NCBI RefSeq assembly: GCF_037042905.1
Contig: NC_087251.1
Coordinates: 29,328,001-29,392,000, forward strand
Reading direction: 5' to 3'
Length of the DNA stretch: 64,000 nt
Source: Lytechinus pictus
Taxonomy: Eukaryota
In this document: in pieces, positions 1 to 64,000 of the stretch
Numbering within the stretch: position 1 is the stretch's first letter
Layout of the letters: each line of letters begins with the position of its first letter
Translations under genes and position numbers: made by a program
Notes under the pieces: generated by a model
Databases searched by the model: none
What the model saw: only the letters and a program-made list of their open reading frames with translations
Told to the model about the DNA's origin: nothing

Positions 1-424
1 TCTGATCTAAATCGTGAATTATGGTGAGTGTTATTGGTGCATTGATACGTTGCAAGTCGTTTAGTATATCTCAAAAAGAAAATAAGGGCAATAATAAGCA
101 TATCAAGGGCGTTTTAACGTTTTATAACAGGAATCTGTATCCCACCGCTGCTCCAACAATGAAAATGGGTGCGAAATGACACTTGATTGCCACTATGTCA
201 TTTAAAAGGTAACTGTTGGAACCATATTGACAATACACAATAAGAAAATAAAAGGTTCAACTTTGTGTCTTTGAAAGGTGCCACCTTATACCATACTACG
301 ATTAAATTCTGTTAGGTGCGAAATATTGCACTCCCAGAGTGGCATGGCTAAAGATTCAAAGATTATCGTACTTTTTTTGAGTGCATGTGAAGAGTCAGCA
401 ATCGGTAATATCAAACTGTGGTAG

Positions 425-735
425 GAGATTGTATCCCACCGCTGCCACCATATGAGTAATAACTGGTGAATAGTCATTGGTGGTAGGAGTTTGTTTCCAC
501 ACCGCTGCCCCCATATTAGTAATAACTGGTTAATAGTGATTGATTGTAGAGTACTATCCCACCGCTGCCACCATATAATAACTGATGAATAGTCATTGGT
601 GTTAGGAGTTTTTATCCCACTACTGCTACCATATAGTAATAACTGGTGAATACTGATTGATGGCAAAATTTGTATCTCACCGCTGTCTCCATATTAGTAA
701 TAACTGGTGAATAGTCATTGGTGTAGGAGCTTCAT
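425..735. repeat. ~60-bp minisatellite (core GTATCCCACCGCTGCCACCATA...AATAACTGGTGAATAGTCATTG), about 5 tandem units plus dispersed cores near 137, 795 and 931
   Basis: Units recur at about 431, 491, 553, 611 and 671. The whole unit is conserved, not only the core. Confidence 0.8.
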
Positions 736-2458
736 AGCTCACACCATGGCACTTTTAAAAAAGTAATAAATTATCAACTCTAATTCAGACATTCGTATCC
801 CACCGCTTTCACCATATTAAAAATGAAGAGTCTCTATTCATTTTTATAACGTGGGCATGTATTTCGCCTATGTCACCATATTGAAATCGGAGAGTTTCTA
901 GTCATTTCGTAATTTTTCTAGCATGTCTGTGTATCCCACCGCTGCCCCAATATGAAGACTTTAAAGTTGATAGTCATTATTACAGTGTGAGTACGTACTC
1001 CTAAGGTTAATATGGACGACAATAATGCTTATGAAGGAACATAAACTAGACAAATGAACATTCTCAGTATAATAATAATAAAGTGTGAAATAGTAATATA
1101 AATCAAACTATATATTTACATAATGACATCAAAATTCAAAGTAAAAAATTGCTTTATCACAGTCTTTAGTGCAAGATGGCACAATGAAAGGTGACCATTA
1201 ACATGATTAATGGAGTGAATGAATGCTAAATATTGTGGATATGATTACTGAAGTACACTAAGTGCAGTTACATGTGCGTTCGTGTTGGAGATGGGTTGAA
1301 TAATTATTATCAACTTATTGACTTACTTCATCCTGTCGTTGGCAATAGAAGCATGTAAAATAAACAATACTTATTTCTGAATGGAACATATCAAAGGAAG
1401 CCTTATAATCTTGGAGAAAATTAATCATTACCTCCACTCTTCCAACCCACATCCATTGTTCATCTGGCAATTCGACTCAAGTGCTTTCAAAGTGTCTTTT
1501 ACTATTTTTATGACTAACAAATCGTCGTGTATATATCGGAGAATATCACGGAAAATGTAAGATCAGCGACATCATTATTGAATCTTCATGAATATTAAAA
1601 GCGGCTCCCTAATTTATGAATTCGGGGTTCAACAGTTAAATTTATTGCTTCTACGAAAGCATAATTACGTTCTTAATTGTAATACTGTGTAAGGTTTATA
1701 TCAATATCATATGAATAAAATTGATCTGCCGAGATGAATTAAAATGTTTAAAATAACAACTGTCTAATCTTGAAATCTTGTCTTTTCATTATTTTGGTTT
1801 TGCAAAAATGAATATTTATGTGAGTTTGGTAATTTCTAACAATACAACGAAAGAGATACGACATGGACTCACAAGCCGGAAATCATGGATATAAGATGTA
1901 ATCTTCATGTATATCCTATTCAAATCAGGAAACTTGACATTGCATTCAAAGATTTTCGGATAAATACCGTCTGCTCTCACCACTTGATTTGAGCAATTTT
2001 TTAAAGATCAATTGCTTTTAGTTTTACAATTCCCAAACGCAAGGCATTTATACACAACATAAAAATTAATTGAACTTTACAGAATGGTCGAAAATCAAGG
2101 TACGAAGATCTTTAATGATAAAAAATACTAGATATCAGTAATCAATATGGAGAAAAGTTTATTCAATTTATAGGTGCTGGTTTTATTATATCATCTATAA
2201 CTCTTAACTGAAAATCACTCATGCAATATCAGTGCGATTTTACTACAATCAAAGAGGAATAATGATTTATAGATACTTCTTCGCCAAAATGATTCTACTC
2301 ACTTTAATGAATTCTTACCTACCTTAATGCAAAAATTGCTCTTCAAATTGTGTGATTCATCTACAGTGTACATATCTAATTTCAAGTTTGATTGATTGTA
2401 TCTTTGAGCTGAAATATCTAAATAAAAAAAGAAAAGAAAACCAATGTAATGAACTTAC

Positions 2459-2539
2459 CATACCCTCGCCCATGATCTTACGCATGGCACCGCGGAACTC
2501 ATCAATATCTAAACCACCACCTCCATCTTCATCCGCTTC
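2459..2539 (-). CDS. EF-hand exon (EADEDGGGGLDIDEFRGAMRKIMGEGM) of an EF-hand gene resembling the WDY/EFCAB8/WDR49 EF-hand+WD40 family
   Basis: Acceptor ttttcgtag|GAA and donor ATG|gtaagt, 81 nt. Canonical EF loop D-x-D-x-x-G-x-L-x-x-x-E. Phase 0 with the 4309 exon. An alternative donor a few nt earlier cannot be excluded. Confidence 0.8.
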
Positions 2540-4308
2540 CTACGAAAATAAAATGTTGAGGAAAAATATAAAAATCACAAATTTATAGTGAAAATTCAGA
2601 GGCCCATATTTTTAAGACTGGTTTACTTCACCCATTGTCAAAGTCGCGGTTAAAATTATGGGAGGCTGAAAATGTAAACAAAGTATGAAATTGTGCTCCA
2701 TGTGTTTACTCGGCTGTTTTCCTATGCTTAAACCGTGAAGAACTTGAAAAATTACATTATGTCCCCCTTTCCAAAATATTACGAAATAAAAATATGTTAA
2801 AATGATTACACTCTTTCTGCAAATTATATGACAATAACATTCTTTCCATTCGCTTGCTAAATGTGTAGAGTATAGAAAGGAAGTACTTGTACCTCTCACA
2901 AAGATTATATTGTTTTTTATGTTTGATGTTTTGCGATCTGCATGAGATTGTTTATAACTCGATAATTATCCCCCGTGTTTTACACGCCATGATGCATCCA
3001 AACAATAACAACAGAACAATTTGTGACCTCATTATTGGGTGAAGTTCATACTTAAGCTTTAAATTTGCTTGGCATACTGTATTTTTTTCTGTTATGTGTT
3101 AAAAAAATAATTTTCCAACTTCCACCCCCCCCCCCTCCGAAAGAGTGGGATAATATCTCAGTTGATATTAACCATTATCAAATGTAGTGAGATTCCTGTC
3201 ATTATGTTCAGGCATTTTTTTCAGAACCTTTTGTGAATGTGTGAAATAATTAAGTCATCATAGAGAGATAATGATACATACAAAATATACATATTTCTAT
3301 CGGATCGTTCACTCTCCGTGCTTTGCTACATTTTTTGTGCCAACGTTTTACAAAGTGAGAGTATCTATTGATCCATAGAAGAAGTATGTTTACTATTTGT
3401 CAAAGGAATTAGACGAATTATCTCAATGGTTCGCAAAAACGCGAAAGCTGCTTAAAGGATTTAAAATGGGAATTTATTGAAAGTACGTCATCCTGCAGGG
3501 TCATTTCTCTTCTAATCTTCTCAATGTTACAATACATCGGTATCAATTCAATGATTTTGGTTCACAATGAAAACTAGTAACCGCTATATTCGGAAAGGAC
3601 TACTGTGCAACCATTACTGAGTAACACCCCCTTCAAAAAGACATGCATTTACATTTCATAAATTCAAGAATGATTCCAATTCATAAGATTTAATATTCAT
3701 TAATCATGTTAATCGATTCATGCATGGGGCTGCTTTAAATTACGATTTGTGTAATCCTGTATTATGCCTATTTGATATTGATACTCGGTGTTGAATTGAA
3801 CAGAGAAAACAGTGCGCTTAGAAAAGCCCAAAAATTAAACCAACGCCTGACAATATTAACGCACATTTCAAGATTTTTGTTGTAATCATATATTTACGAT
3901 ATTTTTTTCTATCCTATACCTGCTCTTATTATTTTCTGTATAAAGTCAAAGTTTCGCAAATTTCAGTTGGGGTGTATTACTGGTATAGAAGTAATTGTAA
4001 GGGGTGATAATTTTATTCAATTTTATTTTGTTTTCGTTTGGGTCGATTGAATTTCAATTCAGACAGATAATACCCAAAAAAAAGAGAAAAAATGGTTGAA
4101 TTCACATAATGGAGGAAAAAATATATATTTCTGGGAGTAAACGAGGTTTGGATTGGAGTCGAGCGGGGTGAGACCACAAAGATTGGGGGGGGGGGTGGAT
4201 ATATATAAGAAAAGTAAAAGGGGAGGAAGGAAAAATACATATAAAAAAAAGTTAAGTGGTGACGATAAGGAGGATATGAGAAAGAGGAGAAAGTGAATGT
4301 TAGCTCAC

Positions 4309-4554
4309 CTCGAATATTTCTTGTAGCTTCTGCAAATGATCGTTGTTCATCTCATCTTCCAGGCGTGCCCCCATCTCCTGCTTGCCCGACATGGAAGTCT
4401 TGGAACCCTGTGAATCAGAGTCGGAATCATTACTATCATCATCGGATACATAACTGGATCTGGCAGTCATTCTGCTTGATCGCCCTCGCCATCCAGCCCC
4501 ACCACCACCACCACCTCGTGGGTCAGGGGTGTGGGAGTTCGAACCCAGGTACAT
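4309..4554 (-). CDS. N-terminal coding exon of the same EF-hand gene (MYLGSNSH...RLEDEMNNDHLQKLQEIFE)
   Basis: GC-richer ORF, 82 codons from ATG 4554 to donor GAG|gtgagc. Joins in frame to give LQEIFE-EADEDGGGGLD, the entering helix plus loop of an EF-hand. Confidence 0.75.
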
Positions 4555-5542
4555 CCTTGAAGCTGGATCTACTATAGTGTCTATTTGATTACACAACGCC
4601 AATGATATCCGCAAGACGAATACTGTTCTTTGGGCTGATATTCATTCCAAATTAAGTCCAAAAACAGGTATGCATATCAATTACACATAAATGATAGCGT
4701 TTCACAAAGTTTAGATATATAAGAATCTTGCAGCTGTCCGATTGGTGTGATTGGTCTAAATCCTTCCCATGGTGCATCCTGTTTTATTTACAGTGGTAAC
4801 GGGGGAGTACATTGCTTGCCCACTTCTTGCTACCTTCCTTTATCTTCTTTCACAGGTGAGCCCGTCCGCTCAATGGAAGACTATAACCCCCTCATTTGCA
4901 TGAATCCATAATATTGATCAATCCAATATAAGTTGATAATAACGTTACAAGAAGAAGCATTGCCCTCCGTTCTTTGTCCATTGCTGGCAGACAGTGTGTA
5001 TTGGATGGTCACAAAATGTTTTGCGGTAGACCATCTTCCAAAGTTGGATGAGCAATCTTTGAAGGGTTGTCTTTTGTTGTCGAACAGAATATAGGTTCTG
5101 TTACAATACGCCATGAGTGTCATTACTGAAAATTGGGTAGAGTTCTACTAGGGAAATGGGCCTTTGTAGCTGTCTGTCTAATTAAATCTGTTAATTTTCA
5201 AGGATTTTTTTAAAGGGTGAATCGGTGAAAATTTTACTAAAATGTGATCTTAATCATTAAGGGTAGACTATAGGAGTAAATACATAAGGTATTGCAAACC
5301 ATGTTGTGTTTACCCAACTGAAGTTACATTTTCTGTCATAACCTAATTGCCACACTTACTGAGTGTGCCAAACTACATGTATATGGCAAGGAGATAGAAA
5401 TGTTGCAAAATCTCATTAGATTGTTCCTAAACTCATTTTATTAGAATATCTCATGAAATATATTTTGGTCAGGTTGCAGGATTTAATTTTCAAGTCCGTA
5501 TATAAAGATTCTTTTTAAAAGAGTAGGCCATACTACACACTG

Positions 5543-5789
5543 ATCATCATCATCAACATCATCATCTCTAGCATCATCATCATTATCATCATCATCATCA
5601 TCACCACCACCATCATAATCAGCATCATCATCACTAATATCATTTTATCATTACCACCACCGTCATCACCATCATCATCATTAATATCATCGTCACCACC
5701 ACCACCACCATTATCATCATCATCATTACCACTACCAGCACCATCATCATCATCATCATTACCACCACCAGCACCATCATCACCATCAC

Positions 5790-5861
<72 letters not shown>

Positions 5862-6075
5862 TACTTATATCATTTTATCATTACCACCACCATCATCACA
5901 ATCATCATTGCCATCATCGTCATCATCATCATCATCATTACCACCACCAGCACCATCATCACCATCATCATTACCACCACCAGCACCATCATCACCATCA
6001 TCATCATCATCATCATCATAATTACCACCACCATCATCATCATCATCATCGTCATGATCACCATCATAATTATCA
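5543..6075. repeat. (CAT)n/(CAC)n compound microsatellite
   Basis: Direct reading. Explains the poly-Met/poly-Asp ORFs in the track. Confidence 0.95.
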
Positions 6076-7117
6076 TTTCTGCTTGTCATTTTGGGGGGTG
6101 GACAAATTAGCACCCCGTAAACAAGTCCTACTCTGGATCCGCGCCTCCTACGATCACATTCATGATCATCTTTACGAGCAACATTCTAGAGGCAGAGCAA
6201 ATATCAAGGTTCGTGCGTAGGGAAATTAATATTAAACTTTATCATGTCAAAGACTGGCAAAAGTGTTGTAACGCCACCTACTTCACGATTTTCTGTCCTT
6301 TTAAAGAAAACGACAGGTGTTCCACTACAATCATCTCTTTTTTGTAATTTCATACAGAAATAATTTTCACATGCATGACTTGATTGATAAGCATTGAAGC
6401 AGACTCCCTTCGAGTTCGTCTTGTGTATGGTTAACTTCCTTGGTTACAATTATGCCAATTGCATGTTTTACAATAAGCTTTTTTTTTTCAAGGGTTTATT
6501 TTGTTATAATAAAATGCAATTTCACAACGCAGTCGTCAACTACATGAATGGGGACCTGTTCATATATGATATTTAAGAGAAAATACGGGAGAAGTAGATT
6601 GGGGCATTTCATGATTTACTGGCTAATTTGCTCTCAGACAAGGATTTTCAGTAGCTTACAACAGCTGCTGTCGATGAAAGTAACTGACAAAAATATTCAT
6701 GAAAGATCTAGGGCAGTATTTTGCGAAATAAATAATCATCGATTGATAATTTATTAATTAATCTGACTGTTATAAACTACCAAAATACTTGTATCTGATT
6801 GTCCAAGAACAAAATGAACAGGGAAAAATATTCAAAGATTTGTTTCGCAAAATGTTCTCCTGGAAGCTTTGGCTTTATTTCTACCAAATAATTCTTAAAA
6901 GTGGTGTAAATTAATTTACACCGGTAAAGCGTTTAAGATAGTGAGTACTCCTATAATCAGTTGCTCAAAAAAATATCCGAAACGAGCAAAAACACAAAGG
7001 CAAGCAAATAATAATATTGCACCCTTGATTTTTACGAGTAATTATGCATTGTCAGTGCAATCAATCATACAAAAAGATATATGTTGTACGATGATATTAA
7101 GGTTGGTGTTGCGGACC

Positions 7118-7380
7118 CGCATTCTGAAGTCGGGTTTAACTTCGACCACGGTCTAACTCTGTGCTAAAATTATGGGGAGCCAAAAATTCAAAAAAATTGT
7201 TTCTATTGTATTTAAAAATACTTCATTTATCATTGCCAGACAATTATGAACAATTTGGGTGTCATATGAGTCAATAAATTGGATGTGTACTGTTAGAGAC
7301 TTGTGCCCCAATTGGCTATCGATAGTTAAACCACAACTTTAAACCAGGGTTTGATTGAAATCCTAGTTCAGAATACGAGT
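7118..7380. mobile_element. Small degenerate MITE
   Basis: Imperfect inverted ends gacccgcattctgaa ... ttcagaatacgagtt. Confidence 0.45.
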
Positions 7381-7396
7381 TAGTGACGTCATTTAC

Positions 7397-7507
7397 CTTG
7401 GAACCCTTTCCATCTGCTTGCGTAGACCCTTCATCAGGACTGGTAACTGATGTTTGAGAATCGGAGATTGGGAAGAGGCTCTTTCTCCGATCCTTTGAAG
7501 ACTTCAT
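7397..7507 (-). CDS. Candidate alternative first coding exon of the EF-hand gene (MKSSKDRRKSLFPISDSQ...DGKGSK); exon 7397-7520
   Basis: Acceptor ttcttgatag at 7521-7522, aaagATG context, 37 open codons, donor CAAG|gtaaat. Confidence 0.45.
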
Positions 7508-9282
7508 CTTTTATGATGATCTATCAAGAAGGTAATATAATAGAGCGGATTAGCTCCAAAAATCACAACAATTGTGCAAATTTTGACTAAAGCATGAAAC
7601 TTTCACAAGTATAAGTATATGCCCTAAGATTTATTTTAAAGGTGGGAGGTAAATTTTAAAATGCCATTTTCGGCCGTTGCCATGGCAACAGATTAATTTC
7701 TCAAAAATGACATACATTCCCATGTAAATGGTAAATAAACATGACATAGATGACCAAAATGATAATTTTCAAGTTCCCAATTGAATATATATAAAATTTA
7801 GAAACATTCAAAATTAACAAGATAGTTCCAATTGGTCCGTTGCCATGGCAACGGCTTGTTTTTCCCCAGAAAAATAAAAAAACTGATTAAAAAAACGTTG
7901 TAGAATAGGATTTATTTTTAATTTCCCCTAATTTTACAGTGTTAAACAACGATATTTTGGTTGCTCAATGTATATACTACATCTCAAGCCATTGCCATGG
8001 CAACCAAATAACATCTAATTTACAAAAATAACATGGTAAACTAGACAATGGACAGGTGGAAAATACAACTGGAAATGACTTAATCTGTATGCTTAAGTTT
8101 TGGCCCCCTCATTTGAACAAAAAATACAGAATGTGTTCTGCAGGAGTTCTTTATAAAGATAAAACATTATGTTGCCTTGGTAATGCTTGAATTAAATAAA
8201 AAAAACGAATGTTGCAAAGATCCCGTTGCCATGGCAACAGTTTATTTCCCTCTAGAAAGGTAAAAATATTGATAAAAATATAGAATACATGTATGATCAT
8301 CATTCCATTTTCAATATTTTTAAGGAACTAATCAAAATATGATTGTGACTACATTTATAAATATAACATCTTAAGCCATTGCCATGGCAACCAGATAACA
8401 TCTAACTTAAAAAAACAACAGCAGGGATGACAAGGTTATGGATAGGTGAAAAGTACAATGAAAATTAACTTATGTAAATGCATAAGGTTTGACCTACTCA
8501 ATTAATTTAGGGGAAATAATACAGTGAGTGTTCTGCATGAACTAATTGGAATGATACAGATTGACGTTGCCTTGGTAATACTTGAATTCAACGATAAATA
8601 TCAATGTTGCAAATTGCCTGTTGCCATAGCAACGGATCATTTAGTACCAGTTTTTATTAAAAAAGGACTATAGAATCTGGTTTTTCTTGCATTTCCCCCA
8701 ATCTTAGTGTGTTAAACATAACTATATGTTTGATGCAAATTGTTTAAATAAAATCTAAAGCTATTGCCATGGCAACCAAATAATATCTAATTCACAAAAA
8801 AATAATAATTTGGATGACAAGATCATGGACAGGTGGAAAATACAAATATAACTCAATATGCGAAAGGTTTGGCTAGTCATTTAATTTTAAACAAAAAATT
8901 CACTAAGTATTCTGTATGAGTTCATTAGAATATTAAATTTTTTTTGCCTTGGTAATTCTTGAATTAAATGATAAATATTAATAATTTTAATGTTCTGTTG
9001 CCATGGCAACAGCTCATTTCCCCCAGAAAAGTATCAGCAGCTTTGATAAATAAAAACATGATAAAATCTGATTTTTCTTTCATTTCCCTTAAGTTAAGGG
9101 TGTTAGAAAATATACGTTTGCGGTTAATATGTAGATAACATCTTCAGCCATTGCCTTGGCAACCAATCAAGATGTAATTTATAAATACAAAAAAAAAATT
9201 ACTGTTGAAATGATAATGGTCAGGTGGGATGTAAAATAAAGGTTTACTTTTAAAAGCTACATAATGTTTGACCAGTCATTAA

Positions 9283-9857
9283 AGGGGAATGAAACCTTTG
9301 GAACAAGTAGGCTTGTGTCGAAACAGAAAAATCAAAGAATAAGAACAAAGAAAGTTTGAGAAAAATCAGACAAATAATAAGAAAGTTATGAGCATTTGAA
9401 TATTGCAATCTCTAATGCTTTGGAGATCCTCCCATTGGCAACGCTACAAGGATGTGTGATGTCACACATGAACAACTTTCCCTTTGATGGACCCTGAAAA
9501 TGTGTCTTTTTGCTTTTTCGTATGGTGATACAAACTCTTTATCCATGATGTATTCTATAAAAATCTGTATTACATGCCCTCCTATAGAAAGAATACATGT
9601 TCTACTGATAGATGTAATAAAAGAGGCAATTTAAGTGAAATATATACTAAAGTAATGGGGAGAGTTGTTCAAGAGTGACATCACACATCTTTGTCGCATT
9701 GCCAATGTGAGGATCTCCATAGCATTAGTGATTGCAATATTCAAAAGCTCATAACTTTCTCATTATTTGTCCGATTTTTCTCAAACTTTCATTGATCTGT
9801 TTCTTAGATTTTTCTGTTTTCACACAAGCTATCTTGTTCCAAAGGTTTCATTCTCCT
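9283..9857. mobile_element. Kolobok-like MITE nested in the left arm of the Academ-like element
   Basis: TTAA|AGGGGAATGAAACCTTTGGAACAAG ... CTTGTTCCAAAGGTTTCATTCTCCT|TTAA, long TIRs (~190 bp). The host unit resumes after removal. Confidence 0.85.
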
Positions 9858-11399
9858 TTAAGTTTTGAACAAAAATTACAGTAAGTGTTCTGCATGAGTA
9901 CAATAGCATGATAAAAACTGATGCTGCCTTGGTAATGGTTGAATTTAATATCATTTTTTTGCAAATGTGTAACGGATCGTTTTCCCCCAGAAAATACCAT
10001 CTTTGATAAAAAAAATACCTAGTAGAATCTTATTTTTCATTCATTTCCACTAAGGTTAGGGTGTCAAACATACACGTACATGTTTGTTGTTAAATGTATA
10101 AATAACATTTTAAGGCGTTGAAATGGCAATAACATAACATTTCATTTACAAAAAAACATAGCTGACAAGATAATGGACCGAAGGAAAATACAATAAAATT
10201 AACTGAATATGCGTAAGGTTTGACCTACTCTTTTAATTTTGAACAAAAGTTACATTAAGTGTTATGCATGATTTCATTAGGATGACAAAAATTACTTTTG
10301 TTTTGGTAATGCTTGAACATAATGATGAATATCAATGTTACAAATGGCTCCAGAAAAGTACAAATTTTGATAAAAATATGTTTATTTATTTCCTTTTCCC
10401 TTATAGGAGGTTGCTTAACATAAATATGCTACATGATAAGCACCATCTTATTTCATTAGACATGGCATCGAAATAAGACCTACAAAAATCACATCAGACT
10501 TTTTTGGGCTCAAATAAATTCCCGAAACTCTAATTTTGATGCTGGACAATTACGTTCAAAGTATTCGCAGGCGGCCATTTTGAAGAAAGCGTTTTGGGGT
10601 GATTTGTGTTTTAAAGCTGTTCATCATATCAATAACTAAGGGGATTATAGGGGTTGATGAATCAAAATCTTAACTCTATTTGAGGAGTAGACATGGTCTT
10701 GATATCCTAATCAAGGTAAATACAGTAAATCAACTTTTACATGGAGATCATGAAATCATGAAATCCTTCCTTGTTCGACTGTTTTAGCATACTTGGCTTG
10801 AAATATGATAGCAAAGCACTATTAGGCATCATCTGCCAGGATACACCTTTTAATTCCTGCATACAAATGTCAGAAAATCGTTACTTTGTGAAAATTCCCA
10901 TAATTTCTTTAAAAATTCATGAAAATTGCCGAAAATTAAAAAAAAATTCCCACAAAAGTCACGTTTATTCCCATGGAAAGTTTCCATCAAGAAAATTCCC
11001 GGGAATTTGCAACCCGTCTCCCCTCCCCCCCCCCCTCCCAAAAAAGAAAAAAAAAATCATTATCAAGAAATAATACAGAGAAAGTGAAAGAGAGATGGAT
11101 AAAATATGATTATTTTACGAATAATATACCAAAAAGGAAAAATTTGGAAATTTTTGCTCTGTCGCTGGCTCGGTGAGAACATTTTAAAGTAAATTTTGCT
11201 TGATATGTCATATCTGGCCCCCTCAAAATTGCACTGCTGATTTTGAAGAAGAAAATTTTGTAATACTGTGATAATTTTTAAAGTAACATATGAATCTATT
11301 CAACGCCAAGTGTAATCTATTCACTGGTTATTTTACATGAAAAGTAGACTCGTCAAATAAAATAAAAAATACCTTTACTGGTTGAAAGGTTAAAAATAA

Positions 11400-13396
11400 T
11401 TTAAGCAAGGGTATTCCAAGATGGTGCCCTCAGTGGGTGCCATAGGCTAAAAATCCACAATTCATCCATTACTTGATAAAATGGCTTTAATTTGGTTTCT
11501 ATTCATTGGTTTTAAGGATCAAGTAGTACATTGGACCAAGTTACAGGGAAAGCCAGTGGTCTGGAATGTCCAAAAATCCAAGATGGCTTCAAAAAATTGA
11601 ATCTAAAATGGTTGCTTATACCTAAAGCGGACATAGCTCATTTCATATTGGCCTGGAGGATAATATTTTGGTGTCTAAATCATTGGTTTCAAGAGTAAAT
11701 CATTGGTTTCAAGAGTCTAACAATATTAGTACAAGTTACAATGACAGTCAGGTGTATTCGAAAATCCAATATGGCTTCCAAAAACTATTCTAAAATGGCT
11801 GCTGATACTTAAAAGTGGAATAACTCCTTTTATATTCACCTGTGAGATATGATTTTGGTGTCTAAACCATAGTTTCAAAAGTGAAATAATAAATTAGGAC
11901 ATAGTTTGTTCAATATCTGTCTGGGAAATATGATTTTGATGTCTAAACCATCATCATAAAACCATGGTTTAATGCATTAGAACAAGTTACAAGGACAACC
12001 AATGGACTGGTATGTTAAAAAATCCAAGATGGCCTCCAAAATGGGGTCTAAATTGACTGTTGTTACTTCGAAATGGACATATAATTCATTAATAATGCAC
12101 ATTGGGGGTATGTTTTTGGTGTCTACACTAGTGTTTCAGGGGTCAACTAATACTGTACATTGTGTCAAGTTGAATGGACAGTCGGGTGTTAATATTGTGT
12201 CCAAAAATTCAAAGATTGTTTGAAAAATGGGGGTTTTAATGTTACTTAAAAGTGGACATAGTACATTAAAAAATACTCCTGGGGATGTTATTTTGGTGTC
12301 TACATTAGAATTTCAAGGATCAAATGATACGTTGGGACTGGTTACAATGATGTATAGATGTCCATTTTGCCTGAAAATCCAAGATGGCATCAATGAATGG
12401 GTTAAAAAATGACGACTGTTACGTTGAAGTGGATATGATATCCACTTGTGAGAATCTACCTTGGATTTTGGACAAAATTGAAAACTAACCATCCTTGTTA
12501 CTTGTCCTAATGTAATAGTGGACCCTTCATACCACAGTGTAGACACCAAAGATGTTTCTCACAGGTTGTATGAACTCTGATAATTTTTGAGTGATAGAAG
12601 TCATTTTAGATTCCATTTTGGTCACCCTCTTGGATTTTTAGGCAATTTGGACAACTGGATATCATTGTAACAAGTCTAAACGTATTTTTCGAAACTTTAA
12701 ACCAAAGTTTGAACACCAAAATCATTTTTCCTTGGTTGACTTTCAATGAACTATGTCAATTTTTAAGCAACAGACTCCAATTAAACCCCGATTGTTTGAA
12801 GCCATCTTAGATGTTTAGACATATTGGATTACTCACTGTCCTTGTAACTTGTTCCATGTCATGATGTATTTACTGACTTTTAAAACCATGGTTTAGATAT
12901 CAAAATAATATGCCCTTGGCAGATATTACACGAAATATGTCAATTCTTTAGTAACAGGGCTATTCTATGATCCATTTTTTTTAAGCCACCTTGGATTTTT
13001 GACATACTTGACCACTGAGTGTTCTTGTAACTTGTCCTAATGTATAGTTTGACACATTTCACCATGGCATAAACTTATTCCAGGCTAAACAACAATTTTA
13101 GACTCTATTTTCAAAGCCATCTTGGATTTTTTAAATATACTGGACAACTGACTGTCCGTGTAACTTGTCATAGTGTATTACTTGACCATTGAAACCATGG
13201 TCTAGACACCAAATCATATATCCCAGACGGATATGAAATAAGCTATGTCCATTTATATATCAACAGCCATTTCAAACTCCATTTTTGGAAGCTGTCTCAG
13301 GGTCTTGGACACATCAGACCACTGGCTGTCCTTGTAACTAGTCACAATATACTACTTCACCCTTAAAACCATTGCATAGAAACCACATTAAGCCAC
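11400..13396. repeat. Second foldback array: ~190-bp units with AAAATCCAAGATGGC, forward to ~12420 then inverted from ~12455
   Basis: 11485-11565 is an approximate reverse complement of 13315-13396. Repeated ttggtgtctaaacc/ggtttagacaccaa motifs switch orientation at about 12440. Confidence 0.75.
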
Positions 13397-14893
13397 TGGA
13401 ATTAGATGTAATTTGGTTGTCATGGCAATGGCATAAGTTATTTGTATATCAACAGCAAACATAATGCTTTGCACTCTAAAATTAGGGGAAATTTATGACA
13501 AAATGCAGATTCTAAACTGTTTTTCGATCAAATTTGGTACTTTATTCGGGAAAAAAGGAGTCATTGCCATGGCAACGGGCTATATGTAACAGTGATATTT
13601 ATCATTAAATTCAAGCATTACCAAGGCAACCTCAAATTTTATCATTCTAATGAACTAATGCGAACCACTGTAATCTTTGTTCAAAATTAATTGACTGGGT
13701 CAAACCTTGAGTTAATGGATTGCATTTTCCACCTGTCCATTATCATGTCAACCATGTTATTTTTTTCAAATTAGATGTTATTTGGTTGCCATGACAATGG
13801 CTTAAGCTATAATTTGAATGTTAACAGGAAACATATCCATTCTTACCCTAAAATTAGGGGAAATGAAAGGAAAAAATCAGATTCTACAGATTTTCTGATC
13901 AAAACTGGTACTTTTCTTGGGGAAATGAGTAGTTGCTATGGCAACAGGTCATTTGCAACGTTGATGTTTATCGAATTCAATTATTACCAAGGCAACTTCA
14001 ATGTTTATCATTCTTATGGGGTGTTGCAAGAAACTTGCGATTGAACGCAAATCGAACGCAACTCCCAAAATTGAGCGTAAGTCCTCCGATTAAACGCAAA
14101 TCTGCAATTGAACGCAAGTTACGTTCAATCCTGTTGCAAGAAGAAGTTGCGTTTGATCAATTGAACGTAGATCAAGCGCAAGCTTTGCAATTGATTGCAA
14201 ATCGAACGTAACTTATGTGAGATTTTGGAGGATGCGCAAAATTTGCGTTCGATTTACGTTCAATTGATTGTCCATAGGCTTGTGTACTAAAAATTCTGCA
14301 AAATTTTTTTTTGGTATTTTGTTTTGAAAACTTGTGTAAATTATGCCATTTTCAATTTTCCATGGGTTTTTTTCAAGAAAAACTTGAAATAATGTTATTT
14401 TCAATCTTTATAGGCCTCTTCAGCAATTATGCCATTATTTTCACACAATTTCACTACATTCTCTCCTAATATCATTTTAAAGTGTGTCAATCACCGAAAA
14501 TATTCTGCTCTTGTTATCAGAGGTCATGGAATATTCAAATTGTGATTTCTGAAATAATTTGTATGAAAAAATATTGAAGAAATATCAATTCTCCATAGGC
14601 ACAAAAAAGCCACTCTTCATTAAAACACTTCATGCACTGGCAAATGTTTATCAATATTTCTGAGGGTTTGCAGTAAATACAACTCAGAATTTGTTTTGCA
14701 AGAGCACCAAATTGCTTCAATGCTTTCATTCATAAATATCATAATGAATAACATGCCCAATTAAGTTATTTTAGTTTGATTTTCAAATAAAACATACATT
14801 TCAGGAGATTGCTACACTTCAAAATCTGAAGCTCTCTTGTTTCTCTCTCTTTAATCATGAGATTGCATGGTAGATATATATCACACTTGCATA

Positions 14894-15024
14894 CAGGGAT
14901 GAGGTCGAGGCTGATTCTTCCGAGTCATGAGGCAGCTTGAGAGAACTTCCCATAGATTCTGTACAGTGACTCGGACCAAGGCCAGCAAAATGTTGTCTCG
15001 AGGTCAGCATTGACTACATCCCTG
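14894..15024. mobile_element. Tiny hAT-like MITE
   Basis: CAGGGATG...CATCCCTG ends, degenerate 8-bp TSD cttgcata/cttggaaa. Confidence 0.55.
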
Positions 15025-17017
15025 CTTGGAAATGAAAAGATCCATTGATCTATGCACAAAAAGAACACTGCTCAAGACATTCATTATTGATGGACCTTTT
15101 ATTTTTAATTTTCATTGTTTCTTACTCCTGAGGAATTACTTCTGAGATTCATTTATATCAAATAAAAATTCATATCATCTTCATCAAGTGTTTTACCACT
15201 GAATGTCAGCCCACAGTCCTTAATGTTGGCAAGAAGAATCCATAGAAGTCCAGTCAGGAAAGCCACAAGCTTCTCTGCTTGAAGGAACAAATTTGGTTTC
15301 CAGAAGCAGTCTAATTTGAGATGACTTTGGAGAGCTCCATGGAGTGAAGTTTTTAAACCAGCAACACCCTCATTCTGAAGTCCACTCTAATAAGATGTTA
15401 CTACAGACAGGAGCAGCTCTGAATTCAGTTCTGATAATCAACCTGTTCATAAAAAAATAATAATATAGGAAATAATGCAAGCCCATAACCATACATAGCT
15501 TGGGTTAGTTCAAATTTTGTCCTTTCAGTGCAAGAATGCCCTTAGCAAAACATTTTTGTGCACCCCATCAGTGCAGAAATGCCCCTATGCCTGCTGGTAA
15601 GGGCGTTGTTTGCAACGACAAGATGATATGATAGAGGGATAGTGGCTTACTCCTGAGACCATAATAATTGGCAATTTGCCATGATGTAATCTAAAAGTGT
15701 GAAAACTGATTGTTTTTCCCAAAATAAATGAATCATGGAAATTAAAATATGCAATAAATTAAATCAATGAAAGCAAAATTCACAATTTAATACAGTACAC
15801 ATTGGATGAGCACAACAACCACCCCTCCCCCCCCCCCCCCCCATCAATGGGGGTGTCTTCATTGCTGAGAAGTCCAAGTCAAGATAGAGATTTGTATTTG
15901 CCTTTTTCATTTTGCATTATCCTTGGGTTAATGTGTTCAGATTTCACCCCCATCCGCATTACGATCATGGTGAATTATTAATAATACAGTTTACATGTAA
16001 CCTACCATTTGAGAGTTGATAAAATGAATCAATCAGCTGGTTGCAAGAACACACATTGTAGCAGACACAGTTATGGTGGTTCGGAGGTTTCTTGTTTATT
16101 CCAGACTTCTTTGTCATCATAACTGTAGTAAGCAATTAAAAGCAAAAAGCAAAGAGATAAAACATGTTCATGAAATTAATATACAAGTTAAGCTCAGTTG
16201 CCAGGGTGTTAATCATTATAGTAGTCCCAGGGTGTTTTGATTAAAGTCACTTCTGGCCTGGGAAGGGGCACTATGGTTCCTCATCCATGGGCGGTGCAAT
16301 TAAAAAAATTATGAAATCATACCTTTCGCTTTAATTTACTAAAAAAAGCTCGTAATAGAATGCTAAACTTTGGTGTAGATATTCCTCTCTAGAGCATTCC
16401 TAACAACTTTACTTTAAAAAATCTGGTATAAAAATAAATTCCTTTCATGTTTTTTTTTTAATATTTTTTCTTAACTTCTTAAATGTATTTCTTTTAATTG
16501 TTATTTTCAACACAAAGTTCATCAGTGACAATGAATTACTATTGTCAATAAAAAAATTACTCAATTATGAATATTGACTTTTTACATGTAATCATGTTTT
16601 TGTCTGACATGTACTTAAACAAACACAATGTTGCAAAATTTCCTGACCCTGTACCTGGGAATTGCAAATTTGGTCTCAAAAGTTGCGTGAGACTTGAAAG
16701 TAAAACATCAGTCAATGGTGCGGTAATACAATTTTGAGTGGCAGATTTATTCTGAAAAATGTCAAGGGGGACCATATGCCCCCCCCCCCCCCCCGAGTAT
16801 TGTACTTGATATAAAGGATGTAAAAAAAAATTATGATTATGCATTCAATATTAATAATGATGCACCAAATAAGACACCCTTTTACTGTAAGCACCTGGAA
16901 GAGCATTGTAATCATCCATTAAATAATTTAAAGTGAAAAAAAAAAATCTGTCATCTATATAGCACCTCATGTGCTTGCATAAAAATCAAGTTAAGACTAG
17001 AGTCAGTTACATAGTAG

Positions 17018-17464
17018 CCCGGGGGGGGGGGGGGGGGTTACTCACGAAATAATGCATATGGGGATGTGCCGCTGGAATGGGTCGCCTTTTTGGAAGAAAT
17101 CCCTAAACATGGGGTATGGATTTATGCTGGAAAATCCCTAAACATGGCCCAATTTTTAGATACTGGCCTTAAACATGGGTCCATATTCTACTCCAATGTC
17201 TTAGGTGCAAATACAAAATTATCTTACATTTTGGGCATTAACCTTTTTTTTTTTTTTTTTGCTTGTCAAGTTTTCCAGGCGAAAATGTGCCCCCCCCCCT
17301 TTTGGAAATCCTGGATCCGCCCCTGTAATGAATCCCCAATAATGGGCCCCTTTTTAGCCAAAATGACCTGTAAATATGGGTACAGGTTTCAAACCTTCAG
17401 CCGCACACCTTTGTCCAAACCAAATCTAAGTACCTCCCCCTCCTCCCCCCCCCCCCCCCCCAGG
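17018..17464. mobile_element. MITE with CCCGG-polyG / polyC ends (CMC/EnSpm-like), same family as 46143
   Basis: cccggggg...actcacgaaataatgcatatggggatgtgccg start resembles the 46143 copy. Ends in agtacc-polyC. Confidence 0.55.
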
Positions 17465-20400
17465 CATAGTAGACCTACATATTGAATCTAAAAAATAGAT
17501 GTATTATTTTAGGGGAAATTTAGGCTTACATGTATATCTTTTTATATTTATATATGATGGATATTAAAAATGTGACTCATACGGCACATCATTACATATC
17601 AACGACACAAATAGACTGCCCTTGCAAAGAACCTCTTGTGCAATCTACCCGTAAGAAATTTTAAAAAGAGCCCCGGGCGGGCAACTCCCTATTCAATGTT
17701 AAAACTTCCCCAAGCCAAGAATGAGGCAGATGTGGCCAATAGATTCTGAAAAGTAGCCCAATACATGTAGACCCCCTATACTTTTTTTTTTTTTTCTTGT
17801 CTGGCGAGATATGTGGAGTCTGGAGAACCCCCCCCCCCCAAAAAAAAAAAAAAAAAAAAAAAAAAAATTAAAAAAAAAAAATAAATAAAATGAAATAAAA
17901 TTAAAAGAATTAGAATAAATAAATAATAATTTTTGTTTTAATCCTCCAAAGACAAAAGTCGAAACAGCAAAAATTTTCACTTTATCCCAGGCCAGGCCAA
18001 GGAAATTCCTAAAAAGGGAGGTTAACGTTAGACAGACTCTTAAGAGACAAATGGAGAGGATTTTTTTTCTTGTGGAAAAAAAAATAGAAGGTAAACTAAT
18101 GGAATTTTTAAAGTCTTTAATTTCTATTTACTGGATGGCTATTCGCCGTTGAAACCGATATAACTTAAAAATCATTTCCAATAGGAACAAAAAATATCTT
18201 TAAAGGTCATTTTCGATGTTTCATACATAATTAGAGCCTACAGTACATTTACTTGCTTCAGGGTGATTTTTAACAGCACTGCACCGCCACCGGCAATGAC
18301 CTGCCGTGTTGTTGATACAACCGTGCATTACCGACACAAAAAGTTAAGTGTGGGACTGGGATTAAAAGTGTGCAGTAGAAAATTTGTTGAAGGTGAAATT
18401 TCGACCGGCGATAAAGAAACATTTTCACTCTTTTCAAAATAATTTTTTCCCTGGCATAGGTCTAAAATACATAAATTCTCTGAAAACATACATAATGGAG
18501 AAAGAATTGTCTGAAAAATGAATATTTTCTACTTACTCTCTTCCAGGTTCAAGATTATTGCAAGCCAATATTTTGCTTTTTCGGCTAGTCTTGTGCTGCA
18601 GACCCTGTTTACAGCTGCAAATCAGCTGCAACTTGCGTTCAATCGCAAGCCGTTTTCTTGCAACGCAAATTGGCGATTGATTGCTAGTTGCAGTCGATCG
18701 GAATCGGCTGCAAAGTTGCAGTCGATTTGCAATCAATCGCAACGTAACTTTCTTGCAACACCCCATTAGAATGATAAATAGTTCGTGTAGAACACTCATT
18801 GTATTGTTTCCCCTAGATTAATTGAGGTCAATCCCGATGCATACAGTGATGCACATCAGGTGAATTTTCATTGTATTTTTCACCTGTCCATATCCTTGTC
18901 ATCCATGTTGTTTTTTTAATTAGTTATCTGGTTGCCATGGCAATGGCTTAAGATGTTATATTTATAAATTTAGTCACATATATATCTCGATTAGTACCTT
19001 AAAATTATTGAAAATGGAAAGATGATCATACATGTCTAAATTCTAATTCAATATTTTTACCTTTCTAGAGGGAAATAAGCTGTTGCCATGGCAACGAGCC
19101 CTTTGTAACATTTTAAAAGAATTTAATCCAAGTGTTACCAAGGCAACATAAGTTCATATCTTTTTAAAGAACTCCTGCAGAACATTTTAACTACTTTTTG
19201 TTCAAATGAGGGGGTCAAAAGTTAAGCATACAGATTAAGTCAATTCTAATTGTATTTTCCACCTGTCCATTGTGTTGTCAACCATGTTATTTTTTTTCTT
19301 CAAATTAGATTAATTTGGTTGCCATGACAATGGCTTCAGATATTGTTTGTATGTTAACAGCAAACATATCAATTCTTACCATTAAATCAGGGGAAATGAA
19401 AGAAAAATCAGAGTCCAAAGTCCTTTTTCTAATCAAAACTAGAACTTTTTTGCGTAAATGAGCCGTTGCTATGGCAACAGGTCATTTGCAACATTGATAT
19501 TTATCGTTGAATTCAAGTGTTACTAAGGTAACATCAATGTTTATCATTCTAATTAGTTCATGAAGAACACTCACTGTATACTGTTTCCCCTAAATTAATT
19601 GAGTAGGTCAAAACTTATGCATAAAAGTTATTTTCATTGGATTTTTCACCTATCCATAACCCTGTCATCCATATCATTGATTTTTTTTAATTAGATGTTA
19701 TTTGGTTGCCATGGCAATGGCTTAAGATTTTATATTTATAAATGCAGTCACAAACATATATTTTTATTAGTTCCTTAAAAATATTGAAAATGGAATGATG
19801 ATCGTATTCTATATTTTTATCAATATTTTTACCTTTCTAGAGGGAAATAAACTGTTGCCATGGCAACGGGATCTTTGCAACATTCGTTTTTTTTATTTAA
19901 TTCAAGCATTACCAAGGCAACATAATGTTTTATCTTTATAAAGAACTCCTGCAGAACACTTTCTGTATTTTTTTGTTCAAATGAGGGGGTCAAAACTTAA
20001 GCATACAGATTAAGTCATTTCCAGTTGTATTTTCCACCTGTCCATTGTCTTGTTAACCATTTAATTTGTGTAAATTGATGTTATTTGGTTGCCATGGCAA
20101 CGGCTTGAGATGTAGTTTATACATTGAGCAACCAAAATATCATTGTTCAACACTGTAAAATTAGGGAAAATTAAAGATAAATCCTATTCTACAACGTTTT
20201 TTTAATCAGTTTTTTTATTTTTCTGGGGAAAAACAAGTCGTTGCCATGGCAACGGACCAATTGGAACTATCTTGTTAATTTTGAATGTTTCTAAATTTTA
20301 TATATATTCATTTGGGAGCTTAAAAATTATAATTTTGGTCATCTATATCATGTTTATTTACCATTTACATGGGAATGTATGTCATTTTTGAGAAATTAAT

Positions 20401-20694
20401 CCGTTGCCATGGCAACGGCCGAAAATGGCATTTTAAAATTTACCTCCCATCTTTAAAATAAATCTTAGGGCATATACTTATACTTGTGAAAGTTTCATGC
20501 TTTAGTCAAAATTTGCACAATTGTTCGGCTAATCCGCTCTACTAATAAGAAAAATGAATCTCAAGAATAATTTGTTTTCATGGAGTATATTATTCTCAAA
20601 CACAACTGGAACCAATAATCAAGGAAAAGTTCGATGCTTTCTATAATATTATAAATCACAATCTATACATGTACTATCTATCCGAAACTATCTA

Positions 20695-20908
20695 TTGCAA
20701 GAAACTTGCGCATCAATTGCAAGTCTACTTTAGGTCCCTAAATCAATCCTAACTTTTGAAAGTAATTGCAAATTTGCGATTGATTTCTTATCTGCTTCTT
20801 GAAACACGCAGTGTAATTTGATGTGCTATGGTTAAAATTGATATATCAATTGTAAAATGGCAACAGAATATTTGCAATTGATTGCAAATATTTTCTTGCA
20901 ACATCCCC
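20695..20908. mobile_element. Short MITE of the TTGCAAGAAA Harbinger-like family
   Basis: Homologous to 43359-43574, with ends related to the 14017 TIR. Confidence 0.6.
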
Positions 20909-21400
20909 TTAGTTGAAACTTTATTAAAATATATATAATATACACAGATAGTATTTTTGGTGTACAAGAAAGCAAATGATACCATTGGCAAATGGGACCA
21001 CAAAAAAAGTGTGGCATGATTCTCGAGGTTTTTTTTTTGGGGGGGGGCGCTGACAACTGCCCTTCTTGCTTTCAGTGGCTTTGCTTCGGACTTATTCACA
21101 AACAAATATATTTTTCATTTATAACTTTCGGATATCTGCAAACATTTATCCAAATAAATCGATATATTTTAATTCTCTAAAGATTACAGAGACTAAACAT
21201 TAAATATACCGACAAGTAATCAATTAGAATTGAGGTAAATAGGCAAACTGAAAGTAATAAAAATAATATTGCAACCTTCTGCTCAAAATTAAAACGATTT
21301 CTATTAAATGTATTAACTGTAAAATTCTTTACAGAGAGACTATATAGGCCAAATGCTTAAATAATAGATCTGTATAAATCTTTGAAGGTATTGTTAAAGA

Positions 21401-21711
21401 CAGTGGCGGATCCAGGAGGAGCACGTCCGGCCCGTGCCCACCCCCCCCCCTGAGAGTCATAGGGTTAGGGAACATACACAAGTGTGTCCCCCCCCCCTTT
21501 TGAAAGAAACAGGATATATTTTCAATGGGAATACGGTATTTCGTTCATACACAACCGAGGACCTTTTTTTTTTTTTTTTTTTGCTTGTCAAATTTGACGT
21601 GGACGAAATGAGCTTCAGTTTTTGGTGAAACCTTTTTTTTTCTTCTTTGCTTGTCAAATTTTGCTTCGGAAAATGTGCCCCCCTTTTTGAAAAATCCTAG
21701 ATCCGCACCTG
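21401..21711. mobile_element. hAT-like MITE (CAGTGGCGGATCCAGGA ... TCCTAGATCCGCACCTG)
   Basis: Inverted ends. A fragment of the same family occurs at 17260-17325. TSD not clear. Confidence 0.55.
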
Positions 21712-22266
21712 GTAGAAATCAATAAGAGCAACATTTCAGAGACGTAGGCCTATCTAGATGTAGGATGGGGGGTCGGGTGTCCGGACACTTTATATTTTTG
21801 AAGCCTTCTTTTTTGTATTTGGATTACACTAAAAATATAAATTTAATAGTTGTAATCATCTTATATTTTGTTCTCTATAATATTTCCTTACATTTTGTAC
21901 TAAAAATTGATGACACTTCGGTTGTAAATTTTTCCAAATGACTTCCTAAAATTGATCGTCCGGACACACAACCTGTCCGGACACACAACAACTGGGTATA
22001 CCAACGACATGAAAAGATGACTTTGACAAAAATAAGCTTCGATCGAGAATCTAATCACTGCAGTGAATGATAGCTTAATGCATATCACTGTCTGACCTCA
22101 TAATATTCCAAATAATAGCAATCATAAAGAATAAGCAGGAGGGAGACAAGAAGATGATCATGAACAAAATGAGAAGAGAAAGGAGGAGATGAGACAGGAG
22201 TAGAAGATGAGTGAGGAGAAGATGAATGAGAGGAAGAAGAAAGAGGAAGAGGAGACTTCAACTTAC

Positions 22267-22430
22267 CAATAATAATTTGGTCTATTAATCCATTTCTATG
22301 AATCCCGACCTCAAAATCCTTCCGAGGCAAGTTCCAGCGATTTCCTTTCCTTTAATAGTCAAAGATGTTTTTATACTCAGCAGATTAAGATTATAAATTT
22401 AAGGGAAAAAAACTCCCAGTCTTTCTGGTT
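22267..22430 (-). other. Candidate non-coding first exon of the EF-hand gene (5' boundary approximate)
   Basis: Strong donor ATTG|gtaagt at 22266, just downstream (minus strand) of a CpG-rich patch at 22440-22700. Confidence 0.4.
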
Positions 22431-22439
22431 AAGCTTGCT

Positions 22440-22700
22440 GGGTATAAACGCGAGCATGATAATGCGACATGCAAACAATTTTATCATTATTTTTTTTCTG
22501 CAAAATATGAGTCGCGCACCTTTTCATGATCCGCGCAGCGTAGTCGGGCGTGGCACGCATGCCTAAGTCCAAGTCCCAGGCACCCCTCCCCCGTGGTAAC
22601 GGTGGTTGGGGGGGGGGGGGGTGGTGAACAGGGTAAGGGATCGGAGGTGTAATGACTGTATAATTTCCTTCTTTCGCATCAACGTTCACGTGGACGTGAA
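22440..22700 (-). promoter_or_regulatory. CpG-rich putative promoter
   Basis: Local CpG/GC enrichment next to the candidate first exon. Confidence 0.35.
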
Positions 22701-23465
22701 CATTTAACTATTACGATCAGTTTGCATGCAACAATTTTAAAGTCGTTTGAGAGCACAGAACTAATTTAATCAAAGTTCAGTGCCATTTAATACAATATGC
22801 CAATAATATTAGTGAAATTTAAAAAAAAAGTAAAAGAGATTTTTTATCAGCCGACCCGACACCGCCACGTCATACTTTGGTAACCTATAGCTCACTTTCT
22901 GAATATGCAAACTAAATTTATATTTCCTTTACCATATCGTATCAAAATAAGCTTATTTATACATTTTCTGGTAGAAGTGTATATTACGTTCCAACACTAA
23001 AAGCTTTTCATTATTATATCTAGATGATATATGCCCATATTTACCAAATATTTAATCATTATTTTGGACAACTCTCCTGTCGTACACCCATCAGATTTTT
23101 TTCTGTTATCTCAGCAGATAGATGTATATCGTTTAAACTATATAACAGGGGCGGCGCGGCGCGGCGGAGCGAAGTCGAAAGTGGGGGGGGGGGACGCAGG
23201 AAAACAGGGCACCTTTTCTTTCGAAAAGGGCACTATCTTAAACATGGCCGTATGCAGAATTTTTTAGGATCATTGAGGCGCTTTTGCATTTTATTAAGTG
23301 AATTTGATGGATTTGTGCATACTTTTGGTGAAAATTTTGTGAAAATCTGCAGTGAAATAATGTGAGTTTTCAAAATTTCGGGGGGGGGGGGGCAACTGCC
23401 CCCCCCCCCGCTGCGTACAGCCATGATCTTAAAACAAAGAAAAATGACTTATCTACCCCACTCAC

Positions 23466-23623
23466 TGTAGTGTCGTAGCATGTACACACTTGGCGTTCCA
23501 TAGTTTGAACGGGATTAACTTACCGAACATGTCAGTTAATTATGTTATGATTAAAGTATTGCTGTGAACATTATGAATGATGCCTTAGGCCTATTAACTG
23601 TTTGTCCTGTTGACTACTTTACA
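23466..23623 (+). repeat. 5' LTR (158 bp)
   Basis: TGTAGTGTC...GACTACTTTACA, identical to the 3' LTR by eye. Confidence 0.95.
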
Positions 23624-23624
23624 T

Positions 23625-23634
23625 TGGCGACGAG
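23625..23634 (+). other. Primer binding site TGGCGACGAG, complementary to the 3' end of tRNA-Ser(GCU)
   Basis: Starts 1 nt after the LTR end. Eukaryotic tRNA-Ser(GCU) ends ...CCTCGTCG-CCA. Confidence 0.75.
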
Positions 23635-23639
23635 AGAAA

Positions 23640-26600
23640 ATGGCAACCTTCACCATTCCACCGCCAGTCCCTCTGGAGATAGACTCGACAAATCTGGCAA
23701 CGAGCTTCAAGAAGTTCAAACAGGCATTCGGCAATTTTGAGCTGGCGACGGGGATAGCGAGCCGCGACGACTCCCTGCGGGTAGCCACCCTACTGGCCGT
23801 AATCGGGCAGCCGGCGGTAGACCTCTATAACACCTTCACCTGGGACACGGCAGCTGACTCCAAAGTGTTCCAAAAGGTACTCGATAAATATGAGGAACAC
23901 TGCAAAGGGCATGCCAACACCACTTATGAACGCTATATTTTCAACACTAGAGTTCAGAGAGAGGGCGAATCGTTCGAAAGCTTTGTCACGTCCCTCAAAT
24001 CGTTAGCTGAAACATGTGAGTTTGAATTGCTGACAGAATCTCTCATTAGAGACAGAATAATCCTGGGAATGCGAAATTCCAACATTCGTCAGCGACTTCT
24101 TCGCGAAGCAAAATTGACATTGGAACAAACAGTTACAATCGTCAGGGCTGCTGAAGCAGCTACTGCACATGCCAGCGAAATCTCGAAGAGTGCGGCAACA
24201 ACCTCTGATGTGCACTACGTCAATAGACATCAACCAAATCGGAAACCTAAAGGTAAACTGCATCAACAATCGAAGTCTAAAGTCTGTCGCAACTGTGGTG
24301 ACAAGTATCCTCACAGTGATCAATGCCCGGCACAAGGAAAAACGTGTTCATTCTGCAAGAAACCAAATCACTTTGCCAAAATGTGCCGAAGTAAGCTCAA
24401 ACAAGCGGAAGTTAATGTCATGGATCAAATGTCCCAACAACCATCGTCACAACCACAATTAGCTCAAGATTCGACCTCTGAGGACTATCTGTTTGCTCTT
24501 GGCTCATCTGACGAGAGTAATCAATTGCTCAGAGTATCAGTGCTCATCAACAATGTTATGACATTTGTCGTCATCGACACCGGCGCTTCAGTGAATATTA
24601 TGAGCAAAGAAACATTCAACACTATCTCCCAACAGGAGCTACTACTTGAACCAACAGACAGACAAGTCTATGCATTTGGTGCTAACAGTCCCATTGATGT
24701 TCTGGGGAAAATCTCTCTTCCAGTACGCCACAAGACACAGACGCAAACGGCTGTATTCTTTGTCACTGAGCACAATGGTCCAACACTCCTACGCTTGAAC
24801 ACTGCGAAAAAGCTTCAAATGATCGCTGTAACGTACAATGTTCATGCTGCACCATCGATTATTGATGAATTCAGTGATCGATTCAGTGGACTTGGCAAGC
24901 TCACTGGAGTCACATGCAAGCTGCATGTAAATCCATCCGTCACTCCTGTAACTCAGCCACATCGCAGAATACCCTTTCACGTTAGGCGTAGTGTTGAAGC
25001 TGAACTGAAACATTTACAAGACTTGGACATTATTGAGCCCGTGCATCAAGAGCCTACGCCATGGGTTTCTCCAATTCGAGTTGTGCCTAAACCAAAGCAA
25101 CCAGGCAAAATCAGACTTTGTGTCGACATGAGAGCTGTCAACAAGGCTATTGAGAGGGAACGACATGTCACTCCAACTATCGACGACATATTAGCTCACC
25201 TCAATGGAGCGACAGTCTTCACGAAGCTTGATCTTAATGCAGGGTATCATCAGATTGAGCTAGATCAAGCATCACGCTATCTCACTGTTTTCTCGACCCA
25301 TGTTGGTTTGTATCAGTACAAGCGATTGAATTTTGGAGTGAACAGCGGAGCGGAGCAATTCCAGAATCTAATTCAATCTGCACTTGCAGGTCTTCAAGGC
25401 GTGATCAACATCAGTGATGACATCTTGGTGTATGCCAAAAATGAACAAGAACACAACGAACGACTGATGAGGTGCATGCAACGTCTACGAGAGAAGAACT
25501 TAACTCTGAATCGTGACAAGTGCGAATTCAACAAGTCTTCAGTTGAGTTTTTTGGGCATATCTTCAGTTCATCAGGCATATCTCCCAGCCCAACAAAAGT
25601 CAAGTCATTGATCGAAGCAGCACCGCCCAGCAATCGAGAGGAGGTCCGAAGTTTCCTGGGTTTAGCCAATTATTGCGCAAGGTTCATCCCAAATCTTGCT
25701 TCACTGTCGGAACCTCTTCGCGATCTGACAAGACAGAGCGTGCCATGGTCATGGGAAGAGCGTCACACAAACTCCTTCAACAACATCAAGCACGCGATCG
25801 CACAGCACTGCCACATGGCATATTTCGACTCGCGTCGTCAGTCAACTGTCATAGTAGATGCCAGCCCCGTTGGGCTCTGTGCAATGCTCGTCCAGGGAGA
25901 TGATCGATCCAACAGCATCGTAGCACTAGCAAGCCGTTCACTTACATCTGTTGAGAAGCGTTATTCACAGACTGAACGCGAAGCCCTAGCCGTCACTTGG
26001 GGCATTACACACTTCCATCTCTACCTATATGGCAGCAAGTTCAAGGTTATCACAGACCATAAGCCACTTGTGCCATTATTCAATAGATCTCATTCATCTC
26101 CACCAGCGAGAATAGAAAGATGGATGCTTCATCTTCAGCAGTATGAGTTTGTACTAGAATATCAACCAGGAGCAACCAACCCAGCCGACTACTTATCGCG
26201 ACATCCATCGTCTAGTACATTGACTGTTGAGCCAAACGCGGAAGAGCACATCAACTTCATCATCGAGAATGCAGTGCCAAAGTCGATCAGCATGGATGAG
26301 ATAGTGGAAGCGACCACATCTGATCCTGTCTTGCAAGCATGCATCAAAGCTATTGAAGAGAATAGTTGGCACTCAGTCGCACAAGAGTTGCAGTGTTTCA
26401 AAAATGTGAAGAATGAGCTCAGTGTCGCAAAAGACGGAAAAGTGTTACTCCGTGATCACAGAATTGTGATTCCGTCTATGCTTCGAGATCGCATCATCAC
26501 AATCGCACACCAAGGGCACCAAGGTGTAGTTCGCACAAAGCAGCTGATTCGCGAAAAAGTCTGGTTCCCCGGTATTGATAAGCGTGTGGAAGACAAGATC

Positions 26601-27584
26601 AGTCAGTGTATTCCATGCCAAGCAACGAGCAATTCTACAACGCGTGAGCCAATACAAATGTCAACACTTCCAACCCACCCATGGAAGGAAGTCAGCATTG
26701 ACTTCTCTGATCTTCCAACTGGAGAGCATTTGCTTGTCATTATTGATGATTATAGTCGATTTCCAGTAGTTGAAATTCTTACGTCTGTTTCGAGCAAAGC
26801 TGTTATTCCTCACTTGGATCGCGTTTTCGCAATATTCGGTGTTCCAGAAGTAGTCCGCACAGATAATGGACCACCTTTCAATAGTGAATATTTCAGCATG
26901 TTTGCGCAATACCTCGGATTCCGCCATCGCAGAGTTACTCCACGATGGCCACAAGCCAACGGAGAAGTTGAGCGTTTCATGAGAGTCCTAAAGAAGGTGA
27001 TTCGCACATCCACTGCAGAGCGTAAATCTTGGAAACAAGAGCTGTACACGTTTCTAAGAAATTACCGAGCTACTCCACATAGCACATCTGGCATACCACC
27101 AGCAACGGTCATGTTCCAACGTCCAATCCGCACTCGCCTACCTGAACCGCAATCGCACGTGGAAAACGACGGTCCAATTCGCAATCGCGATAAGTCTATG
27201 AAGGAGAAGCAAAAAGCAAACGCAGAAAAGCATCAGAGAATCAGTGAATCAAAAATCAAAGTTGGTGATTATGTCCTTGTCAAGCGTGATGGGCATATTG
27301 GTAAATACACCACTCCTTTTGATACCAGACCATTGAAGGTCGTAGCGATAAAAGGTTCGCAAATCGTTGCATCTCGTGGCTCATACCGCGTAACGCGAAA
27401 TTCATCATGCTTCAAAGTCCTGAAAGGTCGACATGACACTTGTGTGGCAACAGGTGATTACGACGATGTGCTATTGCCACAAATAGCAAACCCCCATCCT
27501 CAAAACCAATCTCCTATGGTAGCACGAAGAAATCCCATTCGCGTTCGTGCTCCTCCACGATATCTGAATGACTATTATACTTGA
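23640..27584 (+). CDS. Single Gag-Pol polyprotein (1314 aa from ATG 23640): Gag with 2 zinc knuckles, aspartic protease, RT, RNase H, integrase
   Basis: CRNCGDKYPHSDQC and CSFCKKPNHFAKMC; VIDTGA; RLCVDMR, KLDLNAGYHQ, ISDD; VDAS...EREALA...TDHKPL; HQGH...CIPC; SIDF...TDNG...NGEVER. PR-RT-RH-IN order indicates Gypsy. Confidence 0.97.
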   Translation: MATFTIPPPVPLEIDSTNLATSFKKFKQAFGNFELATGIASRDDSLRVATLLAVIGQPAVDLYNTFTWDTAADSKVFQKVLDKYEEHCKGHANTTYERYIFNTRVQREGESFESFVTSLKSLAETCEFELLTESLIRDRIILGMRNSNIRQRLLREAKLTLEQTVTIVRAAEAATAHASEISKSAATTSDVHYVNRHQPNRKPKGKLHQQSKSKVCRNCGDKYPHSDQCPAQGKTCSFCKKPNHFAKMCRSKLKQAEVNVMDQMSQQPSSQPQLAQDSTSEDYLFALGSSDESNQLLRVSVLINNVMTFVVIDTGASVNIMSKETFNTISQQELLLEPTDRQVYAFGANSPIDVLGKISLPVRHKTQTQTAVFFVTEHNGPTLLRLNTAKKLQMIAVTYNVHAAPSIIDEFSDRFSGLGKLTGVTCKLHVNPSVTPVTQPHRRIPFHVRRSVEAELKHLQDLDIIEPVHQEPTPWVSPIRVVPKPKQPGKIRLCVDMRAVNKAIERERHVTPTIDDILAHLNGATVFTKLDLNAGYHQIELDQASRYLTVFSTHVGLYQYKRLNFGVNSGAEQFQNLIQSALAGLQGVINISDDILVYAKNEQEHNERLMRCMQRLREKNLTLNRDKCEFNKSSVEFFGHIFSSSGISPSPTKVKSLIEAAPPSNREEVRSFLGLANYCARFIPNLASLSEPLRDLTRQSVPWSWEERHTNSFNNIKHAIAQHCHMAYFDSRRQSTVIVDASPVGLCAMLVQGDDRSNSIVALASRSLTSVEKRYSQTEREALAVTWGITHFHLYLYGSKFKVITDHKPLVPLFNRSHSSPPARIERWMLHLQQYEFVLEYQPGATNPADYLSRHPSSSTLTVEPNAEEHINFIIENAVPKSISMDEIVEATTSDPVLQACIKAIEENSWHSVAQELQCFKNVKNELSVAKDGKVLLRDHRIVIPSMLRDRIITIAHQGHQGVVRTKQLIREKVWFPGIDKRVEDKISQCIPCQATSNSTTREPIQMSTLPTHPWKEVSIDFSDLPTGEHLLVIIDDYSRFPVVEILTSVSSKAVIPHLDRVFAIFGVPEVVRTDNGPPFNSEYFSMFAQYLGFRHRRVTPRWPQANGEVERFMRVLKKVIRTSTAERKSWKQELYTFLRNYRATPHSTSGIPPATVMFQRPIRTRLPEPQSHVENDGPIRNRDKSMKEKQKANAEKHQRISESKIKVGDYVLVKRDGHIGKYTTPFDTRPLKVVAIKGSQIVASRGSYRVTRNSSCFKVLKGRHDTCVATGDYDDVLLPQIANPHPQNQSPMVARRNPIRVRAPPRYLNDYYT

Positions 27585-28898
27585 CTGTATCACAATTAAT
27601 ATCGTGTTTATTACATGTACCTGTATACTTGATGATTGCAGTCCCTCATTTTATTCAATGTTATCATCTTGGCCTTATATCTCATGTTGCGATGCAAGTT
27701 TAATGTTACTAATATGTGATCATATCAATATGCATAATTTGTACATGCACCGCATGCAAGATTCATTACGATCAACCAGCATTGTTTCAGTAAAATGCAG
27801 AATCCAATATCTGAAGTTATTGTTAGAATGCCAAAACAAATAGACCTATTTCAAAGAGCAACAGTTTAGCAACTGAGTTTGTTGGCACATGTACATGCAT
27901 ACAATATGCCTTATTTGTTGTATAAAAAAAAAAAAAAAAAAAAAAAAAATCTGTTTAAATTTCAAGTTTAGTACAAACATATGTGAAAGAAAACTTAATT
28001 CTATGTGTTATGGAGAAAGATATTATTTCCTATGTCAACATGTACATGTAACAGGTTGAATTATGTGCATCATTTGTATTATATGCAAGATGAAACATGT
28101 ATTTAGTAATAGTTGGAAATTGAATAGTAGACACACACGCTCACATAAGATTGTTGGTATATCATGTTTTGTGCTAAAGGAAGTAATATCTAAATCTATA
28201 TGTATATGAACATGATACCACTCTTTATGATTATTTTGGAATTTAGTCATGTGCTATTATTAGTGTCAAGGAAAAGACATGTGCTAACAGTGTTATTTGC
28301 GTTAGTGTCAAGAGTCAAAAGACATTATTTGATGTATACTGTAAGAGAAAAGTCTCTCTGCATTAAATTTAAACAAGCAAAATTTGATTTGTAGTATAGT
28401 TTAAAACAGGTCAGATAGTTTGTTGTTAGCTTAGTTTGAAATGAATAACAAAGTTTGTTTTGACATTTGTAGTTAGTATGTTTGATACAAAACTATTTTG
28501 TGTTCACACGTTCCACGCATTTTGTTTCTACAGTAAAATTGAAACACACAGTATATGAAAGTATGAAGTTTTAAATACATACATGTAGCATCATTAAGAG
28601 AAACAATGACAAACAACTCACTACATGTATTATTCATTTCGTGTATGCAAATGATAGCATTATTTTTATCAAGTCACACATCTTATCATATAGTCAAGTG
28701 ATACAGATTTATCAAACAATCAATTTCTGTTTTTGTTTATGTTCTGGTTTACTTATATAGTCATGCATGCAATAGCTTAGTAGCTAACAAGTTAATAAGC
28801 TAACCAAACAGTACTTGCACAACGTTAATGTTTCTCTTGTGTTAAAGAGCAAAATCACATATTTGTGTTGTTGAGTTCAATCCGCAAGATAGGAGGAT

Positions 28899-29056
28899 TG
28901 TAGTGTCGTAGCATGTACACACTTGGCGTTCCATAGTTTGAACGGGATTAACTTACCGAACATGTCAGTTAATTATGTTATGATTAAAGTATTGCTGTGA
29001 ACATTATGAATGATGCCTTAGGCCTATTAACTGTTTGTCCTGTTGACTACTTTACA
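28899..29056 (+). repeat. 3' LTR (158 bp), preceded by a purine-rich PPT (AAGATAGGAGGA)
   Basis: Direct repeat of 23466-23623. Confidence 0.95.
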
Positions 29057-30571
29057 CTCACATGACTCATTAAACTTTTTTTTTAAATTTTTACCTCCTG
29101 CCACTGTCACATCTGCTATCCCTATACAATCTCGAACTTTACCATTTTCCTCTATCGTTTGACCTCTTGTCCCTTGTCATTTTTCCCTTGCTGCATATAT
29201 TGCTACCTCTGCCATTTTATCCCTGTCATTTTTACCTGGATACCGTAAATGGGAAATAAGAGGTATTGGGGGTATCCTATAGATAACCAAGCACCTTTTG
29301 TAGGTGGGAATAGTTGTACAGCAAATACATGCTTCAAAAGGGGAAGGTATAAACTTATACTGTGAACTATTGGTTAGAGCATTGGACTCATGATCGTATA
29401 AGGTTATGAGTTCGAATAACCGCTCTGCATTTGTTTCCACTTTGATAAAAGGGTCTTGAGAGTAATTTCTGTCGTCTATAGGGCCTATTTATGCGGCCGT
29501 AAAATATTTTGTATGCAATTAGTTATAAACCAGCTTGGCGTTATATACCAGCAAAACGCTATCCAACTGAGTTACTATGAATGGAGTTACCATAACAGAA
29601 GATACTTCCAAATATCTTTATTTGAAACGAGTTAGACTTATGCCGTATTATACAATATCAACAATTGCATTATAATTCTATTCTAAATAATGTCTGTAGT
29701 ACGTCAAATAATGGTAACATTTTCTTTATGTCATTTCTTTCTTGATATATACTTTTACTTTTAGTTAGATACAGAAGTTTTCATGACGGCGTATTTTCGT
29801 GCTGACCAGCATGACATGCGGAGTGGCTTACTGCGATGCATTGCAGATCAAAATGTTTGTCAATAAATATCTGTCTTTGACCTATACAAATTAGTAGACT
29901 ATATAAGGGAGATAACGACCGATTTAGACAATTGAAGATGGAAAAACTGAAGGTTGAAATTATATTTTTAGCACTTTACGGCTGGAATATAGGACGCGTA
30001 AGAATACCTACATATGTACTATATACATTTGTTTTAAATTATTTTCAGTTTTTGGGGAAGGGGGCATGCCCCATACTTCCTATGCCTTGGTGGTGCCCCG
30101 GGGTGGTGCCGCCACTGCACTGACAATATCTAGGGTTTGTTAGTGGGATGGGGTCTGTGTCACCACCAAATCCACCTTTGCTAAGGCCCTAAATTTGCCC
30201 CTGCCCCTCCAAAAAAAATATAAAAAAGCTACGGGTAAAATAGAAACAAAAATCAATATTTTTGTGGGATAAGTTTGGGTTTTGCAGAAAAAGGGATACA
30301 TTTATTTCAGTCTGTACAAGGCATGTAAATTTAGATTTTTCTCTTCTCAGTGGTCTCTATATGCAGATAAAAACATATTTCTTCGAGTGGTCCCAGTGCC
30401 CAGTAGTGTCCCTGTATACAGGGACACTAGTGCCCAGTTTTGCATGCTGCCACCTACGGTACGATAGGGTAATCTTGTCAGCTGATCAACAACAGTACAC
30501 TTACTGACTTAGTTCGACGGTAACGTCATATTTTTGGAGTTAGGCTTACAAATCAACTTTAAATTTGGATA

Positions 30572-30582
30572 ATGGAAGATAG
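30572..30582 (+). CDS. SLC29A: ENT coding exon 1 (MED + AG)
   Basis: ataATGGAAGATAG|gtgagt beside a CpG-rich patch. Phase 2 matches the next exon. Confidence 0.65.
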
Positions 30583-33500
30583 GTGAGTGATTTTAGCATT
30601 GTGCAATATGCCCTGCTAACGTATGTTAAAATGAATACAATAAATGTTTTAACCTAGTAACTTTGTTCTCATTTATTTTGACTGACGGCCTTGCTCTGGC
30701 AACCCGGCCTTGGCTAGCTTGTTCCCCCGGCCTCCCCGGCGGGCTACTAGCCATTATTCGGGTATTGACCAGGAGCAGCTGGAGAGCCGTGTGTAGCCAT
30801 AACAATTGTCAATGATCATGACATGAGAAGCCAGGGGCCTGTTTCATGACAAGATGAGCAATACATAGGAACGTCCTAGAACCATTCTTCCGAGATAGGT
30901 TAGGAAGAATGGCGACAAATCAGCGCTTTCCATTTCATGAAGGCAATTTTGTCTTCCCTTCGAAGTCCGCGACATCGTTTGATATCGATAGTGTCGGAAA
31001 AATATTTAGTCTTCATCGTTACCTGAACCTTTCACTTGGAATGACGACTTTTCATAAAAATCATAAATTTCTTAAATAAATGGAGATCAAATAATTTTTT
31101 ATTCATTACTGATTATAGAATTGATGTATGGAGATTACTTTATGAGGTAAAAATAGAAAAAAAACACTTTAAAGATTCACAAACATAACTGGATATAATC
31201 GAAATTTTCATTATTTCTCTTATCTAAGTAAGAGTAAAATTGAAGTAAATAGGCCTATTTGTTAACTATAATACAACGTACTTAATATTCATCTTTATAT
31301 TTTTCAAATATGATCTCAAGGTGATTTTTATTTACATGCTATTTTCATTCTCCGTTCTTAAACTTTATACAACCAATATGTCAAAACATGATTTTCAATT
31401 GTGAACTGGTTATTCAGGGAATTGTATTATGGGTAATCTGAATTGTCAGCTCATTTAAAAAGATTGTAACGTGGTGAAGATTTAGGTGGTGATATTTACG
31501 ATAGACTTGGTGCTCAGCTCAGGATCTGGATTTATACGATGCAGGGCCCTCCTGGGCATAAACACATCGGGGCATTTTCACCACAGATGGACACAGGGGC
31601 AAAAAAATCAAATTGATATTTATGTCAAATGCTTTATGTTTCTTGATAATACAAGACCTGAAGTTTCTGGGACAATTTTTTTTTCTGACTCTGGCAGCCA
31701 TTTTTTTTTCAAAATGGTCGCCAAAGTATTGATACAAATTAGAGTTGAAAATGGTAAATTGATACATATTTTGTTTTGATAGAATTTTAAAGAACAGGTT
31801 TGATTATGATGTTTTCCCCTGTGATTTAGCTTGCTATTATAACACTTTATAAAATCCCATAGAAAGAAACACCAGTAATTCATAATATCTGATAAAAAAA
31901 TATTGATGAAGTATGTAATATGGTATGTAACGTCAGTTACCAAGAACGTGAACTTTTTTTTCTCATTTCCCAGAAAAGAGGATATATTATATGAAACTTG
32001 GTAGATTTCCTCCGTAGGTAACACCCTTTCCTTCTACACCGAAATTAAAAAATGATAAATTAACAATCAAGCCATAGGGTACCATTAAATATGTGTAACG
32101 TCAGTTACCAAGTGGAAAATGTAATGTCAGTTACCGAGATGTAATGTCAGTTACCATGATAAGATGTTGGTTACCAATAGTGAAATGCAAATATGGTCAA
32201 TTTTATGGTGAAGATATATTGTATACTTGTTATTTAAGTCTTTCACTTAGTTAAATCACACCAGAAGGAGCTTGCCATTGACTTTTAAAAGGTATAGTTC
32301 ACAAGGAATACTATATAAAATTATGAAGGGAGTTGCATTCCCATCATGCAAAAAATATACAGTGATTTTTTTGTATATGTACATGTACTTACCCTGTACC
32401 TAATTGTTTGTATCAGACAAAAAAATATATAATTTGGGTTTTTTTTTGGGGGAGGGGGTAATTTTCCCAACCTTTTGCATAAATCTGCAACATTTGATAA
32501 GCTTAACATTGCGATGAATGGGGGTTTCCAGGGCCCCTTTTTTAGTTCCTATTCTTTTGAGCATTGCCAGGCTTTAAGTAAATTCCTGGTTTTTTTTTTT
32601 GGTTTACAAGTGTAGATGAAAAGTGAAATTTGACAGTTCTGATCATATGGATCTACTAAAACTGTGTCTTTTTTCTAATTTACAAATAGTTCAATTTCAG
32701 TTTAGAAGCTGGAGTTTCTTTTTGTTGACGGCTTAAAAAAGAAATTAGCAAAGAGAATGATTAAACAAATTATGATGAAAACTGAAATCCGACAGATATG
32801 AAAAAGCATTGCTTGCACTGACCAGAATAGAAATCAATAAAACTGCATGGCTGCATGAGATTCGGGGGAGGGGTAGCCTAGGGGAGGAGACCCTTATTCA
32901 TTTTGCCTTTTTTGAGGGGAGGGGGAGGTTGGAGAAGCAAAAGGTTTTAAAAGTCAATATAAAACTGATGAATATATGTAAATGCCTGTATAGTCAGAAA
33001 AATCCATATGTACAGTCAATGCAATATCAAATTACTATAGGAATACATGTAGCTGCTATGACCCCCCCCCCCCTCAAGTAAGTAAAACATACATTTCCTA
33101 TCTTTTGATAATTTAAAATGTGAAATATCATGAAACTTTTATGATTTAAAAAAAGCCTTAGGATATAAGTACCAAGAAAATTATGCCTTTGAAAATCATT
33201 TAGCACTGGTATGTTAATGTGTAATGTCAGTTACTGACAAGTAATAATAAAAATGTTCAAATCAAAGAAAAGGAATTAAGAAAAAGAAAAAGTTTTTTCA
33301 TTGAAATGTTCCTGGAAACTCAGGTATACCTCCACATCAAGCTCACTTTCATGTGAAGCCCTGCACAGAAGATACTATGCAATGATTCCACACATTTGAC
33401 TTTCATGTGTTATCTCTATGGCAAATTAAGTGTAACGTCAGTTACCGTAATGTCAGTTACCGGCATGGTCGTGGAAAAATTATCATAGCCCCCAAAAGAC

Positions 33501-36500
33501 AAAAACAAATTATTTGATATTTTGACACATCTTAACCTAGTAATGGAGCTATATTTACAAATTCAAATTATTACTCTATCTACTCAGGGACAGGAGATAT
33601 TTCAATTTTACTGAACACCCTGAAATTGCATGTCCTTTTTGCGTTATGTCAGTTACCGACAAATTTTTGCTTGCTGATGCGTAAAAAATGTGGTTACATA
33701 GAAAAACTTAGTATCAGAGTGTACAGCAAGGTTCACTTTATTAACTCTATCAAAAGCAAACTCCCATCATTTGTTGTTTTAGAGATACACACAATGAAAG
33801 GTGTGAAAAATTGTGCCATGTAACGTCAGTTACCGTGAAAATGCCCATCGGGTACTTGACCTGAATTTTGCCGGGACCAGCAGGTGCAATACACCAGGTG
33901 AACACCCTACTTTGACGAAAAGTTTATTGGTTTTAACGTGCATAGGTTGTGACTCTCCTATACACGGGACCAACATTTGCGTCCTTTCCGATGGACGGAG
34001 TGTTTTCCAACTGCATTCACACTTGCACTGAATACAGTGGAGGTATCACAGCTTGCTGTGTGTGGGGGCGATTAAAGTAATCAAACTTGTTCAAGCGACA
34101 GTCTGATCGTCATGATGGTTCACTTGATTGAGGAATATATATATGATATGATAAATTCATAATTTATCATATCATTTTATTCATGAAATTTTGCTTTGAA
34201 CATTGAAATCTTAACCAAGGTTAAGTTTTTGAAATGTCATCATAACTTATAACTTATAGTATATGGACCTAGTTCATGAAACTTGGACATAAGGGTAATC
34301 AAGTATTACTTAACATCCTGCCTGAGTTTCAGGTAACATGATCAAGGTCAAAGGTCTCTAGGGTCAATGAACTTAGACCATGTTTGGGGAATCAATATCA
34401 AAATCTTTATATCCAAGGTTAAGTTTTTGAAATGTTGTCATAACTTCTAAAGTATATGGACCTAGTTCATAAAACTTACACATAAGGGTAATAATGTATC
34501 ACTAAAGATCCTGCCTGAGTTTCAGGTCACATGACCAAGGTCAAAGGTCACTTAGGGTCAATGAACTTTGGCCATGTTGGGGTTATTTGAGGAATTGTCA
34601 TAACTTAAATTTTATGGATCTAGTTCATGAAATCTGGACATAAGAGCAGCAATGTTTCCCTGAATACCCTGTCCACGTTTCAGGAACATGGCCAAGATCA
34701 AAGGTCATTTAAAGGTCAATAAACTCTGGCCGTGTTGGGAGTATGTGTTGAATTGGCATCATAACTTAAAAAGTTTATGGATCTAGCTCATGAAACATCG
34801 AGGTAATCAAGTGTGAGTGATTGTTTTGCACATGTTTTAAGTCACATGATCATGGTCAAAGATTATTTTGGGTTAATGGAAATAATATTTTATATCATAT
34901 TAGTGTTTTATTCTGTGAATAATTATTCATTAACTGTTTTTAAGGCAGCACTGCTACATCAAATTGTGTAATGCAGGCGAGACTGTCAGAGGCGTTCCAC
35001 TTGTTTTTTTTTTATGTTCTCTAGAATGTAGGTAATGACACAATCAAATGACACCCCTAGAAAAATGAAGTACATGTATGACATTTTGGACATCTCAACT
35101 AGGCCATGAAAAGACATATAAATAAGCATGTAGAGTTGCCATGTATGTGTAAGCTTATAATCAAGCTTATTATTAATTATCATTATTATTTATTATATAA
35201 ATTTTCAACAAGAGATCAACAGCTCAATGAACATAATGGGTCTCATCAGTGCATCAAGATGTGTAGTATTCTCAAGGATAAATAACCTTGATTATTGTAT
35301 TTTGTGTGTTAATATAGGAAGTGACCTCTAGTGCAGTGGTAATTGACCTTATCTTTTGCACAGGCTGTATAAATAACAATAGCTACATGTTGGCCAATTC
35401 ATACAGCCTAAAACATCTATAGCCTATCTGAGTTTGATCGTAGGCCCCCTATATACCGAAAAAATGACAAATTCTGAGAAGCTGCAATTTATTAAACTCA
35501 TTGGTTGATTTTACATAGAATGACCAGCTGCATTAAAGGCCAAGTCCACCCCAGAAAATGATGATTTGAATAAAAAGAGAAAAATCTAACAAGCATAACA
35601 CTGAAAATTTCATCAAAATTGGATGTAAAATTGGATGTGGGTGCGTCGTGGTCTAGTGGTTCTGACTTTCGCCTTTGAAACAGAGGGTCGTGGGTTCGAA
35701 TCAAAGCCATGGCGTGTTTTCCTTCAGCAAGAAATTTATCCACACTGTGCTGCACTCGACCAAGGTGAGGTGAATGGGTACCCGGCAGGAGTAATTCCTT
35801 GCACGCACTGAGCGCCAGTGATGGTAGCTCGAGCGAAAGCCGGGGTAATAATAGCAGTGCTTTGTATCCTCTGGCAAAAAGCGCTTTATAAATTCAGCTA
35901 TTATTATTATTATTATTAAAATAAGAAATTTATGACATTTTAAAGTTTTGCTTAATTTCACTTAACAGTTATGCACATCCTGGTCAGTATGAAAATGAGG
36001 AAACTGATGTCATCCACTCACTATTTCTTTTGTATTCTATTATATGAAGTATGAAATTTTCAAATTTTCTCATCATTAATACATGTAAATAAAGTTAAAC
36101 AACTATTATTCCCTCCTTTAACATGTGGAATTGGCATTGTTTAATTATATGGTTCAGTCAAGTTGGTTCTTATTGTCAAATCTGTAGAAAATGAAATATT
36201 GTATAATTCAAACAATAAAAAACAAAATAAATAGTGAGTGAGGGACATCATCGACTGTCTCATTTTCATATCACTGAGTTGTGCATATCACTGTTTTGTG
36301 AAAAATAAGCGAAACTTTAAAATGTCATAATTTTCTTATTTTACACCCGATTTTGATGAAATTTTCAACGTTATGCTTGTTTGATTTTTCTCTATTTATT
36401 CAAATCAACGTTTTTCTGGAGTGGACTTGTCCTTTAAGTTTCAGATCATCAACAACAGGGTGAGGAAAAAAAAAATTGAATTTGATAGGTACACTGCAAT

Positions 36501-39500
36501 TTAAGTAAAAACTCAGTGAAAATTGGCTATCAAATGACCATTACCAGATAAAATAAAATCATGTAGAAAATACAACAAAGATATGTGTTTTGAAAAATTT
36601 GAATAAGAAATACCTTAAAAATGCATAAAACTCTTGATTCATTGTTATACTATTTTCATGGTTTAACTTTTGTTTGATAGCAGCAACCAAAAAATTACAC
36701 GGGGGCGGCGGGCGAATTCGCCCCGGAAAGTCCAAAAAGAGCCCCGGAAAAGGGCTAAAAACATTCACACAAGGGCGACTGCAAAACTCATAATCGCCCC
36801 CGTCAACTAGGCTTGGGAGCCAGCTAGCGCCGGGTAATCGAGTCTACCCGATTCTCTATGCCAGAGTCGGGGAGTCGACCCTGATCTCTGGAGACTCGAG
36901 TACCAAGCGGCGGCGGTTCTGAGATAAAGGGACTCAAGTCTTTGCCATGCTCTCTCATTCATGGACGAAAATCGGCCCCAGCGCCGACTCCAAGCACTGA
37001 GATAAAATAAATGTAGAATTTGGAGCCGAGGAGTCATATACTTCGAGCAGAACGTTTCTCTGCTTGTGTGCTTTAGGCTCAGTGTGACTGCATGTGGTAT
37101 GGGGATGCATCGTGTGCATTGTGTGTAGTGTGTATTTCTGTGTGTGTGACTGTAAAATGCCAGTAGAGACCACGTGCGCATGTGTTGAGCGACACTTGTG
37201 ATTGTATCATGAACTGGGATTTGTGTGTGGATTGTGTGAGAAGTTTGGTGAAGGTGTAAGATTTTGGGCGACTTGATAGATGATTGCTCCCCCCCTCCCA
37301 TTCATCTAGCCCCATGTCGAGCTGCAGCCACCCATCTTGATCCTTCCCCCAAAGCTTGTCTCTCCTCATTCCTTCTTTTCTTCCAAACTTTATTTCCCTA
37401 TTATTCTTGTTAATTTCTCCTTTTACAAGTTGTAATTCACTACGAACTTCATTATAATTTTAATGAAGTGTTTATCACCTCTTGTTTGTTTTTAAATATT
37501 TTTATATCTCTGTTCAAAACAAGAGTCTCGTCTATCCCTTTAAAAAAAATCATGCTTTGATTTTTTTTCTTTCATTCTAGTCTTAAATGGGAGTCTTGCC
37601 TTATTGGACTATTGGCAAGAAGTTAATAAAAAAATGATGTTATTGTTCTGTCAGTAATAAAAGTAGAGATTCAACTATGGATATTTTTCAGTCATATTTC
37701 ATTTAATCTTCGTTATTTTAATCCAAACATTCATTTTTTTTTAATGATGTATTTCACCTTTGGCCAGTTCGCCATTTTCTTAAGTGACTGAAAACGTAGA
37801 CTAGCCCCTTAATTCAGGGACATCAACCCTCGGCAATTTGTTTACATAACTTTCTTTGTCTCCGTCATGTATTGCACAATCTTGAGAAGCACATGTTTGG
37901 AAATCTGATATTCTTGTGGTGGTGGTGGGGGGGGGGGGGTACGAGATTGCCGCCCTTTTCATTCTGTTTTGGTTTGGCTGCCACATGGCCTCTCTCACTG
38001 TGTGGAGAAATTAGGTCAGGTAAAATTTGCAAAGACGTGGATAAGTTCATTTCAATTAGAGGCTAGGCATTCATGATGGATGATGGAAATTGCCAGTTTA
38101 CGTTCTGGTAGGCCTTTTTGTCATGAATTTAACAATTCAATGACCTTTATGACTTATATCATTATTTTGTATGAATAATTTTAAGTCTTTTTTAAAAAGT
38201 GTCATTTACATAACTTTCAGTCAAATATGTACGAAGGATATTTGTTCAACTTCATAACATTTGCAGGTACCTATATTGTATGATAAAATAAATTACCTCA
38301 GAATTGTACAAATTCAGAACTTTCTTTTTCTTTTACATTGTCTTTAGACACGAATACAGATCTTTCTAGATTAATTTGACAAATGGGCTATAACACTAAA
38401 TAGTAAACACGCTAAGCTCACGTCAACCAAGTATCAAACATTCAAACTTGGATTAATTCATGGAGGTTCTACCTCCATGATTTAATCTGAATAGGTCTGT
38501 ATTAGGTCCATGAATCAACTCAGATATCGTTCAAGCATCAAAATCCATCTATCATCACAACACTAAAATCATAAACGATCACTTCGAAGAAACAATGCGA
38601 AGGTCAAACCAGGGAAGTGTTATACTTCCCTGGTATATGCTAGCTACCGTGTATATATACACACACACACACACACACAAACGCAAAAAAGCCGCGAAAT
38701 AGCTCCAGAAATTGTAGCCCTGGAAAGTAGAAATTGTAGCCCTGGAAAGTGGAAAAAGAGCCCTGGAAAATGAAAAAGTAGCCCTGGAAAATTTTTAAGT
38801 TTCTCCAAAAAGAGCCCTGGAAAGAAAAAAAGTAATTTTTTGGTTGGATAGCAGGTAGCATTTTGTGGCCCACTACTACCATGTTATGTTTATTCATGGA
38901 TACATCTACAATATATACACTACATGGTTTATCTAAGGATGCCCTTTTATCATTAAGTAAAGGTATTTAGTTAACAATACAGGTCTGTTATGAGTCACAC
39001 TTTGTAAAAGGCATCATGTGACTTAATCGTAGGAAGCTTCATATGGCAGAGCTTTATGACTGGATCACCTGGATAGTCCAAAAATATTGTGCCACCATCA
39101 TTTTGCACGAATAAATCTATAGATGGAAAAGGGAGATAAGATTAATGAAAAGCTGCCCACTATTGTGTGGCCATGCACACTAGGGTTTATGGCTGTTCCA
39201 GAACAATTCCACTATCTTTTTGTACCAATACAACCTTTTTGTGGTAAAGGAAGTTGTTTACACTAAACTTATACCATGCTTCATTTGAAGGGCAGCATTG
39301 TACTGCTATGTGGGGAAACTGCTAGCATTAGGGTGTGTTTATGCTTCCATTGCGAGGATAGAATCAGCGTTTTCAAACGTTTCAAAACGCCGATCGTAAA
39401 TGTGGTTCTGGTAGTGCTGTTTATGCTTAACTTTTCAGAGGCAAAATCATGAACTCCAGCTGGCTTCGCATCGTAATTTTCGTTGAGCAGGAAAGCGAGG

Positions 39501-42500
39501 TCAAATTGGGCGCACCCTTTTTCGAAAGTTTTTTTTTTCTGAGTGTTGTTATGGGGAAGGTACATCGACTGTTATTTAAACATTGAACAATTTCCGATAT
39601 TTTAGTCATTGCATGGAGCTACTTGACATAGCCATATAATTTTTACCATGGTGAGGATAATAGTGAGAAAAATGGAGAATATTAAAGTGTACATAATAAA
39701 ATAATAAAACATATATTTGTTTTTACTACTGGGGCATCTGGCGATGTCTCCTCAAGTCCTCATTATAACTCATGTTCCAGGTTTTTTTTGTAAATCCCTC
39801 AACATTCATCGTGATGACAAATTGGAAGAGTAATAGGCCTACTAGTGATAGTACTTTAATCAATTATCACACATGCAAATGTAACAAGGGAGATGAGAGG
39901 TAATTCCGGGGAGGTAACATGCGACCATGGAGCAATGCGACTGTATTTGCCCGCGGATTTTCATCTCACCGGAAGCATGTACCAAATGACATAATTTAAA
40001 CACGTTTTAGATCGTTCTGTTTATATTTCCCCAGAAAGCCTGATTCTGGTCAAACGACGTTTACAAACGCACCTTTTTGTGAGTTTACGATCAGCGTTTT
40101 GAAACGTCGTTTAAAAGAAAGTAGGCATGGACGCAACCGTGTTTTGGACTAATCAAGTATGGAAACGCTGATTCTGGCCTGAAAAGTGGAAGCATAAAGC
40201 CATAAACACGGCCTAAGATTGTATTATAGTACTGCTCAAAGTACTGGTTGATATTTAATCTTTTAAAAATATGATATAGACAGTTGGATAATATTGGACT
40301 ATTTTAAATTAAGTAGATGATATTTCCTTTTGCTTCCCCTTCTGTTGAATACACTTCACATTACTGTGTATTAATTAATAGCAAATAATGTGAAGATTTA
40401 CATTTAAAGGGGAATTTAATGATGGAAATAATAAGAATGATGATAAAATATACTTTGCTATATATAGCACATAATTTAATGATGATAGAAAGTCTCTGTA
40501 AGATAGTTTGAAACACAAAGAGAAGTGTCTCTTTTCTGGACAGTGGAGTAGCACACATAATTACATCATCCATGTACAGTAAGATCTAAATAGTGCTGTG
40601 AATTATTCACTTTGAAAAAAAGACTGTCTTCAGTAGGTTGTTGAAGGAGTCTAGTGTAGAAGCCAGTTTAACAGTGTCTGGTCAGTTGTTTCAAAGCAGA
40701 GTACATTTTTAAAGAGTATTAAATTTTGGAATAACACCAGGACAGTTTGATGCTGAAATTCAAGAAATATATTTTTGATTGGATACATTAGTTGCTAAGT
40801 ACACAGAGACTTTAACTTTAAGGTCGGTATGATCTTCTTATTAATATCCCACACTTCAACTTTTCTTTCAGATATCAAGGATTTGTTGTGTTTTTGATGG
40901 CTCTCTATTTTGTGTTTTTATGTGTTTTGATTTTACATATCTTTTTATTGGGGGGGGGGGGTCTCTATATTATGATACATAATATGTAATGCATAAGATT
41001 TAATCATCCCAAGTTGGGATTAAGGAAGTTACTGTATATGTTTTAATCATTCATTGAAAATATTAAAATATTGTTTAGACAAGTCAAGACATGTTAGATA
41101 TTTCTTTAAATGCAGGGTGAAATAAAATATAAAAATTCTTACATTAATGTCCATAAAACTAACATACTATCACAACTAATGCAAACAATAAGTCCATTAT
41201 AAAATGTTTCAGTTGTGAATGAAGAATATCAAGGAAGTGAAAAATTAATAGGCTGCTATAATACCATTTGTGACTTTAAGGACGTTCCACAGTTATGTTT
41301 GTGCGCATTATGATCTGCGCATAGTTTACACTCTGCGCGCTGCCGTCACAATGGATGAACAGGTGATTAATTAGCTGCGGGTATGTGCTGATTTTTCTCA
41401 TCTTCTGCACTTTAACTGCAGATCCGATGCGTTATTTCATGAAGCTAAAAAATTGAATTATTCCATGGACCATTCAAAAAAAGATTCTCTACAATTTCAA
41501 AATACTTTACTCTGCAGTGCTGCCAAGAATCACGAATATTACCCCGAGTTTGAATAAATGGTAGAGTGGTTTCGATTTTTTCTTCACATAGATACAAAGC
41601 ATTCGGTGCATTTTTGGTGTTTTAAAAAGCACATTTGCTCTAATAAAAATACTGATAGTTTATAAACAAGCACATGAACCCATATTTTTTAATGTTTGTT
41701 CCTCTTAGGTATACCTTCCTCTACAACTCTACAAATTTTGGTGAAAATGACATGGATTTTGAATAAAGTGCAGCATTTATTGTACTTTTGTAGTTTGTTA
41801 CTGAAATTTCACATTTTTTAGATTGGGATTTTGTTATCTTTTACGCCATTTTTAAGAACTGACAGTGCTGTTAAATTTAAAATTGCAAAAAAATAGCACT
41901 ATAAATATATTCTCCATTCTAACGATACAATTATTAACTCTTTTGCGAAATTTGATGACTTTTTTATGTATTTTGACTGAGTAATACAGGTTTAAACTCA
42001 TTGTAGTAATCTTGGGCGGTCTAAAAATGCCAAATTCTTTTGAATGCGCAATTCTTAAGAACATCAATGTGGGTGAACTTTGAAGTTTTATAGCAAAAAA
42101 TCAAGCACATGGACCTATGTTAATTTTTGCATATTTCGAATATTAAGGTTCTAAAGTATCTATGTGCAAAGTTTGGTGAAAATGACATGGATTTCACTTT
42201 AACTGTGGAACGTCCTTAATAGACAAAAGATGTCATGTATAGTACAGTACATCATCTCAATTGTGGGATGTATCATGTAAGAAGAAAACAAACAATATGA
42301 GTGATGTTTTCAATATGTTGTATCAAGGAGCTAGCTCCTTGGTTGTATTGAGATACATGTACGGTGTGAAACATTGAAAATTTGTATTGAGATACATGTA
42401 TGTACTGTGTGAAACATTGAAATTTGCTCCCATTCCATTTCCTGTTGAAAATCTTTGAGGATGAAAATCTAGGATCACAGAATGTTGAGAAGATTCTGGA

Positions 42501-45500
42501 CTCTTAATGTAATGTTCATGTAAAAAGGTAAATTAGTCTCTTTCATGTTCTAGATCCAGGGGCCCAATGCAGAAAGAGTTATATTAAAATCTTTCTCCAA
42601 ATATCAAAGGCAACTTTAATACTAGAAATAGCAAATAGGCTATCCAGTTAAGCACTTCATTAATTTTTCAATTCTGTATGCACTTTTGCAGTGACAATTA
42701 AGCAACAGAATATACATGTATAGTGTAATTACATGTAAAATATTAGACTAAGCATCAAAGTAATTGAATTATTCAAAGAAAATAAAGTGTTATTCATAAT
42801 AATTTGAACTGATCATTGACTGATCAATGCTCCTCTTTTTTGCATGGCCCCTGGCAGTGTACTGTACACTGTATTGTCTATGGTACATGTACTGTACATA
42901 CATTAAAGTACTGGATTTCTTGTAAGTCAGTGAGGTTGTGGAAAGATCAGCTTTGTAAGTAACTCTGGTAGTCAATGACGTCATGCGATTAATGAGTCAA
43001 GGAAACGTAATCAGGGAATATTAGAGAATTTAAAATATGTGTTTAATAATAAAATTTGGGTGCAAAAATTAATTATAAACACTTAAAAGTGGTTTTTACA
43101 TGTTTATGCATTTATCATCTAATCTTAATCTTGCAATTTTCATTTTAGATTTATGTTTATCCTGTAGGGAAATTGGACTTTGTTTTCAGGAAATGCCTGC
43201 TATCCTCTTATACTAGTATACAAATGTGCAGATCTACATGTATATACCCTGGAACCATCAAACTACATGTACAATCATTGCCAAATACTATAGAGAAGAT
43301 ACATCAATCACCAGGGGGGGGGGGGGGAATTAAAAAAAATTAAACTTATTATGACTAATGGGATGTTGCAAGAAGCTTGAGATCAATTGCAAGTCTATTT
43401 TTGGTCCCTAAATCAATCATATGGATGTAGTTAATTGCAAATTAGTGATTGATTGGTAATCTCCTTGAAACAAGAAGTATAATCTGATTTGCTACAGCTA
43501 ACGTTGATCTATCAGTTGTAAAATTGGAACAGAAAATTTGCAATTGATCGCAAATATTTTCTTGCAACACCCCCTTAGAGTCGCACGTAAATACCGAGTT
43601 GTGTACGGTATAAAAGGCTTGACCGCATTGGTCAGATCGTGTCATGAGGACACGCACTACTGCGTGTCTATCAATAAGATCGCAAATTGCATATCATGTA
43701 TGTGTCGGCATTTAAGTGCGACTTAAGTCATACTTAAATCTTTGAGAAACACCCCCCAGTGATGATGGTAAATCACTTACATTTAGTCTGAGTTAATGAT
43801 CGTCTTCACAAATATGTGCATTCGCATTATCAATACGTCACAAAATGTGTTACCAATTGCAAGTTGCAGGCCTTGCATTAGACCAAGGCCTTGCTGCTCT
43901 TGGAATTCCCCAATTACTGACAGCACTACCAAGGTGACCTCCCCCCCCCAAAAAAAAAAAAATTAGATCAACGAATAAATGACAACCTATGAATTAGTGG
44001 CTATCCATTGTAATTGGTGATAAACTTATCTAAAAGTTTTCAGTCTATGTATAAAGGCTTTATCTTTGAATTACATAAATTTACAAATAATCATAATCTT
44101 GTATATCTTTTTTGAACATACAGTGCGTCAGAGAGAGATGCCTTGTTAGGGGACGTAGATCATTTCAACGATTCTGCAAATGGCTACATCAACAATGATG
44201 CTGTCCAAGGAGAGACTAAAGTAGGAAGATCTCCAAGTGATATAGGACCTGCAGATAAACCACCTAAAGATAGGTTAGTTACATTTTCACAAGTTAGATT
44301 TATAAGCCATTTGTGGAAAACAATTCCTCTAAGTGTACATGTATCTGAGCAAAATTATGATTACTCTTTTTTATAAGCCAATGTTTTGATGTATACATAT
44401 TTTCATGATTTGAACTCATTAAGACTTCTTATTTTCACGAATCTATCATTAGACATTGCAATGTTTGTTAGTTGCCATGTGAAATGTGATTAATGAAAAA
44501 AATTTAAGCTTATGCAGTGATTGTTAGAGATTGATGGGACATTTTATACATTCCTAGGCAACATATGGATTTCAGAAGATATTGCAGCAAGTGAAAGATA
44601 CATGTAGAACCTTTAGAACTTCCAACAATATATATTTATTATTTTGTCAAAACTGTCAAGAAAGTTATAATAGGAAAACATATGTTTCTTTATGATAGTT
44701 ACACTACACAATATTTGTAAAGCAATGTTCCTTAAAATTACCCTTTCCAGTCCATAAAGTACAGCTATGCTGCATAATATTAGGTGGACATCTCTGCTAT
44801 TATAAAAATATTGTTTCCGAAACACTTGTGGCTGTTTTAAGGAAGTAGATATAAAAGTCATAAATTGTGGTTTTGCCAGGGAATGTCCATTCAAAATACA
44901 AGTATCTGAACCACATCCCTAATTGTGAATATGATATTCCTTTCTCTGCAGGTATTTCTTTGTTTACATAGTATTCTACACATTTGGCATGTGCTCCGTT
45001 CTTCCATGGAATATGTTCATTACTGCTCAGAATGTAAGTAAACACCTGTTTGAATATATACGTTCCTATTCTGAGAAAAGCAAAACAAAATTTCAAGGAA
45101 ATTTAAACGGTTTATATTATTCTGATAATCTACACAAACACAAAGGTGAATTTAATGTCTTTCATTTGAAGGTACATAATGTTTGATCTACATGTATTAG
45201 CATTTTTTTTAGTTGACACAATTTTTAAGATTCTTCTAGAAATGCAAATTGAGATAATTTATGAACCATTGAATGATTGAAGCATAAATCAAAAGATCAA
45301 ATGCTCAGTATTAAAGTTTACATGTACAGTGTAACAGATTGCCATTACTAGCAATTGGTGCATTCAAGAATTAAAATAACCCTGCTGGGTATCTGTTCAT
45401 GTCACCTGGGTCAAGTGCTACATGATTACATAATGTGGATGGATTTCATGCTGAAGGAAGTCAATATTATACACTAAGGGTACACAGAAGCCCCTAAATA

Positions 45501-48500
45501 GGTTTTGAAATTGATGAATGGCATGTTGAATGTTGTGTATTGTATTCTGACGACATGAGGTGAATTTTGCATATATCATAAAATTTTGTTGTAGCATCTT
45601 TATAGGAGGTGTAAAATATCACTCTAGTAGGGAAAGAACTAGATTTTTAAAGAATTCATTTGTAATGGTAATATTACCAAAGTAACAAGAATTCAAGATT
45701 TTTATTTTTAGGGATTAATCACTTTAATCACCAAAACAGAGTAAACAATATATGTATGTCCTGCATGTATATATAAAGTTGTAATTGATATCATCTCTTA
45801 TCATACATTGACTTTATTAAGTACTTTGACTACAAGTTTGCAAACCATGATAGCAACACGTCAACCTCTAACGTCACATTCCTTGATATGACGGCAGCTC
45901 CCATCCCTCAGACACCAGCACCTCAAACAAAGACAGAACTGCAAGACATGTATGAATCCTACTTCTCTATAGCAGCACAAGTACCAAATGTTGTTATACA
46001 ACTTGTAAATGTTGGTATCAAACACAAGTAAGTATAAAAAAAACAGCACATTTGGGAGACCACCCTTATATAGTAAAGGTGTACATGTAAGTAGTTAAAA
46101 GTAAAAGAAAATGATCTGAGCTAGATATAAGACCATGTTAACCCGGGGGGGGGGGGGGGGGGCACTCAGTATATAATGCATGGTGGGTATGTGCCGCGGA
46201 GGGGACCCCCATTTTTACACTTAAATCTCCATTCCAAGGCATAGCATTTTTGTCTTATAATAGAGAAAAAGAACAAAGAAAGCCGCTCCAAAGCATAGCA
46301 TTTTCTTCTTATCGAGAAAAAAGAAGAAAGAAATCCGCTCCAAAGCTTTGCATATTTTCTGTTACGCCGTTCCGGTCGCATTGATCTGCTACAATGAGCC
46401 GCAATTTTGGTGAAAAGCGGCCGCAGAGCGCTGTCCGACCATCGCCTCTGCGCTAGCGCACCGGCGCCCGTGCCGCCGGGCTAGCTGCATGCACGTTCCA
46501 TAGGGATGCATTCGCACTCACACGAAGGCGACCCGTTCCAAGGATCCCCGTTTTCACAAACATTTGTAGTTCCGAAGCCCGTCCGAGGACCCTCCTTTTT
46601 ACAATTAGCCCGCTCCAAGGCCCCCGTTTTTTGTCTCGCCCGCAGCACACACCTACTACTTTTTTGGTCGAGTACCCCCCCCCCCCCCACCCTGGGATGT
46701 TAACTAGGCCTAATGTTAAGTTTTGCTTTTCATATTTTCAAGAATATTATTGATTCTTAAAATATCTTAAGGAAAAGTTAGTCTTATTTGAACTTTATTT
46801 TATACCTGCTTATAGAGAGACCCTTAATGAAATACATTTATTTTTTTTAATTCATCATTTATGTATTTTTTGTTCTTTTTTTATTAGATGAGTTTGGATG
46901 GTGGCTTGCATACTGGAAAAACAAGCTGTAATATATTTCAGCATAAGTTCTAAGAATACATGCTCAAAAACTGTTTTTCAAACATTTCTTTGCAGAAATT
47001 TTACACCAAAAATGATTTTTTTTAAAAGAAATTTTACCCAAAGAATAATTGATAATTACTTGTAGGACTACTTACAATGTTACACAGTATTTTTGTATAT
47101 CTTGTTCTCAACCTCATGTAGTTTAAAATGCTCTATTCAACAAATGAAATAGTTTAAATCTATTAATACTTGCCTTTAAAAAAGTCATTTCAAGTACCAT
47201 CGAAACATGTTGCTCACAATTTCAAAATCTCTCTAAATTGTTTTGTTTGTAATCTTTTAATTTTAATGATCGTTTTATGGTATGTCATAGTGATCAGGAG
47301 TGAAACTAATAACATATTGGATCAAATGGCTTCATAATATAGCACATTGGTTGTTTCATGTCTTTCAACTCCAGTGAAGAATAATGAAACTAAACTTGTT
47401 AAGCACTTTAGATATTGAAGTAATATGATGCAGTGGAGAGTGTTTTTAATAACGCAATTTTTTACCAATATTGAATTTTCTTAGGCAGTGCTGGTACATC
47501 TACATGTCATAGGGAACATTGTATGAAAATGCCAGAATGAAATGTGGCTAACCCGTTTGGCACTTCTTACTCAATTTTCATATAAAGTCATTCATAATTT
47601 CCATAAGGACCAGCGTAGTGAAAAAGCCCCCAAATTTTATGGGAAAATGTGATAATTTACTCCTTGTTGATTAAATTTGTTAGTCAAAATGTAATAATAG
47701 ATTCATTGATTGAAAATATTTTGATTTCTCTAATGCAGGGTAACTCTCAAAGTACGAATGCTTACATCACTGACTGGCATGTTGGTTATATTTATTTTCA
47801 CCACTGTATTAACCAGGGTTGACACCAATGATTGTAAGTATAATAATGTATAATACGTGACCACCCTACTTAAAACTCACAATAAGTTTCAAGGCAGGGT
47901 GTACTGTTATTTAGAAGCAAAAATAGTCGTATGTGTTTGAAAATGAAATCTGGAAAATTAGCTTTTCTGAAAGAAAACCTCTCTAGCTTGGGTCAAATTA
48001 TGGAATTACACCAAGCATGAGGAATAAGACATTTTGTAGATCAATGTTTGGGACTGCTGGGAGTTTTTGAGTGTCAATAAATCTGGCACAAAATGTCTAC
48101 ATCATGCTTGAGCCGATTTCATATATCAAACCATACTTTTGTGTTATAGGTATCTTTCCTTAAATTTTTCCACATTATAATGTTGTTGTTCAATTGTAAC
48201 AAGATATCATTTCAAAGATTAGGACCTGCTTTTTAAAATCATATATATATATATATATATAATTCGCCCATAGGGCTTTGTCAAGTTATGACAAATTCAT
48301 TAGATTGCGTCAAAATAATGCATCATAAAGATGCACGTATCCAAAATAGTGAGCAAAAGCGCACAAAGGATGACGAAAAGGATACATCATAAAGGGGAAA
48401 CGAAAGAAGGCAGTAGGAGAGGTAGATAGAGAGAAAGAGAAAATGAGAATGGGAGGAAGAGAGAGAGAGAGCGCGTGAGAGAAAGAGACAGAGGGTGGGA

Positions 48501-50085
48501 AGGAAGGAGATAGGGGGGAGAGAGAAAGAAGGACAAGGAAAAGAAAGTAAAAGAAAAGAAATATCTACGTCAGATGAAATGAGTGGAATGATACATCGAG
48601 TCCATTTTGACGTAATCTAATAAATTTGTCATAACTTGACAAAGCCCTATGGGCGAAAATTCGTTTAAATATTATTGTCCATGGAGTTATATATAGAAAT
48701 AAAAGATAAACCCAGAATGACATAAAAGGGGAATATCACAGTAAAATAATCACCATGTAGTGCTAAGATACTGCATATATCTTTAATATACTATCATCAC
48801 CAGGTATGATCAGCGACTACCGCGTAGTATTATTTGTATTTGAGTAATTATAGCATAAATCTATCAATGTAATTGCTTTGGTATTGTACATATATACAGT
48901 ATATATACATGTACATGCATTATGCATTCAAAATTCATTTTAATCATTTAATATATTTTTATCTTTCCCTTATTTTTTCAACAGGGGAGAAACAGTTTTT
49001 CTGGATAACATTAGCTAGTGTGGTTGTCATCAATTGTGAGTACAAAGATGAAATATAATCGTCTCAGAGAGAGAAATTGCAATTGTTTGTGTTATTGCTA
49101 GTAATTATCACAAAATGGCATTCCCCTCCCCCTCGAATGAGAAGGGAAGTGAACTTTAAAAGATATGTAGCACACAGTCAATGTCTTGCCATATAGGACA
49201 ATGTGCTGTAGAATAGTCAATACTCTATCATGAAGCAACCAGAAAGATACTCTGACTTTGGGTTGAAGGATTAATGAATGCCATTTGATCTCTGGAAAGC
49301 TTGGATGTGAATGTTGTAAAAAGTAATAATGATAATATGTCTATTTATATAGCGCAGTTACTATGTGCATATGCTCAACTGCGCTTTGATACTTGGTATC
49401 CCAGCCATGGCATAATTTCCTTTGGCAAGAAATTTATCCACATTGTACTGCACTCGACCCAGGTGAGGTGAATGGGTACCCGGTAGGATTTTTCCTTGAA
49501 CGCGTTAGCGCCTATTAATATGGCGGCTTAGCTACAGCCGGGGTAATAATATGATACCAAGTAAAAAGTAATGGAAGTAATTAAACTTCCGGATCAAAAT
49601 ACTGGATCCTGGGTAATGAGTTTCTGAGTAGTTTAGGTCTGGAGATGGTGCTGTTCAAATTTACTTTAGCATATTGGTTATATGGACAGTTTCTTTGATT
49701 TTAGTATATGTTTATGAGTTAACTGGGGCAATTATTAGTTTTTCTATGTGACAAATCATTTAGAGAGTGTTTGAAACTAATTTATGAGAAACGGTTAATA
49801 CCTCAGTTGCAGTAGGAGGAGGAGGGGGGGAGTAGTTGTCATCAAGGTCATAGTAGTATTACTCAGTAGCAGCAGTACCACATGTTGTATCGTTATAATT
49901 ATCTGGTATATGTACTTTTCTATTAGATTTTAGTGCCATATTCCAAGGTAGTGTGTTTGGTGTAGGGGGATAACTGCCAAAGAAATACCCCCAGGCTCTC
50001 ATGGCTTGGGGATATTTAAGTAGCAGGAGTAGTAATAAACAGTATCAGTAGTAGCAGAAGTAGTAGTAGCAGTAGTAGCAGCAGA

Positions 50086-50116
<31 letters not shown>

Positions 50117-50655
50117 GTAGTAGTAGCAGTAGTAGTAGCAGAAGTAGTAGTAGTAGTAGTAGTAGTAGCAGTAGTAGTAGCAGCAGTAGTAGTAGTACAG
50201 TAGTAGTAGTAGCAGCAGCAGCAGTAGTAGTACTACATGTAGTATTGTATATGTTTTTCTTTCAGGTTTTAGTGCCATATGCCAAGGTAGTGTGTTTGGT
50301 CTCGGGGGGATTACTGCCAAAGAAATACACCCAAGCTCTCATGGCTTGGGGATCTTTAAGTAGCATGAGTAGTATTTACAGTGTGAGTAGTATAGTAGAA
50401 GTATTCATAGTATTTTCTGTTTCTTTTGAAGTTACTCCTGTAGGAACTCAGCCAAGCAGCTTTACACAGCATCAAGCTGGTATATAACCAATCACATAGG
50501 AACGTACATTCTACGTCTATGTTAATCAGTCATAGTGGCTGACTTTAAATTATTCTCGGACCTTTTTGGTGTGGGGATAATGGCCGAGATTCAAGCTCAC
50601 AACCTTTCAGTCATGAGTCCATTGCTCATAACCACTATACCACATGACCCTAGTT

Positions 50656-50686
<31 letters not shown>

Positions 50687-53600
50687 CATCAGCAGCAGCA
50701 GCAGTAGTAGTACTACATGTAGTATTGTATATGTTTTTCTTTCAGGTTTTAGTGCCATATTCCAAGGTAGTGTGTTTGGTCTAGGGGGATTACTGCCAAA
50801 GAAATACACACAAGCTCTCATGGCTGGGCAAGGATTAGGTGGAATCGTTCCAGCATTGGTCTCTATCATCTGTCTTGCAAGTAATTTTTTCATTTTCATA
50901 TTTTTTTCCTTTGATAATAAATATAGCTAGATTCCTCATAGAACACTTTTAATCACCATTATTCAGTCTGTTGTGAATTAGTGGAGATCTCATATATCAC
51001 CAAAGCCGTTGAAATTGAAATCTTTGATATTGCATATGATAAGATACAAAATGAAATACTGAGTTTATAAAATGAAATACTGAGTTTATTACATCACCAG
51101 CTTCCTCATTTGTGATAACAGGCAAGGGTATGCATATAACTTTTGTGAAAATATACTTAAAACTTACATCTGATTTTGATGATTTTGATGAAAATATACC
51201 TAAAACTTACATCTGATTTTGATGAAAATTTTGATGTACCGCTTACTTGACTTTCTCTATTCATTCTTATCAACCTGTTGTCACTTCAAAATTCACATTA
51301 AAGACCTTCAGAAGCATTTTCATATATTGAATAAGTTGTCATTGTAAACATGGATGTGGAATGAACAGAGTTAATATTGTGTTCTTATATTTTTCATTGA
51401 ATGATTGTTTCTGTTCCACTCACTCCCTCCATCATACTGATCGCCCCTGTTCGAATTATTTTTTCTCTTTCTTCCCTTGCCATCTCTATCTCTCTGTGTG
51501 TATTATCTTTTGTAAATCAATATCTTTCTGTCAACTTCCTCTTACCTTCTTTTAATCCTCCTCTCTCTCTCTTTCACATAGTGTCACTTTCTCCCTTTAC
51601 TTTATATCCATTTTCTCTTAAGGATAGTGGAAAACAAATCAATAACAATAACATTTTGTATTAGCTGCCAAATCCTCTTGAAATCAAGTGCTTCAAACAC
51701 AAGTACTTTAAAGAATAAACCAACAATATATTTTTGAAGTGGAATATTTAAAATTCTGACAAACACTACCAACAATATTTTGGTTACGATTGAAAATACA
51801 GAAGATCATCATGTTTTTAATCTGGTTTATACTGAAAGAGAGTAGTTGAAATGCCACTTTCTGGCTTTTCTGCTAATTTCTCCTCTATTTTTAAACAAAT
51901 AAAAAAAAGGATATCCTATTAAACATTTCTAATACCTGGTGGGTGTCTCATAAAGCTGTTTGTAACGTGTACTGAAAGTAAGTAGTTGAAATGCCACTTT
52001 CTGGCTTTTCTGCTTATTTCTCCTCTATCTTTTAAACGAATAAAGAAAAGGATATCCTATTAAACATTTCTAATACCTGGTGGGTGTCTCATAAAGCTGT
52101 TTGTAACGTGTACTGAAAGAGAGTAGTTGAAATGCCACTTTCTGGCTTTTCTGCTAATTTCTCCTCTATCTTTTAAACGAATAAAGAAAAGGATATCCTA
52201 TTAAACATTTCTAATACGTGGTGGGTGTCTCATAAAGCTGTTTGTAACGTATACTGAAAGAGAGTAGTTGAAATGCCACTTTCTGGCTTTTCTGCTAATT
52301 TCTCCTCTATTTTTAAACGAATAAAAAAAAAGGATATCCTATTACACATTTCTAATACCTCGTGGGTGTCTCATAAAGCTGTTTGTAACGTTACGCACAA
52401 CTTTACGCACGACTTGAACATGATCTTAGGTGCTAAGTTAGCTACATAGTGATATTGTGGCATAAGAAAGGTCACCAGTCGTGCATCAAGTCTTCTGTAA
52501 GTTATGAACAGCTTTACGAAAAATCCTACAGGCCGGTGTTTCATGAAGCTGTTCGTAAGTTACAGCAACTTTACGAGTGATTCTTTCTTAAGAGCCAAAT
52601 CAACATCAGTGAAAATGTGGTCCAAGTCATTTACCACAAGAAAGGATCACCAGACTCGTAACTTGTGAACATCTTTATGAAACACGGACTTGTATGCTCT
52701 TTTGATGTACACTTTATGAATTCATTTGAATTTTACTGAAGATATGTATTTTGATCTTATTTCAGCTTTGAAAAACTACTCGTTAGTTGGATTTGTATAT
52801 TTCCTCATCTCTGTTATTTGCATCATCATAACATACGCTGCTTATCTGGTCCTACCAAGGAATCAGTTTGCTGAATACTACCTCAATAAACAAGGTATGT
52901 AATATTCATTAATATAGTACAAATAATGCACAGGTGAGTGTGTTAATTACTATGCAGCGCACTTATTTACATTGTGTTTTTGTTTTTAATTTGACTCCTA
53001 TTATTCAATTACCACAAACAAATCTGATGATGATCACATTTATGATGTCAAACAAGTTAAAATTTACCAATATTTCTCAGTTTTTCCTAATGTTTACTAG
53101 TGTATGCCAATATGTTCCTCCTCTCTGGGAATCCTGTATTTCTTGGCAAATTGTCAAATAATTGAAAATTTGAAAGTACCCTCCACCTAATTTAGGATCA
53201 CTAACGTAATATCTCAAGAATCACATAAGGTACCGAGTTCAAAATCTTTGTGAGTCATTACAAGAAGTGTTTCATGACGGTTCATTCTAAATGAAAGTGC
53301 ATATTTATTGGAGATGCATATCAAGATAAAACAAAAATGCCCATATTCTGAAGTAATATGGGCCTGTGTGTTTATGTGCCTCTTTCATCTTTCATAGAAA
53401 CAGACTGTTGAATCAAAATCACTCTATCCATAGAATATGATGTACTGAATATCCTGTTGATAGAAATTTGACACTTGAAGAATCCCCTACACTCTTCATA
53501 TTATTAGCAGAAACCACAATGTAATCAACCTGATTCCTCTTTTACACTCTGAGATTTTAAAACTTCTTTTCATTGGAGGCACCCAGCAAAAACTTGAGAT

Positions 53601-56600
53601 TAAAGGGCTTCCTGATATAAAATGCAGGTTCAAATGAACTTTTCTGAGATATTTCCCTACTCACAAATGACAAATATAATGCACTTATTTCCAGGGCGTT
53701 TTACATAGTATGGTGTTAGCAAATTACAACCTACCCATCTTGAAAAGTCAAGATAAAGTGCCTTTAATGGAAGTTCACTCTAACGTAAAGTTTATTTTTA
53801 TAATAGCAGAAAAAAAGAAAGAAACATATTAGTGAAGGTTTTACTAAAATCTATCAAAGAATATTGAGTTATGGATTTTTAATGTTTCGGTTTTGTAATG
53901 TCACAAGTGAGCAGCTCTCAGTATGTCATGTGTTACAGATGAATCAACATTTATTCAGGAAATTGATTTTATTTATGCATTCATTGTATTATCAGACACA
54001 CCATTCCTTATCCACTTCTACAAGAAGAATATGTTTGTTCATGATGAACCATTAATAAAATGGGAGATTATGTAATGTATGTTTCCTGACAAATGGGGCA
54101 GCAGCTTGCATATAATGATAATAATGGTGGCTACTTATATAGCGCACAGGTCCACCTTTCGGTGCTCTTGGTGCTCAAAAAAGGCCCTGCTATTATCATT
54201 ACCCCGGCTAAGCTTGGCAACTGATTAAGGCACACACAGCTTTTTGAGGAATTACTTCATGCCGGTACCCATTTATATTACCTGGGTCGAGTGCAGCACA
54301 CAGTGGATGAATTCCTTGCTGAAGGAAATTGCGCCATGGCTGGGATTTGAACCCACGACCCTCTGTTTCAAAGTCCAGAGACTAATCCACTGGGCCACAA
54401 CGCTCCACATGATATCACATCACATATGACATCACAAACTCAAAACTTTAAAAATTCATAACTATTATTTCAGAATGATTTTTGTCTCACGTGCATAGCA
54501 GAGTGAGACTATAGGCGCCGCTTTTCCGACGGCGGCGGCGGCGGCGTCAACATCAAATCTTAACCTAAGGTTAAGTTTTTGAAATGACAGCATAACTTAG
54601 AAAGTATATGGACCTAGTTCATGAAACTTGGCCATAAGATTAATCAAGTATTACTGAACACTCTGCCTGAGTTTCAGGACACATGACCAAGGTCAAAGGT
54701 CATTTAGGGTCAATGAACTTAGACCATGTTGGGGGAATCAACATCAAAATCTTAACCTAAGGTTAAGTTTTTGAAATGTCATCATAACTTAGAAAATATA
54801 TGGACCTAGTTCATGAAACTTAGACATAAGGTTAATCAAGTATTACTGAACCTCCTGCTTGAGTTTCACGTTACATGACCAAGGTCAAAGGTCATTTAGG
54901 GTCAATGAACTTTGGCCACATTGGGGTATCTGTTGAATTACCATCATAACTTTAAATGGATCTGATTCATGAAACTTGGACATAAGAGTAATAAAGTATC
55001 ACTGAACATCCTGTGCAAGTTTCAGGTAACATGATTAAGGTCAAAGGTAATTTAAGGTCAATGAACTTTAGCCAAGTTGGGGATATTTGTTGAATTACCA
55101 TCATAACTTTGAAAGTTTATTGGTCTAGTTCATAAAATTTGGACATAAGAGTAATCAAGTATCACTGAACATCCTGTGCGAATTTCAGGTCACATGACCA
55201 AGGTCAAAGGTCAAATAACTTTGGCCATGTTGGGGGGGTATCTGTTGAATTACCATCATAACTTTGAAAGTTTATGGATCTGATTCATGAAACTTGGACA
55301 TAAGAGTGAACAAGTATCTTTGAACATTTCGTCCGAGTTTTAGGTTACATGACCAAAGTCAAAGGTCATTTAAGGTCATTGAACTTTGGCCATTTTAGAG
55401 GTAATTTTTAGATTGCTGTCGTAACTTTCAAAGTTTATAGATATAGTGTATAGAATGTGGATATAGGGGTAATCAAGTTTCACTGACAAGTTTTAGGTCA
55501 CATGATCAAGGTCAAATGTCAATGAACGTAGTATTGTATCATTATATGAATGGTGTTTTTTGTGAATAATTATTTGATAGTAGTTTTCAAAGTCAGCACT
55601 GCTGCTATATTGAATCGCGTGATGCAGGTGAGACCGCCAGAGGCATTCCACTTGTTATGAAACCTTCACCGATACTTATCTCTAAATGTTTATTAAAACC
55701 AACTTATCATCAGGGTGAATTTCGCCTTTAATTGTGTGTAGTGGGAAAAATTAATTGGCTGAACCCTATAGCTATATTGATAAAGGTATTTCCAGTGTTA
55801 TTTACAGAGTATAATATCAGCCAATTTCAATTGATTTGTTGTGAAAACCCAGTGATCATCATCATTATTCCCTTCTTTTTTTGTTTTGTTCAGCTTCTCC
55901 ACGAACTGGAATGATAGATGTCTCAGCATCGTTTAGCAGTAGTTTTGAAGAGAAGAAGACACCCAAGCCCCCTTTTTTGAAAATATTAAGCCAGGTAAAT
56001 TATATTATTATTTCATTCAGAATATTTGCAATTATAATTTTGTATGAATATTCAGGGTGATCTTCTGTATACCTATTAATTATTTGGCATTTTGATTTTT
56101 TTTTTATTCAGGTGCTTTGATTTCTTTTGATATAGATATTCATGATGATTTATTGATTGATTGATTGATTGGTGTTGATTTTTTACCTGATTGCTAAGAA
56201 AGCATGAATGCTTGTAAGCAAGCAACCAGAGGACTGACGGCTTAAGGTCCTCTCCGAGGGACCTGGTAATGAGGATAAATGCCTTACCAAAGGGCACTAG
56301 CGCACCAAGTGGGAATCGAACCCGGGTCACCGGAATCCGAAACCCCCGCTCTATCGACTGAGCTATCGCGAATAGAAAGATTTAATGGGAACTTCTTATT
56401 TCTCATTTGATTAAATTTTGATTCATATATTAATGTATTATTTCTTTTCTTCATTTGAAAGAAAAAGAAAAGAATTAATGCAAAATGTTTCTTTAGAATG
56501 AGGATGGAATTAATCTTGACTGGTGTTACGAGAGTAATTCACAGTATACCTGTCATTATGCAGAGTAGGTTTAATGAAATAGCTTGCCATCAGTATTCAA

Positions 56601-59600
56601 ATGACTTCCTTGTGAGACCTAACAAATAGAGCTGACCAGGGTCCCGTAATACAAAGGCTAGCAATTAATCGTATGCGTGATTTTCACGATTGATTGTACA
56701 TTATAGTCAATGGAATCAGTCGTAGAAAAATGTTCTACGATCATTGCTAAGCTTTGTGTTACGGGCCCCAGAATGTTGTTTCTCTCTGTAATGACTTTTC
56801 ATTTTATTGTTATTAAAACCTTGTTTATTAATGCTTATCGTAAGATTTGGTTAGTCACCCAAAAGTACTTCAGTATTCAATTTATTACTTGATTATGTGT
56901 ATGCCCTAATATAGTTATGATGTGAAGGACATGAGATAAATTTGTATAATTGTTTAACTTCTTATACAGGGTGTGGGCTGAAAAATTCAGGAATTCTTCT
57001 TTGTCTATAGCTGTTTGATATCCATATACTAAATTTATAAGGTAATAGCTTAAATAGAGTACTTAAGTGATGACGTCACAAAAAACTTTTTTGGGGGCAT
57101 TTCAGCGTTTTTTATACCATATTTTGGTAGAGCATGATGAACAACTCCCCACTACCCAAATTTGGTGGGAAAGGTTCATGGGGGCCTTAGATATGACCTC
57201 ATGAATACATAATTAGCCCCATTGAAGTCAATGTATTATTGGCCTGGGTCTAAATGTTAGATGATACTTGAGTATTTCACACTTATCATCTTTTACAAAG
57301 CTTTAAGTAGGTTTATGACCATGCCCTTTTTGTGTTTCTCTTGAGTTATCTTCCTGAGCGGTCACATGTTCGTCTTTACCATGCTTTGGGATTGTCCTGT
57401 ATTTTCACTCTATAATATGTTTATTTTGCATTTTTATTTTACAGATATGGGTTGCAGGATTAGGGGTATTTCTAACATTTGCTGTGACACTTGGTAACTT
57501 CCCTGGCGTAATATCACAGATAGAATCCATGCATCAGAGCGAATGGACAGGTAAGTGTTACATGTATGTCATCAACCCTTAGAGATACACAGCTCTTCTT
57601 ATTCTGCTTTCAGTTTCAAATCGGCAACTTACAAAAAATTCCCGTGTATTTAAGTACAAAATCACTAAACATATGTATGAATTTCATTATTGGGGGTAGA
57701 AAGGAGAAGTTTATCCTGACATCATGTTGGTTTTACTAAAAGAAAATAGCATATAACATATTTGACAAAAATCCATTAACAATGAATGATAGAGGTATGG
57801 ATTTAAAAGCTCTGATTTTCTGATTTCACATGTGAGCAGCTACATGTACTCCATATGTCATGAAAAGTAGATACAGGCAGAATATGGATTAATTGTGTTG
57901 TATAATGATAAAGTTATTTAATCTTATTGTAGTTTATTCATTTCAATGATTACCATGAGTAACAACTATATATTCATTCCATCAGTAATGTACTTGTACT
58001 AGTACAAACACTATCATTTTCATGGCATTCTAGTAAAAGTAAGGTCATTTTATTACTATTCATTCTCATTCTGGATACTTCTGCCCAGGTGTGCAAAGTG
58101 ATATTAGATTGTCATTCTAGACACTTAGAAACCAAAGAAAATGAAAAAAGGGAAAGTACCACATGTGAAATGACAGAGTACAGTATAGCTTGATGTTAAT
58201 GAGGAAATGGCTCATGATAATTGTTGCCTTGAAGTTGAAGCCTCTACTGAGAATACCTTACTATGTGAAACATGAATTACATGTGTGTGGGATCAGGTTT
58301 TTATCGATGTGGATCAATCAGATCTATTATTTACTTTTTAATGTCACCAGGCCTTGAACCTTAAACCTCTGTATCAGTTCATAACTATTTCATTTAATTT
58401 CTATAAAGCTCTACATGATTAAGGCCTCGGGGGGAAAATGTACTATAAATTTTTTCTGTGATTTCATCAATTCAATTCAATTTCTTTTCCATTCAAAGAT
58501 AATACAATGTAATATAAATCAGATACAAATGAATTGATTGATATTTTAAAGAAAATAGTATAAAATAGAGCATATCACCACTTTAAACTTTAAAAAAAAT
58601 TATCTTCATCAATTTTTTGCTGTGTAATAACTATTCTATTGCCTGAAATCAATTTAAAATATTGTATGTACATGTATATTCTCTTCTCTTCCAGATATGT
58701 ACTTCACACCGATCTTCTGTTTTCTTCTTTTCAATGCATTGGATTATTTAGGTAGATCTTTGTCATTTATTCAGCTGGTAAGTGTTTTAGTTTGAATAGT
58801 TAATATGACCTGGGGATTGTTTCAATAAAACTATTTATAAGATATGCATGCACAACTGGTGATCCTGTGTTAAATGAAATACCCCAAAGTTTCCCTGTAA
58901 CACTGAACTGTATACAGACTTTGCATTCTAATGCTTTTGAAACAAAAAATCTAAAAAATAAGTAGGAATATCTTTAGCCGATGAGAATGCAAATTATTAA
59001 GAGTCTGATTTAACCCAAGAAAGGGTGACCATATGTGCATAAGTGGTTATGGAACATACATACAGCTTTATGGAACACAACCTTGGCTCTGTAAAATAAA
59101 ATATACAATAAATTATGGCACATATTGGATGGTATGTGCTTCGAGGCACTTATGTTCACATGTTTCTGCTTCTATAAGGCTTGCAAATGACTAGCCGAGT
59201 TGACATTGTGCAACATTGTGAGTAATGTATGTCCCTCAACAATGGATATTCAAGGGGTTGTTTGCAGTGCCATTTTAATTGACTTTCATTTGAATTTTCT
59301 TGATGAGTGGTACAGAAGCAAATGTATTTATGTGTGATTCTTCACCACCTTTGTAATATTCATGTCATGCATGGTGTGGTTTGGTTGTATATGTATTTAT
59401 TCAGAACCATCACTGTATAATGCTATTTACAGGAGAAGAAAATTTTTATAAGTCATGAATCATGACCAGATCATGACAAAATTATTGAATATAAATTGAT
59501 TTGTTTTAGTGTGCATTGAGCTTAGATTGTAGTACTAAAATTAATTTTGTGATTATTGTCATATACTTATAAATCCTGTTTTTTCCCCCTCTTTTTATAC

Positions 59601-60846
59601 TCAATCAACAGCCCAGCCAAAATCACATGGGAGTCGTGAGTTTGTTGGTCATTCTTCGATTAGGTTTTTTCCCTCTGTTTGCCCTGTGTAACGTTAGCCC
59701 TGAATCCAGGGACTCGGATGTGGTCTTTACCCATGATGCCTACCCTATTGTCTTCATGTTCTTCTTTGCCTTGTCCAATGGTTATCTAGGGTCACTCTGC
59801 ATGATGTATGGCCCAAAGTAAGTAGGAATACACTCTTCCAACTATGGTTTGATACGATTATGCTGGAAAATATACATCCTGGTTTAAATCAAAGTTGACG
59901 GATTCCACACAATTGGATATGCAATTGTTCCAGATTTATTGGAATCTATGTTTAATCAGTTGTGTTAATTAAAATTTGTGTGTGTAATCTATAATTTTCA
60001 AAGTTGCTAAATTTCTCATTTTTGGTGTGGATACTCTTTATTATGATATTCTTTGGGAAATTTTTGGATCTGACATGGACTTACAAAATATGTTACTCTG
60101 AAACTGGCTACCAAACAAACTTTGAAAAAGTTGGTATTAGCATGAATTCTTTGTTTAAAAGACTGAAAGATTTTACCTCATGGAAATTCAATCACAACCT
60201 TGATTTTATACCCCAAACTATGAAATTTTTTCTTTTGACCCTTAGACTAACTGATCCAATAGCTAGAATGATCACCAACTTTTTTAGTATACCAACAAGA
60301 AAAAGACATGCCATAAATTTGGGTAGAAAAGATCCGAGTTGTATGTCAAGGCACTGGCATAAATACTGTTATTATGATAAAAGAATAAATATGTAATTTC
60401 ACACACAAAGAGTAAATTGTGACATTTTGGCTGCAATTGATAAAGACTTGCAGTTACAACAGATATATCACACTTTTTGTTTACTTTGTGTGACATATCT
60501 CAGTCACATTTCCCGTACAGTGGCCAAAACAGCCGTTTTATTCATTTTCATTCAATCCACCTATATGTAGCTGGTACGAAAAATGTTAAAGCGGCTGTTT
60601 TCGACTCGCCATAGGGGAAATGTTACTGAGCTATTACTCTTTTAGTATTGTTCACTGTGGTGATCAACATTTTCTGCTCTATACTTATTATAATTCTGTT
60701 TATATTTTGCGTTTTTATGTTGTTGTTTTCTTAGGTTTGTAAAGCCAGAGCACCAGGAGACTGCGGGAAACATGATGGCATTCTTCTTGGTCTTAGGGTT
60801 GGCTACAGGATCAGCTATATCAGTATTGGTCATTTATGTTCTTTGA
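30572..60846 (+). CDS. SLC29A: Equilibrative nucleoside transporter (SLC29/ENT1-3 family), 13 coding exons, 488 aa
   Basis: join(30572-30582,44124-44273,44952-45033,45822-46027,47739-47833,48985-49035,50746-50880,52766-52894,55894-55994,57445-57550,58695-58777,59612-59817,60735-60846) = 1467 nt. All introns GT-AG and phase-consistent. ENT motifs PKDRY..LPWNMFITA, MAGQGLGG, FPG, FNALDYLGR, SNGYLGSLCMMYGPK, ETAG. Confidence 0.93.
31570..33846. mobile_element. Sola2-like non-autonomous DNA transposon
   Basis: TIR GGGCATTTTCAC/GTGAAAATGCCC, 4-bp TSD ATCG (31566-69, 33847-50), about 10 internal GTAAYGTCAGTTAC motifs. GRG ends with a 4-bp TSD fit Sola2. Confidence 0.8.
33851..34060 (-). mobile_element. 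SINE-like fragment (Meta/MESC-core-like), probably continuing at ~31505-31569 and split by the Sola2-like element
   Basis: Minus strand reads ggaaaggacg...ggtcccgtgtataggagagtcacaacctatgcacgttaaa, resembling a SINE central domain I recall. Not verified. Confidence 0.4.
34198..35005 (+). mobile_element. 5'-truncated Helentron-associated (HINE/DINE-like) element with ~150-bp tandem units
   Basis: Same units and 3' end (atgcaggcgagac...ccacttgtt) as 54479-55656. Confidence 0.75.
35537..36433. mobile_element. Kolobok-like MITE containing a SINE
   Basis: TTAA|AGGCCAAGTCCACCCCAG ... CTGGAGTGGACTTGTCCT|TTAA, same family as 61305. Confidence 0.85.
35638..35917 (+). mobile_element. tRNA-derived SINE, near full length
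   Basis: A box TGGTCTAGTGG, B box GGTTCGAATC, shared body, AAGCGCTTTATAAAT and (TAT)n tail. Confidence 0.85.
36684..38846. mobile_element. Non-autonomous DNA transposon with 8-bp TSD (hAT- or P-like)
   Basis: Perfect 15-bp TIR CAACCAAAAAATTAC/GTAATTTTTTGGTTG, perfect TSD GATAGCAG (36676-83, 38847-54), subterminal AGCCCYGGAAA repeats. Confidence 0.88.
39331..40213. mobile_element. PIF/Harbinger-like MITE
   Basis: TTA|GGGTGTGTTTATG ... CATAAACACGGCC|TAA, with subterminal inverted gaatcagcgtt/aacgctgattc. Confidence 0.7.
41280..42215. mobile_element. Kolobok-like element
   Basis: TTAA|GGACGTTCCACAGTTA ... TAACTGTGGAACGTCC|TTAA. Confidence 0.88.
43359..43574. mobile_element. Short Harbinger-like MITE (TTGCAAGAA family)
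   Basis: TAA|TGGGATGTTGCAAGAA ... TTCTTGCAACACCCCC|TTA. Confidence 0.7.
44124..44273 (+). CDS. SLC29A: ENT exon 2 (SASERDALLG...KPPKDR)
   Basis: atacag|T ... AG|gttagt. Confidence 0.85.
44952..45033 (+). CDS. SLC29A: ENT exon 3 (YFFVYIVFYTFGMCSVLPWNMFITAQN, TM1)
   Basis: ctgcag|G ... AAT|gtaagt. Confidence 0.93.
45822..46027 (+). CDS. SLC29A: ENT exon 4 (YFDYKFAN...IKHK)
   Basis: attaag|TAC ... AA|gtaagt. Loop carries N-x-S/T sequons. Confidence 0.88.
46143..46696. mobile_element. MITE with CCCGG-polyG/polyC ends (CMC/EnSpm-like), CpG-rich
   Basis: cccgggggg..cactc ... gagtacccccc..ctggg. Internal CGCTCCAAAGC repeats. Confidence 0.65.
47739..47833 (+). CDS. SLC29A: ENT exon 5
   Basis: atgcag|G VTLKVRMLTSL...VDTND T|gtaagt. 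Confidence 0.9.
48985..49035 (+). CDS. SLC29A: ENT exon 6
   Basis: aacag|GG EKQFFWITLASVVVIN T|gtgagt. Confidence 0.9.
49328..49560 (-). mobile_element. SINE insertion with inverted 5' portion
   Basis: Tail on the minus strand (49328-49400), body on the plus strand (49401-49560), TSD GTAAAAAGTAAT. Confidence 0.8.
49927..50006 (+). pseudogene. Partial duplicate of ENT exon 7 (pseudo-exon A)
   Basis: Acceptor plus the first ~80 nt of exon 7. In-frame TAA (GGA TAA CTG). Confidence 0.85.
50020..50235. repeat. (AGT/AGC)n microsatellite; a second tract at 50650-50715
   Basis: Direct reading. Confidence 0.9.
50266..50346 (+). pseudogene. Partial duplicate of ENT exon 7 (pseudo-exon B)
   Basis: Acceptor identical to the real exon. 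An extra G in the G-run causes a frameshift. Diverges after ATGGCT. Confidence 0.85.
50746..50880 (+). CDS. SLC29A: ENT exon 7 (FSAIFQGSVFGLGGLLPKKYTQALMAGQGLGG...)
   Basis: ttcag|GT ... GCAA|gtaatt. Confidence 0.93.
51831..52390. repeat. Four near-identical ~140-bp tandem units
   Basis: Units start at 51831, 51971, 52112 and 52252. Confidence 0.92.
52364..52690. mobile_element. Two adjacent small Harbinger-like MITEs
   Basis: gggtgtctcataaagctg...cagctttacgaaa and ggtgtttcatgaagctg...ctttatgaaacacgg. Confidence 0.55.
52766..52894 (+). CDS. SLC29A: ENT exon 8
   Basis: ttcag|CT ... GFVYFLIS...FAEYYLNKQ G|gtatgt. Confidence 0.9.
54113..54407 (-). mobile_element. tRNA-derived SINE (same head and body as 35638)
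   Basis: Minus strand: ggagcgttgtggcccagtgg...ggttcaaatccc...gcactcgacccaggt...gccggggtaat...gcgctatataag. Confidence 0.85.
54479..55656 (+). mobile_element. Complete Helentron-associated (HINE/DINE-1-like) element with internal ~150-bp tandem array
   Basis: T-run start, subterminal IR gtctcacgtgcat / atgcaggtgagac, (GGC)n microsatellite, tandem units, short 3' hairpin, ends CTTGTT, no TSD. Confidence 0.8.
55894..55994 (+). CDS. SLC29A: ENT exon 9 (cytoplasmic loop)
   Basis: ttcag|CT ... PPFLKILSQ|gtaaat. Confidence 0.85.
56140..56370 (-). mobile_element. tRNA-derived SINE of a second family with (TCAA)n tail
   Basis: Minus strand: gatagctcagtcgatagagc...ggttcgattccc head, body, then caatcaatcaat. 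Confidence 0.8.
56639..56769. mobile_element. Tiny Harbinger-like MITE
   Basis: ggtcccgtaatacaaag / ctttgtgttacgggccc. Confidence 0.6.
57445..57550 (+). CDS. SLC29A: ENT exon 10
   Basis: tacag|IWVAGLGVFLTFAVTLGNFPG... G|gtaagt. Confidence 0.92.
58695..58777 (+). CDS. SLC29A: ENT exon 11
   Basis: ccag|AT MYFTPIFCFLLFNALDYLGRSL... CTG|gtaagt. Confidence 0.93.
59612..59817 (+). CDS. SLC29A: ENT exon 12
   Basis: aacag|CCC ... SNGYLGSLCMMYGP AA|gtaagt. Confidence 0.93.
60735..60846 (+). CDS. SLC29A: ENT exon 13 (last coding)
   Basis: cttag|G FVKPEHQETAGNMMAFFLVLGLATGS...VL TGA. Confidence 0.93.
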
Positions 60847-61304
60847 AAGGTCACAATGGTCATAGACAGACTGTACTGGATACAGGGTGATGTGAAGGCT
60901 GCATTTTAGGAGATAGACATTGGATAGAAACAGATGATTGAATATACATGGTGCACATATAGAGAGACCATCACATGGATGATGCATCTAGATTGTTGCT
61001 AGAAGCTGGGGAGAGAAGAAGCACTGACTTTTGTTCAAGTGGAACATCACTCTTTTTTTTTCCATTTATATTTGATAAAGAAATGAAGGTTTATGCCACC
61101 CCCCCCCCCCCCCCCCCGTTTCTGAAATACAACTCCATAGCTTATAGCTTTCCACGTAGATATTTGTTTTCTTCATCGAGTAGCAAAGAAAACCCTGTGT
61201 GTGAAGTTGCTTCCTATTTTGAAAATTGACAGAATAGTTTTAATAAGATCAGGGGCAGTATTATGAGAGCTCAATTTGTGCTGAACTAGCATTTTGGTAT
61301 TTAA

Positions 61305-61862
61305 AGGTCAAGTCCACCCCAGAAAACTTGAACAAGTGTAACGCTGAGTTTCATCAAAATCGCATATGAAATAAGAAAGTTATATGATATTTTAAAGTTT
61401 TGCTTATTTTTCACAAAAGAGTTATCTACACAAGAGATTTGATGATGTCCTTCACTCACTATTTCTTTCTGTTTTATTCTTTGAGTTATACAATATTACA
61501 ATTTTTACAGATTTGCCAATTAGGCCCAACTTGACTGGACCATGAAATGTGAAAGCAATGGTAATACCACATGTTCAAGGAGGAATAAGAATTTGTTTCA
61601 CAGGACAATAAGGAGAAAATTAGAATATTTCATATTTTATATAATAAAATACTAAAGAAATAGTGAGTGGGTGACATCATCAGTCCCCTCATTTGCATAC
61701 TGACCAGGAGTTGCATATAACTGTTTTTGTGAAATTGAGCGTAACTTTAAAATGTCATAATTTTCTTATTTTTCATCTGATTTTGATGAAATTTTCAGTG
61801 TTATGCTTGTTGGATTTTTCTCTTTTTATTCAAATAATTTTTTTTTTGGGGTGGACTTGTCC
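61305..61862. mobile_element. Kolobok-like MITE downstream of the ENT stop codon
   Basis: TTAA|AGGTCAAGTCCACCCC ... GGGGTGGACTTGTCC|TTAA. Confidence 0.85.
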
Positions 61863-62338
61863 TTAAAGGTTCCTTTAAAAGGGAGCTTGCCTAAATTGAG
61901 TTGAGCACTGGTAGAGTTTTCAGAATACCAATTTAAAGATTTATTAACACTCATTGAAATGTTCTACTTACAAGGAAAATTCAATGGAGCCTTACAAGAG
62001 TTTACAGAATACCACCCCTGAACAAGTTTGTTCAGAAAAAATGAAAACATGTTTACTATCTTTTTGTACTTTGAAAATTGAAGATCTTTGTTCTTTATGT
62101 ATGGAGCCTTTACCTAAGTATTATGTCTTGCCATTTATATCTTTAATGAATAAAACAAGTATGATGGGTTTATAGGCAGAAACACACTTTCCTAACGTAG
62201 CAACTCATTCGTTATGAATATATGGTCTTTGTTCATTACACATCTCTCTTTGAATGTGATCATCGTTTAATGTCACAAGGGGGATCAGATCTGAAGGGTA
62301 TTATTTTTAAGGGGCTGGAGTTCAGCAAATTGTGAGTT

Positions 62339-62565
62339 AATAATATATAGCATTTATTAGGCGCCGATTTATCTAGTTTCCCATTCAATGGCGCACCATA
62401 TATTACCCCGGCTGTAGCTCCAGCTGCTAAAGGCGCTTGATGCATTCAAGGAATTAATCCTGCCGGGTACCCATTCACCTCACCTGGGTTGAGTGCAGCA
62501 CAATGTGGATGAGATTCGAATCCACATCCCTCTCATTGAAAGACGAGATTCGTAAATACTAGACC
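62339..62565 (-). mobile_element. SINE copy (35638 family), internally deleted
   Basis: Shared gcactcaacccaggtgaggtgaatgggtacccggcagg body on the minus strand. Confidence 0.75.
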
Positions 62566-64000
62566 CCCAGATTAGAACTAATTAAAGAAATATTTCAAAA
62601 TCTATTGAAAACATTCAGAAGTTTTATAAAGTCTGTGCAGGACTGCACACAAATACAATTGATGGGTGTTTTGAATCAAAAGCCCTTTTTACAATTATAT
62701 CATTCTGTTTAGTATTCAATTTCATGTTTTTTTTAATGTTTTATTCATTCACTTGTTGAATTGAATATCATTCCATGTTAAGTTTGTTCTGCCATCATCT
62801 ATAAACTTTTCTATTTACAGAAACTGTAGTTAGACATCATTAATGTTTATACTGTATGGAGTGAGAAGGATATACATGTGCTTTGTTCATAATATTGAAA
62901 ATTGAAATGTTGTTGTACTTGAAATATTTGTACTATTGAAGTTTTGTTTGACTATTATATTGAATTTTGATTATGAAGGTGCATATGATGTTTCAGTACT
63001 TTCATTATTTTCTCTTTGATTATACTTAAGTAGGTTTTGAGATGTTGATACCATGTTGTTATGTATGTCCTGATAAAAGATCAATACCATGCTGATCATT
63101 ATTTTGGAAGACTGCTTTAGTCATTTTGTATATTAGAGAAAAGGGAATAGTCCCTACCCAACATCGAAGTGACATTATCTGTGTGGCCAATTTGAAATTG
63201 TGATTACATCTTCTTTAAATTCTTTTAAAACAACTCTTCATTTGGGTTGGATTCCCTTTAAAGAAACACTTTATTTTGTATTTGCTCTTCGGCACACCAA
63301 TATTTGATGATTTGTCAATTCCATAGAGCATTAAGTAATGTGCTTATGCATACACATGAATCAGCTGCCTAATTCAAATATAAATTGTAAATATTAGCAA
63401 AACAAACTTCTCAGGATAACAGTGTAAAATTTAAGGCACATTGTAGAATATATGTATAGAAATTCATCAAAAAGTAGAGATGAGTATTTAATATAATATA
63501 TATATAGAATCCTCTCCTGTTTTATTTTCAGCTCAAGATGTATATGTATATTGGGCTTCACATTACATTTCTATTGTTAAAAAGTTGCAATAATTTATTT
63601 GTTATTTTTGTTCATAGATGATCATTTCTTGAAGCTAAATATTTAATTGACAAATCAAAACCCTTGGAGCTATAAAGGACAATAATACAAGTTTTAAGTA
63701 TCTTCACCGCTTGTCAGCCGAGTATGTTACTCAAGAAAAACTCCCCCCAAAAATTGTGCTTTTCATCGGCCTGAATTCTGTAACATACCATGTCAGAAGG
63801 GATGATTGCAAAGGGTCTTATGCAAAAGAGTGAATATTTTCTTGATTTCAGTCTTGAATTTGCTATTTTTCACAAAAAGAGGATAACTCTTTCAATATCT
63901 AGTGCTTACATGGATGGAGACTTGCAGCTCTTGACCATGTTCTATTTTGATACCTTTTTTTGGTCTTATTAGGCCCATATTGCTATATCAGGAAAAGCAG

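Follow-up and report, generated by a model that had tools for sequence, protein, structure and literature searches.

A probable Academ-type transposon of a sea urchin with arrays of predicted RFX sites in its inverted arms

In a 64-kb stretch of sea-urchin DNA (hereafter the window), we identified a 13-kb element that is very probably a non-autonomous cut-and-paste DNA transposon of the Academ type, and whose repeated arms carry about 30 near-perfect predicted RFX sites. Both the germline restriction of cut-and-paste transposon activity and the purpose of long foldback arms are open questions. Arms that consist of exact host-factor motif arrays, in an element whose relatives have another motif in that place, make both questions testable, and in a tractable animal. 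In practice, genome-wide searches for X-boxes, as well as RFX motif enrichments computed from sea-urchin chromatin data, would be inflated by families with X-box arrays. Should RFX prove not to bind, the element is an ordinary non-autonomous Academ copy.

Results

Scanning the window for GTTGCCATGGCAAC with up to two mismatches returned 23 matches, nine of them perfect and every one inside 7538-20544, whereas shuffled sequence gave a mean of 0.20 and a maximum of 2. With the threshold relaxed to three mismatches, there were 29 sites in the element versus 2 in the remaining 51 kb. These counts bear out a first-pass annotation of the window, which had noted more than 20 X-box palindromes in this interval and equated them with the RFX X-box; the motif is identical to the RFX optimum published in the available text of PMC4168999. 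Two of the site positions listed at that stage were off by one (correctly 18931 and 19705), while the proposed arm units of ~390 bp agree with the period of ~385-389 bp (~387 bp) that we measured. Three classes of X-box-type site, GTTGCCATGGCAAC, ATTGCCATGGCAAC and GTTGCCTTGGTAAT, are present per arm unit, and some sites have been lost from the inner units. Taking RYYRYY-N(1-3)-RRNRAC or GTTGCCATGGCAAC to define an RFX X-box, we found that 29 of 32 positional sites fit RYYRYY-N2-RRNRAC, a weaker result than it appears, since the degenerate consensus survives any single transition (14/14) and the class-defining changes are inherited; the GTTRCY half-site is retained in 28 of the 32. Between non-orthologous units, motif columns were 90% identical versus 68% for the rest of the unit, and the higher motif identity held for both GC and AT columns (GC columns, 86% versus 62%).

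The boundaries at 7538 and 20544 are exact, with ATA flanking both sides (Table 1); no empty target site was present among the joints listed from the sequencing runs. The left end differs from the right end by G>A at position 3, and the long end exceeds the short end by 10 bp. By eye, 10 of 11 positions of the right end agree with the Academ ends of kagoshimensis_4, kagoshimensis_5 and marissinica_21, which falls within the Repbase rule for a non-autonomous member (terminal positions 1-11 aligned with a known member with at most one mismatch; PMC4455052, as excerpted). Against the bivalve Academ ends, the left end has one further mismatch, G>A. In the bivalve library, the AAGCATGAAA box has 13 hits, every one in an Academ record; in two bivalve records it lies at positions 42 and 53 (counted by eye). 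The 3-bp duplication fits the 3-4 bp reported for AcademX in an excerpt of PMC10045372. Two features led us to assign the element to Academ: its ATA duplication and the agreement of its ends with those of curated bivalve Academs. We had also considered GAG (Sola-type) ends and a TA duplication but dropped both, as a boundary 3 bp further out gives ATA/ATA and the Academ end alignment. No DDE transposase with a nuclease or helicase partner, by which an autonomous Academ is recognized, was found in the element, whose longest stop-to-stop frame is 155 aa, and a Pfam scan of 22 of its 92 frames of at least 40 aa gave no significant match. A metagenome scan with the end pattern returned one match, which had neither an X-box nor similarity, and two scans of viral sequences returned none.

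The element has a foldback-type architecture, with long inverted arms (~2.35 kb each after removal of nested inserts), a tandem outer domain and an inner domain. Identity between the left and right arms is 94-99% across the outer 0.8 kb and drops to 63-73% further in. The 13-kb foldback of the first-pass annotation was upheld in its shape and exact boundaries, but two later insertions account for 5.3 of the 13 kb, and foldback describes the shape alone; it is the ends that assign the element to Academ. The nested MITE, assigned by the Kolobok rule in the available part of PMC9587614, has an empty site in contigs of run X11 (joint 9278-9858). The 4.75-kb PIF/Harbinger-type insert, for which an AT duplication (ISL2EU) was replaced by TTA, holds spliced minus-strand exons (CT..AC joint 15440-16004 in run X4), and the 66-aa frame at 15189-15386 gave one repetitive match only and no match in the Atlas. 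We considered the inner domain as a separate insertion, but joint 13321-13884 of run X11 connects it to X-box units in other copies, and its AAAATCCAAGATGGC-type motif is the one repeated near many bivalve Academ ends, which argues for an integral part of the element. We take this motif to be YY1-like.

The X-box arrays are shared by a family with multiple copies. In run X11, arm depth was 1,358-18,230 versus 5-11 in low-copy bins, and alternative arm arrangements were present. In run X9, arm depth was just 5-19 versus ~5 for single contigs, so high copy number is not demonstrated in the window's own species. RNA run X24 gave ~0.1-2 reads per strand over the outer arms; it yielded no start sites and, among the joints listed (a list 650 joints short of the full set), none into exon 7397-7520, and thus does not bear on expression or splicing.

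We also searched transposon libraries for these motifs, taking in 14 of the 33 supplementary files of PMC10294476. In the 5´-most ~400 nt of the 100 Academ records from bivalves (supplementary file 31), TTGCCATGG, CCATGGCAA and CCATAGCAA were not found; many bivalve Academ ends bear repeated CAAGATGGC in place of the X-box. The three X-box matches in the bivalve file lie in TcMar, MULE and Spy records, while CAAGATGGC occurs 55 times; supplementary file 32 contained neither an X-box match nor an Academ match. In the Kolobok-containing file (1.06 Mb, 0.001 perfect X-boxes expected by chance), an Owenia KolobokP repeat has a perfect X-box ~160 nt from one end, and Branchiostoma KolobokP internal records have another ~125 nt from the end with GGCC flanks as in the arm units; Kolobok is a different superfamily from Academ. 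Overall, X-boxes are scarce in both libraries, with few among several hundred records. Outside subscription papers and Repbase Reports, the literature searched yielded no description of transposon ends with X-box arrays.

The host gene is, by its protein matches and tblastn-mapped exons, a CFAP337/WDR49/WDY-like gene of the EF-hand family, in agreement with the ciliary EF-hand/WD40 family proposed in the first pass. All 19 named protein matches (of 23 in total) are WDY-like or CFAP337-like, and three exons were mapped; the homology is to the N-terminal EF-hand region, the WD40-propeller exons lying beyond window position 1. Splice signals, among them an acceptor AG (7521-7522) with the element end 17 bp away, would place the element in a 5´ intron of the host, upstream of the start codon. 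The claim that the element lies inside the gene thus probably holds for an intron but not for a position between coding exons: in one host isoform, the element precedes the first coding exon.

Table 1. Features of the element and its host gene, in window positions
Feature	Position	Strand	Description
Whole copy of the probable non-autonomous Academ-type transposon	7538..20544	.	13,007 bp; core of 7,676 bp without the two nested insertions
Left target-site duplication	7535..7537		ATA
Right target-site duplication	20545..20547		ATA
Left 'long' end	7538..7600	+	TAATAGAGCGG, 13-nt spacer, AAGCATGAAA box at position 53
Left arm, outer part	7538..9278	+	terminal X-box (7676) and ~387-bp units with three X-box-type sites each
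Nested 575-bp MITE, Kolobok-type	9283..9857	.	TTAA duplication, AG..CT ends
Left arm, inner decayed units	9862..10460	+	X-boxes lost in part
Unique non-coding spacer	10461..11414	.	multi-copy in run X11
Inner domain	11415..13395	.	inverted arrays of ~180-190-bp units with AAAATCCAAGATGGC-type motifs
Right arm, inner part	13396..14013	-	
Nested 4.75-kb PIF/Harbinger-type element	14017..18765	.	TGGGGTGTTGCAAG ends, TTA duplication
Right arm, outer part	18769..20544	-	terminates in the 'short' end: TAGTAGAGCGG, 3-nt spacer, AAGCATGAAA box at position 43
Host start-codon exon	7397..7520	-	start codon 7507 (MKSSKDRRKS...); its homolog in S. purpuratus is the N-terminal part of WDY-like isoform X3
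Host exon, alternative N-terminus	4309..4554	-	98.8% identity to L. variegatus WDY-like isoform X2
Host EF-hand exon	2462..2539	-	EADEDGGGGLDIDEFRGAMRKIMGEG
Candidate upstream non-coding exon and promoter	22267..22720	-	GTAAGT donor, CpG o/e 1.02; X-box half-site GTGGTAAC near 22590

Discussion

The explanation we favor, to which we give an even chance, is that the X-box arrays belong to the family itself and benefit the transposon by letting host RFX dock, the ciliary location of this copy being incidental; whether RFX is the selected binder of the motifs we likewise put close to the midpoint between yes and no. The element has modular long arms but no transposase, and its bipartite end of ~55 bp comes in two versions, one long and one short. 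The conserved ends would be recognized by an Academ transposase provided in trans, and the arms behind them would offer a host DNA-binding protein its sites, in arrays. The motif widespread among Academs, of the CAAGATGGC type, may persist as the inner domain, with the RFX X-box taking the outer domain, at roughly the distance from the end at which the CAAGATGGC-type motif lies elsewhere. Host RFX dimers would occupy the arrays in RFX-rich cells (spermatogenic, ciliated), and bound RFX might keep the ends open or bridged, leading to more germline mobilization; this benefit to the element could be what kept the motifs conserved during a 30% divergence of the units. Insertion into the 5´ intron of the CFAP337/WDR49-like gene would then be a chance event that split a polypyrimidine tract, possibly tolerated because the element end may provide a branch-point-like GCTAAT ~30 nt from the AG. 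A broader proposal, conceivable but doubtful, is that the subterminal regions of Academ and some Kolobok elements are built from optimal host transcription-factor sites and that the factor is swappable, here from a YY1-like one to RFX, timing movement to the male germline and scattering ~30-site platforms as a side effect. If true, such scattered RFX platforms could rewire or titrate the ciliary programme.

A serious rival, though somewhat unlikely in our estimate, is that the palindromes are secondary sites for the family transposase or for an element-encoded accessory protein, with a convergent match to the X-box. As Galileo shows, a transposase can have its sites in the repeats of long arms (PMC3688188; also PMC4079207). 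Transposase sites would predict the conservation of motifs within units equally well. In addition, a prokaryote scan detected tandem copies of the X-box palindrome in 7 bacterial contigs (~0.1 expected by hand estimate), for which no similarity to the window was found, and RFX is not known from bacteria; the palindrome thus can arise without RFX. However, bivalve Academs of the matching end type bear a different subterminal motif in their first ~400 nt, and the palindrome with GGCC flanks is also found close to the termini of Kolobok elements, whose transposase is unrelated. Both observations weaken the caveat of the first-pass annotation that the motifs may simply be transposase sites, and convergence also has to account for identity with the RFX optimum given in the excerpt of PMC4168999. 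A palindrome captured once, multiplied by tandem duplication and without function is very improbable: foldback elements commonly multiply their arm units in tandem (PMC4079207) and the outer arms are homogenized, but the excess identity of the motif columns over the rest of the units is seen in three separate site classes.

Other explanations give weight to the location of this copy. A role of this copy in altering expression of the CFAP337/WDR49-like gene, through co-option as an enhancer driven by RFX or through action as a repressor or sink, would accord with the axonemal role of the host family (excerpt of PMC11779644), with the position of the closest X-box 169 bp upstream of the start codon and with the intact outer arms. 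We nevertheless regard such a role as improbable, given that the arrays are common to other copies of the family, that the host gene has X-box half-sites of its own at both candidate promoters (with putative start sites), and that the arms are CpG-depleted (o/e 0.36-0.48) and were hit by two further insertions. Moreover, RFX peaks in mouse cells are centered just upstream of start sites (PMC7498320, as excerpted), whereas the element X-boxes are ~2-15 kb away from the candidate host promoters. RFX might instead tether the transpososome to RFX-bound chromatin, leading to preferential insertion in ciliary or sperm genes. The one copy examined does lie in a ciliary-family gene (1/1), but it is a single case, chosen in the first pass for that reason, and a many-copy family would strike some ciliary genes by chance; we hold tethering to be hardly likely at all.

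Among the known systems closest to the element are the AcademX-type bivalve Academ_A.kagoshimensis_4/_5, A.marissinica_21 and S.broughtoni_2 (PMC10294476), with which it shares the TAGT(A/G)GAGC start. The AAGCATGAAA box near position 42 or 53, the 3-bp duplication and a repeated CAAGATGGC-type motif also are common to the sea-urchin element and bivalve Academs. Unlike them, it has 2.35-kb modular arms and no transposase, and, relative to the 5´ ~400 nt of the 100 records, its outer arrays are X-boxes, with the CAAGATGGC motif displaced to the inner domain. Like the foldback elements Galileo and Tetris of Drosophila and TU of sea urchins, it is non-autonomous, with long inverted arms, tandem outer units, an inner domain and repeats with protein-binding sites, putative in this case. 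Mutator/FB foldbacks have an 8-9 bp duplication and sea-urchin TU foldbacks have 15-bp units; the element, with its 3-bp duplication and ~387-bp units, belongs to neither. Most foldbacks are Mutator elements (PMC4079207, in part), and Galileo is of the P superfamily, whereas the sea-urchin element has an Academ signature and, in contrast to Galileo, Tetris and TU, a repeated site that is a host transcription-factor optimum. Similarly, a perfect or near-perfect X-box lies ~125-160 nt from the end of KolobokP elements from Owenia and Branchiostoma (PMC9587614, supplementary file 3), but as a single site instead of an array, and with a TTAA duplication and an unrelated transposase. Finally, the same 14-bp motif and relaxed variants of it are found in the ciliary promoters of HEATR2 and Dync2li1 (PMC4168999, as excerpted); native X-boxes number 1-2 per promoter near the start site, whereas those of the element number ~30, are mobile and lie kilobases from the candidate promoters.

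X-box palindromes in the arms of the element

A first-pass annotation had described an array of RFX X-boxes inside a transposon, and the array proved real. Scanning the window for GTTGCCATGGCAAC at ≤2 mismatches, we found 23 sites, nine of them perfect and all within 7538-20544, against a shuffle expectation of 0.20; at ≤3 mismatches, 29 sites lay inside the element and 2 across the other 51 kb. The arm motif corresponds to the RFX motif as published (PMC4168999). The arms are built from ~387-bp units, each with three X-box site classes, and 29/32 positional X-box sites fit RYYRYY-N2-RRNRAC, a lenient test since 14/14 single transitions in the motif still satisfy the RFX consensus and differences between classes are inherited. 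Non-orthologous units are 90% identical in 42 motif columns vs 68% in 344 others, an excess present in GC and AT columns alike, which points to selection on the X-box motifs during the history of the transposon family. A second conserved block, ATGGACAGGTGGAAAA (for example at 8043-8062), is 86% identical between units and includes CAGGTG, which we take to be E-box-like.

Two or three GTTGCCATGGCAAC-type palindromes each were also seen in bacterial contigs L006 (8001-8150) and L004, L005 and L008 (8001-8058), with a 45-bp spacing common to three of the four; these pairs are probably operator pairs.

Ends, nested insertions and core

The annotated limits, 7538 and 20544, are exact, with an ATA target duplication on both sides. 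The right end, TAGTAGAGCGG, matches TAGTAGAGCAG and TAGTGGAGCGG, from curated bivalve Academ consensus sequences, at 10/11 positions by eye (PMC10294476, supplementary file 31, first ~400 nt per record visible). All 13 matches to the downstream box AAGCATGAAA in this file are Academ records. Its position is 43 in one end of the element and 53 in the other, a long/short asymmetry of 10 bp; a count by eye put it at 42 and 53 in two of the bivalve records. AcademX duplications are given as 3-4 bp (PMC10045372), and Repbase is described as using duplication length together with positions 1-11 to classify elements that are non-autonomous (PMC4455052). Judged by its ends and ATA duplication, the element is of Academ type; "foldback", as first proposed, holds for its shape, which is what the term denotes (PMC4079207), and not for its class. 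Since no reading frame exceeds 155 aa and a Pfam scan of 22/92 frames gave no significant match, this copy is, from its frames, non-autonomous.

The arms measure ~2.35 kb once two nested insertions are subtracted, and left and right are 94-99% identical in the outer 0.8 kb and 63-73% deeper. The 7,676-bp core includes a 1-kb spacer besides the inner domain; joints 8627-10351 and 13321-13884 in sequencing run X11 connect spacer and inner domain to X-box units in other copies. Kolobok elements are defined by TTAA and RR..YY ends (PMC9587614), and a duplication of TTA length is typical of Harbinger (PMC12730594). The empty site of the 575-bp MITE is visible in X11 contigs.

Features of the element and its surroundings
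Feature	Coordinates	Details
Nested MITE, first insertion	9283-9857	575 bp; TTAA duplication, AG..CT ends
Inner domain	11415-13395	inverted units of ~185 bp that carry AAAATCCAAGATGGC-type motifs
Nested element, second insertion	14017-18765	4.75 kb; TTA duplication
Two short MITEs	20695-20912, 43358-43580	share GGGGTGTTGCAAG ends with the nested 4.75-kb element
Candidate upstream exon and CpG-rich promoter of host gene	22267-22720	
Gypsy-type LTR retrotransposon	23466-29058	matching ~157-bp LTRs; intact 1328-aa gag-pol frame
Tandem 155-193-bp units with AGGTCAAAGGTCA	34215-34860, 54547-55520	nine sites at ≤1 mismatch
Equilibrative nucleoside transporter gene exons	44116-59821	plus strand; Pfam PF01733

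The Harbinger-type insertion sits at the centre of a short palindrome (14004-14016/18766-18778), ~12 bp extra in the arm unit and possibly a hairpin-type repair footprint. Within it, on the minus strand, lies an apparently abundant spliced transcript (14479-16130; run X4 contigs, depth ~340-550, CT..AC joint 15440-16004). Interruptions break up its frames, and no credible homologue turned up for one of 66 aa; the transcript may represent either a gene fragment that was captured or a non-coding RNA derived from the element. Elsewhere in the window, the Gypsy-type retrotransposon is probably young, and AGGTCAAAGGTCA is presumably a nuclear-receptor DR1-like motif within a Helentron-like repeat, possibly a further repeat built from a host-factor site.

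Host gene, insertion site and copy number

The proposed ciliary WDY/EF-hand-family host was borne out: exon 2462-2539 gave 23 protein matches, and 19/19 named ones are WDY-like or CFAP337-like, echinoderms best. WDR49 and WDR64 are reported as axonemal proteins (PMC11779644). Exon 4309-4554 shares 98.8% identity with an isoform from Lytechinus variegatus, and 7397-7492 aligns with the N-terminus of one from Strongylocentrotus. The acceptor AG lies 17 bp and the start codon 30 bp from the end of the element, which inserted in the middle of an apparent polypyrimidine tract; its end carries GCTAAT ~30 nt from the acceptor AG, which may serve as a replacement branch point. The run joints listed included none spliced across the element. 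A GTGGTAAC half-site occurs at both candidate host-gene promoters, and the element's X-boxes lie kilobases away from these; RFX peaks in mouse ependymal cells are reported to centre near start sites (PMC7498320).

In run X11 (organism C, contigs ~8-10% divergent from the window), outer-arm bins reached summed depths of 1,358-18,230, compared with 5-11 for low-copy bins; run X9 gave 5-19 vs ~5. Bin depth is not equal to copy number, but at least one of the two organisms clearly carries the family in repeated form. That one selected copy lies in a ciliary gene thus says little on targeting. Run X9 (organism B) also matched the element interior at >99% identity (10510-12480, 19067-19483), but depth was zero in three bins of the flanks (6300-6870, 21146-21716, 22859-23400). 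Any one of three things would account for this pattern: thin coverage of a closely related genome, a young copy at another site, or horizontal transfer.

Comparison with other transposon ends and candidate explanations

The bivalve file contains 55 occurrences of CAAGATGGC, and 23/27 among the matches listed fall in records beginning TAG; we take CAAGATGGC(G/C)GCC to be a YY1 site. X-box cores gave three matches (TcMar, MULE and Spy records) and none among 100 Academ records, over the first ~400 nt of each. In the KolobokP consensus set (PMC9587614, supplementary file 3), where 0.001 perfect palindromes are expected by chance, there are two, one within a terminal repeat from Owenia and one in a Branchiostoma record. 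Four more records contain close variants, three of these being neighbouring Branchiostoma-type ones.

We hold the chances to be about even that the X-box arrays serve host RFX as putative docking sites. A transposase provided in trans would recognise the terminal ~55 bp, while RFX dimers would dock on the arrays and promote mobilisation in RFX-rich germ cells, the ciliary-gene location of this copy being incidental. RFX2 has a described role in spermiogenesis (PMC4498915, PMC4745085), germline restriction is discussed as a transposon strategy (PMC6719617), and RFX4 motifs are noted in piRNA clusters, a different setting (PMC4408798). That the palindromes are instead transposase sites, as Galileo arm repeats are reported to be (PMC3688188), seems less likely, though it is a serious rival. 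The tandem palindromes in 7 bacterial contigs and the rarity of X-boxes in bivalve and KolobokP libraries alike count against a host factor, but the motif is absent from the first ~400 nt of bivalve records of the same superfamily and present in another superfamily, so a host factor fits better as its binder.

We consider it improbable that this copy was co-opted as an enhancer or sink. Neutral arrays are less probable still, given the conservation of motif columns, and RFX-guided targeting of insertions, which would have to be read from a single selected copy of a repeated family, is the least probable reading.

A literature search on motif and transposon terms, with the original Academ papers outside it, found no account of transposon ends that carry X-box arrays; its bivalve part covered 14/33 supplementary files at ~400 nt per record, and the remainder may bear on this claim. 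The element's first X-box, at position 129 or 139, follows AAAATGCCATTTTC, which resembles the AAAATGGCGGCCATTTTC context of bivalve Academ ends; this likeness suggests a motif swap in place, with an X-box substituted for the bivalve-type motif.
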